64,000 nt of DNA from Macrostomum lignano. Lineage: Eukaryota. Numbering within the stretch: the stretch's first letter is position 1; every line of letters begins with the position of its first letter. The stretch lies in contig NIVC01000168.1 of NCBI GenBank assembly GCA_002269645.1, positions 413,297 to 477,296 of the forward strand, in the 5' to 3' direction. The position numbers and the translations under genes were made by a program. Positions 1 to 64,000 of this stretch are shown in pieces. Below the pieces are notes generated by a model. That model did not search any database, was not told the DNA's origin, and saw only the letters and a list, made by a program, of their open reading frames with translations.

Positions 1-3000
1 GTAACTGGTCTCTAGTGCCGTTTCAAACGGTTTGTTGCACAAGTCTAGTGATTTTGACAAGTGCTAAGTAACTGGTCTCTAGTGCCGTTTCAAACGGTTT
101 GTTGCACAAGTCTAGTGATTTTGACAAGTGCCTAGTAACTGGTCTCTAGTGCCGTTTCAAACGGTTTGTTGCACAAGTCTAGTGATTTTGACAAGTGCCT
201 AGTAACTGGTCTCTAGTGCCGTTTCAAACGTTTGTTGCACAAGTCTAGTGATTTTGACAAGTGCCTAGTAACTGGTCTCTAGTGCCGTTTCAAACGGTTT
301 GTTGCACAAGTCTAGTGATTTTGACAAGTGCTAAGTAACTGGTCTCTAGTGCCGTTTCAAACGGTTTGTTGCACAAGTCTAGTGATTTTGACAAGTGCCT
401 AGTAACTGTCTCTAGTGCCGTTTCAAACGGTTTGTTGCACAAGTCTAGTGATTTGACAAGTGCCTAGTAACTGGTCTCTAGTGCCGTTTCAAACGGTTTG
501 TTGCACAAGTCTAGTGATTTTGACAAGTGCCTAGTAACTGGTCTCTAGTGCCGTTTCAAACGGTTTGTTGCACAAGTCTAGTGATTTTGACAAGTGCCTA
601 GTAACTGGTCTCTAGTGCCGTTTCAAACGGTTTGTTGCACAAGTCTAGTGATTTTGACAAGTGCCTAGTAACTGGTCTCTAGTGCCGTTTCAAACGGTTT
701 GTTGCACAAGTCTAGTGATTTTGACAAGTGCCTAGTAACTGGTCTCTAGTGCCGTTTCAAACGGTTTGTTGCACAAGTCTAGTGATTTTGACAAGTGCTA
801 AGTAACTGGTCTCTAGTGCCGTTTCAAACGGTTTGTTGCACAAGTCTAGTGATTTTGACAAGTGCCTAGTAACTGGTCTCTAGTGCCGTTTCAAACGGTT
901 TGTTGCACAAGTCTAGTGATTTTGACAAGTGCCTAGTAACTGGTCTCTAGTGCCGTTTCAAACGGTTTGTTGCACAAGTCTAGTGATTTTGACAAGTGCC
1001 TAGTAACTGGTCTCTAGTGCCGTTTCAAACGGTTTGTTGCACAAGTCTAGTGATTTTGACAAGTGCCTAGTAACTGGTCTCTAGTGCCGTTTCAAACGGT
1101 TTGTTGCACAAGTCTAGTGATTTTGACAAGTGCCTAGTAAGCTGGTCTCTAGTGCCGTTTCAAACGGTTTGTTGCACAAGTCTAGTGATTTTGACAAGTG
1201 CCTAGTAACTGGTCTCTAGTGCCGTTTCAAACGGTTTGTTGCACAAGTCTAGTGATTTTGACAAGTGCCTAGTAACTGGTCTCTAGTGCCGTTTCAAACG
1301 GTTTGTTGCACAAGTCTAGTGATTTTGACAAGTGCCTAGTAACTGGTCTCTAGTGCCGTTTCAAACGGTTTGTTGCACAAGTCTAGTGATTTTGACAAGT
1401 GCCTAGTAACTGGTCTCTAGTGCCGTTTCAAACGGTTTGTTGCACAAGTCTAGTGATTTTGACAAGTGCCTAGTAACTGGTCTCTAGTGCCGTTTCAAAC
1501 GGTTTGTTGCACAAGTCTAGTGATTTTGACAAGTGCCTAGTAACTGGTCTCTAGTGCCGTTTCAAACGGTTTGTTGCACAAGTCTAGTGATTTTGACAAG
1601 TGCCTAGTAACTGGTCTCTAGTGCCGTTTCAAACGGTTTGTTGCACAAGTCTAGTGATTTTGACAAGTGCCTAGTAACTGGTCTCTAGTGCCGTTTCAAA
1701 CGGTTTGTTGCACAAGTCTAGTGATTTTGACAAGTGCCTAGTAACTGGTCTCTAGTGCCGTTTCAAACGGTTTGTTGCACAAGTCTAGTGATTTTGACAA
1801 GTGCCTAGTAACTGGTCTCTAGTGCCGTTTCAAACGGTTTGTTGCACAAGTCTAGTGATTTTGACAAGTGCCTAGTAACTGGTCTCTAGTGCCGTTTCAA
1901 ACGGTTTGTTGCACAAGTCTAGTGATTTTGACAAGTGCTAAGTAACTGGTCTCTAGTGCCGTTTCAAACGGTTTGTTGCACAAGTCTAGTGATTTTGACA
2001 AGTGCCTAGTAACTGGTCTCTAGTGCCGTTTCAAACGGTTTGTTGCACAAGTCTAGTGATTTTGACAAGTGCCTAGTAACTGGTCTCTAGTGCCGTTTCA
2101 AACGGTTTGTTGCACAAGTCTAGTGATTTTGACAAGTGCCTAGTAACTGGTCTCTAGTGCCGTTTCAAACGGTTTGTTGCACAAGTCTAGTGATTTTGAC
2201 AAGTGCCTAGTAACTGGTCTCTAGTGCCGTTTCAAACGGTTTGTTGCACAAGTCTAGTGATTTTGACAAGTGCCTAGTAACTGGTCTCTAGTGCCGTTTC
2301 AAACGGTTTGTTGCACAAGTCTAGTGATTTTGACAAGTGCCTAGTAACTGGTCTCTAGTGCCGTTTCAAACGGTTTGTTGCACAAGTCTAGTGATTTTGA
2401 CAAGTGCCTAGTAACTGGTCTCTAGTGCCGTTTCAAACGGTTTGTTGCACAAGTCTAGTGATTTTGACAAGTGCCTAGTAACTGGTCTCTAGTGCCGTTT
2501 CAAACGGTTTGTTGCACAAGTCTAGTGATTTTGACAAGTGCCTAGTAACTGGTCTCTAGTGCCGTTTCAAACGGTTTGTTGCACAAGTCTAGTGATTTTG
2601 ACAAGTGCCTAGTAACTGGTCTCTAGTGCCGTTTCAAACGGTTTGTTGCACAAGTCTAGTGATTTTGACAAGTGCCTAGTAACTGGTCTCTAGTGCCGTT
2701 TCAAACGGTTTGTTGCACAAGTCTAGTGATTTTGACAAGTGCCTAGTAACTGGTCTCTAGTGCCGTTTCAAACGGTTTGTTGCACAAGTCTAGTGATTTT
2801 GACAAGTGCCTAGTAACTGGTCTCTAGTGCCGTTTCAAACGGTTTGTTGCACAAGTCTAGTGATTTTGACAAGTGCCTAGTAACTGGTCTCTAGTGCCGT
2901 TTCAAACGGTTTGTTGCACAAGTCTAGTGATTTTGACAAGTGCCTAGTAACTGGTCTCTAGTGCCGTTTCAAACGGTTTGTTGCACAAGTCTAGTGATTT

Positions 3001-6000
3001 TGACAAGTGCCTAGTAACTGGTCTCTAGTGCCGTTTCAAACGGTTTGTTGCACAAGTCTAGTGATTTTGACAAGTGCCTAGTAACTGGTCTCTAGTGCCG
3101 TTTCAAACGGTTTGTTGCACAAGTCTAGTGATTTTGACAAGTGCCTAGTAACTGGTCTCTAGTGCCGTTTCAAACGGTTTGTTGCACAAGTCTAGTGATT
3201 TTGACAAGTGCCTAGTAACTGGTCTCTAGTGCCGTTTCAAACGGTTTGTTGCACAAGTCTAGTGATTTTGACAAGTGCCTAGTAACTGGTCTCTAGTGCC
3301 GTTTCAAACGGTTTGTTGCACAAGTCTAGTGATTTTGACAAGTGCCTAGTAACTGGTCTCTAGTGCCGTTTCAAACGGTTTGTTGCACAAGTCTAGTGAT
3401 TTTGACAAGTGCCTAGTAACTGGTCTCTAGTGCCGTTTCAAACGGTTTGTTGCACAAGTCTAGTGATTTTGACAAGTGCCTAGTAACTGGTCTCTAGTGC
3501 CGTTTCAAACGGTTTGTTGCACAAGTCTAGTGATTTTGACAAGTGCCTAGTAACTGGTCTCTAGTGCCGTTTCAAACGGTTTGTTGCACAAGTCTAGTGA
3601 TTTTGACAAGTGCCTAGTAACTGGTCTCTAGTGCCGTTTCAAACGGTTTGTTGCACAAGTCTAGTGATTTTGACAAGTGCCTAGTAACTGGTCTCTAGTG
3701 CCGTTTCAAACGGTTTGTTGCACAAGTCTAGTGATTTTGACAAGTGCCTAGTAACTGGTCTCTAGTGCCGTTTCAAACGGTTTGTTGCACAAGTCTAGTG
3801 ATTTTGACAAGTGCCTAGTAACTGGTCTCTAGTGCCGTTTCAAACGGTTTGTTGCACAAGTCTAGTGATTTTGACAAGTGCCTAGTAACTGGTCTCTAGT
3901 GCCGTTTCAAACGGTTTGTTGCACAAGTCTAGTGATTTTGACAAGTGCCTAGTAACTGGTCTCTAGTGCCGTTTCAAACGGTTTGTTGCACAAGTCTAGT
4001 GATTTTGACAAGTGCCTAGTAACTGGTCTCTAGTGCCGTTTCAAACGGTTTGTTGCACAAGTCTAGTGATTTTGACAAGTGCCTAGTAACTGGTCTCTAG
4101 TGCCGTTTCAAACGGTTTGTTGCACAAGTCTAGTGATTTTGACAAGTGCCTAGTAACTGGTCTCTAGTGCCGTTTCAAACGGTTTGTTGCACAAGTCTAG
4201 TGATTTTGACAAGTGCCTAGTAACTGGTCTCTAGTGCCGTTTCAAACGGTTTGTTGCACAAGTCTAGTGATTTTGACAAGTGCCTAGTAACTGGTCTCTA
4301 GTGCCGTTTCAAACGGTTTGTTGCACAAGTCTAGTGATTTTGACAAGTGCCTAGTAACTGGTCTCTAGTGCCGTTTCAAACGGTTTGTTGCACAAGTCTA
4401 GTGATTTTGACAAGTGCCTAGTAACTGGTCTCTAGTGCCGTTTCAAACGGTTTGTTGCACAAGTCTAGTGATTTTGACAAGTGCCTAGTAACTGGTCTCT
4501 AGTGCCGTTTCAAACGGTTTGTTGCACAAGTCTAGTGATTTTGACAAGTGCCTAGTAACTGGTCTCTAGTGCCGTTTCAAACGGTTTGTTGCACAAGTCT
4601 AGTGATTTTGACAAGTGCCTAGTAACTGGTCTCTAGTGCCGTTTCAAACGGTTTGTTGCACAAGTCTAGTGATTTTGACAAGTGCCTAGTAACTGGTCTC
4701 TAGTGCCGTTTCAAACGGTTTGTTGCACAAGTCTAGTGATTTTGACAAGTGCCTAGTAACTGGTCTCTAGTGCCGTTTCAAACGGTTTGTTGCACAAGTC
4801 TAGTGATTTTGACAAGTGCCTAGTAACTGGTCTCTAGTGCCGTTTCAAACGGTTTGTTGCACAAGTCTAGTGATTTTGACAAGTGCCTAGTAACTGGTCT
4901 CTAGTGCCGTTTCAAACGGTTTGTTGCACAAGTCTAGTGATTTTGACAAGTGCCTAGTAACTGGTCTCTAGTGCCGTTTCAAACGGTTTGTTGCACAAGT
5001 CTAGTGATTTTGACAAGTGCCTAGTAACTGGTCTCTAGTGCCGTTTCAAACGGTTTGTTGCACAAGTCTAGTGATTTTGACAAGTGCCTAGTAACTGGTC
5101 TCTAGTGCCGTTTCAAACGGTTTGTTGCACAAGTCTAGTGATTTTGACAAGTGCCTAGTAACTGGTCTCTAGTGCCGTTTCAAACGGTTTGTTGCACAAG
5201 TCTAGTGATTTTGACAAGTGCCTAGTAACTGGTCTCTAGTGCCGTTTCAAACGGTTTGTTGCACAAGTCTAGTGATTTTGACAAGTGCCTAGTAACTGGT
5301 CTCTAGTGCCGTTTCAAACGGTTTGTTGCACAAGTCTAGTGATTTTGACAAGTGCCTAGTAACTGGTCTCTAGTGCCGTTTCAAACGGTTTGTTGCACAA
5401 GTCTAGTGATTTTGACAAGTGCCTAGTAACTGGTCTCTAGTGCCGTTTCAAACGGTTTGTTGCACAAGTCTAGTGATTTTGACAAGTGCCTAGTAACTGG
5501 TCTCTAGTGCCGTTTCAAACGGTTTGTTGCACAAGTCTAGTGATTTTGACAAGTGCCTAGTAACTGGTCTCTAGTGCCGTTTCAAACGGTTTGTTGCACA
5601 AGTCTAGTGATTTTGACAAGTGCCTAGTAACTGGTCTCTAGTGCCGTTTCAAACGGTTTGTTGCACAAGTCTAGTGATTTTGACAAGTGCCTAGTAACTG
5701 GTCTCTAGTGCCGTTTCAAACGGTTTGTTGCACAAGTCTAGTGATTTTGACAAGTGCCTAGTAACTGGTCTCTAGTGCCGTTTCAAACGGTTTGTTGCAC
5801 AAGTCTAGTGATTTTGACAAGTGCCTAGTAACTGGTCTCTAGTGCCGTTTCAAACGGTTTGTTGCACAAGTCTAGTGATTTTGACAAGTGCCTAGTAACT
5901 GGTCTCTAGTGCCGTTTCAAACGGTTTGTTGCACAAGTCTAGTGATTTTGACAAGTGCCTAGTAACTGGTCTCTAGTGCCGTTTCAAACGGTTTGTTGCA

Positions 6001-9000
6001 CAAGTCTAGTGATTTTGACAAGTGCCTAGTAACTGGTCTCTAGTGCCGTTTCAAACGGTTTGTTGCACAAGTCTAGTGATTTTGACAAGTGCCTAGTAAC
6101 TGGTCTCTAGTGCCGTTTCAAACGGTTTGTTGCACAAGTCTAGTGATTTTGACAAGTGCCTAGTAACTGGTCTCTAGTGCCGTTTCAAACGGTTTGTTGC
6201 ACAAGTCTAGTGATTTTGACAAGTGCCTAGTAACTGGTCTCTAGTGCCGTTTCAAACGGTTTGTTGCACAAGTCTAGTGATTTTGACAAGTGCCTAGTAA
6301 CTGGTCTCTAGTGCCGTTTCAAACGGTTTGTTGCACAAGTCTAGTGATTTTGACAAGTGCCTAGTAACTGGTCTCTAGTGCCGTTTCAAACGGTTTGTTG
6401 CACAAGTCTAGTGATTTTGACAAGTGCCTAGTAACTGGTCTCTAGTGCCGTTTCAAACGGTTTGTTGCACAAGTCTAGTGATTTTGACAAGTGCCTAGTA
6501 ACTGGTCTCTAGTGCCGTTTCAAACGGTTTGTTGCACAAGTCTAGTGATTTTGACAAGTGCCTAGTAACTGGTCTCTAGTGCCGTTTCAAACGGTTTGTT
6601 GCACAAGTCTAGTGATTTTGACAAGTGCCTAGTAACTGGTCTCTAGTGCCGTTTCAAACGGTTTGTTGCACAAGTCTAGTGATTTTGACAAGTGCCTAGT
6701 AACTGGTCTCTAGTGCCGTTTCAAACGGTTTGTTGCACAAGTCTAGTGATTTTGACAAGTGCCTAGTAACTGGTCTCTAGTGCCGTTTCAAACGGTTTGT
6801 TGCACAAGTCTAGTGATTTTGACAAGTGCCTAGTAACTGGTCTCTAGTGCCGTTTCAAACGGTTTGTTGCACAAGTCTAGTGATTTTGACAAGTGCCTAG
6901 TAACTGGTCTCTAGTGCCGTTTCAAACGGTTTGTTGCACAAGTCTAGTGATTTTGACAAGTGCCTAGTAACTGGTCTCTAGTGCCGTTTCAAACGGTTTG
7001 TTGCACAAGTCTAGTGATTTTGACAAGTGCCTAGTAACTGGTCTCTAGTGCCGTTTCAAACGGTTTGTTGCACAAGTCTAGTGATTTTGACAAGTGCCTA
7101 GTAACTGGTCTCTAGTGCCGTTTCAAACGGTTTGTTGCACAAGTCTAGTGATTTTGACAAGTGCCTAGTAACTGGTCTCTAGTGCCGTTTCAAACGGTTT
7201 GTTGCACAAGTCTAGTGATTTTGACAAGTGCCTAGTAACTGGTCTCTAGTGCCGTTTCAAACGGTTTGTTGCACAAGTCTAGTGATTTTGACAAGTGCCT
7301 AGTAACTGGTCTCTAGTGCCGTTTCAAACGGTTTGTTGCACAAGTCTAGTGATTTTGACAAGTGCCTAGTAACTGGTCTCTAGTGCCGTTTCAAACGGTT
7401 TGTTGCACAAGTCTAGTGATTTTGACAAGTGCCTAGTAACTGGTCTCTAGTGCCGTTTCAAACGGTTTGTTGCACAAGTCTAGTGATTTTGACAAGTGCC
7501 TAGTAACTGGTCTCTAGTGCCGTTTCAAACGGTTTGTTGCACAAGTCTAGTGATTTTGACAAGTGCCTAGTAACTGGTCTCTAGTGCCGTTTCAAACGGT
7601 TTGTTGCACAAGTCTAGTGATTTTGACAAGTGCCTAGTAACTGGTCTCTAGTGCCGTTTCAAACGGTTTGTTGCACAAGTCTAGTGATTTTGACAAGTGC
7701 CTAGTAACTGGTCTCTAGTGCCGTTTCAAACGGTTTGTTGCACAAGTCTAGTGATTTTGACAAGTGCCTAGTAACTGGTCTCTAGTGCCGTTTCAAACGG
7801 TTTGTTGCACAAGTCTAGTGATTTTGACAAGTGCCTAGTAACTGGTCTCTAGTGCCGTTTCAAACGGTTTGTTGCACAAGTCTAGTGATTTTGACAAGTG
7901 CCTAGTAACTGGTCTCTAGTGCCGTTTCAAACGGTTTGTTGCACAAGTCTAGTGATTTTGACAAGTGCCTAGTAACTGGTCTCTAGTGCCGTTTCAAACG
8001 GTTTGTTGCACAAGTCTAGTGATTTTGACAAGTGCCTAGTAACTGGTCTCTAGTGCCGTTTCAAACGGTTTGTTGCACAAGTCTAGTGATTTTGACAAGT
8101 GCCTAGTAACTGGTCTCTAGTGCCGTTTCAAACGGTTTGTTGCACAAGTCTAGTGATTTTGACAAGTGCCTAGTAACTGGTCTCTAGTGCCGTTTCAAAC
8201 GGTTTGTTGCACAAGTCTAGTGATTTTGACAAGTGCCTAGTAACTGGTCTCTAGTGCCGTTTCAAACGGTTTGTTGCACAAGTCTAGTGATTTTGACAAG
8301 TGCCTAGTAACTGGTCTCTAGTGCCGTTTCAAACGGTTTGTTGCACAAGTCTAGTGATTTTGACAAGTGCCTAGTAACTGGTCTCTAGTGCCGTTTCAAA
8401 CGGTTTGTTGCACAAGTCTAGTGATTTTGACAAGTGCCTAGTAACTGGTCTCTAGTGCCGTTTCAAACGGTTTGTTGCACAAGTCTAGTGATTTTGACAA
8501 GTGCCTAGTAACTGGTCTCTAGTGCCGTTTCAAACGGTTTGTTGCACAAGTCTAGTGATTTTGACAAGTGCCTAGTAACTGGTCTCTAGTGCCGTTTCAA
8601 ACGGTTTGTTGCACAAGTCTAGTGATTTTGACAAGTGCCTAGTAACTGGTCTCTAGTGCCGTTTCAAACGGTTTGTTGCACAAGTCTAGTGATTTTGACA
8701 AGTGCTAAGTAACTGGTCTCTAGTGCCGTTTCAAACGGTTTGTTGCACAAGTCTAGTGATTTTGACAAGTGCCTAGTAACTGGTCTCTAGTGCCGTTTCA
8801 AACGGTTTGTTGCACAAGTCTAGTGATTTTGACAAGTGCCTAGTAACTGGTCTCTAGTGCCGTTTCAAACGGTTTGTTGCACAAGTCTAGTGATTTTGAC
8901 AAGTGCCTAGTAACTGGTCTCTAGTGCCGTTTCAAACGGTTTGTTGCACAAGTCTAGTGATTTTGACAAGTGCCTAGTAACTGGTCTCTAGTGCCGTTTC

Positions 9001-12000
9001 AAACGGTTTGTTGCACAAGTCTAGTGATTTTGACAAGTGCCTAGTAACTGGTCTCTAGTGCCGTTTCAAACGGTTTGTTGCACAAGTCTAGTGATTTTGA
9101 CAAGTGCCTAGTAACTGGTCTCTAGTGCCGTTTCAAACGGTTTGTTGCACAAGTCTAGTGATTTTGACAAGTGCCTAGTAACTGGTCTCTAGTGCCGTTT
9201 CAAACGGTTTGTTGCACAAGTCTAGTGATTTTGACAAGTGCCTAGTAACTGGTCTCTAGTGCCGTTTCAAACGGTTTGTTGCACAAGTCTAGTGATTTTG
9301 ACAAGTGCCTAGTAACTGGTCTCTAGTGCCGTTTCAAACGGTTTGTTGCACAAGTCTAGTGATTTTGACAAGTGCCTAGTAACTGGTCTCTAGTGCCGTT
9401 TCAAACGGTTTGTTGCACAAGTCTAGTGATTTTGACAAGTGCCTAGTAACTGGTCTCTAGTGCCGTTTCAAACGGTTTGTTGCACAAGTCTAGTGATTTT
9501 GACAAGTGCCTAGTAACTGGTCTCTAGTGCCGTTTCAAACGGTTTGTTGCACAAGTCTAGTGATTTTGACAAGTGCCTAGTAACTGGTCTCTAGTGCCGT
9601 TTCAAACGGTTTGTTGCACAAGTCTAGTGATTTTGACAAGTGCCTAGTAACTGGTCTCTAGTGCCGTTTCAAACGGTTTGTTGCACAAGTCTAGTGATTT
9701 TGACAAGTGCCTAGTAACTGGTCTCTAGTGCCGTTTCAAACGGTTTGTTGCACAAGTCTAGTGATTTTGACAAGTGCCTAGTAACTGGTCTCTAGTGCCG
9801 TTTCAAACGGTTTGTTGCACAAGTCTAGTGATTTTGACAAGTGCCTAGTAACTGGTCTCTAGTGCCGTTTCAAACGGTTTGTTGCACAAGTCTAGTGATT
9901 TTGACAAGTGCCTAGTAACTGGTCTCTAGTGCCGTTTCAAACGGTTTGTTGCACAAGTCTAGTGATTTTGACAAGTGCCTAGTAACTGGTCTCTAGTGCC
10001 GTTTCAAACGGTTTGTTGCACAAGTCTAGTGATTTTGACAAGTGCCTAGTAACTGGTCTCTAGTGCCGTTTCAAACGGTTTGTTGCACAAGTCTAGTGAT
10101 TTTGACAAGTGCCTAGTAACTGGTCTCTAGTGCCGTTTCAAACGGTTTGTTGCACAAGTCTAGTGATTTTGACAAGTGCCTAGTAACTGGTCTCTAGTGC
10201 CGTTTCAAACGGTTTGTTGCACAAGTCTAGTGATTTTGACAAGTGCCTAGTAACTGGTCTCTAGTGCCGTTTCAAACGGTTTGTTGCACAAGTCTAGTGA
10301 TTTTGACAAGTGCCTAGTAACTGGTCTCTAGTGCCGTTTCAAACGGTTTGTTGCACAAGTCTAGTGATTTTGACAAGTGCCTAGTAACTGGTCTCTAGTG
10401 CCGTTTCAAACGGTTTGTTGCACAAGTCTAGTGATTTTGACAAGTGCCTAGTAACTGGTCTCTAGTGCCGTTTCAAACGGTTTGTTGCACAAGTCTAGTG
10501 ATTTTGACAAGTGCCTAGTAACTGGTCTCTAGTGCCGTTTCAAACGGTTTGTTGCACAAGTCTAGTGATTTTGACAAGTGCCTAGTAACTGGTCTCTAGT
10601 GCCGTTTCAAACGGTTTGTTGCACAAGTCTAGTGATTTTGACAAGTGCTAAGTAACTGGTCTCTAGTGCCGTTTCAAACGGTTTGTTGCACAAGTCTAGT
10701 GATTTTGACAAGTGCCTAGTAACTGGTCTCTAGTGCCGTTTCAAACGGTTTGTTGCACAAGTCTAGTGATTTTGACAAGTGCCTAGTAACTGGTCTCTAG
10801 TGCCGTTTCAAACGGTTTGTTGCACAAGTCTAGTGATTTTGACAAGTGCCTAGTAACTGGTCTCTAGTGCCGTTTCAAACGGTTTGTTGCACAAGTCTAG
10901 TGATTTTGACAAGTGCCTAGTAACTGGTCTCTAGTGCCGTTTCAAACGGTTTGTTGCACAAGTCTAGTGATTTTGACAAGTGCCTAGTAACTGGTCTCTA
11001 GTGCCGTTTCAAACGGTTTGTTGCACAAGTCTAGTGATTTTGACAAGTGCCTAGTAACTGGTCTCTAGTGCCGTTTCAAACGGTTTGTTGCACAAGTCTA
11101 GTGATTTTGACAAGTGCCTAGTAACTGGTCTCTAGTGCCGTTTCAAACGGTTTGTTGCACAAGTCTAGTGATTTTGACAAGTGCCTAGTAACTGGTCTCT
11201 AGTGCCGTTTCAAACGGTTTGTTGCACAAGTCTAGTGATTTTGACAAGTGCCTAGTAACTGGTCTCTAGTGCCGTTTCAAACGGTTTGTTGCACAAGTCT
11301 AGTGATTTTGACAAGTGCCTAGTAACTGGTCTCTAGTGCCGTTTCAAACGGTTTGTTGCACAAGTCTAGTGATTTTGACAAGTGCCTAGTAACTGGTCTC
11401 TAGTGCCGTTTCAAACGGTTTGTTGCACAAGTCTAGTGATTTTGACAAGTGCCTAGTAACTGGTCTCTAGTGCCGTTTCAAACGGTTTGTTGCACAAGTC
11501 TAGTGATTTTGACAAGTGCCTAGTAACTGGTCTCTAGTGCCGTTTCAAACGGTTTGTTGCACAAGTCTAGTGATTTTGACAAGTGCCTAGTAACTGGTCT
11601 CTAGTGCCGTTTCAAACGGTTTGTTGCACAAGTCTAGTGATTTTGACAAGTGCCTAGTAACTGGTCTCTAGTGCCGTTTCAAACGGTTTGTTGCACAAGT
11701 CTAGTGATTTTGACAAGTGCCTAGTAACTGGTCTCTAGTGCCGTTTCAAACGGTTTGTTGCACAAGTCTAGTGATTTTGACAAGTGCCTAGTAACTGGTC
11801 TCTAGTGCCGTTTCAAACGGTTTGTTGCACAAGTCTAGTGATTTTGACAAGTGCCTAGTAACTGGTCTCTAGTGCCGTTTCAAACGGTTTGTTGCACAAG
11901 TCTAGTGATTTTGACAAGTGCTAAGTAACTGGTCTCTAGTGCCGTTTCAAACGGTTTGTTGCACAAGTCTAGTGATTTTGACAAGTGCCTAGTAACTGGT

Positions 12001-12056
12001 CTCTAGTGCCGTTTCAAACGGTTTGTTGCACAAGTCTAGTGATTTTGACAAGTGCC
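1..12056. repeat. 67-bp tandem satellite, about 180 near-identical copies, running off the left edge of the window
   Basis: Unit GTAACTGGTCTCTAGTGCCGTTTCAAACGGTTTGTTGCACAAGTCTAGTGATTTTGACAAGTGCCTA. Phase recurs exactly at 1741, 5761 and 9781 (4020 = 60 x 67). A rare GTGCTAAGT variant occurs, and the few indels are confined to the first ~1.2 kb. Confidence 0.99.
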
Positions 12057-13294
12057 AAGGCTAGTCGCAAGTGACAAGTTTACAAATTATTATTGTCTCA
12101 ACTCCGTGGCATGACATCACTACTGACTTGACTTGGTCCCCAATAAGTTCTAGAATGAGACGTCCGATGAGGATTCTGACTGAGTAGCTATACCCTATAC
12201 CAGGTTATTATAAGCTGTTTGGATTCATTAATACATGTATCGTGGATTGTACCCTTTTGGCAACAATTCAAGCCGGTTTTCTGGCTGTTTTAGATTGCTG
12301 CCGGAAAATTAATGGATGCATTTGGCTATAGAAAAACCAAAACATGACAAGACAACGGAGTGACGACAGGAACTCTGTTGCAACGCTTGAATGATTCTCC
12401 GGTAACGATGTTCACCCGGCGATTTAAATCCAGGTGCCGCTGAATGGCCGCACGAAAACAGACGAGAGACTTCGGCGCGTAGTATGTGCCATCCTGCTTT
12501 CGAAGAGACGAATAGAAAAGCCTCAGATAATCGTTCAGTAATTTTGATCAATACACGCTCAAACTCGTGGCGGAGCCTCTTGGCATTGAGGAACTGGTGG
12601 AACCTTGCCGAGTGAACTTTTCGTTGAGTTTCGGTCCATTTCGGCAGAGATTCATTCTCAATCCGGTCCAGCATTTGCAGATCTTCGCTAGTTGACGACG
12701 CATTCAAATTGTTAATCTCCAGAACAAAGGAAGAATTAATTTATGACACTTAAAATAGTCGTCTCCACTGTCCTTTCCAATTGCCACAGATTGACTGGTT
12801 GTTTTCTGCTCTTGCTCTCAAAGAGCCATAGACAGCAACCAATCCCGTTAGTCTCCCACAGCGGCTCTGCTGCCATAGATCTAGAAGTTGAAAACTCCTT
12901 CCAGATCAATTATTTCAACCCCTCTCCCTCCCATGAGTGCTGTCAAAAATCGAAATTGAAACATCAGTAGGAAGTATAGTGTGATTGGGGCGAAAATATT
13001 AGTGTAAAAATTAAAGTTGCTTGCATTATAACTCTCAAACACATACACAGCTGTCTATGGTCATATGGTCTCTATGGAGTTGCCAGTCTGCTAAAAATAG
13101 CTACCAACCAAGCAAGCAAGGACCAATGACTAATTAACAACTCAGGACGTTTACACTCAATCAATTGTTGTTAAGTAGTCCTTGGCAAGGACTGGTGTGA
13201 GAGCTTTAAATAGACAAACTCAAAAGTTTTAACCATAGCTAAAAAAGGATAATATATGGTATAAATGGGGAATATAAATGGGGAAAGCTAACTG

Positions 13295-13816
13295 GGGCCA
13301 ATTTCACAAAGAAACTACAAGTGACAAGTGACAAGTCGACAAATGACAAGTGACAAGTGACAAGTGTCAACGATTTTGGTTTCATAAACATGGGTCCTTG
13401 CTCGTGTTAAAAATACCTCAATTTTACGTCTATGGTTGAGATACCATATGAAATCGATCCAGCCTTTAGACCACAGACCACAATTTTAGGATCTGAGTTT
13501 TAGACAGACTTGCTTTCAAGACGGCCTCTGCGTTCTTTTCCGGCTTGAATACACAGCTTTAATAAAGCTACAAGTGTCACAGCGACTTGTCAAAAACATA
13601 AGACAAGAGGAAGTATTTTCTCACAGAAGCATCCAGCTTAGTGCATGTCTATGGACGAAACCCCCGAAGGAGCGCTTGTAATTTATCAAATTTCGCTTGT
13701 CACTTGTAACTTTTCGATTTGTCAAGTTGTAGCTTGTTTTTATGAAACGCATTATTTTGAGGAATTGTCACTTGTCACTTGTAATTTGTCCGACAAGTGC
13801 TTTATGAAATAGGCCC
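13295..13816. mobile_element. Non-autonomous PIF/Harbinger-like MITE (522 bp)
   Basis: TIRs GGGCCAATTTCACAAAG and revcomp GGGCCTATTTCATAAAG. 3-bp CTG target duplication at 13292-13294 and 13817-13819. Subterminal TGACAAG repeats are inverted at the two ends. Confidence 0.7.
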
Positions 13817-13989
13817 CTGGCATATACCATATATTCCCCATTTATACCAGTGCTAAGGCAATAAATGCTTGAGTGACAAGTTTATTGACCGAGGCGAAGC
13901 AAACGAATCAAAATCTTTTTCATTAATATTCCACTAATTTTCCAAACAATATTCTACAATACAAACTGGCAATCCAACCCTACAAAACT

Positions 13990-14795
13990 TAGGCTTGGAT
14001 AGCGACTCAGGTGACGAATCATACGTGACTGCATCTGGTGGAGGCTAAAAAGGTCCAGACTGTGAATCCGCCAGACAACATCGGAGCTAACTGGCATGAT
14101 ACTGCACTCCGGAAACGGATAATCGGCCCAAAGCACTTCCCGAGTTTCTCGGCTCGCTTGGTCTGCGTCCGGATTTTCTTGTGCCGGACAACATTGAAAA
14201 TTGCATGGCTGCCATCCTTGGTCAGTTTCTTCCCGACAGTCTTCTGCAAAGTTTGTGCGCCTGGACAACCGCCAGAGCAGACAGGGCTGTTACGCATAGT
14301 CAACAAGAAAACGGAGAGCTGCCATGGAAGCTCCTAAATTGGAAGCCAGCATGCAGCCTGAATTAAATGCAGTTTATCGGGATTCCGCTGCACATGGGAG
14401 TAGTACAGAAGCCAGATATTAGCATGTATTGGTCAACCGATCTAATGCATCATCAGGACTTCTTCCTCTGAGTGATGTCTGTCGCGTAGCAGGTTCCATC
14501 TCACCATGACCTGGTTTCGCTGCTACGATTGCACGGAGGTTAAAGAAGCTGATCCGCTGTGCAAGATCGACCTTTTTTAAACAAAGTCCAGTCCATCTGT
14601 CAAAATAAGTACATGCAACTTCAAAATATTTCTGTTGACAAGTCATTGCTCCTTTACAAAGGTAGGCTCACTTTCTTCAGTACATGCCCAACAAAAAGGC
14701 AAAGCTCGTCACCAAGCTGTACTGTCCAGCCGAATCGAACAGTGGCTATCTGTGGAACTTTCTGATCCACTCCACTGCGGCCCAAAACAACCTGT
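13990..14795 (+). pseudogene. Decayed piggyBac (PGBD4-like) transposase fragment
   Basis: Frame-shifting peptides FIGIPLHMGVVQKPDISMYWSTD, RPFLNKVQSICQNKYMQLQNISVDKSLLLYKGRL and QYMPNKKAKLVTKLYCPAESNSGYLWNFLIH match piggyBac motifs (YWS, ISVDESLLLYKGRL, GYxWNFLIY). Multiple stops and frameshifts; no TTAA/TIR found. Confidence 0.85.
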
Positions 14796-15766
14796 TGGAA
14801 CTTTCTGATCCACTCCACTGCGGCCCAAAGCAACCTGTTGGAACTTTCTGATCCACTCCACTGTAGCCCAAAGCAACCTGTTGGAACTTTCTGATCCACT
14901 CCACTGTAGCCCAAAACAACCTGTTGGAACTTTCTGATCCACTCCACTGCAGCCCAAAACAACCTGTTGGAACTTTCTGATCCACTCCACTGCGGCCCAA
15001 AGCAACCTGTTGGAACTTTCTGATCCACTCGACTGTAGCCCAAAACAACCTGTTGGAACTTTCTGATCCACTCGACTGCAGCCCAAAACAACCTGTTGGA
15101 ACTTTCTGATCCACTCCACTGCGGCCCAAAGCAACCTGTTGGAACTTTCTGATCCACTCCACTGCGGCCCAAAGCAACCTGTTGGAACTTTCTGATCCAC
15201 TCCACTGTAGCCCAAAACAACCTGTTGGAACTTTCTGATCCACTCCACTGCGGCCCAAAGCAACCTGTTGGAACTTTCTGATCCACTCCACTGTAGCCCA
15301 AAACAACCTGTTGGAACTTTCTGATCCACTCCACTGCAGCCCAAAACAACCTGTTGGAACTTTCTGATCCACTCGACTGCAGCCCAAAACAACCTGTTGG
15401 AACTTTCTGATCCACTCGACTGCGGCCCAAAGCAACCTGTTGGAACTTTCTGATTCACTCGACTGCGGCCCAAAGCAACCTGTTGGAACTTTCTGATCCA
15501 CTCGACTGCGGCCCAAAGCAACCTGTTGGAACTTTCTGATTCACTCGACTGCGGCCCAAAGCAACCTGTTGGAACTTTCTGATCCACTCGACTGCGGCCC
15601 AAAGCAACCTGTTGGAACTTTCTGATCCACTCGACTGCAGCCCAAAACAACCTGTTGGAACTTTCTGATCCACTCCACTGCGGCCCAAAACAACCTGTTG
15701 GAACTTTCTGATCCACTCGACTGCGGCCCAAAGCAACCTGTTGGAACTTTCTGATCCACTCCACTG
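14753..15766. repeat. 43-bp minisatellite, about 23 copies, derived from piggyBac coding sequence
   Basis: Unit TGGAACTTTCTGATCCACTCCACTGCGGCCCAAAACAACCTGT. The first copy is contiguous with the transposase frame (GYL-WNFLIHSTAAQNNL). Confidence 0.95.
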
Positions 15767-15988
15767 ACCTTGACAAGGCTTCAAATTTTATGCCCGGAAA
15801 AGATACGAGTATAGATAACAACGCAGCAATTAATTTTTGCTTTCTGAATTCGATAATAGCATAGTTCGAGCAGTTTATGGTTGAAAGTTGATAAGATTAT
15901 TATATATTTAAAAAAGATTATAGGCAAAAACTACAAATAAGCTTTATCAAAAACATCTTCTCAACACGGCATTACAGTGACCCCGCAA

Positions 15989-16094
15989 TGCCAGCAGCGA
16001 TAGAAAGTAAATCGAGCACAAGCCAGTGCCCCAGAAATTCGGAACTGGGGCCAGAATTTTCTGACATGGCCGTCATGCGAATCAGCTGCTGACA
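15989..16094 (-). promoter_or_regulatory. SECIS element (type II-like) in the 3'UTR of the SELENOW-like gene
   Basis: Minus strand: helix I UGUCAGCAGC(U)GAU / AUCGCUGCUGGCA; core AUGAC...CGAU; helix II GGCCAUGUCAG / CUGGCUUGUGCU; unpaired AAAA; apical helix GCCCCAG / CUGGGGC. Folded by eye only. Confidence 0.75.
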
Positions 16095-16187
16095 AGGCGG
16101 AGGCCCAGACTTCAGGTGAGCACTCCTACTGAATCAGGGTTCTTACTTTACCTAACAGTACATTGCCCCTGCCTCTGAGTCCCCAGC

Positions 16188-16425
16188 TCAGCCTTTGCAG
16201 GCCGCCAGCACTGCGTCGGCAATCTTCTGGCAATCGGCGGCGGCCGGGAACCGCCCGGTCTGCAGCTTGGAGTACACCTGGCTGCCGTTGATGAACACCT
16301 CGAACTTGGACGTGGCGGTGGGCGTCGCCTCGTACGTGAAGTCCGCATTGTCGCCCGAACCGCCCAGCAGGTCCAGCAGCTCCTCTTTGAAGCGCCGGAA
16401 CCTGGGGGCGTAGCCTCAGGCTCCG
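16188..16425 (-). CDS. SELENOW: Selenoprotein W (Rdx family), coding exon 2; contains the Sec codon TGA at 16416-16418
   Basis: Acceptor ...TTAATCGCAG, then (TG|C) C-G-A-U-GYAPRFRRFKEELLDLLGGSGDNADFTYEATPTATSKFEVFINGSQVYSKLQTGRFPAAADCQKIADAVLAACKG*. The CxxU, FEV..G and SK motifs fit the SelW/MIEN1 Rdx fold; total length 88 aa. Confidence 0.92.
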
Positions 16426-16631
16426 CTGCGATTAAGATTGAATGGGAAATTGACAGGAAACTTATTTCATAATTCTCAAAGCTCTGGGATAAGCGCGAAA
16501 TTGTTCGCTTTTGATCAACTGAAAAGTCTTAAGGCTCAGGTGGAAAACTGCTCCAGTCACCGCTGGCATGAGAAATTTTATACGTTGTTGCTCTGAATTG
16601 TGCCTTCACAAGCTCGTAAAAATTGACTCAC

Positions 16632-16660
16632 CAGTAAACGACGTGCACCTTGACTACCAT
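16632..16660 (-). CDS. SELENOW: Selenoprotein W, coding exon 1 (MVVKVHVVY + TG)
   Basis: ATG at 16660; 29 nt ending TAC TG|GTGAGT; the phase-2 junction rebuilds the Cys codon with exon 2. Compare human SelW MALAVRVVYCGAUGY. A probable 5'UTR intron lies at 16727-16793. Confidence 0.88.
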
Positions 16661-16831
16661 GACTGGGACTGAGCGAGCTTGGTTAGAAATGTAGCGCCGA
16701 GTGTAATTGTTGACTTATTGTGCAGTCTGGAGTATCGGGAAAAGAAAATGAGTTCAATTTAATAGCAGATTTGGCTTGTGATCGCTTGAGTACCTGGCCT
16801 AACACATGGGCTGGGTAGGTGGGACTTCTTA

Positions 16832-17220
16832 GGAGGGGTCGGTCAGAACTGTGTGTACATTGGGGTGGGTGGAGGGGTCGGTTAGAGCTGTGTGTACATT
16901 GGAGTGAGTGGAGGGGTCGGTTAGAGCTGTGTGTACATTGGAGTGGATGGAGGGGTCGGTCAGAGCTGTGTGTACATTGGGGTGGGTGGAGGGGGTCGGT
17001 TAGAGCTGTGTGTACATTGGAATGAGTGGAGGGGTCGGTTAGAGCTGTGTGTACATTGGAGTGGATGGAGGGGTCGGTTAGAGCTGTGTGTACATTTGGG
17101 TGGGTGGAGAGGGTCGGTTAGAGCTGTGTGTACATTTGGGTGGGTGGAGAGGGTCGGTTAGAGCTGTGTACATTGGAATGAGTGGAGGGGTCGGTTAGAG
17201 CTGTGTACATTGGGATGGGT
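16832..17220. repeat. 39-bp G-rich minisatellite, about 10 copies
   Basis: Unit approximately GTGTGTACATTGGGGTGGGTGGAGGGGTCGGTTAGAGCT, with variants. Confidence 0.92.
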
Positions 17221-17961
17221 TGAGAGAGTGCAATGGGGTAGAGGGTTTCGATCAAGATGGTTGGTTGAAAAAGTTTACGCGATGCTATCCTGTTGGCATA
17301 AAGGTAACAAATCACAAAATGAGACGCAATTCTATACATCGGTAGGTGCAGGGCTGGTCTTCAAACAATGTATTTGAGTCGCCGGTTCCTATTACATGTA
17401 TGTTACCATCGCCAAAGGCTGCTGGTGATCTAACAAAAACAAAAAAACTGAAAGAAATCGCGTAAATAATCAATTAAAAAAACTGTTTGTGGACATGGCC
17501 AGGTAGGATTAGTATCGCTCTACGTTCTAAGTATACTCAGCAACATTGATAAGTCGCCACCCTTTGCCCCAGTGAGCATTGAAAAAACTTAAATGCTTGA
17601 AAAATCGATGAAAACCGGGCGGAAGCTTCAATCCATCCAATCTTCGCCCTCCGCTCTTCCCAATCCTCCTCACGCAGCCCAACTCTGCGTCGCGTGGCGC
17701 AAGTTGCGTCACTCAAAAGTCAATCCTGAGCTGGAATTTACTGCGCAATCTCAAAGGTGGCGAATTTTTAATGTTGTTGAGTACAAATCTGGAAAAGCAG
17801 TCATACATAAGGTGAATAAATTTAAGCGCGTTAAGTTAGTAAAAATCGAAGGCAAATGTGAGAAGCAAACTGAATGAACAAAAGCGAAATTTTCTTTGAA
17901 GTTTGCAAAAAATGAGAAAAAAAGGTTTAATTTAGGGATTGGGGAGACTGACGACGTTGAA

Positions 17962-18410
17962 TGGGCCTGAGTGTACATTGGGGACTGGGGAGGGGGCTGA
18001 ATTGGGCCAGAGTGTACATTGGGGACTGGGGAGGGGGCTGAATTGGGCCTGAGTGTACATTGGGGACTGGGGAGGGGGCTGAATTGGGCCAGAGTGTACA
18101 TTGGGGACTGGGTAGGGGGCTGAATTGGGCCAGAGTGTACATTGGGGACTGGGGAGGGGGCTGAATTGGGCCAGAGTGTACATTGGGGACTGGGGAGGGG
18201 GGCCAGAGTGTACATTGGGGACTGGGCAGGGGGGCCAGAGTGTACATTGGGGACTGGGGAGGGGGCTGAATTGGGCCAGAGTGTACATTGGGGACTGGGG
18301 AGGGGCTGAATTGGGCCAGAGTGTACATTGGGGACTGGGGAAGGGGCTGAATTGGGCCAGAGTGTACATTGGGGACTGGGGAGGGGGCTGAATTGGGCCA
18401 GAGTGTACAT
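17962..18410. repeat. 41-bp G-quadruplex-motif minisatellite, about 11 copies
   Basis: Unit GGGGACTGGGGAGGGGGCTGAATTGGGCCAGAGTGTACATT, with four G-runs of 3 or more in each full unit. Confidence 0.93.
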
Positions 18411-18874
18411 TTTGTGTGGCTACTGTGTAATTTGCGTACAAGGTAAGTGAGCTTAATTGCGTAGTAAGTTTTTTTTTGCGTTTCAATTTCAATGCGTTTT
18501 GAGCAGTGATTTTCTAGCATTTAACACAAATCTGATCAGCTCGTGCCGCTGAAGATTTTACTAGTCCGAAATCTCTGCTCAGCTCATTAATAATAAGCCG
18601 CTTGAAACAAAAAGTCAACTAAAAATCTACAGAGGAATGAAACGCACCAACAGCCCCGGGTAAGGAGAAATGCGAAATTAACGACACGAATACAGAGACG
18701 AGCGCAAGCAGAGATCCGGCCTCAGAGAACTGCATGGACGCAAAAATTAAGAACAGAAATCTTCAAAAGAATGAATTAAAAATTTTAAAGATCGCTTTGA
18801 CTGCATAGTTCGTTTGCTGCTTTCTATTAAGACGATTTAAACTGAAAAGTAAAGGCGGAGTGCCGGCACAGCCC

Positions 18875-19287
18875 GAGGATCTGAGAGGCTAGCCCAGCAA
18901 CTGAGGATCTGAGAGGCTGGCCCAGCAACTGAGGATCTGAGAGGCTGGCCCAGCAACTGAGGATTTGAGAGGCTGGCCCAGCAACTGAGGATCTGAGAGG
19001 CTGGCCCAGCAACTGAGGATCTGAGAGGCTGGCCCAGCAACTGAGGATCTGGGAGGCTGGCCCAGCAACTGAGGATCTGGGAGGCTGGCCCAGCAACTGG
19101 GGATCTGAGAGGCTGGCCCAGCAACTGAGGATCTGAGAGGCTGGCCCAGCAACTGAGGATCTGGGAGGCTGGCCCAGCAACTGAGGATCTGGGAGGCTGG
19201 CCCAGCAACTGGGGATCTGGGAGGCTGGCCCAGCAACTGAGGATCTGGGAGACTGGCCCAGCAACTGAGGATATGGGAGGCTGGCCC
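18875..19287. repeat. 28-bp minisatellite, about 15 copies, just 3' of the BTBD9 stop
   Basis: Unit GGCTGGCCCAGCAACTGAGGATCTGAGA. Confidence 0.95.
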
Positions 19288-19395
19288 ATTGTTAATGAAT
19301 TATACCTACTTAGCGGCTGAGCCTCAGTTAGTTACCGTGTAATACGAGTTATTACACGAAATACACGGAAACGGTCAAGCTAGGCCAAATAGCGC

Positions 19396-19926
19396 TCACT
19401 CAGTAGAGCCAGGCTTGGCAGTGGCCCAGCTAGGATGGCCATCGTATTGCTGCTGCTGTTGCTGCTGCGAGCCGCTGGGAGCGGCAGAGGCTGCCATCGC
19501 CGTGGCGGCAGCAGCAGCGCCACCGCTCCGCCCGTGCCCAAAGGACACCAGCGAGCTGGACCGGCTCGCCGGGCCGTCCGCCTGGTCTGCCAGCGCCTCC
19601 ACCGAGCTGGCGCCGTCGCCTTCGTAAGTCGCTGCCGCCACCGTCGCTGCTGCTGACGTGCCCGAAGCTGCAGGCAGACCCGCCTGCTGCTGCTGCTGCT
19701 GAAGCGGCGGCGGCTGCCTCGCCAGGTGGTCGCGCAGAGCCTGCGGCTCGCACGGGCACTGGAAGTGCACTACGTGGAACACCTCGTTGGCAGTGTTCAT
19801 GGTGCCGATGATGCGGACGAAGACCACTGGCCTGGGGGAGAATGTGGTCACCTGCCAGGAGCGACAGGGCGTGCGGCTGGCGTCCCAGACTCGATCCCAG
19901 TGCGTCTGGTCGCAGCTGGTGTCCAC
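19396..19926 (-). CDS. BTBD9: BTB/POZ domain-containing protein 9, coding exon 6 (last)
   Basis: Acceptor CCCCCAG|GTG GAC. VDTSCDQTHWDRVWDASRTPCRSWQVTTFSPRPVVFVRIIGTMNTANEVFHVVHFQCP matches the BTBD9 C-terminal F5/8C-like domain (CKSWQ...FIRIVGTHNTANEVFHCVHFECP), followed by a Q/A/S-rich tail and TGA. Confidence 0.95.
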   Translation of the reverse strand: MDTSCDQTHWDRVWDASRTPCRSWQVTTFSPRPVVFVRIIGTMNTANEVFHVVHFQCPCEPQALRDHLARQPPPLQQQQQQAGLPAASGTSAAATVAAATYEGDGASSVEALADQADGPASRSSSLVSFGHGRSGGAAAAATAMAASAAPSGSQQQQQQQYDGHPSWATAKPGSTE

Positions 19927-19969
19927 CTGGGGGTTAGAGTGGGAGTCCATGTGATATTTTCCTATGTAT

Positions 19970-20916
19970 GGTACACCTGTGACAGGAATTCTATCATGTA
20001 CACCTGTGATAGGAATTCTATGGTGATAGGAATTCTATCATGTACACCTGTGATAGGAATTCTATGGTGTACACCTGTGATGTATTCTATGGTGTACACC
20101 TGTGATAGGAATTCTATGGTTTACACCTGTGATAGTAATTCTATCATGCACACCTGTGATAGGAATTCTATGGTGTACACCTGTGATAGGTATTCTATGG
20201 TGTACACCGGTGATAGGAATTCTATGGTGTACACCTGTGACAGGAATTCTATGGTGTACACCTGTGATAGGAATTCTATGGTGTACACCTGTGATAGGAG
20301 TTCTATGGTGTACACCTGTGATAGGAATTCTATGGTGTACACCTGTGATGTATTCTATGGTGTACACCGGTGATAGGAATTCTATGGTGTACACCTGTGA
20401 CAGGAATTCTATGGTGTACACCTGTGATAGGAGTTCTATGGTGTACACCTGTGATAGGAGTTCTATGGTGTACACCTGTGATAGGAATTCTATGGTGTAC
20501 ACCTGTGATAGTAATTCTATCATGCACACCTGTGATAGGAATTCTATGGTGTACACCTGTGATAGGAATTCTATGGTGTACACCGGTGATAGGAATTCCA
20601 TGGTGTACACCTGTGATAGGAATTCTATGGTGTACACCTGTGATAGGAGTTCTATGGTGTACACCTCTGATAGGAATTCTATGGTGTACACCTGTGATAG
20701 GAATTCTATGGTGTACACCTGTGACAGGAATTCTATCATGCACACCTGTGATAGGAATTCTATGGTGTACACCTGTGATAGGAATTCTATGGTGTACACC
20801 TGTGATAGGAATTCTATGGTGTACACCTGTGATAGGTATTCTATGGTGTACACCTGTGACAGGAATTCTATCATGCACACCTGTGATAGGAATTCTATCT
20901 TGTACACCTGTAATAG
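19970..20916. repeat. 27-bp minisatellite, about 35 copies, filling BTBD9 intron 5
   Basis: Unit GATAGGAATTCTATGGTGTACACCTGT; on the sense (minus) strand it reads ...TTCCTATCACAG|GTGTACACCATAGAA. Confidence 0.97.
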
Positions 20917-20992
20917 AAGTCCAACTAACAATTGCGAATTCTAAGGAAACGTCCTGGCAGCAACAATCCCAAAAAAAAGACAGCCCACTAAC

Positions 20993-21433
20993 AGTGTAGG
21001 AGTAGGCTCTCTGGTCCAGATCCCACAGAAGCAGCTGCATGGAGCCGATGTAGTAGGGCTGGGACAGCTGCACAACAATGGCGCCATTGCCCAGCTGGTG
21101 GCAGGTGTAGCCGGAGTCCCAGTCGTAATTCTTTGTGTCGCCGTTAATTAGAGCGTTGCGCAACCTGCTAACGCCTTCGATAACGCAGGCGGACTTTGCT
21201 ACGGTAGCCACATTCTCCTCCGGCGTTATGAGCCCGTCAGTGAGCACGAACTGGCGTCTGGTGTAGAAAGCCTCCAGCGCCACACAGTGGAACACCCGGT
21301 TGACTGTGTTGTGCGTGCCCACTATGCGGATGTACCGCACCACCCGCTCGGGGAAGTACAGCTCCTGCCAGCTGCGGCACAGGTAGGCCCGGTGGTCGAT
21401 CACCTGGACCCAATCCGTCTCGTTGATGCTCAC
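20993..21433 (-). CDS. BTBD9: BTBD9 coding exon 5
   Basis: 147 codons, VSINETDWVQVIDHRAYLCRSWQELYFPERVVRYIRIVGTHNTVNRVFH...GDTKNYDWDSGYTCHQLG...RAYSYT; CAG acceptor and ACT|GTTAGT donor, phase 0. Confidence 0.97.
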
Positions 21434-21467
21434 CTGATGGTGTTGGGGAGGGGGCTATTTATTGAGC

Positions 21468-22040
21468 CTCACCTTACTATAGTAGCTATGACTCACTTCA
21501 GTATAGTAGCTATATGAATCACCTCAGTATAGCAGCTATATGACTCACCTCAGTATAGCAGCTATATGACTCACCTCAGTATAGCAGCTATATGACTCAC
21601 CTCAGTATAGCAGCTATATGACTCACCTCAGTATAGCAGCTATATGACTCACCTCAGTATAGCAGCTATATGACTCACCTCAGTATAGCAGCTATATGAC
21701 TCACCTCAGTATAGCAGCTATATGACTCACCTCAGTATAGTATTGAAGCTATATGACTCACCTCAGTATAGCAGCTATATGACTCACCTCAGTATAGCAG
21801 CTATATGACTCACCTCAGTATAGTATTGAAGCTATATGACTCACCTCAGTATAGCAGCTATATGACTCACCTCAGTATAGCAGCTATATGACTCACCTCA
21901 GTATAGCAGCTATATGACTCACCTTAGTATAGTAGCTATTTAGTTATAGATGACTCACCGGCATATGGTAGCTATGATTTACCCCAAAATAACTCACCCC
22001 AACATAGTAGCTATATGACTCACCTCAATATAGTAACTAT
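21468..22040. repeat. 26-bp minisatellite in BTBD9 intron 4, made of copies of the exon 4 donor junction
   Basis: Unit TGACTCACCTCAGTATAGCAGCTATA; sense strand TATAGCTGCTATACTGAG|GTGAGTCA; about 18 GTGAGT copies. Confidence 0.95.
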
Positions 22041-22311
22041 AGGACCTGGTGTCCTTGTCCCACAGAAGCAGTCGCAGCAGGTTAATGATGGAAGGTTGGC
22101 CGAGCTTTACTACAATGCAGCCATTCTTATCATCTATTGGGTGCCGAGTGAAGCCGCGGTCCAGATCGTAGTTGACGGTGTCCCCGTCCAGCAGGACGAC
22201 CCGGCACTCGCCTTTGGTCACCTGGGCGCCGTGGCGGATAGTGGCCAGGTTTTCCTCGGGCAGCAGGATGCCTCGATACCGGAGTTCGCAGTCCTTGCGA
22301 GCGTTTTTCTC
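22024..22311 (-). CDS. BTBD9: BTBD9 coding exon 4
   Basis: 96 codons, EKNARKDCELRYRGILLPEENLAT...LLDGDTVNYDLDRGFTRHPIDD...KLGQPSIINLLRLLLWDKDTRSYSYYIE; CACAG acceptor and GAG|GTGAGT donor. Confidence 0.97.
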
Positions 22312-22328
22312 CTGTGGGCGGTTTAAAT

Positions 22329-23192
22329 CAGGTGATTAGAATCCCCAGGCGATTAGAATCCCCAGGCGATTAGAATCCCCAGGCGATTAGAATCCCCAGG
22401 CGATTTAGAATCCCCAATGCGATTAGAATCCTCAGGTGATTAGAATCCCCAGGCGATTAGAATCCCCAGGCGATCAGAATCCTCAGGTGATTAGAATCCT
22501 CAGGCAATTAGAATTTTAGGTGATTAGAATCCTCAGGTGATGGTTAGAATCCTCAGGTGATGATTAGAATCCTCGTGCAATGGCTAGAATCCACAGGTGA
22601 TGCTCAGAGTCATCAGGTGATTAGAATCCTCAGGTGATGGTTAGAATCCTTAGGTAATGATTAGAATCCTCAGGTAATGATTAGAATCCTCAGGTGATGA
22701 TTAGAATCCTCAGGTGATGATTAGAATCCACAGGTGATGCTCAGAGTCATCAGGTGATTAGAATCCTCAGGTGATTAGAATCCTCAGGCAATTAGAATTT
22801 TAGGTGATTAGAATCCTCAGGTGATAGTTAGAATCCTCAGGTGATGATAAGAATCCTCGTGCAATGGCTAGAATCCACAGGTGATGCTCAGAGTCATCAG
22901 GTGATTAGAATCCTCAGGTGATGGTTAGAATCCTTAGGTAATGATTAGAATCCTCAGGTAATGATTAGAATCCTCAGGTGATGATTAGAATCCTCAGGTG
23001 ATGATTAGAATCCACAGGTGATGCTCAGAGTCATCAGGTGATTAGAATCCTCAGGTGATGGTTAGAATCCTTAGGTAATGATTAGAATCCTCAGGTGATG
23101 GTTAGAATCCTTAGGTAATGATCAGAATCCTCGGGTGATGATTAGAATCCTTAGGTAATGATTAGAATCCTCAGGTGATGATTAGAATCCTC
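22329..23192. repeat. 17-20-bp variable minisatellite with higher-order blocks in BTBD9 intron 3
   Basis: Core GATTAGAATCCTCAGGTGAT; longer blocks such as GCAATGGCTAGAATCCACAGGTGATGCTCAGAGTCATC recur. Confidence 0.93.
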
Positions 23193-23240
23193 GAGTAATT
23201 ATTTCGAGACCAGCAACTGTCTAAGGCAGCGAAGCCTCAC

Positions 23241-23576
23241 CTGAATGGCATCTAGCAAGGCATCCGGGCTGATCTGGCCGCTGGGCCGCACGGTGTGAAG
23301 CAAGTCAGACAGACTGATCAGCTCGAGTCGAAGACAGGCATAGATGCTGCGCGCCTCAACAGGCGTCAGTTCGTTTGGCGGACGGGCGAGGCACCAGGCG
23401 CGCACAGCGTTGAATATCTGGCATTCGTCAGCGAAGAAGCTGTCCCGCGAGATGAGCTGCACCAGGGCCTGGCGGGACAGGCTCAGGAAGCCGGCGCTGG
23501 CGCTGCTGACCAGCGACACCTGCTGCTGATGAGGCTGGAGATGCTGAGGCTCAGGGCTGTTCGCTGCGATGATTGG
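23241..23576 (-). CDS. BTBD9: BTBD9 coding exon 3 (BACK domain)
   Basis: 112 codons including GFLSLSRQALVQLISRDSFFADECQIF...RLELISLSDLLHTVRPSGQISPDALLDAIQ; TTGCAG acceptor and CAG|GTGAGG donor. Confidence 0.93.
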
Positions 23577-23716
23577 CTGCAAGGAAGTGAGCATGGAAGG
23601 AAGACTCGGTAAAATCCATAGAACAAAGATCAATTTATTAATAAAGTTGGTTGCTCGGAAATAATTTTGATTCTTTCAAATCAAGCCCATAGAAGGTATT
23701 AAAAACATTTAGCCAC

Positions 23717-23950
23717 CTGCTGCTGCTGAGAAGTGTTGAGCACGGACTCAAGAATTTTGCTGGCATTTCGGTCGAGAAACTCCAAACAGGTGGAGCATAG
23801 AGACGACAGACTGTAGGCAGTAGCCAAATTGTACACCAGCGCTATGTTGTTGTGGGTCAGACTGGCTTTGAGAAACTCGGACAGAGCTGTCTCCAGTTGG
23901 ACAAAGTTGAATTGGTGAGCCAGGCCTAGGAGGTCCAAGATGGCGTCCTC
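23717..23950 (-). CDS. BTBD9: BTBD9 coding exon 2
   Basis: 78 codons, EDAILDLLGLAHQFNFVQLETALSEFLKASLTHNNIALVYNLATAYSLSSLCSTCLEFLDRNASKILES...QQQQ; TAG acceptor. The donor CAG|GTGGCT is the most plausible one, but the exact end is less certain. Confidence 0.88.
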
Positions 23951-24466
23951 CTATAGAGTTTGTTTTGTGGTTTAATAGGTTTTTAGAGTTTACTAGCAAT
24001 CTTTGCCCCCCCCCCCCAATGGAAAAAGCAATAGAAAAAGCAAACAAAGTATAAGCAGACATGCCACTTTCTTAACTATGGACTATATGAACAAGATATA
24101 GGCAATATATGTTCCTGGCGAAATTCAAAAATTGGGGGCATGTTTTTTGAAAATTTGTTTTTTGGCAATTTAAAAGCAATAAAGCTAAAAAATAAATTTA
24201 TTTGAGTTTTAAAAAGTTAGAAACATCTATAAAAGCACAAATTATTCACATATAGCCTTATTTTTAATAAAATGATTTGTAGATTATTTGTAGAAATTAC
24301 TGTAGAAGCCAGGTAACACATTGGAAGTCCTATAAGGATCAGAAAAATTGCATTTTACTCAGCTTCTACAGAAGCAATTTGGAAAATTCTTTCTTCTCGC
24401 ATATATGCCACGATGATACATATTTTAGTGTAATTTCATTGTTCTTTGTCACTTAATAAGCATATA

Positions 24467-25716
24467 TTCAGTTGGGGAGAAAGTTCCCGCAGTTTCTAGA
24501 ACTTTCTGTCTAAGAACTTTCTGGGACATTCCAGAGCCCAGCTGTGTGGGTATATATTGAGGGTGGGTGTGTGTGATTCTAACATGCTATTTAAACCAAA
24601 GAGATTACTCACTAGTCAGCAGCATTATGGATCTCTCTCGGGCCTATATTTGTGGTCTCCTGCTCTACGACTTCAAATCTGGACTGTCAGCCGCAGAATC
24701 CAGCCGCTGCATCAACGCTGCATTTGGTGCGGGTACTGTGTTTGAAAGCACTGCCCAGGACTGGTTTGCGCGGTTTTGCCAGGGAAATTTTAACCTCGAA
24801 GATTTGCCCCAGTCAGGCCATCCCTCCAAGGTTGATGACGACCGGCTGCGCAGACTCGTAGAGGCTGACCCTCGGCAAACCACGCGTGAGTTAGCGCAAG
24901 TCCTTGATGTAGACCATAAAATGGTCACCAGTCATTTGCATCAGCTGGGCAAGGTGGTACAAGCTGGCACAATGGGTACCCCACCAATTGTCAGATTGGG
25001 ACAAGGAGCGCAGGGCAGAGGTGGCCACTTCTCTCCTCTCCTACAGGCGCACGCACAACTGGCTGAAGTCCATCGTTATAGGCAATGAAAAGTGGTGCCT
25101 GTACGTCAACATCAAATGTCGACGATTATAGGTTGATGCTGACGCGACACCTGAGCTGCAGCCAAAGTCCGGACTCTACCCATGCAAGGTCATGCTGTGC
25201 GTGTGGTGGGACTGCAAGGGCATCATCTACTACGAACTGCTGCCACCCAACACATTGATTATAGCCGACCTATACTGCCAACAGCTAGACCGATTGGCCG
25301 CCGCCATTGCACAGAAGCATCCAAACCATGGCCTGGTACGATTCCTCTATGATAACGCTCGTCCACACACGAGCTAGGGTGACTCGCCAAAAGCTACTGG
25401 ACCTTGGCTGGGAATTTGTGCCCCATCCACCATATTCACCAGACTTGGCACCAAGCGACTATCACCTGTTTTTGTCTCTGGCCAACGCCTTGAACAACAA
25501 AACCTTCGCTGATGATGAAGAGCTTGATAACTGGCTGAACAACTTTTTCACTTCAAAGCCAGAGAAATTTTACAGTGATGGTATTATGAGTCTGCCTGAA
25601 AAATGGCAGAAGGTGATCGATTGTGATGGTGATTATTTTGTTTCTTAATTGGCTTTTTTTTAAAAACTGTTTGACAGAAAGTTCTAGAAACCGTGGGAAC
25701 TTTCTCCCCAACCAAA
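24467..25716 (+). mobile_element. Full-length but inactivated mariner (DD34D) transposon in BTBD9 intron 1
   Basis: TIRs TTCAGTTGGGGAGAAAGTTCCC and revcomp TTTGGTTGGGGAGAAAGTTCCC, TA at both ends, 1250 bp. Transposase 24626-25648 has WVPH, GNEKW (first D changed to N), DNARPH and HPPYSPDLAPSDY, with two frameshifts and an internal stop. Confidence 0.96.
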
Positions 25717-26149
25717 TAGTAAGCATTTGATTTGGATACTGGGTTCACATTTTGTGGTACCATTTTTACCAAAAAATTTAAGTCTAAATATAAGCATATC
25801 ACATACACTAATACTATGCAAGTTGATATTTTAATGAAAGAAAACAACTTGACAATTTTTTTCAACAAGGAATTAGCAGTATATTTACTTTTAGAGAAAG
25901 ACAAGCTGTTAAAACCCGCGGATTTTGAACCCGGGGAATTCCAATCCCGGAACTATTTTTGCATATTGAGATTAAACTCAAACAAAAACATTTATTAGTT
26001 GGGATAGAGTTAAACATAAAATAGAGTACATTCGTGTAAAATTAGGATTTGGGGCAAACATTGATATTGTTGGCTGGGGTGCTGCGCAGAATGTCAGGAA
26101 AACTCTGGCCTCTACCTTTGCCTCTCCCTATTTCCATTGCATCCTTTGA

Positions 26150-27730
<1,581 letters not shown>

Positions 27731-28439
27731 TCTATTTCTTTTCACTCTCATCTGGCCCGTAGCCATGAGCTGGATTCTTTATCTGGCCTTTGAGATAAAA
27801 ATCTGCCGATCCCTGCTTCGAAAGCCAGTTTGTGGGACGTAGTACTATCATGGTTGTTATCATTTCCCATGCTTTAATCACGTCATCTTTCTGGTCAATT
27901 AGCAGCCCTGAGAGAAATTTGTATATCTCCAGCTCCACCACCACAGTCTGCAGCAGTCTAACAACCATGGAAATACGCATTTCTTAGGAGGCCATTTAAA
28001 TTTTAAAGTACCTTATGCGAATCTTAATGTTAAAATTTTTATGGTGTAACTTATTTAGTAGGATTGCATTGTAATAAGTTATTCATTAATTTTTCGATAT
28101 TTTTATAAACCATCCCACATCGCCTTGATTTGCCATCCTTGTTTAACTGCTGCAGACTTGTCCATTCAGAGGAAAGGAAAGTGGTTTAAAATTGAATCTC
28201 TCGCTAAACTGTCTCTCCTCTCCACGCCTCTCCACTCGCGGGGGTGCAGAGAAGGCTATTAAAAAGTTATTCCAAAACACTGTACATTCGCTATGTACAT
28301 TCAGTCCTATCGCCTGACCCTTCGTCTGAGCTGGGGGAATGAGTGAGTGAGCGGCACAAACAACAGAAAAAGCAGACAAACTTCACATGCTTACAGTTTC
28401 TGTCCTGATTGAGATACAGAGTTGAGACTTTACATGTAG

Positions 28440-28993
28440 GCAGAGAATGAGTCAATAAAGAATTGTGTCAAATTTGAAGTCAATCGCTTTATTTGGAGCA
28501 AACTTATGGCAGCTGAAAGTTAGTCAATTTTGAAACCCTTTTACACATCTGGGCCCAGATCGGGATCGAGAAAGAGAGGCAGGCGGGCGGAGGTTGGGGT
28601 GGTTGCTACGCTGAAAAAAGCAGCCTAACTTTAAAAGTGCACCGCGCCGTTCAGGATTAACTTTGAAACTCGAAATTTTACATGATTGTTCCAAAATAGT
28701 TGAAGATTATCTGTGTCAAATTTGAAGAGAATCGGTAAAAGTGGAACGGCGCTATGGAGGATTTAGTGAAAAAATCGCGCATTTTGAGCAGTTTTTTGTA
28801 CTTTTAGGTAGGAAGACTCAAATTTAGGAAATTTAAAGGTAGCCTAAGACATTCTCCGTAGTGAGTTTAGGGTGGGTGTAAAATTTGGTGTCATTTGGTT
28901 GAGCGGTTTGGGAGTCCATAGCGATCAAAATTGTCCACACACAGACAGACACACATACACACACACAGAGTTTTGATTTTTATATGTAGAGAT
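28440..28993 (+). mobile_element. Possible non-autonomous Helitron/Helentron-type interspersed element
   Basis: Repeated GTGTCAAATTTGAAG..AATCG blocks ending in a CAGA/CACA microsatellite and TTTTATATGTAGAGAT, an architecture seen in DINE/Lep1-like elements. Boundaries are uncertain. Confidence 0.3.
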
Positions 28994-29925
28994 GTTTGTT
29001 AACAAACTTTGCACTTTAAATTAGTATGAATTTTTGTGAGTTATGCGATTTTAGAAAAACTTAGAAACCATTTATCTTTTGAGTAAAATAAAAAGTAAAA
29101 CACAGAAGACTTTCTGTTTTGTAAGTAGTAAAAAATTAGCCTTCTCTAAGATCTATGAGTCTTAAAATTGACTGTTTGCATTTTCGCATTTAAAAACTTT
29201 GTTTCTGCAGGAAAAGTATTAAAAATGACTAAACAAATAACTTTTATACTGTCTTGCACTAATAAAAAAGTAAAACAAAAAATTGCAAATAAGTCAACTT
29301 AGACTTTTAAATTCTTTTTATGGTTTTTTTACTTGTTTATTAAATGATGTAAAGCATAAAAAAGTTTTTTTTCTAGAAATTTTTAAAGACTTATTTGTCT
29401 TTCAAAAAGCTTTTTTTAAATATATTGTCATTACCCTCTATTGAATGTCCACAGATTTTACCATTTTATCCCACATTTTTAGATTTTGCCTCTTATAACT
29501 AGGGTGAAGCATAATCAACTGAACATAAAAGTATCATTTTTCGACCTTCTTTTTTGCATAGCAAAAAAGTTTTATATGTAGTGAAATAAAACTACCCAGA
29601 AGTTGTTTAGAACATTTTTTCTTTTAAATGAATGGTCGCTTTACTTTATTGCACAAGTAGAAAAAAAGCTATTGATGATTTTATTTCAAAACCGATCGAT
29701 GATTCTAGGGTATCTTCAAACCGAACAGGGTATCTGACATTTTGTTTTTGTGTTTGAACACTAATAACTTTTTATTTCTTGTTTGTTTCTTCTGAAATAT
29801 ATACAGTGCTGGGCGTTAACTAGTTAATTGTTTAACTAGTTAATTAACTAGTTAAATTTTAAAAAAAATCGTTAAATTTTCGTTAAATTTTTTATGTATT
29901 AACTAGTTACACTATTTATGTATTA

Positions 29926-30568
29926 ACCCCCACTATACCACTAGACTAACTAATGCCAGGGGCGTGGGGGTGGCGAGCCCCCCACTATACCACTAGACTA
30001 ACAAATGCCAGGGGCGTGGGGGGCAGCCAGCCCCCCACTATACTACTAGACTAACTAATGCCAGGGGCGTGGGGGGCGGCCAGCCCCCCACTATACCACT
30101 AGACTAACTAATGCCAGGGGCATGGGGGGCGGCCAGCCCCCCACTATACCACTAGACTAACTAATGCCAGGGGCGTGGGGGCGGCTAGCCCCCACTATAC
30201 CACTATACCACTAGACTAACTAATGCCAGGGGCGTGGGGGCGGCCAGCCCCCCACTATACCACTAGACTAACTAATGCCAGGGGCGGGGGGGCGGCCAGG
30301 CCCCCACTATACCACTAGACTAATAAATGCCAGGGGCGTGGGGGGCGGCCAGCCCCCCACTATACCACTAGACTAACTAATGCCAGGGGCGTGGGGGGCA
30401 GCTAGCCCCCCACTATACCACTATACCACTAGACTAACTAATGCCAGGGGCGTGGGGGGCGGCCAGCCCCCCACTATACCACTAGACTAACTAATGCCAG
30501 GGGCGTGGGGGGCGGCCAGCCCCCCACTATACCACTAGACTAACTAATGCCAGGGGCGTGGGGGGGGC
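29926..30568. repeat. About 53-bp minisatellite, about 12 copies, inside the hAT element
   Basis: Unit approximately CCACTATACCACTAGACTAACTAATGCCAGGGGCGTGGGGGGCGGCCAGCCCC. Confidence 0.93.
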
Positions 30569-31612
30569 TTTTTAGCTCTCAATTTAGGTTAAATAAATAG
30601 ATGTCATAGCCATAAACAATAATGGACACAATATATACCCATTGTCCCACCTTTGAAGACGACAGCGTCTTCATTCACTAGTAGTCTAGTTAACAAAAAT
30701 CGTTAATTTTTTTCTGAAGTTAAAGTTAAATGACAAAAGTTAATAATTCCGGGAAATGGAGTTCCCCGGGTTCAAAATCCGCGGGTTTCAATAGCTTGTA
30801 TGCCATTAAAAAGTAAAATTAATACATACATAAAATAACTTCGCCTTTCTAAGCATTATTTAACGTGTCACAAACTACTATTACATGTATATATTTCAGT
30901 TACAAGTTATAATGTATAGAATATTCGGAAGATTCTGGAATCTTCAACTATTATCTATTGATATTCTACCCAAGCACTACTATAAGTTATCGTTGTACAT
31001 AGGGATGTCGATTCCCCGGGGAATTTTCTTATCGGGGACCCGGGGAATTTACTGTCATTCCCCGGGGACCCCGGGGAAAAAAATAAGTAAAAAACGGCGG
31101 ATAACTTAGATCTTTATAAGTCACTAAGTGGCATTTTTTAAACTTTGATTAAAGCTTTGGATGGACTACATGTTCAAGGCGCAAGGGTAAAAACTTTAAG
31201 CAATGTTTGTTTAAAACTGTATTTGACAATATGGCATCACCAAATCGTGTGCGCACCTTTATCAGAAAGGGTCCAGACTCCGGAGGCGGAAAATGCATAC
31301 TCAGCAGCTGCACTCGTGGGAGGATAATTAATGAATGAGACTGTTTTTATAATCGAAATTTTAATTTCTTGCAGATACAAATAAATCACCATTTTGTCCT
31401 GTCTAATACGGAGTATTTTGTTATTGTATGATATACCCCCCTATGCGTCAGTGACTGACGCAGGATATGGCGCTGTGCCTGCGTCAAATGTGTCAAGCCG
31501 TCAACGCAGACCAACACAATAGTCAGTAAGGCTTCTTTTTCCTGATGGGTTTCTACGCTCGTACGTTCAATTTGCTTGATTGAAAGACTCATAGTGAAAA
31601 AAACATTCAAAT

Positions 31613-31780
31613 GGGTCGCTAATTTCATAAGACCGAAATTTCACAACGCCAAAAATTCTGCATGCAATACAATCCTTATTGTAAAGTTTTCTACGATGTG
31701 AAATTTCGGTCTTATGAAGTTTCGGTCTTGTGAAGTATGGTGTTTCGGCGTTGTGAATTTCGGTCTTATGAACCCCCCCC
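31613..31780. mobile_element. Small MULE-like MITE nested in the hAT element
   Basis: Inverted TTCATAAGACCGAAATTTCACAACGCC / GGCGTTGTGAATTTCGGTCTTATGAA, GGG...CCC termini, and a 9-bp flanking duplication CATTCAAAT / CATTCAAAC (1 mismatch). Confidence 0.55.
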
Positions 31781-33537
31781 CATTCAAACGTGTGTTGTGT
31801 TTGAAATAATACATTGAAATAAGCAGTTTTGCGTTAAAAAAGCATAGACAGAGTTTCAATCAGCTTTCTGTGAATAATTTTCTTATTTAAATGGCAAAAA
31901 TTTAGTTAAAAATGCTTTTTTTCTCCCCGGGGTCCCCAGTCTAATTCCCAGGGGAGTATTCCCCGACAAGCTCCCCAGGGCGCCGCGACCTGGCCACAGC
32001 CGCGCCGCGCCGACCTGAAATTTAAAAAAACACGCCGAACACATGTCCGGGAAAATGTCACTTTTTCTGTTAGGGAATTATTAACTTTAACTTTTAACTT
32101 TTCAGAAGTTAAATTTTGGGCAAAAGTTAAATAATTAACTAGTTACAGTTAATTTTTTTGGAGCAATTAAATTAACTTTTTAACTTTTAACGAGTTAAAA
32201 AAATTGATTAACTTGCCCAGCACTGAATATATATCAATGTAAAGATTAATTCATACTCTTTCTAAAAAGTATAACTTTTGCACAGATAGATGTAGAAAAA
32301 TATTGTTTATCTGCATTTGAATATAGTACCCCCCATTGAACAGAAAAATCATGAATTTTTACTTTTTTTGCCATTTCCTTATACTATTTCATGCTAAATT
32401 GATAAAAAGCTATGTTTTCTACTTATTTTAGACTGTTGAATCAGAAAAGCATTAAAGAATTTAAAAAAACCACAAGTTCTTTAAAGCAGAGCTGATACTT
32501 TGCCCATTTCGGAGTTCTTCTGAAGGACCTACTAATGTTTTAGCTTTAAACATAGGCATTTATTTTGCCATTATTACCTTGTTTTTGAAAGAAAAAGGTA
32601 CCTCTAGTATACTTTCAACCTTTTTTACCATATAGTTAATATATTTTCAAAAGTTAAAGAAGAAGAAGAAAGAAAAGTAAAAAATTGTAAAAAAATGATT
32701 TTTTGCAAACAAATTCTTAGAATTTTTTATTTTATTTTTTCTCATCATACTCGCATATTTTTACTTCAAGTAGTCGCATGCAAGATGTTGAAAAAAATGC
32801 TGTAAATTCGCAAGTACAAGAAAAATCTTTGGTTTAGAAGATTTTTCTGTTTGGTTGATGATCCCGAGAACTGGAAACCAAACTGAACAGTCAATTTGGT
32901 ATCATTAACTATCTCATTTTGTAGATTAGAATGTCTTCTTTCAAATGATATATAACTTTTATAGACTTTTAAAATATATTCCCCATGAGACAGTAAAAAC
33001 AAAAGTCACTTGCATGTTTGGTTTTGAAGATCCCTTGTTCGGTTGATGATGCTTTACCCTATATCTAGAAAATTGTCTAAAAACCTTATTATCTTATAAT
33101 GTTCCATGATATAGCTCTAGCAAATATATACAAATTCAATAACAAACAAATTTGATAACAAAAATTAACACAGACAAATTTGGCAACAAACTAAGCAAAT
33201 TTGCAACACATCTTTTTATAGCTTAAGATAAGTTCAAACAAATTATGTGTAATAAAGGCTTTCTTAATGTTTATAAAAGTTTATAAATATGAAATAATTT
33301 CTATAAACATGTTAAAATAACCAAAAAAGTGTGTTGTTAAATTTGACATCCTGCATTCCATGTATGAAATTAGGACATCCTGTGTTATTATTATTATTAG
33401 AATAAATAAGTAAATAAGATAATCTAGTATACATAATACATTATAATAAGTTATACTAAATTAGTATAGTAATACTAACTAAAATACATTTTTATAAATT
33501 ATTCTAAATAGTAATTCATACGCTTGTCTTCTCTTAC

Positions 33538-33882
33538 CTTAATATCTAGCAAGTTTAGCTTTCCAGTATAAATATACATAAGTAGATAATAAAATGACTT
33601 CCCATTAATATCTTTAAGCTCAACTTCAAATGATTGACTCTCTGATAATCCACTAAAAAACAAAGCCCTAAAGTATTCAGATCGACATGCAAGAATAATT
33701 TTGTGCACATGAAAAATTTCACCATCAACAATCAGCTTCACATCAGTAAAGTCATCACTGCTAAATAAATTTCCAATGTCCTTTGATATTTGACCTGTAT
33801 GATCAACTTCCTTGGGAACATGATCATACTGACCTGGATTGCAAGACTTAGTTGCTGTAAGAAAATGTTTGTCCGCCGACAT
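33538..33882 (-). CDS. BTBD9: BTBD9 coding exon 1 (BTB domain)
   Basis: 115 codons, MSADKHF...EVDHTGQISKDIGNLFSSDDFTDVKLIVDGEIFHVHKIILACRSEYFRALFFSGLSES...LLMYIYTGKLNLLDIK|GTAAGA. It joins exon 2 in phase 0 (compare human LTDEK-EEVLLD). The full model is 724 aa. Confidence 0.93.
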
Positions 33883-34450
33883 ATTACTATTAACACCCAC
33901 TTGTGGGCTGATAGAACTAAAAAGCTATTTTCAGGACTTCACTAGTTTTAAAATTATGCAAAATACTATTAGCAGCCATAGAGGAATTCGACTAGTGAAT
34001 AAATACGACGCCGCCACAAAAACGAATTTACTTTTTTTGTTGATTATCCGTAGTGTAATCTTGACACTGTATTCAAAGATCCATATATAAAGACTTAGTA
34101 TGCATTAAATAGTTTTATACAGAATATTAACTTCTAGTTTAAAAAATACTTATTTGTTTTAATACTTAACTAGGCTTATATAGCAAACTTAAATACGTTA
34201 AAACAAAAAATACAAAAAACTTTGCTTACTAAGCATTAAACTCACCGCTTTAGTATAAAAATAAGACATATTTTTACTACATTAATTTTTCAGGCAAAAA
34301 TCACAAACGTTAAAAATAACATTCGATTACCCATTAGGACAACATTAATGACCTGATTCAATAGTTCAATAGTTGCTCCTCGGACTCGGACTGTTGTCGC
34401 TACAATTTTTTTCTTTACTTGATATCATTCAAAGCGCAAACAATAGTAAA
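33883..34450. promoter_or_regulatory. Putative bidirectional promoter between BTBD9 and the REEP5-like gene
   Basis: The divergent ATGs are only 568 bp apart and the region is AT-rich. No specific core-promoter motif is claimed. Confidence 0.7.
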
Positions 34451-34562
34451 ATGGAGTATGTAAACAAGCTTGAAGAGTTTCTTAAAAAGGATAATATAGT
34501 AGCACAGGGTTTTGGGAAACTCGAAGAGAAGTCAGGGGTCAACAGAAAGTTTTTTGCGCTGG
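34451..34562 (+). CDS. REEP5: REEP5/6 (DP1/Yop1, TB2/DP1/HVA22 family) ER-shaping protein, exon 1
   Basis: MEYVNKLEEFLKKDNIVAQGFGKLEEKSGVNRKFFAL-G|GTAAGT; compare human REEP5 RFDRFLHEKN...KLEAKTGVNRSFIALG. Phase 1. Confidence 0.9.
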
Positions 34563-35042
34563 GTAAGTCTTAATTTTTTTGTTTAGAATTACGTAACTTA
34601 TTTTTGCCTCAATTAAGTAGCTACGACTTTTTTCGAAGGGCTAGTTAGGTCCTTTTTATGGGGTCTAGGCCCCTATAGCTTAATCATAAATGTCCATATG
34701 TGAATTAATGTATATTGTATCATTCCATAGTCTGGAAGGTGGCCTTTATGCCAGAAAATTAAAATTCTGGTGTATTTTTGCGCTTGTTGACAATCTTGCT
34801 GTACACTTGGAATTTTCAGGTTCAACATGAAGTGTACACAGTTGGCATACAAAAAAATAGCTAAATAGCCAAATTAGGTTAGGCCTAGGGCTAGGCCTAA
34901 TGTAATGTAGTTAATATCAACCAACAAAAGCTGTATAAAAATTTTTGGAAACTAAAATAGAAAATATTAATGCATTTTATGCAAAAACAATATTAAAACA
35001 AAGACTATTAGTTGTTACTAAAAAAACAGCCATTTTAGAATT

Positions 35043-35435
35043 CGAAGAGCTTGCGTGCACGGCCGCCGTTCACGTAAGCTCAGAATTGCGTGCACGGCAG
35101 AGCTATATCTTATAGGCTTATACAGTAAGTCATATACTATTCGAATTAATATTCAAGTTAACAAAAAACAATTAATTAAGATTACATTTGCAGTCCATGG
35201 TGTACGGGGGATAAAACATTATAAAACAATATAGTAAAAATATTTTTTAATTAGGTTTGCCAATGCCAATGCGTGGATTTAAGGGCCCCAATCCCGGCCA
35301 ATTGCCGGCTGCCGTGCACGCAATTACAACACTAGGTGTACGGCTGCATACATGCAAATAAAGCACTAGGTAGATAGCCGCCGTGCACGCAATTCTGAGC
35401 TTACGTGAACGGCTGCCGTGCACGCAAGCTCTTCG
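35043..35435. mobile_element. MITE-like element with about 65-bp inverted arms in REEP5 intron 1
   Basis: CGAAGAGCTTGCGTGCACGGC..CCGTTCACGTAAGCTCAGAATTGCGTGCACGGC and its reverse complement; TSD and superfamily not established. Confidence 0.55.
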
Positions 35436-38400
35436 TTTAGAATTTTCATTCCAGCATTTGCCTCCATAGTCCGGATTATGCTGGGTGCACGCCCAAAAAA
35501 AAATTAAATAAATACAAATGCATGCCAAAAAAAATTAGTGCGCACCCATTCTCAAAAATACGCCGGTGTTGCGACAATAAATGAATGTTGTGACAATAAA
35601 AGACCTTTTTTAAATTTCGTAATAGACCCTTATTATTAGATAATTTTTGTTGCTTTTAAGGCTTTTTGGGCGATACTATTTACAGCGGAAAGTTTATACA
35701 TGCAAAGATTTGTTTAAATACTCTCTTACAAGCTGGAAAAAACTGGAAAGCTTGAAATTTGCACCTAAAAAAGAACTTTTTTCATCTTTTTTCTACTTTA
35801 CAATAACTCTTACACATTATTCTATAAAGTGCATGCCAGATGTGCACGCATACTTTTTTCTTAGGAGTGATGCATGCTAACTGTGCACGCCTAATTTTGG
35901 CGTGCAAGGCCAATGCATGCCCGAATTTTCGGGCGTATACTACATGATCCGGAGTGTGGATATGCCTATCTACCAGGATGGAATCTTTGCATGACAAGTT
36001 TGGAACAAAAAGTTGCGCGTAATTTTTTTGCGCAAGTTTTTTACCCGTGAATACGCCGTTTTTTTTGCCACTTGAATTTCTTAGCATTTTTTATGATGTT
36101 TTATTAAAGTTTAAATAAGTCTTTAAAAATATAAATGATTTTATTATTTTTTAGTTTAATGTATTTCCCAGTAGCTTTGTTTTTAAATTTGCAATAACTT
36201 TGTTTTACTGTAACAAGTGCAATATTCAAAATTAAAATGAAATTATGCAAGATTATTAAAAATTTCTTAGAATATTAAGTTGTGCGCACGTAAGCTTTTT
36301 AAAGTTGCGCAAGTTTGCTAGAAATGTGCGCGCAAGTGCGCAAGTTTTTGTTAGCGCGCATGGAATGCGTCTAGGATTTTGTACAAAAATTCCATCCTGG
36401 CCTATCTACCTACTATATGATATAACATTTTGCATGCTTCTTTTTTCAAAAAAATTATTGATTTCAATTAATAATTTTTTATCTTCATTAATGCTATTTT
36501 TCTATGTACTACTATAATGGTTGTTTTTTTATATTACAGTTATGCTAGACTCTAGATAGTATACATGTACGCTGGAAAATCCGGCGTATAGAGGGATCTA
36601 TAATATACCATTTATATACAACTTGGTATACAAAGGGGCTTGGCATGCCTTCTTGGCGTAGGCCTATAGCTTGGCATATAGAAATTGTTGAGATAGCAGG
36701 TGGGACCAAAAGTTCCAAGTCCCCATCAATCTATGCAATTTGTCTACAAAAATGATTAAGTTTATATTTGGCATAGTCTCCATGTATATATTGTTACAAA
36801 AGCTAAATTTTAATCAGAAAGAATAGCTAGCCCTTTAGGAAAAAACAGATTCAAACTAAATTTAAAAACCCAGATTTAACTTTTCTAAGATTAAGATTTA
36901 AGAAGTTAGAAGTAGCAAAAATAGTAAAAATGAACTATTTCTACATAGTTTAATCAAAAAATTACCAGTTTAAACATATTAATTTTTTAAATATCAAAAT
37001 TTTGCAAGCTCTTAATATTAGTCATAAGTTGTATTTTTATTTTGGTGTATTTTTGTATGCAATAAAAAGTTCGTTGTTGTACCATTGGCATGCATGAGCT
37101 ACGGAAGCAGTTTTCATTCTGGCGTACAATGGTATACAATCCTGACCCTGGCAGATATGGTTATGGCAAGTTATGGTTATAGACATTTTTAGCCCTATAA
37201 TGATAAGAAAATTTGGTTACAGAAGTTGTTTATTTTTTACAGCTATGGTTATAGTTATGGCAATCAAATTTTGTGATGGCAGAACACTACTTTGTATGCC
37301 AGAAACTTTGTATGCCAGAATTTTCTATATTTTAATTTTCTGGCATACATGTATACTATCCAAATTCTAGATTGACCACTTTGCATATATTTGCAGTTTG
37401 TAAATTAAAAAAACTGATAACTTAGCTGATAGCTATTTTATGTACATAAAAGTGCAAATTATGGATCAGGGGTGATGGTATAGTAATTTTCAGTTCTAGT
37501 TATTACATTGCACTTTGAAATCCTATTGTAATGGAATGGTATAGGACCAAGATAGCCACAAGTTGGCAATATTGAATCTTTATTATATCTAGGCCTATTC
37601 TCTCTACTTTTAATTAGCAACTTAATAGCTTATAGCTATTTATTATATTAATTATTATATTTAATCAATAATTAATAAATATTAATGCAATAATAGTTTT
37701 AAAACTAATTAGGCCTACCCATAATACAAAAATTCATTCTAAGTTTTGAATGTCTGTGCCAATTTATTCCCTATCATTATATCTATATAGCACTTAATAA
37801 AACGACATTTTACTAATAAAATAATAAGCTAGTCTTCGTAGAGTTTGTCTTCTTTTATTTTTACTTTTTTTCTAAAATATAATAACAAAAAAACAACAAG
37901 GTACTGCTCCCACCAGCCATGCAGTAGCCAGAAAGGGGGAGCAGTCAGGAAATGCATCTCTGGGCCATCACCCTCAAGAAGTCACATCCCCCTGCTTGGT
38001 CCAGGGCACCAGCGTCACTGCATTGCATTCCTGGTAGCATCTTAGTAATTGATCTCGGCCAGCAAGTTGGAGGGCACTGTGAACACTACTGTCTTCTACG
38101 TATTAGCTTGAGGCCATCATGTTTTATATTTTATTAGTATATTTATTATATTTATATTTATATTATATTATCATGTTTCATGTTTTATATTCTTAAATAA
38201 AAAAGTAAAAACTAAGTAAAAGTAAATAAAAAAGTAAATATGTATTGGCACAGTATGTATGTAAGAAAAAAAGTATTTTCTGAATTTCTTCCATTGAAGC
38301 TTAGTAAAATGCAATCTTCCAAACTTTTATGGAATTTGTATGTTACCACAATACTACTACAATTAATACTACCATATATGCTTAACCCCCTGATTTACAC

Positions 38401-39146
38401 TTGCTATGCTACTTATTTTATGACCAAAAATGCAACTTACCTATGAAAGAAACCTTGAAGCAAAAATTGATGCAATTTTAGGTAAATGGCATGAGTAACT
38501 ATGACTGTATTAAATGTCTTGTCATCTAGTTACTAGTATATACATATTTTGAGGTGGACATTTTTGCAATTTACCTTGGCTAGGCCCCTTGCCAGCTAGC
38601 TAGATTGGCTAGGTGTTGTGCACATATGACTACCACTATATCAAAGAATAAAAAATCTACTTAGAACTGATAATTAGGTTTTTTTATTTAATTTCACCTG
38701 AAAAAAAATTATTAAGGTTAAATTGACTAACAATATAGTATATTGAAGATCAATGAATTGATAAATAAGCTTACATTGAATGCAAATATTTTATTGCAGA
38801 CAAACTCTACAAAATATACATTGTCTATAGTAACAAAATAATAAACAAGCTCTTAAAAATTGTCAGAATATATTGTAATAGTATATATACTAATATAGGA
38901 AGCCTTAAGTTTATACTTATATTCTAACAGCATTTGTATTATTTTTATAGTTATTTTAGTCTTTATTTTATTCAACATTTTAACAAATCATTTCTTTAGA
39001 GAAAATACTATACATATATAATTTGCGCTTTTTATAGATGTTTTAACTTTTTGAACTAAAAATAGATTTATAGCTTTATTGCTAATAAACTGCCAAAAAA
39101 TGTTTGCAAAATATATTTAAAAAATACAGAAATACATTTGTTACTA

Positions 39147-40274
39147 CAAGGGTTGTTTGGAAAATCCGCGATCAAACGTGTCTAACAGTTTAACGGATTG
39201 AACAAATGGAATGCTACTCTTCCTGCTTCTCAACATAGGCACCCTTGAGGCTTATGCACTTGTGCCACCTCTCAGGCAACTTCTCGATGCCAGTAGCATA
39301 GAAATTGGCAGGTGACCCCCTGACCCACTGGCTGATGGCCAATGCCAGGGTCTGTAGAGAGCTGTACTGGTGACCTTGGAGGGTTTTTTCATCACTCTGA
39401 ACAGCCAGAAGTCACTGGGTGCGAGGTCCAGCGAGTAGGGCGGGTGTGGCAGCACCTCGAAGCCCAGGTCCGAAATGGCAGCCATTGTTGCCTGGCTGGT
39501 GTGCGGCCTGGCATTGTTGTGCTGAAGCAGGATGCCACGGCTCAGCTTGCCACGCCGCTGGGCCTTGATGGCTTCATGCAACTTCTGCAGGACTTGGATA
39601 TAGTACTCACTATTTATTGTGGCACCACGAGGAAGCCATTCGATGAGCAGAATAACCTCCTTGTCCTAGAAGACGGTGGCCATTTGCTTGCCAGCTGAAG
39701 GTGCAGTCAGGGCCTTGACAGGTGTGGGCTCATGGCTGGCCTTCCACACACTGCTCTGCATCTTGGACTCTGGCTCACTATAATGAAACCAGGATTCATC
39801 CCTAGTCACAATCCGGTCCAAAAAGTTGGGATCACAGCGATATGACTGGAAGAGCTGCCGACACACCTGGACCCGCTCTCGCTGCTGCTGGTCAGTCAGA
39901 AGTTTCGGGACCCAACGAGCAACAATGCGTGACATACCGAGCTCAACCGTCAGGATTGAATGAATGGCCGTTGATGAGATGCCAGTAATGGTTGACAACT
40001 CTCGCACTGTAGCTCAGCGGTCAACATCCAGAGCACAACGCACAAGCTCGATGTTTGACCTGTTGACCATGGTGGCAGGCCAGCCATTCCATGGAAGGTC
40101 ATCGACTGTCTCCCAGCTGTCTTCAAAATGCTGCACCCACTCGTTGACCATTGTTTTTGATGGTGCACATTTGCCATACGTTGCTTGCAACTCGCGAAGA
40201 ATTTCTGCCTGTTGCTTTCCTTGTTTCCACAAAAACCAAATGACACTTCGCTTTGCTTCTTCGTTATTCAGCAT
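39147..40274 (-). mobile_element. Decayed mariner transposon in REEP5 intron 1
   Basis: Transposase 40274 to about 39230 with WVPKLLT, TRDESW, HNNARPH and HPPYSLDLAPSDF, two in-frame stops and a late frameshift. One TIR TA|CAAGGGTTGTTTGGAAAA at 39147; the partner TIR was not found. Confidence 0.93.
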
Positions 40275-40848
40275 AGTGATGGAATTCGTGTGTGACTAAA
40301 AACACTACAAGAAGGAAATTCCTGGCTCAAACAAGACCACTCTTGATTTAAAACATTCAGGCTATGATATTTGTCTATGGTATAAAGTTTCAAGACAAAG
40401 TAGTGACTCAAAAAAATTTTTGGCATTGGCTATAATAAAAATATTCTTGTGCAATCTGTTTATATATTTGAGGCCTTGGCTGACTTTTTGTAGAAATCTG
40501 TTATCCCCAATTCCTAGATTGACTCTATATTAGTAATGGAAATAAGAGCATATATATTAGTTAAATAAAAAGTTCCATACAAATTATTTATAAAAAACAT
40601 AGCTTGAAAAAATAATGATCATGAATCATGTTTACTCAATATGGGCATGCTCTGCCACCACTGTGGCCTCCAGACAGTGTCAAAAGACAGTACAAGCTTT
40701 TGCAAGCTTCTTTTTGTCCATGATGGTCATTGCAGTGTGAATAGCCTTGAGTTGACCATTCTCTCAGTGTGGATGGTTCCAGTAAACTGTCTTATCAAAT
40801 AGTCCTTGTCAAATCTCATTAACAAATCCCTCATGTCGCCTGACCCAG

Positions 40849-41238
40849 GCCTGATTGGCTTCCTGGCCCTCTACCTGATGTTTGGCTATGGGGCCCAGTT
40901 CCTGGCCAACTTCATCGGCTTCCTGTACCCGGCCTACGCCTCCGTCAAGGCTATCGAATCGCCCGCCAAGGACGACGACACCAAGTGGCTCACCTACTGG
41001 GTTGTTTACGCCGCCTTCGGCCTGTTGGAGACGTTCACGGACATCCTGCTGTTCTGGATTCCGCTGTACGCCTTCCTCAAGTGCGCCCTGCTCATCTACC
41101 TGATGGCGCCCATCGCCGCTAACGGGTCCGTGACCATCTACTACCGCCTGATCCGCCCGTTGGTGCTCAAGCACCAGGCCCGCATCGATAGCGCCCTTGG
41201 CGAGGCCCAGTCGGCCGCCTCCCAGCTCGCTAAAGAGG
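40849..41238 (+). CDS. REEP5: REEP5-like exon 2
   Basis: GACCCAG|GC, then [54 protein letters not shown]...[12 protein letters not shown]...[12 protein letters not shown]...AKE-G|GTGAGC. Confidence 0.97.
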
Positions 41239-41362
41239 GTGAGCAGTTACTCAGTTTTCATGTGTATTATTGGTATTGATAGCTCGAAATCGTCTCAAGT
41301 CGAGACTGGGATCTCATTCGTCCCAGAGATATGAAATCCCCCATATTTGCCGATTTCCGCAG

Positions 41363-41424
41363 CCACCGCTGAGGCTGTCCGTCACGGCGGGGACTACGCT
41401 CTCTCTGGCAGCAAGGACGACTGA
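41363..41424 (+). CDS. REEP5: REEP5-like exon 3 (last)
   Basis: TTCCGCAG|CC gives ATAEAVRHGGDYALSGSKDD*, phase-consistent with exon 2; AATAAA at about 41909. Confidence 0.75.
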
Positions 41425-42366
41425 TTCGCGGCGGCATCTGGACTGGGCGCCCAGCTGAAGAGCTGGACAGCTCGTTAATGAGACAGACAAACACATTAAG
41501 ACTCGAACCCGCGACTTCACCATCGTTTTGCTGTGTTTAAAAAGTGGTACCAGAAAAAATAACGAAGGAAAGCATCGACTGTGTCCAGACCGATTTTTAA
41601 ACACGAATCTGCTGTCTGTTAATCATGTTTGCAAGCATCGTAGACTTAGCAAAATCCTACATTTTATTTCCGCTTCACTTCCCAGCCTTGTATCTCCCAT
41701 CCCCTCCAAAACATTAACACCGTATTAACCAGTTTTGTAATCTCTTATGCTGAAGCTAATGAATATCTTGATTGATTGATTGTTGATGACAGCTGATTGG
41801 CAGGTATTGGTTGGGTGGCCTGCTGGCCTAAGCAGATATTTTAGGCTGGCTTTGATGTTGTTGCTATCGCTATATTTTCTCATCAATATTTTTCTTTATC
41901 CATTTCGCAATAAAAGCTGTATTCATTTTTGACTCTGACTCGACTTAACATTTAGTGAGTCACCCAAATCAATCCAAACCGCCCATCCAGCTTCCCGCTG
42001 CATCGCATACCTGATTAGCTAATCTTAGTTTTACCATTTCAAAAATCAAACACGCATGCGCAAGTTTTTATTGAAAAAAATTACACACAGTTTATGCGTA
42101 AATAAAATAAATCTATATATCGATACACATTTATTCATTTGAGTCGCTTTGCGCCCCTTTCTGGACAGTAAAATTCCTTGATTGTTTTCATTCTTGTCTG
42201 TTTTTAACTCTCAGCTTCCATACCTACTTTATTGTGTAGGACAACTAGAGTTATTTATTTTGGAAAACATTTGCTCTATTCACTACTAAGCCGAGTAGGT
42301 TTTCCTCTCTACTCTGATGGCCTGGGTGCTGTTTGAAAGAAGAACAAAATAAGCAGCTTTGTCTGA

Positions 42367-42914
42367 CTCCCAGGTGAGGCTAATCTAGTGCCATTTCCAG
42401 CACTTACCTCTCTTAGGCGAGGCTAATCTAGTGCCATTTCCAGCACTTACCTCTCTTAGGCGAGGCTAATCTAGTGCCATTTCCAGCACTCACTGCTCCC
42501 AGGTGAGGCTAATCTAGTGCCATTTCCAGCACTCACTGCTCCCAGGTGAGGCTAATCTAGTGCCATTTCCAGCACTCACTGCTCCCAGGTGAGGCTAATC
42601 TAGTGCCATTTCCAGCACTCACTGCTCCCAGGTGAGGCTAATCTAGTGCCATTTCCAGCACTCACTGCTCCCAGGTGAGGCTAATCTAGTGCCATTTCCA
42701 GCACTCACTGCTCCCAGGTGAGGCTAATCTAGTGCCATTTCCAGCACTCACTGCTCCCAGGTGAGGCTAATCTAGTGCCATTTCCAGCACTCACTGCTCC
42801 CAGGTGAGGCTAATCTAGTGCCATTTCCAGCACTCACTGCTCCCAGGTGAGGCTAATCTAGTGCCATTTCCAGCACTCACTGCTCCCAGGTGAGGCTAAT
42901 CTAGTGCCATTTCC
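42367..42914. repeat. 43-bp minisatellite, about 12-13 copies
   Basis: Unit CTCCCAGGTGAGGCTAATCTAGTGCCATTTCCAGCACTCACTG. Confidence 0.96.
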
Positions 42915-43864
42915 ATCTTCCGCGACTACTAAAATTCACCTGCCATCGCAGTCAATCAGCGAGACCTCATAAGCCTCTGATTACAGAGTACTTATAAGCG
43001 CACCGGTTAATTTGTCCTAGCTATTGGAATCCACGCCGGGGTCAGTCTGCAGCCTGCAGCGTATAAAGTACGACAGAAGACTCTAAGAGTTCAATGCTTT
43101 ATTTAAGCTTGCACGCACAAGCACACACAGTCAACGCTATTCTGACAGTCTGAAATGTAATTAAGGAAAAGATAGACGGCTCTTACTGAGAATCCGTGCG
43201 CGCTGAGCTGGCGCGCCGCCGCACCTGCGGCGATGGATCGAGGAGGGGCGCAAGAAGAGGCTACTTGAGACGTTGGAGAGGAGCTCGTCAAGGAAAATGA
43301 AATCGAAATTGAATTTAAATAGATGGACCCACCTGACAAGCTTCTGTGGCTGGAGAGTAGAGGGCACAGAAAAATGGCTAGTTTTAATAAACTCCATAAC
43401 TGGCTTCATATGCATTCATTTTTCGTAGCGAAAAGCGTTGCCTACTTGGCACAATATTGAGCAAGGTTTTACCATAGAAAGACTTGTTTAAGAATGGCGT
43501 CTACGGTTATAGTTAGCCTAAGCGTATCGAAACTGGGTGAAACGCACGGCAGCCCACCCGCTGCAGTTGTCTATGGCTGACTTCAATTAAAAAAATGTCG
43601 TATGCATATTTGAGTATTTAGTGAATGTTATACCACTTACGTTCGTAACGCTGTCTGACTTAATAAAAATTTAAGTCTCTGCAAAATGCTTAGTATCAGT
43701 TACTATTTTTTCGATTCACAAAATAAGGAGTTTTGGCCATAGACAATTTCTTAGATTTCATTCTTTCTTTCTCTAAAGTGCTGGTGTGCAAATTTGGAGG
43801 CTCCGCCGCCACACCCCGCAAGGAGGCTTAGCGCCCTCTTGACCCTGCTGTCTTCTGACTTTGC

Positions 43865-44690
43865 CATAGACTTTGTCATTTTCAGCGGGCCGTGAAACCG
43901 ACTGAATACATTGGAATAAATGGGATTTTACCATAGACAGTCTCAGCGGGCCGTGAAACCGACTGAATACATTGGAATAAATGGGATTTTACCATAGACA
44001 GTCTCAGCGGGCCGTGAAACCGACTGAATACATTGGAATAAATCGGATTTTACCATAGACAGTCTCAGCGGGCCGTGAAACCGACTGAATACATTGGAAT
44101 AAATCGGATTTTACCATAGACAGTCTCAGCGGGCCGTGAAACCGACTGAATACATTGGAATAAATCGGATTTTACCATAGACAGTCTCAGCGGGCCGTGA
44201 AACCGACTGAATACATTGGAATAAATCGGATTTTACCATAGACAGTCTCAGCGGGCCGTGAAACCGACTGAATACATTGGAATAAATCGGATTTTACCAT
44301 AGACAGTCTCAGCGGGCCGTGAAACCGACTGAATACATTGGAATAAATCGGATTTTACCATAGACAGTCTCAGCGGGCCGTGAAACCGACTGAATACATT
44401 GGAATAAATGGGATTTTACCATAGACAGTCTCAGCGGGCCGTAAAACCGACTGAATACATTGGAATAAATCGGATTTTACCATAGACAGTCTCAGCGGGC
44501 CGTGAAACCGACTGAATACATAGGAATAAATGGAATTTTACCATAGACAGTCTCAGCGGGCCGTGAAACCGACTGAATACATAGGAATAAATCGGATTTT
44601 ACCATAGACAGTCTTAGCGGGCCGTGAAACCGACTGAATACATTAGAATAAATGGGATTTTACCATAGACAGTCTCAACGGGCCGTGAAA
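43865..44690. repeat. 61-bp minisatellite, about 13 copies
   Basis: Unit approximately CCATAGACAGTCTCAGCGGGCCGTGAAACCGACTGAATACATTGGAATAAATCGGATTTTA; the array is flanked by short inverted CCACACCCCGCA / TGCGGGGGTGTGG. Confidence 0.96.
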
Positions 44691-45122
44691 CGCGGTTTCT
44701 CGCCCGCTGACTATAACACTAATATGGATGGGCTGCAGAGACCTCTGCGGGGGTGTGGAACCCTCTGTAGCCCTTCAATATTGGTATATTGTGCAGTGCA
44801 ATTTATTTACTGAATTAATTTTCAACTCGGTATCATAAAACAACGAAAAAACACGAAAATTCGAGGCTGAAGGGAACTAATTGGAACTCTGCGGCGATCC
44901 TATAAGCGGGTGTCTCTTGATTTTAAGAATTTGAGCTGGAATCGAGGATCCGTGATTGACTGCGTCGACCAGGAGTTGCCAGTCTTCTGTTCGAATTGCT
45001 GAAGCCATAAAAGTGTACAATTTAAGTTCAGATGCACCACCCACATTTCTTATTCACTAAACCCGAGTTTCCAGCCCCTTCTTTCTATGGTAAACTTATA
45101 TCGCAGAAGTCCCTGCTCATAC

Positions 45123-45821
45123 CAAGGACGACTTAAGTAGAAGGACGGGAAACCTCGTTTCTTAGAAAATTTTTGAAGGCACTTTTTCCCGAAAAAATAC
45201 ACTGCGGAGATAGGAAATTTTCATTTTTTCAGCACAAAAATTGCTATAACTTTTGATAGGAGGCAGATCCAGTGTTGATCTTTTGATATGTTGTGCCTTT
45301 TTTATTGCTCTATCGATATTTATAAAGCTTTCCGTTCAGAAAATTAGGATTCTATGTTAATTTTTTATTCTACGTATATTTTCATGTGTCTTGTGCTTGA
45401 AATACATTAGAATGCCACGGCTTGGCTCTTTGATTTTATGAGTCTATTTTATCCTTCTTACCTGACTGTATAGCAAATAGTCGTAACATAGATGATAAAA
45501 TAGATTCATAAAACCAAATATTAGAGCTGTGTCATGCATTTTTGTGATTTTTAGAAACAGGAAATATACGTAAGAATAAAAAATTAACATAGAATCCTAA
45601 TTTTCTGAACGGAAAGCTTTATAAATATCGATAGAGCAATAAAAAAGGCACAACATATCAAAAGATCAACACTGAATCTGCCTCCTATCAAAAGTTATAG
45701 CAATTTTTGTGCTGAAAAAATGAAAATTTCCTATCTCCGCAGTGTATTTTTTCGGGAAAAAGTGCCTTCAAAAATTTTCTAAGAAACGAGGTTTCCCGTC
45801 CTTCTACTTAAGTCGTCCTTG
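45123..45821. mobile_element. Foldback-type non-autonomous DNA transposon with near-perfect arms of about 260 bp
   Basis: Termini CAAGGACGACTTAAG...CTTAAGTCGTCCTTG and an 8-bp TSD GCTCATAC at 45115-45122 and 45822-45829, consistent with the P or hAT superfamily. Confidence 0.85.
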
Positions 45822-46759
45822 GCTCATACTTTTTTCATCATGATTTGCGATTTCCCATCCAGAGTGATTGACATGACCTTGGCTTTGCGTCAAGAAGGCT
45901 GCAAAAAGCTGTATATTAATTTAGCATACAAAGCTTCGGTTTGATGTTAGGAAATGGTGCTTGAAGTTTGATCATTGCAGCACTTAACAGGCCTGCGCTA
46001 CAGGTATAGTTTCTGCTTAACCGGTGCAACAACTGCGAGTTACAAGCTTTCTCCCAGATGGCTACCGTTTGTTATTTAGGTTTTCTATTTGTCGAACACC
46101 TCAATGCAAACTGCAATTCATAAATTGCACAATTGTATTCATAAATTACAGCTCACTCACATCCTTTCATAATCTATTAATAAATGCTACGGCCATAAGC
46201 TGTGGCTGCGCCTGTTGCGCACGTCTGCTGCAGTTGGAAAGCTGTGCATGGCGCCCATGCCTGCAGTAGTCGCTGCTTCGGAGAAAGGGTTGGAGAGCCT
46301 GGGACTGAAGCATTTGAGACGGCTACTTATATTGGAATTGGAATGCGGCGTTGCCTATTTTTTTGTTTTACAACTGCATAGCGCTCGGCCTCCATAGGCT
46401 GCCGGTGCTGTGGGTGGGCTCAGGGGGCGTAGCAGCCCTGCATATTTAAGATAAGCCCACAGCTCTGGCCGCTGCCATGCAGGTGTTGCGAATTCCGATC
46501 TTTGATCAGGATCTTTATTAGATTCGATCATATCTACCTGGAATGTTGTGAATTTCCCTATAAATTTTTACTCGTCTGGATGCCACATGTAGTCCCAGTT
46601 CGATACGTTGAGAACGACATCTGACAAAAGGTGAGATTTGTCTATAATTGCTGAGGCTTAACCCGTAGCTAGGACCCACCGTCAACTTCGCAGCTTACCC
46701 CACTCTACCCATTATGGCGACCTCACTCTGCCCACCTACCTACCTTAATTAATCCGTAA

Positions 46760-49078
46760 ATTCACCCCCACCTACCTCAATCAATCCACGAACTCACTCC
46801 TAGCTACCTCAATAACTCTGTGAATTCACCCCTACCTACCTCAATCACTCCGTGAGTCCGCCCCTAGCTACCTAAATCACTCCGTCAATTCACCCCTAGC
46901 TACCTCAATAATCTGTGAATTCACCCCTAGCTACCTCAATCACTCCGTGAGTTCACCCCTAGCTACCTCAATCACTCCGTGAATTCACCCCTAGCTACCT
47001 CAATAACTCTGTGAATTCACCCCTAGCTACCTCAATCACTCCGTGAATCCGCCCCTAGCAACCTCAATCACTCCGTGAATTCACCACTAGCTACCTCAAT
47101 CACTCCGTCAATTCACCCCTAGCTACCTCAATAATCTGTGAATTCACCCCTAGCTACCTCAATCACTCCGTGAGTTCACCCCTAGCTACCTCAATCACTC
47201 CGTGAATTCACCCCTAGCTACCTCAATAACTCTGTGAATTCACACTAGCTACCTCAATCACTCCGTGAATTCACCCCTAGCTACCTCAATAACTCTGTGA
47301 ATTCACCCTAGCTACCTCAATAACTCTGTGAATTCACCCCTAGCTACCTCAATCACTCCGTGAATCCGCCCCTAGCAACCTCAATCACTCCGTGAATTCA
47401 CCACTAGCTACCTCAATCACTCCGTGAGTTCACGGCCCTAGCTACCTCAATAACTCTGTGGATTCACCCTAGCTACCTCAATCACTCCGTGAATCCGCCC
47501 CTAGCTACCTCAATCACTCCGTGAATTCACCCCTAGCTACCTCAATCACTCCGTGAATTCACCCCTAGCTACCTCAATCACTCCGTGAATTCACCCCTAG
47601 CTACCTCAATCACTCCGTGAGTTCACCCCTAGCTACCTCAATCACTCCGTGAATTCACCCCTAGCTACCTCAATAACTCTGTGAATTCACACTAGCTACC
47701 TCAATCACTCCGTGAATTCACCCCTAGCTACCTCAATCACTCCGTGAATTCACCCCTAGCTACCTCAATCACTCCGTGAATTCACCCCTAGCTATCTCAA
47801 TCACTCCGTGAATCCGCCCCTAGCAACCTCAATCACTCCGTGAATTCACCACTAGCTACCTCAATCACTCCGTGAGTTCACGGCCCTAGCTACCTCAATC
47901 ACTCCGTGAATCCGCCCCTAGCTACCTCAATCACTCCGTGAATTCACCCCTAGCTACCTCAATCACTCCGTGAATTCACCCCTAGCTACCTCAATCACTC
48001 TGTGAATTCACCCCTAGCTACCTCAATCACTCCGTGAATTCACCCCTAGCTACCTCAATAATCTGTGAATTCACCCCTAGCTACCTCAATCACTCCGTGA
48101 GTTCACCCCTAGCTACCTCAATAACTCTGTGAATTCACACTAGCTACCTCAATCACTCCGTGAATTCACCCCTAGCTACCTCAATAACTCTGTGAATTCA
48201 CCCTAGCTACCTCAATAACTCTGTGAATTCACCCCTAGCTACCTCAATCACTCCGTGAATTCACCCCTAGCTACCTCAATCACTCCGTGAATTCACCCCT
48301 AGCTACCTCAATCACTCCGTGAATTCACCCCTAGCTACCTCAATAACTCTGTGAATTCACACTAGCTACCTCAATAACTCTGTGAATTCACCCCTAGCTA
48401 CCTCAATAACTCTGTGAATTCACCCTAGCTACCTCAATAACTCTGTGAATTCACCCCTAGCTACCTCAATCACTCCGTGAATTCACCCCTAGCTACCTCA
48501 ATCACTCCGTGAATTCACCCCTAGCTACCTCAATCACTCCGTGAATTCACCCCTAGCTACCTCAATAACTCTGTGAATTCACACTAGCTACCTCAATCAC
48601 TCCGTGAATTCACCCCTAGCTACCTCAATAACTCTGTGAATTCACCCTAGCTACCTCAATAACTCTGTGAATTCACCCCTAGCTACCTCAATCACTCCGT
48701 GAATCCGCCCCTAGCAACCTCAATCACTCCGTGAATTCACCCCTAGCTACCTCAATCACTCCGTGAATTCACCTCTAGCTACCTCAATAACTCTGTGAAT
48801 TCACACTAGCTACCTCAATCACTCCGTGAATTCACCCCTAGCTACCTCAATCACTCCGTGAATTCACCCTAGCTACCTCAATAACTCTGTGGATTCACCC
48901 TAGCTACCTCAATCACTCCGTGAATCCGCCCCTAGCTACCTCAATCACTCCGTGAATTCACCCCTAGCTACCTCAATCACTCCGTGAATCCGCCCGTAGC
49001 AACCTCAATCACTCCGTGAATTCACCCCTAGCTACCTCAATAACTCCATGTATTCACCCCTGGCTACTTCAATCACTC
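46760..49078. repeat. About 32-bp minisatellite, about 70 copies, with recurring variant blocks
   Basis: Unit CACCCCTAGCTACCTCAATCACTCCGTGAATT; variants ATAACTCTGTG, GAATCCGCCCC and GAGTTCAC. Confidence 0.97.
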
Positions 49079-50045
49079 CTCCTCGCAATTTCATCAAGCG
49101 TAAGAAGCATATAGATGCAACATGTACATGAAGTGCTCGGAACTACATTGTGTGCCATGCACACACTGCATAAAAGCAAATAAGAGTCCCAGTTGACTTT
49201 GTGGCAGTCTGACTGCATGTAAAATTAAACACTTCCTGGCGCTGGACCGGCCCACACCGCTGACGCTGCTGGGCATGCGGACTTTGCCCGGAGAAATATC
49301 GAAACCCTCAGCTGTTTTACTTAATCTGTAGGCATGAGTTACTCAGAGAGATAGGGTGTAGAGCTGAGAAACAATGCCAGTTTCTTATCAATGTTTGCTA
49401 GCATGCGTGCAGTCACTTTATTTAGAGGCAGAGCACGTAGAGGCAAAAGAATGGTGCAGGTTGACACAAACTGACCGAGCAGTGAGAGGATGAGCACCAA
49501 ATACGGCTGCTAGCGCTTGCTAGCCTGGGCTGTGCACAAATGCAGCTGGCTGTATAAAACTCAAAGCCTTACAGACACTCAGCTGCCGACATGAAAACAA
49601 TCATTCTGGACAACACTTATAATACCTAACTTGAATTCTTGTCCGTCTGAAACAGCTTGAAGGCTTGCCTCTTGTCTACTATGTCTACCACACGGCATAT
49701 CTTTTCTCACCATCTGCGTCTTGTAACCCGCGCAGGCACAGAACTTTCTTTCTGTTCATTTTTTGACAAGCTAGGAAACACATCTTGAAGGGTCTCGTTT
49801 GCTGCAGTCTTTTTAGCGTCATAAAAGTTTCTGTCTTTGCGTATTCGCTGCTCAACCAGAAACACTTGACAAATGAACTTGTAAACAATCATTCAGGGAA
49901 TTGACAACCAGTCTCAGAGCAAACGGACTTGAACCAATTTTATGAAATGGTGAATCAAAAACAAATCTCATGAAGTATTCGAACTTTCGGAAGAGCATCT
50001 CAAGAGTCTCGACGGGAGAGCCTCCGAGTATGGACAGTATGAAGG

Positions 50046-50641
50046 CAAGGAATACTCAAGTAGGACGGGAAACATCGTTTCTTGGAAAATTTTAGGAGGC
50101 AGGTTTTCCGAAAAAATACACAACGGGGATAGGAAGTTTTCATTTTTTAGCACAAAATGTTATTAATTTTGATTTGATAGGAGGCAGAGCCAATGTTCTT
50201 CTTTTGATATGATGTGCCTTTCTTATAGCTCTACTCGTATCGATATTTGTAGAGCTTTGGAAAATTAGTAAGATTCTATATTTTTTCTTCAACGTACATT
50301 TCCTGTACCTAAGAATCATAAAAATTCATGACACAGCTCGATTCATTAGTTTTTGAATCTACTTTATCATTTCCTGTTACGATCATATTGTTACAGACAG
50401 CTACGAATGATAAAATAGATTAATAAACCAAATGAGCCAAGCTGTCGTTGTAATGGTTTTTAGACACAGGACAAGTACAATTGCACGTAAAATAAAAAGT
50501 TAACATAGAATAATAGTTTTTTTAATGAAAACTTTATTATTATCAATAGAGCTATTTAAAAAGGCACACCATTACAAAATATTAACATTGGGGTATGGCT
50601 CCTAACGAAACAAATAACACAATTTTGTGCTGAAAAAATGC
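50046..50641. mobile_element. Older, diverged and truncated copy of the 45.1-45.8 kb foldback family
   Basis: CAAGG start, then GGACGGGAAAC.TCGTTTCTT.GAAAATTTT...GATAGGAGGCAGA...CTTTTGATATG.TGTGCCTTT colinear with the 45.1 kb arm; ends in TGTGCTGAAAAAATG. Confidence 0.8.
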
Positions 50642-51777
50642 AAACTTGAAAACTTGCAAATTTGCAAACGGAAAGCCATGAACAGCTCGACGGGATAGCT
50701 CGTGCTCCAGCAAAAAGGACTTACAAATTTTAGAGTGCATTAAGTGGTGGAAAGCCGATTTTACGCAGACATTCAGAATTCATCTGCAGATCAAAATGCA
50801 TCATTCATTCACTTCAAGTAAGATAGATATCGAATGAAAAGACCGAATGAAAAGAGCTGGGCAGTTCAAAACGCAACTAGATTCCAATCAGATTTGCATT
50901 CGGTCTGTTTTTACATATTGTAAATTACTAAAGAACTCTAGCTTGTATTTTTAAACCGAAAATTCGCCCACGGCACAATTGTGGCCTAAGTCGTTGACCT
51001 AAGTCGTTGCTGGAGCAGGAGTTTATGATCTGGGCTCGCAGATGGCCGCGTGATATTTGTAAACATGCAGAAATAATATTTAATGAAATCGCACTGGAAA
51101 TTCAGGAACGCCCCCACTTGGGCACTTTGAATCCAGATCAAAGCTCTCGTATTCGTTTCTGTCTTTGCCTATCTCCGAGCGGACTGCGCCAAAGCTACCG
51201 GCCCGCGGGGAGGGGCGGCGTGCAGCGGCATGGTGCAATGCCGCTAATAGCCATTAGTCTGACAGATATTATAAAACCTGCCTTTATCGAGACCCAAAGC
51301 AAGCATATAAAGATAGATACAGTAAATAGATATATGGGGCTTAGTCGCACCTTGTTGCAAAGTACCGCCATTTAAAGGCATTTTCAGCACAATAAAAAGC
51401 CGGCCCACGTATTGCTCATTGAAGTATCAAAATAGTATAAATAACTCAGAAAGAAACTATAAAAATGCAAAACAACTAACTAGCTGTTATGGACTATCTG
51501 AAATTGGTAAGTTTGGCTCAACATTCGAATTCTCTGCATGCTTGGCTAACGAAACACTGAAAAAGTTCTCGTTAATCGGAATTTTCGATTTGAAAAATTA
51601 TTCAGTGACACGAGATGCTGTAAACAGAGTGACAGTACGTTATGCAGTGTTTGAAAATACTATGCTGAGTACAGTGGAGTAGTGGGAGTATAGCACATTA
51701 TGAAATGCCATTCAATGAAAAACTTATTTAATCACAGGTCTCCTGACTGGCAACGTGCGGAGACTTGCCAGCAACCG

Positions 51778-52053
51778 ATGCGGACTCGGCCGCCTCCGCC
51801 GCTGCTCGCCGTCCTCCTCTTTGGATCGGTCTGCCTGGCGTCAGCTGTGTCGGATTTCGACATTCCTTCCGGCAGCAATGGTCTGGAGGTGGATTTGTCC
51901 GGTCGCAATCTAAGTCAATCTGTGCGTCTAGCTGTTGTCATGACAACGCCAAAGCCTCTGCCTGGCGAGCTGACAGGGACGATCGCCCTGAGGCTGCTCA
52001 ACGTTTCCGGGAACCCCCAACTGCGGAATATTGTGGTGGACGGCTCGCTGCAG
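51778..52053 (+). CDS. Type I membrane LRR protein, exon 1 (signal peptide)
   Basis: MRTRPPPPLLAVLLFGSVCLASA...VDLSGRNL...LRLLNVSGNPQLRNIVVDGSLQ|GTTAGA; 92 codons. Confidence 0.75.
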
Positions 52054-52130
52054 GTTAGACCATCCTTAGTGCTGTACATGTACGACATATATGTACATAA
52101 ATACTGTCAATAAAGCTCCAGGATGTGTCT

Positions 52131-52346
52131 AGGCATTCGATAGAGCTGTAGGATGCATTCGATAGAGCTGTAGGATGCATTCGATAGAGCTGTAGGATGC
52201 ATTCGATAGAGCTGTAGGATGCATTCGATAGAGCTGTAGGATGCATTCGATAGAGCTGTAGGATGCATTCGATAGAGCTGTAGGATGCATTCGATAGAGC
52301 TGTAGGATGCATTCGATAGAGCTGTAGGATGCATTCGATAGAGCTG
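52131..52346. repeat. 22-bp minisatellite, about 9-10 copies, in intron 1 of the LRR gene
   Basis: Unit GATAGAGCTGTAGGATGCATTC. Confidence 0.96.
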
Positions 52347-52466
52347 CCGCTGACTTATACGGACCCTGACTGTTGTATTTTGCCGTTGTTGTTGTCATTG
52401 CTATTGAGAAGGTTAGATGTAACAACATTCATTTAAAAGAAGGAGCTTGCTGTCCACAACTCCCAG

Positions 52467-53160
52467 GTCATGCAAATCGACACTCTAGACATCAGTGGGA
52501 CCTCTGTAACGCCAACAAAGGAGCTGATCGAATTTAACTCGCCCCAGGACGTGCTCCTCACCATTCGTCAAGTCTTTATCAACTGTACGGCTCAGCCGGA
52601 AACTCTCTTTGATTTGCAAAGCTTCGCCGAGCTGCTGTACCGTCTGCGCTCTCAGACCTTTGTCCTTGACGGCTGGCCTGTGACGAACTTCTCCGCCAAC
52701 TTCAGCCAAGCTGACAACTTCTGCCAGAGCAAGAATTTTGAATCGATCAGCGTTCGCCGTGCCCGGATCCACCGACTGACCGACGCTGTCGTGAGCGCCA
52801 CCCAGAGCATCGACTTCAGCTTTAACGACATCAGCGAGGCGCTCGGCGTCTCCTTCAGCTCGGCAAGCGTAGACCTCCGCGGCAACCGGCTCAGCCGCCT
52901 GGCCTCCGTGAGCTTCAAACCGGGAGCTTCCTGTCGCACTGAGGTCACTGGACCTCCCGAGGTTCGACTCGATGACAACGCTCTGACAGTGGCCACTCTA
53001 GTCGAAGCCATTGAAAGCTCGGCTTCTCAGCCGATTGTGCTTCGTGGTCTGGACTTGTCGCACAACCCGCTGGTGGCTTCTATGCCAACTACAGGGAAGC
53101 CAGAGAAGCGAATCCAAGTTACCGAGTGGCTTCGGCTCCGGGCTGTGGTTGGCAGCAAAG
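52467..53160 (+). CDS. LRR protein exon 2
   Basis: TCCCAG|GTC ATG. LRR-like motifs LDISGT, IDFSFNDI, VDLRGNRL, LDDNAL and LRGLDLSHNPL; donor AAA G|GTAGGA (phase 1). Confidence 0.8.
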
Positions 53161-53476
53161 GTAGGAAATCCAGTAGGTCGAATGAAGCACTCTTAGTTAA
53201 AGAACTCTGTTGGTTCCATTCGTACATCAAAGGCACTATAACTATAACAAACACCTTTGTTGGAATGATTTGGTAAACAACGACTTTGCCTGATGTGTCT
53301 TAATGTTTCTTAGAAAAGACTATCCTGTATAGCAAAGTCAAGGAGATTTGGGTTTTAGGGTTAGCAGGCAGTCATTACACGGAGGAAATTAGTTGTATTT
53401 TTAGCAAAGATCAACTTATCGGCTTGACGAATTTTGTTCATCAATTCGAAGCTTTTCCAAAATTTCCCTAAACCAG

Positions 53477-53868
53477 CTGGTGACGACTCCAATCGCAACC
53501 TGACAGCGCGAAGACTTGGCAGCCTGCTCAGTCGACTTTTTGAACCACCCAAAGTCGGCGGCCCTGCCAGTTTGGACCTGTCCAGCAACCAGCTGGACAG
53601 CCTGGCCGCGGCTTCCCACGTTCTGCTGGCCTGGACTGGCGGCGGACCGTCGGCTGCTGGAGGACCACTGCAACTGGCCGAGCTCCGGCTCGCTGGCTGG
53701 AATGCCCACACCGATCATCTCAATCTGAGCGAACTTGACCCGGCCGTCCGACCAACGCAATGGCTCGACCTGGGAGACCTGGGCAACGGCGTACGCAGCC
53801 TGTCGGTTGTTGCCAACCAGAGTGTTAATGACAGCTTCAACGGCATGAAGGCGGCGTGGAATGGAGAG
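53477..53868 (+). CDS. LRR protein exon 3
   Basis: AAACCAG|CT (phase 1); LDLSSNQL, LAELRLAGWN, WLDLGDL; donor GAG|GTTAGA. Confidence 0.75.
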
Positions 53869-54622
53869 GTTAGAAAATCGAAATCTTTTTGTTCCCATCT
53901 TTCTGTTCATTCTGTTCACCGCAAAACTTGAATCGGTCCATCCACCTTCGGCTGTTGCAAGTGATGTTGTTAACAGTTTGCTGCCTAATTTGGTTGTTGA
54001 CTTTGAAAGACTTTTAGATTTAATTTCAGATAGTTGTGCTTCTGTAGACCCTTTTTATTTATACAATTTTTTGGATTAGTTCGTTTATGAAAAAGTCATT
54101 CAAGAAAAAGAAGATACTCGCTGTTATAGAAACTGTTTAGGGAAGATGCTACTAACGAGTAGTGAGCAAAGAATATCAAGCAAATCTCTTATAGTGTGTG
54201 GGTAAAGGTTGCGTGTAAACTGACTGTGACATCAGAACTTGAAATTTGTGACGACAGATAAGCCTGTAGCTCGTCTGAAGAGTAAGAACTCAGAAACCAG
54301 TCCTGAATATCACGAGATCAAATCACGTTTTGGGCACTCATTGAGAGGCTCTCTGACAAGGTTGTAGTTGACGTAGACAGGAAACTTTAGGCAGGATGTA
54401 GCAGACATGATTTCGTCATTGTAGTCGATACTAATACGTGTAATTATTGATATACGAGCTATTAAATGTCTCACTTAAGGGCTACTGAAAAATAGCTTAA
54501 TTTTTGCTGTTATTCTTCCTCTAAATCTAGGCTAAAGTACTTTAAATAGGTAAAGAGAACATTTCTCTGTCACTATTAATACGCGCATATCATATGAAGC
54601 TGATTGGTAACGGCTCAACCAG

Positions 54623-54982
54623 GTGCGCCTCCAACCTCTGCCCGGTGCTTGCTGCCGCGCCCAAGGCTCCAACGACCGGCTGCTGTTCTGCTTCATCCGG
54701 CCGGAGACGCACGCTGGCTATCGTCGGCTCATCTGCGGTGGCCAAGAACGCCCGCCTACTGCGCCGCCGACCCCACCACTGCCGCCAGCGCCGGCTCTGG
54801 TTCTCGCGCTAGCCGCAGTTGCCGCCTGCCTGGCCATCCTGCTCGTCGCGGTCGCCGTGGTTGGCTGCGTTCGACGTCGCCGGAAGCATCAATCGACTCG
54901 ATTGCGATCGGAGCCTCAGAAGTCGCCGCGACAGGATGTTGGGGTGGAGGCAACCGCGTTGAGACCGGTTGAAGAGGCATGA
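54623..54982 (+). CDS. LRR protein exon 4 (Cys cluster, Pro-rich stalk, TM helix, short tail)
   Basis: CAACCAG|GTG; ...PPTAPPTPPLPPAP-ALVLALAAVAACLAILLVAVAVVGCV-RRRRKH...EEA*. The whole model is 573 aa. Confidence 0.78.
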   Translation: MRLQPLPGACCRAQGSNDRLLFCFIRPETHAGYRRLICGGQERPPTAPPTPPLPPAPALVLALAAVAACLAILLVAVAVVGCVRRRRKHQSTRLRSEPQKSPRQDVGVEATALRPVEEA

Positions 54983-56507
54983 GAAGCAATCCTTGACTGC
55001 TGTGCAGGTTTCAATCCACTTATGCGTTCCGCTCGTTCTTCGTTTCTTTGTTTTCTGAACTTTTTTCTTTTTTACGCCACTTTGGGGCCAGTCCGAAATC
55101 AAAGAAATTGCTGAGAGGGTTTGACCGGTTCAGAATGCTTCAAATCTCCATGGCCTCTTGCACCGCTGCTTCCATTTTGTGCAATCTGTATAGTGCCTAT
55201 GCCAGTATGGAATACTGTAGAGCCATAGCTGCTTATTATTGCATTATGACTGCGGCTTTCTGCTTGACGAATTCACTTTTTCTTATCGTTGATTTAGCTA
55301 GGTGCGGTGTATTTACTAGCGTGCTAATTGATTTGTTGATCTAGTTCTTCGTTCTCTATGCATTAAAGCATTTTTATAGCGAAAGTAAGTTCTTTCCCAA
55401 GCTACATACATGTTCATGCCGGTCTTTGTCTCAGTTTCCACTGGCGACAGCTCGTACAGAGTTGCCCTTTGCTTTCAAGTTGATCGCATAAGTAGGCCGA
55501 AAAGTACATTAGTCTGACCAATGAGCTGAATGTAATATGCGCCTGGTCCATCCATTGCCTGTAAAATGTTTAATACAATTAGTGTGCAAATCATTTTATA
55601 TATGTAGTATAACTTAACTATTTCCAAGTATAACAAACTTTACAGTAATTTCAGTTGAATGTGACAAAGTAACTTCTCTGTCTTTAAAGTTTTTTTGCTG
55701 GTCAGGACTTTTCATGAAGGAGCGTAACTTCAGTACTTGAAGTCTTATGCACCAATACAGTATAGGCATATCGCTTTTATGCTTGTGTCCTACGTTTGCA
55801 ATCTTCCAACCATCCGGTTGTTTTATCTCCTTTTATCTATCTAACTGTAATCCTGAGCTTCGAAGACATTCGAAATTCCTACTCGTATAGACCAAAGTAA
55901 CCCTCTTTCGCAGTTCGTATCTAGGGAAAATACTAAACGAGCGACCAGTAATACATCTTAAACGTCCTCCCATATTTGCAAGTAAAGTAGTGTCCAGAGC
56001 GTCTAGAATACCGTGTATTATCGTGTGGCTATATGAATAGACTAAGCGTAGCTATTCGAGCTAAATTTAGCTATCAGCGCCTGGGAACACACGGAAAGAA
56101 TAGCGGACCAGCAAGTGATTTGCCAGAGCCAACACCAGTGAATTAAAGAATGTGTAAAACAAACACCAGGAGCTCATAAAACTACACGATAATATTAGGC
56201 AATTAAAGCTCAATAGCTGATTGTGAGAACATGTAGCTATAATTAAGATAAAGCTAGAGCATTTTAAATTTAAAGTGTAGCATTGTGGGAGCACCTAGTG
56301 AAAAACTGGGCATGACAAATGAAGTTCGAGAAACAGTAGCTTACTGCAATACTGCATGCGAAGGCAGCCACCTGTTGCAGTTTCTAAATACGTATCACTA
56401 TCGTACTGAGTATAAATTGCAACATAAAAATCGCTCTGGCCTGAATCAGTCTGGCCCATATCCATATCTCAAGTCAGTCTGAGCTCCCCAGTCTGTGGTC
56501 ACCAGTC

Positions 56508-56746
56508 ATGCAGCAAACGCAACGTCTATTTCCGGTACTGCTGTCGCTTTTGTCTCTGCTGCTTCTTGCAGCAGCTGCGGTGCCCCGTCTTGACAAGGAC
56601 TTCAATGAAAACTATCGTGATGACATCGTCAACAGTCGAGATTGTTCGGTGCCAAAAAGATCCTCTGTTCAGGAGGCCATGAACGAGCTGTTCACCTGTC
56701 TGTTGGAGACTCGTGTTCAGAATACTGAGGTGTTCCGACTCGCCAG
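56508..56746 (+). CDS. ENDOU: EndoU/XendoU-family endoribonuclease, exon 1 (signal peptide)
   Basis: MQQTQRLFPVLLSLLSLLLLAAAA...VQEAMNELF...FRLA-AG|GTGACC (phase 2), joining in frame to the EndoU domain exon. Confidence 0.8.
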
Positions 56747-57077
56747 GTGACCATATGGGCTACTAATATGTTGAATTTTTACTTATACGTACTTCATCAT
56801 CAGAGACTTACGCTACACTTCAATTTTGGCGGATGTGTGTATCTGTGTGTATATGCGGTTACCGGTATCCTTTATTAAGCTAAAGCTTTTTTGATAAGCC
56901 TTAAAATTTGGGAGACTTTCACGAGCTCATACTTAATTAACGAAGTCGCCTCCACCGACAAACAATCATAGGTACGAGTAAGTGGTGTAATTCTAGTTAC
57001 GGCTGAGCTCGGCTTCCCTTTTGTCAGATAGTTACATGTATTCTGACTCAATCGTTCAACTCGCCCACTTGCTTCAG

Positions 57078-57816
57078 ACAGATCGACTTCGGTGGCATTG
57101 CCGGAAACGGGGTCACACAGAAGCCCCTGCTTACAAGATTGTACTCCATCGCCAAAGTAACGGCCGCCAGCGAAAGTTACCGGCGCTACTTTGACGTTGT
57201 CTCGATCTTCACTCCGGAGCTCGGTCAGGATGAAGTCCGTGGTTCGAACGAGCTTGCGCTAGAAGCCGCCTACCTGGCTCACCTACTGAGCACACCGTTT
57301 ATTCGTGACACCTACGCTACTCTGCGGGCTAATAATGCTATTGATGCGGCAGTTTCGCTGAACCAGTTCGTTTACGGCATAATGTACGACCATTGGTTCA
57401 AGCTGTACGCACGAACTTCCAAGGCGCATGCGGCTGGCCGGAGGGAGAGCTCCGGCTTCGGCCACGTGTTCGTTGGCGAGGTGAAAACCAACGATGTGAC
57501 CGGCTTTCACAGCTGGCTGCAGCTGCTACTGGCGGAGACGCAGGGCAATTTTGACTACAAGGGCTACGTGCGAATCCAGGACAGCTCGGTGCTCATTGGC
57601 GGCATTCAGTTCAGCTGGATGGGCCGTTCAAAGTCGCTGTCCAGCGTAATGTTCGGCGTTCCACCGGAGTTCGAATTGGCCCTCTATTCGGCCTGTTTCA
57701 TAGTGAATCCCGGCCGCAGGACCAACTTGTCAATCAAGGGTCGACCTGTTTCAGTGCAGACCTTCTATGTCAACCACCAGCCTGAGTCAGTGGCAACCGC
57801 ATACCCGATTGTCTAA
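57078..57816 (+). CDS. ENDOU: EndoU-family endoribonuclease, exon 2 (catalytic domain)
   Basis: CTTCAG|A; HWFKLYAR...SSGFGHVFVGEVK...GFHSW...NFDYKGY...QFSWMGRSKSLSSVMFGVPPEFELALYSACF...VATAYPIV*. The model is 325 aa. Confidence 0.93.
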
Positions 57817-59041
57817 GCTTAGAAAATAAGAGCTGAGAAATATACACGAATTGTATGAGTCAAGCGAGTGTCCGTCTGCATGACAATAGCCTGGTTACTT
57901 GAGATGTACATGTTGCACCTCTGTACGATACGTGTGAACGTGTGAGATAATAAGTCACAGTTAATTCTTTCTATTAGAGTCAATACATATACAAAGCAAA
58001 GTACAAATACAAAGTTCCATCACAATGCACTATCAGTCCCACATGATAGTGGGCCAATGCACCGTGGTAGTAGTATAAACATAATATTTTTTCGACCAAG
58101 CTATATATGTACGAAGGTAATTTTCTGCAAGTATTTTAGTCACTTCTCACTAATTGCTACCTGGATACATATTTAAAAACAACGCATGTAATGTGACGTC
58201 TGTGTGTACTTGAAAATGATAAATTTTACATGCAGCTATATCCATATGCTGTACATACTCTATGTATCTTACTAGCTACATGTATGCACATGCAGCTACA
58301 TGTACATAATTTATCCACCATTATTAACAAAGCTCCATGGAAATTTGAATCGGTCCAGCTATAGGTACACGGTAAAAATAGCTATCAATGCTTGCATGTA
58401 AAAATACTCGAGAATTCTGAGTTGCTGCATGGTAACCGATGGGCTGCAGGTGATCTTTTACAAGCAAGCAAATTGTACACATTTTATTAATAATGTGCAT
58501 CATTGCAAGTCATTCAGTGAAAGCCCCGTCAAGTAATACTTAAAACTCTCATTTTCAGTGCATGTTCCGTTTATGTTATCTACAGTGTAGTTATTGTAAA
58601 TGCGTGTAAAATTACTACCATGAAAATGGCTACCATAATTGTATGATTATCCATCTTCTGAAAGATACTAAAATTAATTAACAAAACATATAATTGATTA
58701 CACCTGCCCCCAATGGGGAGATGTGCAACCAACAACAGCTATATATATTTTGCACGACGCATCTGAAGGCAAAATAACTTTTTTTTACATCTGAAAGCAA
58801 AAATAAATTTTTCCGAGTGTGTCGAGTATCGAACCCCAGCCTTTTATAGTCGTGAAACCGACGCTCTTACTACTAGTAAGCTACCACCCATTTAGTAGTA
58901 GAGGGAAAAATTAAAACTACTACTAATCTCAGGACAATACTTGCATGGATGCCACGTACATGTAAAAGTACCTATCAATAAATTAAGAAGGGTTCTGGAC
59001 CGGAATAGATCAGAGTTCAAAAATATACATATAGACTACTA

Positions 59042-60397
59042 CTTCGGCTGTCCGGAAAGTCGTGAGAATGTGTCAATTAAGCAAGAAAGCAGCAAGCTGT
59101 TGACGTGGCACACATAAATTTTCAATAATAGACTCATATAGTTCTATGGTGAAAATTCTTGTTACTCTAGTAGCAAAGTTGGGGGCAGGGGCGAGCTCAG
59201 TATAAAGTGCTCAATAGCAAATGCAACGCGGTGATCAAGCTTGAAAATTTTGACAGCGAGTTCTTCAAAATGGAAGACTTCCAGGGTTATGCCTATGCTA
59301 GATACCGTCTTGGAATCTCCGCTCTCAGCTGCCATGACGAGCTGCTTAAAGTTTATGGAGATGCTGCACCAGGTCAGTCAACGGTTTACAGATGGTATTC
59401 GAAGTTCTGTGACGAAGCATTTCCCCGGTCTCAGCTCCTCGGACTGGCCGGCCATGGTCAACAAGGACAGCGGAACTGATCGAAACCTGCCGAGCTCTTG
59501 TTGAAGAGGATCCAAAAGTTTGTGTCCGAGACCTCGCTGACTTTGGAAGTTGGAAAAACAACAGTGCACGAAATTTTGACTGAGGATTTGCACCTTCGAA
59601 ACGTTTCTGCTGTCTGGGTTCCGCATGCTCTATCCGCATGCTCTAGAACAAAGACTGCTCGCATCAATTGTGCCAAGCAAATTCGCAGGCTTTTTTACAA
59701 CAAAGGGCATGGAAAACTTTTGCGACAAGTACGTGGTGGAGGATGAGACATGGGTGTACCTGAAAAACACTGGCACAAAGCAAAACAACAGGTGCTAGCT
59801 TGGCCAAGGAGATCATCGGCCCCAGGTTGTCAGGCACTCAGTCGGCAATGCAAAGACAATGCTTCTGGTTGCTTTTACTCCAAACAAGCGCTTCTCCATT
59901 GAATCCACAGACCCAAAGCAAACTGTTGATGCAAATGGCATAGTTAAGTTCATTCGGCACACCGGGGACCTATGGCGTACTCTCAGGTCAAGGCCAATTC
60001 ATCTGTCGGATGTTCTTTGGCAGTGGGACAATGCGCGACCTCACGTAGCCCGTTCTGTGCAGCAGTACATGGAGTCCCGTGGAGTTCAGCTGGTGTTTCA
60101 GAGTCCTTACAGCCCAGACTTCAATCTGTGCGACCGTTTTTTATTCAGTTGGATGAAGACTGATTTCTCCAGGCGAGTGTTCAGCGACCACAATGAAGTT
60201 CGAGAAGCTGCGTTGCAATGGGCAAGAGGCCTTGACGAAGATTGCTTGAAAAGAGAGGTTCAGCGACTCGTTGACCATTGCCAAGCTGTAATCAACGCAA
60301 GGAAAGATTACATTACCAACTAGTACAGTTATCGTGTTTTCTGATAGTTCTGACTGGTTTTTTAAATACATTCTCACGACTTTCCGGACAGCCGGAG
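59042..60397 (+). mobile_element. Full-length decayed mariner-like (DD34D) element, divergent from the other two
   Basis: TIRs CTTCGGCTGTCCGGAAAGTCGTGAGAATGT and revcomp CTCCGGCTGTCCGGAAAGTCGTGAGAATGT, TA at both ends, 1356 bp. Transposase 59270-60323 has WVPHAL, EDETW, WDNARPH and QSPYSPDFNLCD (34 residues between D2 and D3), with frameshifts and stops. Confidence 0.95.
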
Positions 60398-63300
60398 TAG
60401 ATGGGAGCACAAGAATTGCCCGCAGACCAATTGCCCGCTGAGATTTGCCCGCAGTGCATTTTGCCCGAGAGAGCAGGTAATGTCAGCTAAAACATTTCGT
60501 TTGCCAAGCTCCAGCTAAATAAAACCTGTTAGGCCTAATTTCGGAATACATCTTTTTCAAATTTAGCAAAGCTAATTTTTTAGAATAAAAAGTTAATTAA
60601 TATCATTACCATACAGCACTTAAAACAGACGTGAAGTTAGCCAGTATTTCCGGATTCATATAACCTAGTCCTAATCCAACCCCAACCCTTTAATCCTGTA
60701 CGGCTGTACCCTTGACAGCCATCACCAAAACTAAAATTAAATCGAAAAACTAAAAAGCTAAAGGAAACTAAATGGAAACTAAGCTAACAAGCTAAGGATA
60801 AGCATGCGTTGCGGCAGCTTCCGACTCATGGCGGAGTTTCTTGGAAAGTTGGCTATTGAGCTAGTGAGGTGGGGGTGGAGAAGAACTTTCTTAGAACGGT
60901 TGTTTTTGAATTTGCTGACACCAGTGAGGTGGGGCGGATTCCTCGTTTGAATTGCCGCCGGCGTTGAGTTCGCACGAATAAAACCGGAAAAACGCGCAGA
61001 CGAATCACAACGAAATTTCTTCTCCTGTTTTACTCCGACAGCCGGGTTCTCAAGTCCGGGGGGAGGGTAGTTGTAATCGTAGTCGAGCGGTCGTATAGCG
61101 GCCCGGTCGTTCAGATCCGTAGACTCAATTGGTCTAGACACCGTAAATCTGCTTTTGAATTGTCGTATTGATTACCGTCAGTAGAGTAGCGCTGCCACCA
61201 CCGTAATTTGATCCGTATTACGGAACGTTGGGATCTCGGAGCTCGCTTAGAGTTGAGATCGATTCGGTTGTTTAACGCCCCACGGGCAAATGACTCAAGA
61301 TAACTATTATGGGCTTCGATGATTGAACAACTTATTTTAATTATTACTGGGTTTATTTATTGAGCAGGCTGGGTGCTGGTTAAATTAGAAAAGTTATTTG
61401 AAACAAAAACCCGACGGTGATCGCGGCCGGTGCCGGGTGCCAATTTCACTAACCAAAGAAAACTTAAAACACTAAACTAAGTTATGCTACGTTAAACCAA
61501 CAAAAGAAACTAAAAACAAAACCAAAAACAAAACCAAGGACACGAGCATAATAACAGGCGGCCCGAATTGGCCATATAAATAGAGGAAGTGTCGCCCGGA
61601 CAGGGATGGGGCAACAGATGGGGCAACAAGGCAAGGGATGGGGCGGAGAATGGGGCAAAAGATGGGGCAACGGACGGCAACAAAGCCGGGAACGGAGAAA
61701 AAACAAAACTTAGAGCATCGGCAAAAGATGGGGCGAGGGATGGGGCATGGGACGGCGCACCGGGTGACAAAATACAACGAGTCATAGCGGTGATGTCACC
61801 CGTCTCACGAAACGTTCTTGCTCGGAGTGGTAGCTCGCCCTACCACACTAGGTGTTGCGCGTAAATTGTGATTATATGCAGCGCAGCTTGCATGAGTGAC
61901 TGGCATGTTGTAATTCCTAAGCTTAAAACATTGCTTATTTGCTCTAATCAGGTGAAAGCCTAATTAGATACATTAATATTTAGACCCTGGCCTGGGGCCT
62001 GGGAGCAAATCAATATCATGACTAGGCCTATCCTAGGGACTTACCTATAGAAATTATTTAGGCCTAGGCCTAATTTATTTCTACGACCTAAGTCATCAAT
62101 TCAAATATACTTCTTTTTACAATATATGCGCCTACCCTTATTGTATTCACTAAGACTAAGGCATAGGCTATCATGATATCTCAATTCTAAAAATAGACTT
62201 AGGCCTAAAGCCTAAGGTAAAGCTGATATTAAATATTAAAGAAAGTGTAAGCTTAAAGTTTATATGGCTACAGCTATAGTATAGGCTAGGCCTAGGCATA
62301 GGGCCTACATATATCAGGCTAGGCCTATGCCCTAATACTAAGCATAGCCTAGGTAGGCAGGGGTGGGCCAAGCCCTAGTCAGTTTTTTTGTACAGTTAAG
62401 GCAATAAACTATAAGTCTAAGATATAGGCCTAGTTTTGGGGGAAATACTTACATGAAGGCAATAGGGCTATGGCCTAGGAATAGGCCTTGGGAATTATTG
62501 CAATATATACTAATAGGGGGGCCTATATAGATATGATCTTATCTTCTATATATACAATATGAAAGACAAATAGTTAAGTAATTTTACTATGCATTAACTT
62601 TTAAATTAGGGCTAGGCCTTGAGGCTTTATTCTTCAAGTCATTAGCCTTATTTGTTTATATTAGGCCTTCTAGTCTCTTTAGGCCCTCTATCATTATTAG
62701 ATGATAACCATTTCCTCAACTGGCATTTTGTTAGCTTGGTTAATAAAGTGAAAATATTTAAAGTAGCTTTATTGGTAGTTGCAAAGTTACAAAGTGACTA
62801 AGTTAGTTACAAAGTTAGTATAACAGTTTTTATTCCTGCTATTTTCTGCTCACAAGTTAGAAAGACTTTCGATTTCGAACACACTTGGCCTCTGAGAGCC
62901 CTCTTATAAGTGGAAGGCTCATATCTCCGAATCTCTCTGTGCCGCAAATTATTCAAGACAGTGTATTTTATAGTCAAGCAAGCAAACTGGTTTAGTTGAC
63001 AAAATGAAGAGGCTAAGAGCAATGCATAGTTAAGCAAGGAAGGGTTATTGCTCGAGCATTTTTCTGTATCCCATTGTTAGGCAACCATATCATCCCCCCT
63101 CCCAAGCATTACTGCGAGTCCACAGTGTTACGCATTCGTAGGCTGCTGGCTTGGCCTTCAAACCTCAGCTTTGTTATCTGCCCTTTAGTGTAGAGCTAGT
63201 CTGGCTCAATAGAACCATTCAAGATGAGAGGAGGCTGTTGTTTTTTTGCTTCCATGTAAGCATAATTCCACTGCTTACAGTTAGTTACAAAAGTGACTAA

Positions 63301-63464
63301 TGACTGAAGTAAAAAAGGCCTAATAAAATTTTCATTATATGAATAATATATATTTAAAAATATATAGGCTTCCTAATTATTGTTGCTTATAATTGTTATT
63401 GATATTGTTTTATAATTATTATTTTTATTTAAAATGGTAAAATATACTATTAATGTTCTACTAT

Positions 63465-63820
63465 AAAGATTTCTGTTTTACAGAAAGGATTTTGATAGAT
63501 TTCTGTTTGATAGAAAGGATTTCAATGTTTTTTAGTTTCACTGAAAGGACTTCAATGGTTGTCAGCTTCACAGAGAGGATTTCTATTTTGCAAAGAGGAT
63601 TTGATAGAGTCCTGTTTCATGGCAATAATTTTGATAGATTTCTGTCTCATAGAAAAGATTTTGATGAATGTCTGTTTGATAGAAAGGACTTTGATTGAGT
63701 TCTGTTTCAATGAAAAGACTTTTGATGGAGTTTTGTTCAACAGAAAGAACTTTGAAGTATTTTTGTTTCACATAGAGGATATTAATAGAGTCCTGTTTCA
63801 TGAAAAGGATTTCAATGGAT
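63465..63820. repeat. Old, diverged 30-bp tandem repeat, about 12 units
   Basis: Consensus approximately GATTTCTGTTTCATAGAAAGGATTTTGATA, with one shortened unit. Confidence 0.7.
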
Positions 63821-63834
63821 TTAGCACCTTCTGT

Positions 63835-64000
63835 CAGTCAGAGAAGAGAGAAAAGAGAAGAAAGATTAGAGATGACAGATGGGAAAGAAGAGGGGAGTAA
63901 GATAAAAATGAAGAGGGATACAAAAGAGAAAAAAGGAGATAAGAGGGGAGATATGAGATAGCAGAGGGAGACAGGAGAGATGAGATAAAAAAAGAGAAAA
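63835..64000. repeat. GA-rich polypurine low-complexity tract continuing past the window end
   Basis: Almost only A and G; mirror image in style of the 26.1-27.7 kb CT tract. Confidence 0.85.

What the first reader, a model, noticed from the sequence alone, without database searches (positions are those of the whole stretch)
16188..16660. Hidden selenoprotein: SelW-family gene with an in-frame UGA, missed by the ORF track
Seen: two exons splice (TG|C) to give MVVKVHVVYCGA-UGA-GYAPRF...FEVFINGSQVYSKLQTGRFP..., 88 aa, with the UGA exactly at the CxxU redox position and a SECIS-like fold about 320 nt downstream. Established: human SELENOW is ...VVYCGAUGY..., and Sec recoding needs a 3'UTR SECIS. 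The C-terminal half (VYSKLQTGRFP) looks MIEN1/SelW2-like while the N-terminus is SelW-like, which is informative for Rdx family evolution. Standard pipelines typically truncate or miss such genes.
Basis: partly seen in the sequence, partly recalled or inferred. Interest (0 to 1): 0.75.

Follow-up and report, generated by a model that had tools for sequence, protein, structure and literature searches.

The report
Two-exon selenoprotein W gene
This is a genuine small selenoprotein W gene of an unidentified animal, whose in-frame UGA encodes selenocysteine; it is a well-known kind of gene that ordinary gene finders tend to truncate, so it is correct but not surprising.

Summary
On the minus strand, a 29-nt exon (16660-16632, ATG..TG) splices through a 206-nt GT-AG intron to a 238-nt exon (16425-16188). 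This gives an 88-codon frame with one in-frame TGA (16418-16416) at the U of a CGAU motif.

- **Family:** the product matches Pfam Rdx (E 3e-14). Its best solved-structure match is mouse selenoprotein W (E 4e-9).
- **UGA in relatives:** 104 of about 124 family members fetched carry UGA at the same column. I confirmed this in DNA for several.
- **Intron position:** the split TG|Y inside the Cys codon is identical in a coral, a snail, a crab and a catfish SelW gene.
- **SECIS:** a type-2 SECIS-like stem-loop (16094-15989) lies 112 nt after the stop and 340 nt after the Sec codon. It is the best such structure on either strand of the window. Neither Rfam nor a small home-made covariance model scores it, and its 3' core is CGAU rather than the KGAW consensus.
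- **MIEN1-like C-terminus:** the resemblance is real (48% identity against 32% to mouse SelW). Bacterial Rdx proteins and 10 of 124 SelW relatives share it, so it looks ancestral.

Verdict: a real SelW-family selenoprotein gene and a new member of a known kind, of modest interest. The organism was not identified.

The parts
16632..16660 (-). Coding exon 1: ATG GTA GTC AAG GTG CAC GTC GTT TAC TG (MVVKVHVVY plus the first two bases of Cys10). The start context is cagtcATGg.
   Evidence: The peptide is identical to exon 1 of the catfish SelW gene in L009.
16426..16631 (-). Intron 1, 206 nt, GTGAGT...CGCAG, phase 2 inside the Cys codon, 40% GC.
   Evidence: The same intron position (TG|Y) occurs in Porites L007, Petrolisthes L006, two Bulinus copies in L010 and Bagarius L009.
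16188..16425 (-). Coding exon 2: C GGA GCC TGA GGC TAC ... AAA GGC TGA. It runs from the third base of Cys10 to the stop codon at 16190-16188, with no further intron. GC3 is 0.91.
   Evidence: tblastn 16424-16191, E 6e-49.
16416..16418 (-). In-frame TGA, codon 13: the selenocysteine position of the C10-G-A-U13 redox motif.
   Evidence: This column is UGA (called W) in 104 of about 124 family hits. TGA was confirmed in the DNA of L001-L005 and L011 and of L006, L007, L009 and L010.
15989..16094 (-). Candidate type-2 SECIS in the 3'UTR. Helix I pairs 16094-16085 with 15998-15989. The 5' core AUGA is at 16076-16073. Helix II has 10 bp with three single-base bulges. The unpaired AAAA is at 16060-16057, 12 nt after the core. 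A 7-bp mini-stem with a 10-nt loop spans 16051-16028. The 3' core GA is at 16013-16012, in the context CGAU.
   Evidence: It is the best-scoring SECIS-pattern fold on either strand of the 64-kb window (-21.1 kcal/mol for the upper part). The SECIS-constrained fold is -43.0 against an MFE of -47.0 kcal/mol. Rfam does not detect it, and the home-made model scores it at only 6.8 bits.

Best explanation
This is a functional two-exon gene for an 88-residue selenoprotein W-family (Rdx/thioredoxin-like) protein of a metazoan genome. The mRNA is spliced inside the Cys10 codon. Codon 13 (UGA) is recoded to selenocysteine, giving a C-G-A-U redox centre at the start of helix 1. The inferred recoding route is the standard eukaryotic one: a type-2 SECIS stem-loop in the 3'UTR (16094-15989) recruits SBP2 and eEFSec/Sec-tRNA[Ser]Sec. 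A second UGA at codon 89 terminates translation. Shown here: the gene model, family membership, UGA orthology, intron orthology and a SECIS-compatible structure in the right place. Inferred only: transcription, actual Sec insertion, and the redox (thiol/selenol oxidoreductase, glutathione-linked) function known for SelW.
For: - **Gene model:** intact ATG, a consensus GTGAGT donor, a pyrimidine-rich CAG acceptor, and an open frame with a single internal TGA.
- **Family:** Pfam Rdx E 3.2e-14, above the curated cut-off. The best PDB sequence match is mouse selenoprotein W 2npb, E 4e-9 over residues 1-85; MIEN1 scores 2.8e-4.
- **Relatives:** a profile search found 325 relatives. Of those fetched, 104 carry UGA (translated as W by the gene caller) at the same column and only 2-3 carry Cys. 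TGA was verified in their DNA.
- **Intron position:** the phase-2 split TG|Y of the Cys codon is identical in coral, snail (two copies), crab and catfish SelW genes.
- **Native gene:** codon GC3 of 0.87-0.91 fits the neighbouring host genes (0.64-0.82), so the gene belongs to this genome and is not decayed.
- **SECIS:** AUGA-C-N11-AAAA...GA with a 10-bp helix II, mini-stem and helix I. It is the top SECIS-pattern candidate in 128 kb of sequence, with only one other at or below -18 kcal/mol. It lies 112 nt 3' of the stop on the correct strand. The same AUGAC-N11/12-AAA core layout appears downstream of relatives' SelW genes.
- **Control:** Rfam also misses the SECIS of relatives that must have one, so its silence says little.
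Against: - No covariance model supports the SECIS. Rfam gives nothing at gathering score or at E<=10. A model built from five relatives' SECIS gives 6.8 bits, below the window's noise of 13 bits.
- The 3' core reads CGAU, whereas the published consensus is KGAW (PMC3753652).
- Helix II needs three single-base bulges, and the unconstrained MFE (-47.0) prefers a slightly different pairing from the SECIS fold (-43.0).
- There are no expression data, no close orthologue (best identity about 50%), and no Sec machinery gene or tRNA-Sec inside the window.
- The organism is unknown.
Confidence: 0.88

Rival explanations
1. The SelW gene is real, but the hairpin at 16094-15989 is not its SECIS. The true SECIS would lie elsewhere, further downstream beyond the 43-bp minisatellite or in a spliced 3'UTR, or the gene has lost it.
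For: Rfam and the home-made covariance model do not score the hairpin. The 3' core is CGAU rather than KGAW. The MFE prefers another pairing by 4 kcal/mol. In Porites the best SECIS candidate lies 1.2 kb after the stop, so distant SECIS elements occur in this family.
Against: A scan of the minus strand from 16187 down to 11500 found no other credible candidate; the next best was -4.1 kcal/mol. The hairpin is the best SECIS-pattern fold in the whole window and has every qualitative feature: AUGA, a 12-nt spacing to AAAA, GA, helix I and a mini-stem.
Confidence: 0.12
2. It is a recently inactivated SelW pseudogene, or a gene whose UGA simply terminates translation after 12 residues.
For: There is no expression evidence. 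The gene sits between minisatellites in a repeat-rich region. No close orthologue was available for a test of purifying selection.
Against: The 75 codons after the UGA are open. They match the family profile at conserved positions (GY, TP, FEV, G, SK). They also keep strong host-like codon bias, GC3 0.91 against 40% GC in the intron and flanks. The splice sites, start codon and SECIS-like element are all intact. UGA is the normal state of this column in the family.
Confidence: 0.05
3. A chance open frame, or foreign (algal or protist) contaminant DNA, that merely resembles SelW.
For: The closest relatives by identity (about 50%) include metagenomic picoeukaryote-like contigs and an algal SelW1.
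Against: The gene lies within a contiguous animal-type locus containing BTB/BACK, TB2/DP1/HVA22, XendoU and mariner sequences. Its codon bias matches its neighbours. Its intron position is shared with metazoan SelW genes, whereas the protist-like contigs are intronless. The match statistics (E 3e-14 to 6e-17) exclude chance.
Confidence: 0.01

Closest known systems
Selenoprotein W (SELENOW/SelW1; mouse structure PDB 2npb)
   Same: Same size (88 aa against 88-89). Same CxxU motif at residues 10-13 (VVYCGAUGY). The whole length aligns (E 4e-9). Both have a Pfam Rdx domain, a UGA at the same column and a SECIS in the 3'UTR. The first intron splits the Cys codon at the same base as in fish, snail, crab and coral SelW genes.
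   Different: Only one intron. The crab, coral, snail and catfish genes have further introns, for example straight after GYxPK or after KLDI. The post-beta4 loop reads QTGRFP instead of the usual NGDGYVD (112 of 124 relatives). Identity to any sequence found is about 50% or less. The SECIS is type 2 with a CGAU 3' core.
MIEN1 (C17orf37; I take this to be the Rdx12 of the literature, from my own knowledge) and the SelW2 lineage
   Same: The C-terminal part, FEVFINGSQVYSKLQTGRFP, resembles MIEN1 [20 protein letters not shown]. Identity is 48% in that part, against 32% to mouse SelW. Published work derives Rdx12 from SelW2 (PMC3316567).
   Different: MIEN1 has Cys, not Sec, in a CxxC motif, and its N-part is only 22% identical. 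The overall E-value is 2.8e-4 against 4e-9 for SelW. The window protein ends ...AACKG with no CaaX box; MIEN1's CaaX box is from my own knowledge. No labelled SelW2 references were available, so SelW2 membership is untested.
Bacterial SelW-related Rdx proteins (e.g. Vibrio, PDB 2p0g)
   Same: Rdx domain, a CxxC/U motif after beta1, and the GGFP motif after beta4. The C-part is 39% identical.
   Different: These are prokaryotic, intronless Cys forms with E 2.8e-5. The window gene is spliced and uses a eukaryotic 3'UTR SECIS.
Two-Sec (UxxU) SelW variants
   Same: Same family and length. They were found among the relatives here (L011: VY*GA*GY) and have been reported for amphioxus (PMC3473315).
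   Different: The window gene has TGC (Cys) at the first position of the motif, so it is a standard CxxU form.

Membership tests
Selenoprotein W / Rdx family | Rdx (SelT/SelW/SelH) domain detectable by profile | tested here: met
   PF10262 E 3.2e-14, 53.3 bits against a cut-off of 22.6, covering residues 4-77.
Selenoprotein W / Rdx family | CxxU (or CxxC) redox motif directly after the first beta-strand | tested here: met
   C10-G-A-U13 aligns with the YCG[AG]UGY column block of 84 relatives. C10, G11 and Y15 are invariant.
Selenoprotein W / Rdx family | In-frame UGA orthologous to the Sec codon of family members | tested here: met
   104 of about 124 hits have UGA (printed as W) at this column. 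DNA was verified in 10 loci.
Selenoprotein W / Rdx family | Small single-domain protein of about 85-90 residues | tested here: met
   88 residues. The relatives are mostly 83-92 residues.
Selenoprotein W / Rdx family | Eukaryotic SECIS element in the 3'UTR (UGAN/KGAW core, helix II, unpaired A's) | tested here: inconclusive
   A pattern and energy scan finds a type-2 candidate at 16094-15989, the best in the window. Against it: Rfam gives no hit, the home-made model gives 6.8 bits, and the 3' core is CGAU, not KGAW.
Selenoprotein W / Rdx family | Metazoan SelW gene structure: phase-2 intron inside the Cys codon of CxxU | tested here: met
   TG|C in the window. TG|T or TG|C in Porites, Petrolisthes, Bulinus (two copies) and Bagarius.
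Selenoprotein W / Rdx family | Thioredoxin-like beta-alpha-beta-beta-beta-alpha fold | not testable with these tools
The only support is the full-length sequence alignment to the solved SelW structure 2npb.
Selenoprotein W / Rdx family | Actual selenocysteine incorporation and expression | not testable with these tools
   No transcript, ribosome-profiling or proteomic data are available. The window holds no tRNA gene.
MIEN1 / Rdx12 | Cys in place of Sec (CxxC) with no SECIS | tested here: not met
   Codon 13 is TGA and a SECIS-like element is present.
MIEN1 / Rdx12 | C-terminal CaaX prenylation box (from my own knowledge of MIEN1) | tested here: not met
   The protein ends ...LAACKG-stop.
MIEN1 / Rdx12 | SKL-x-x-G-x-FP motif after beta4 | tested here: met
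   YSKLQTGRFP against MIEN1 [10 protein letters not shown]. The motif is also present in a Vibrio Rdx protein and in 10 of 124 SelW relatives, so it is not diagnostic.
SelW2 (vertebrate paralogue group) | Phylogenetic grouping with fish, frog and shark SelW2 rather than SelW1 | not tested
   No labelled SelW2 references were available in the tools. With 88 alignable columns and about 50% identity to everything, a tree would be poorly resolved.

The most novel reading that the evidence does not exclude
The gene could be a Sec-containing invertebrate representative of the lineage that gave rise to vertebrate SelW2 and its Cys derivative Rdx12/MIEN1, marked by the SKLxxGxFP motif. That would place the SelW1/SelW2 split before the vertebrates. 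A more speculative extra: the terminator UGA sits three residues after Cys86 (C-K-G-UGA), only about 94-112 nt upstream of the SECIS. Occasional recoding there would create a second, C-terminal CxxU.
Probability: 0.12. Interest if true: 0.4.

Novelty: new member of a known kind. Interest (0 to 1): 0.25.

Why it matters
It adds one correctly modelled SelW-family selenoprotein gene to an animal genome in which automatic annotation would probably truncate or skip it. The public records fetched here show the problem:

- The Petrolisthes protein starts after the UGA.
- The Bagarius model reads into intron 1 and skips the UGA exon.
- The Porites and Bulinus models are partial or garbled.

The gene also implies that this organism keeps the selenocysteine machinery. 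The exact conservation of the intron inside the Cys codon from cnidarians to vertebrates, with loss of all later introns here, is a small but clean marker for Rdx-family gene evolution. None of this changes current understanding of SelW.

Tried and rejected
- **Rfam:** at gathering score on the whole window and at E<=10 on 15300-16300 there was no SECIS hit. A control showed that Rfam also misses the SECIS of relatives with a conserved UGA, so I treat the negative as uninformative.
- **Ungapped helix scan:** it found no SECIS. A constrained-fold scan allowing small bulges did.
- **Home-made covariance model:** built from five relatives' SECIS (A5, R1). It aligns to the same element at only 6.8 bits, below the window noise, so the test is inconclusive. 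The model is of type-1 elements and the window's element is type 2.
- **Word-indexed homologue searches:** searching with C or W at the Sec position found nothing. Only the exhaustive search and the profile search worked.
- **Organism identification failed:** exact look-ups of 11 window ORFs and pattern scans of metagenome and prokaryote-genome collections with the 67-bp satellite and a SelW exon fragment all came back empty.
- **Catfish SECIS:** no candidate turned up within 1 kb of the annotated gene end in L009.
- **Explanations rejected:** a chance ORF, a contaminant, and genome-wide UGA=Trp. On the last point, the gene itself ends at a UGA at the position where the family ends.

Full report
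**1. Observation**

- ATG at 16660.
- Exon 1: ATG GTA GTC AAG GTG CAC GTC GTT TAC TG, ending at 16632.
- Donor GTGAGT.
- A 206-nt intron of 40% GC, ending ...CTTAATCGCAG.
- Exon 2 from 16425: C GGA GCC TGA GGC TAC GCC...
- Terminator TGA at 16190-16188.

The CDS is 267 nt, or 88 codons. The only internal stop is the TGA at 16418-16416. GC3 is 0.87. The start context (cagtcATGg) is good. Without the splice, the exon-2 frame upstream of the UGA reads ...NLNRSGA, which is not SelW-like, and it is closed by stops. The short exon 1 is therefore required.

**2. Family**

With Cys substituted for U, the product hits Pfam Rdx (PF10262) at E 3.2e-14. In the PDB it aligns end to end with mouse selenoprotein W (2npb, E 4e-9). 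Next come a Vibrio SelW-related protein (2p0g, 2.8e-5) and human MIEN1/C17orf37 (2ljk, 2.8e-4). A family profile finds only this one locus in the six-frame translation of the window.

**3. Relatives and the UGA**

Word-indexed searches found nothing. An exhaustive phmmer search with the 75 residues after the UGA found small proteins reading ...YCG[AG]WGY.... A profile search then returned 325 relatives.
- Of the sequences fetched, 104 have W at the Sec column and 2-3 have Cys.
- The W is a gene-caller artefact for UGA. The DNA of L001-L005 reads TGA in frame, as do the coral, crab, catfish and snail loci.
- Several relatives also end at a UGA that the caller read through (for example P0005 and P0006). 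A UGA terminator, as here, is therefore common in the family.
- Best identity to the window protein is only about 50%, so no close orthologue is in these databases.

**4. Gene structure as independent evidence**

The intron splits the Cys codon of CxxU after its second base in every metazoan SelW locus examined.

| Locus | Exon 1 end and donor | Acceptor and exon 2 start |
|---|---|---|
| Window | TAC TG\|gtgagt | cgcag\|C GGA GCC TGA |
| Porites lobata (L007) | TAT TG\|gtaagt | aatag\|T GGT GGA TGA |
| Petrolisthes cinctipes (L006) | TAT TG\|gtaatt | tttcag\|T GGT GCC TGA |
| Bulinus truncatus (L010), copy with exon 1 at 10417 (the other copy splits the same way) | TAT TG\|gtatgt | ttcag\|C GGA GCA TGA |
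| Bagarius yarrelli (L009) | TAC TG\|gtaagt | cctag\|T GGT GGA TGA |

The catfish exon-1 peptide, MVVKVHVVY(C), is identical to the window's. The other animals have at least one more intron, either straight after GYxPK or after KLDI. The window gene has none, so its later introns were lost. The picoeukaryote-like metagenomic relatives are intronless.

**5. SECIS**

- Rfam gives no SECIS hit at gathering score on the window or at E<=10 on 15300-16300. It also misses the SECIS of relatives with a conserved UGA, so this negative carries little weight.
- The proximal 3'UTR contains a single ATGA, at 16076.
- A constrained-fold scan (AUGA...GA, helix II of at least 8 bp with small bulges, unpaired AA 9-14 nt after the core) returns one strong candidate on the minus strand between 16187 and 11500.
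- Its layout is AUGA-C, then a 10-bp helix II (GGC/CA/GUCAG pairing with CUGGC/UG/GCU), then AAAA 12 nt after the core, then a 7-bp mini-stem (GCCCCAG/CUGGGGC) with a 10-nt loop, then 3' CGAU.
- The same scan over both strands of the whole window ranks it first at -21.1 kcal/mol. Only one other candidate falls at or below -18, and it lies inside a mariner remnant. Finding such a candidate by chance within a few hundred nt of the stop on the right strand has a probability of roughly 1-2%.
- With helix I (16094-16085 pairing with 15998-15989), the SECIS-constrained fold is -43.0 kcal/mol against an MFE of -47.0. The region folds better than its shuffles (z -2.8).
- Relatives show the same core layout downstream of their stops:
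  - L001: AUGAC-N12-AAAA
  - Porites: AUGAC-N11-AAAAA
  - both Bulinus copies: AUGAC-N11-AAAG
  - Petrolisthes: GUGAA-N11-AAAG
- Weak points:
  - The 3' core CGAU departs from the KGAW consensus (PMC3753652).
  - Helix II has three bulged bases.
  - A covariance model built from five relatives' (type-1) elements aligns to the same element at only 6.8 bits, below the window's noise.
- I rate the SECIS assignment at about 0.75-0.8.

**6. Context**

The window is animal-type DNA.
- A BTB/BACK gene (BTBD9-like by my reading) lies on the minus strand from about 33900 to 19396, directly upstream of SelW.
- There is a TB2/DP1/HVA22 exon, an XendoU exon and DDE/mariner remnants.
- These neighbours have GC3 of 0.64-0.82 in a roughly 40% GC background, so the SelW codon bias is native.
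- Minisatellites flank the gene: a 39-bp unit at 16832-17224 and a 43-bp unit at 14753-15766.
- There are no tRNA genes in the window.
- The organism could not be identified.

**7. The 'mosaic' remark**

| Comparison | N-part identity | C-part identity |
|---|---|---|
| Mouse SelW | 44% | 32% |
| MIEN1 | 22% | 48% |
| Vibrio Rdx protein | 25% | 39% |

The figures come, with the split placed at SKFEV. The resemblance centres on YSKLQTGRFP against [10 protein letters not shown]. The G(x)FP motif occurs in 10 of 124 SelW relatives. These include an algal SelW1, picoeukaryote-like contigs and the catfish protein. The other 112 have GDGYVD-type loops. Because bacterial Rdx proteins also carry the motif, the simplest reading is retention of an ancestral feature. 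Published work derives Rdx12 from SelW2 (PMC3316567), so a SelW2-lineage affinity cannot be excluded. I could not test it without labelled references.

**8. Comparison with what is known, and verdict**

SelW selenoproteins were found in all six invertebrate genomes surveyed by Jiang et al., and two-Sec SelW forms are already described (PMC3473315). I confirmed one UxxU form in L011. Misannotation of selenoproteins is a known problem (PMC3753652). It is visible in the public models fetched here: P0123, P0125, P0126 and P0127.

The finding is therefore a correct and well-supported identification of an ordinary kind of gene. It is a new member of a known kind. Confidence that it is a genuine SelW-family selenoprotein gene is 0.88, and interest is about 0.25.

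Noticed in passing
window 1-12056: A 67-bp satellite, about 180 head-to-tail copies at 99% identity, fills the first 12 kb. Its composition is uniform (GC 0.43, AT skew -0.21).
   Followed up: partly
window 14753-15766, 16832-17224, 17958-18411, 18875-19288: Four minisatellites (43-, 39-, 41- and 28-bp units) bracket the SelW gene and generate the long repetitive pseudo-ORFs in the ORF list. The 43-bp array starts only about 220 nt beyond the SECIS candidate.
   Followed up: partly
window 19396-33900, minus strand: A BTB/BACK gene (BTBD9-like by my reading) lies directly upstream of SelW. Its BTB exon is at 33499-33900, its BACK exon at 23199-23633 and large C-terminal exons at 20990-21433 and 19396-19950. 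One intron or exon border holds a tandem repeat (20062-20999) that yields ITGVHHR-type repeat ORFs on both strands.
   Followed up: partly
window 16188-16199, minus strand: The terminator is also UGA, and it sits three residues after a Cys (C86-K-G-UGA), about 94-112 nt upstream of the SECIS. Read-through would add UAGDSEAGAMYC and create a second CxxU. This is probably coincidence, because many relatives also end at UGA.
   Followed up: no
L011 278-535 (also P0050, P0054, P0093): Some SelW relatives have UGA at both the Cys and the Sec positions (VY*GA*GY, a UxxU motif). I confirmed this in DNA for L011. Two-Sec SelW has been reported before (PMC3473315).
   Followed up: partly
L006, L007, L009, L010 (public NCBI gene models P0125, P0127, P0123, P0126): The public annotations of SelW in a crab, a coral, a catfish and a snail are all wrong around the UGA. 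They start after it, read into intron 1, skip the UGA exon, or are partial. The Bulinus locus holds two SelW copies.
   Followed up: partly
L008 (metagenomic contig, 84 kb): Four intronless SelW-family genes lie in tandem within about 7 kb (1526-1807, 2855-3121, 6001-6273, 8230-8484).
   Followed up: no
window 24567-25648, 39666-40007, 59859-60323: Mariner/DDE-type transposase remnants. The second-best SECIS-pattern fold of the window (25515-25625, plus strand) lies inside one of them and is presumably spurious.
   Followed up: no
window 26049-27842: A strongly skewed low-complexity tract (GC skew -0.70, AT skew -0.60) includes a (CT)n-like run. It produces 440-600-aa Ser/Leu-rich pseudo-ORFs.
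   Followed up: no
window 40806-41279 (+), 57139-57816 (+), 51700-53276 (+): Other host exons: TB2/DP1/HVA22 (REEP-like, E 2.8e-28), XendoU endoribonuclease (E 6.7e-49), and a signal-peptide-bearing leucine-rich-repeat-like ORF pair.
   Followed up: partly
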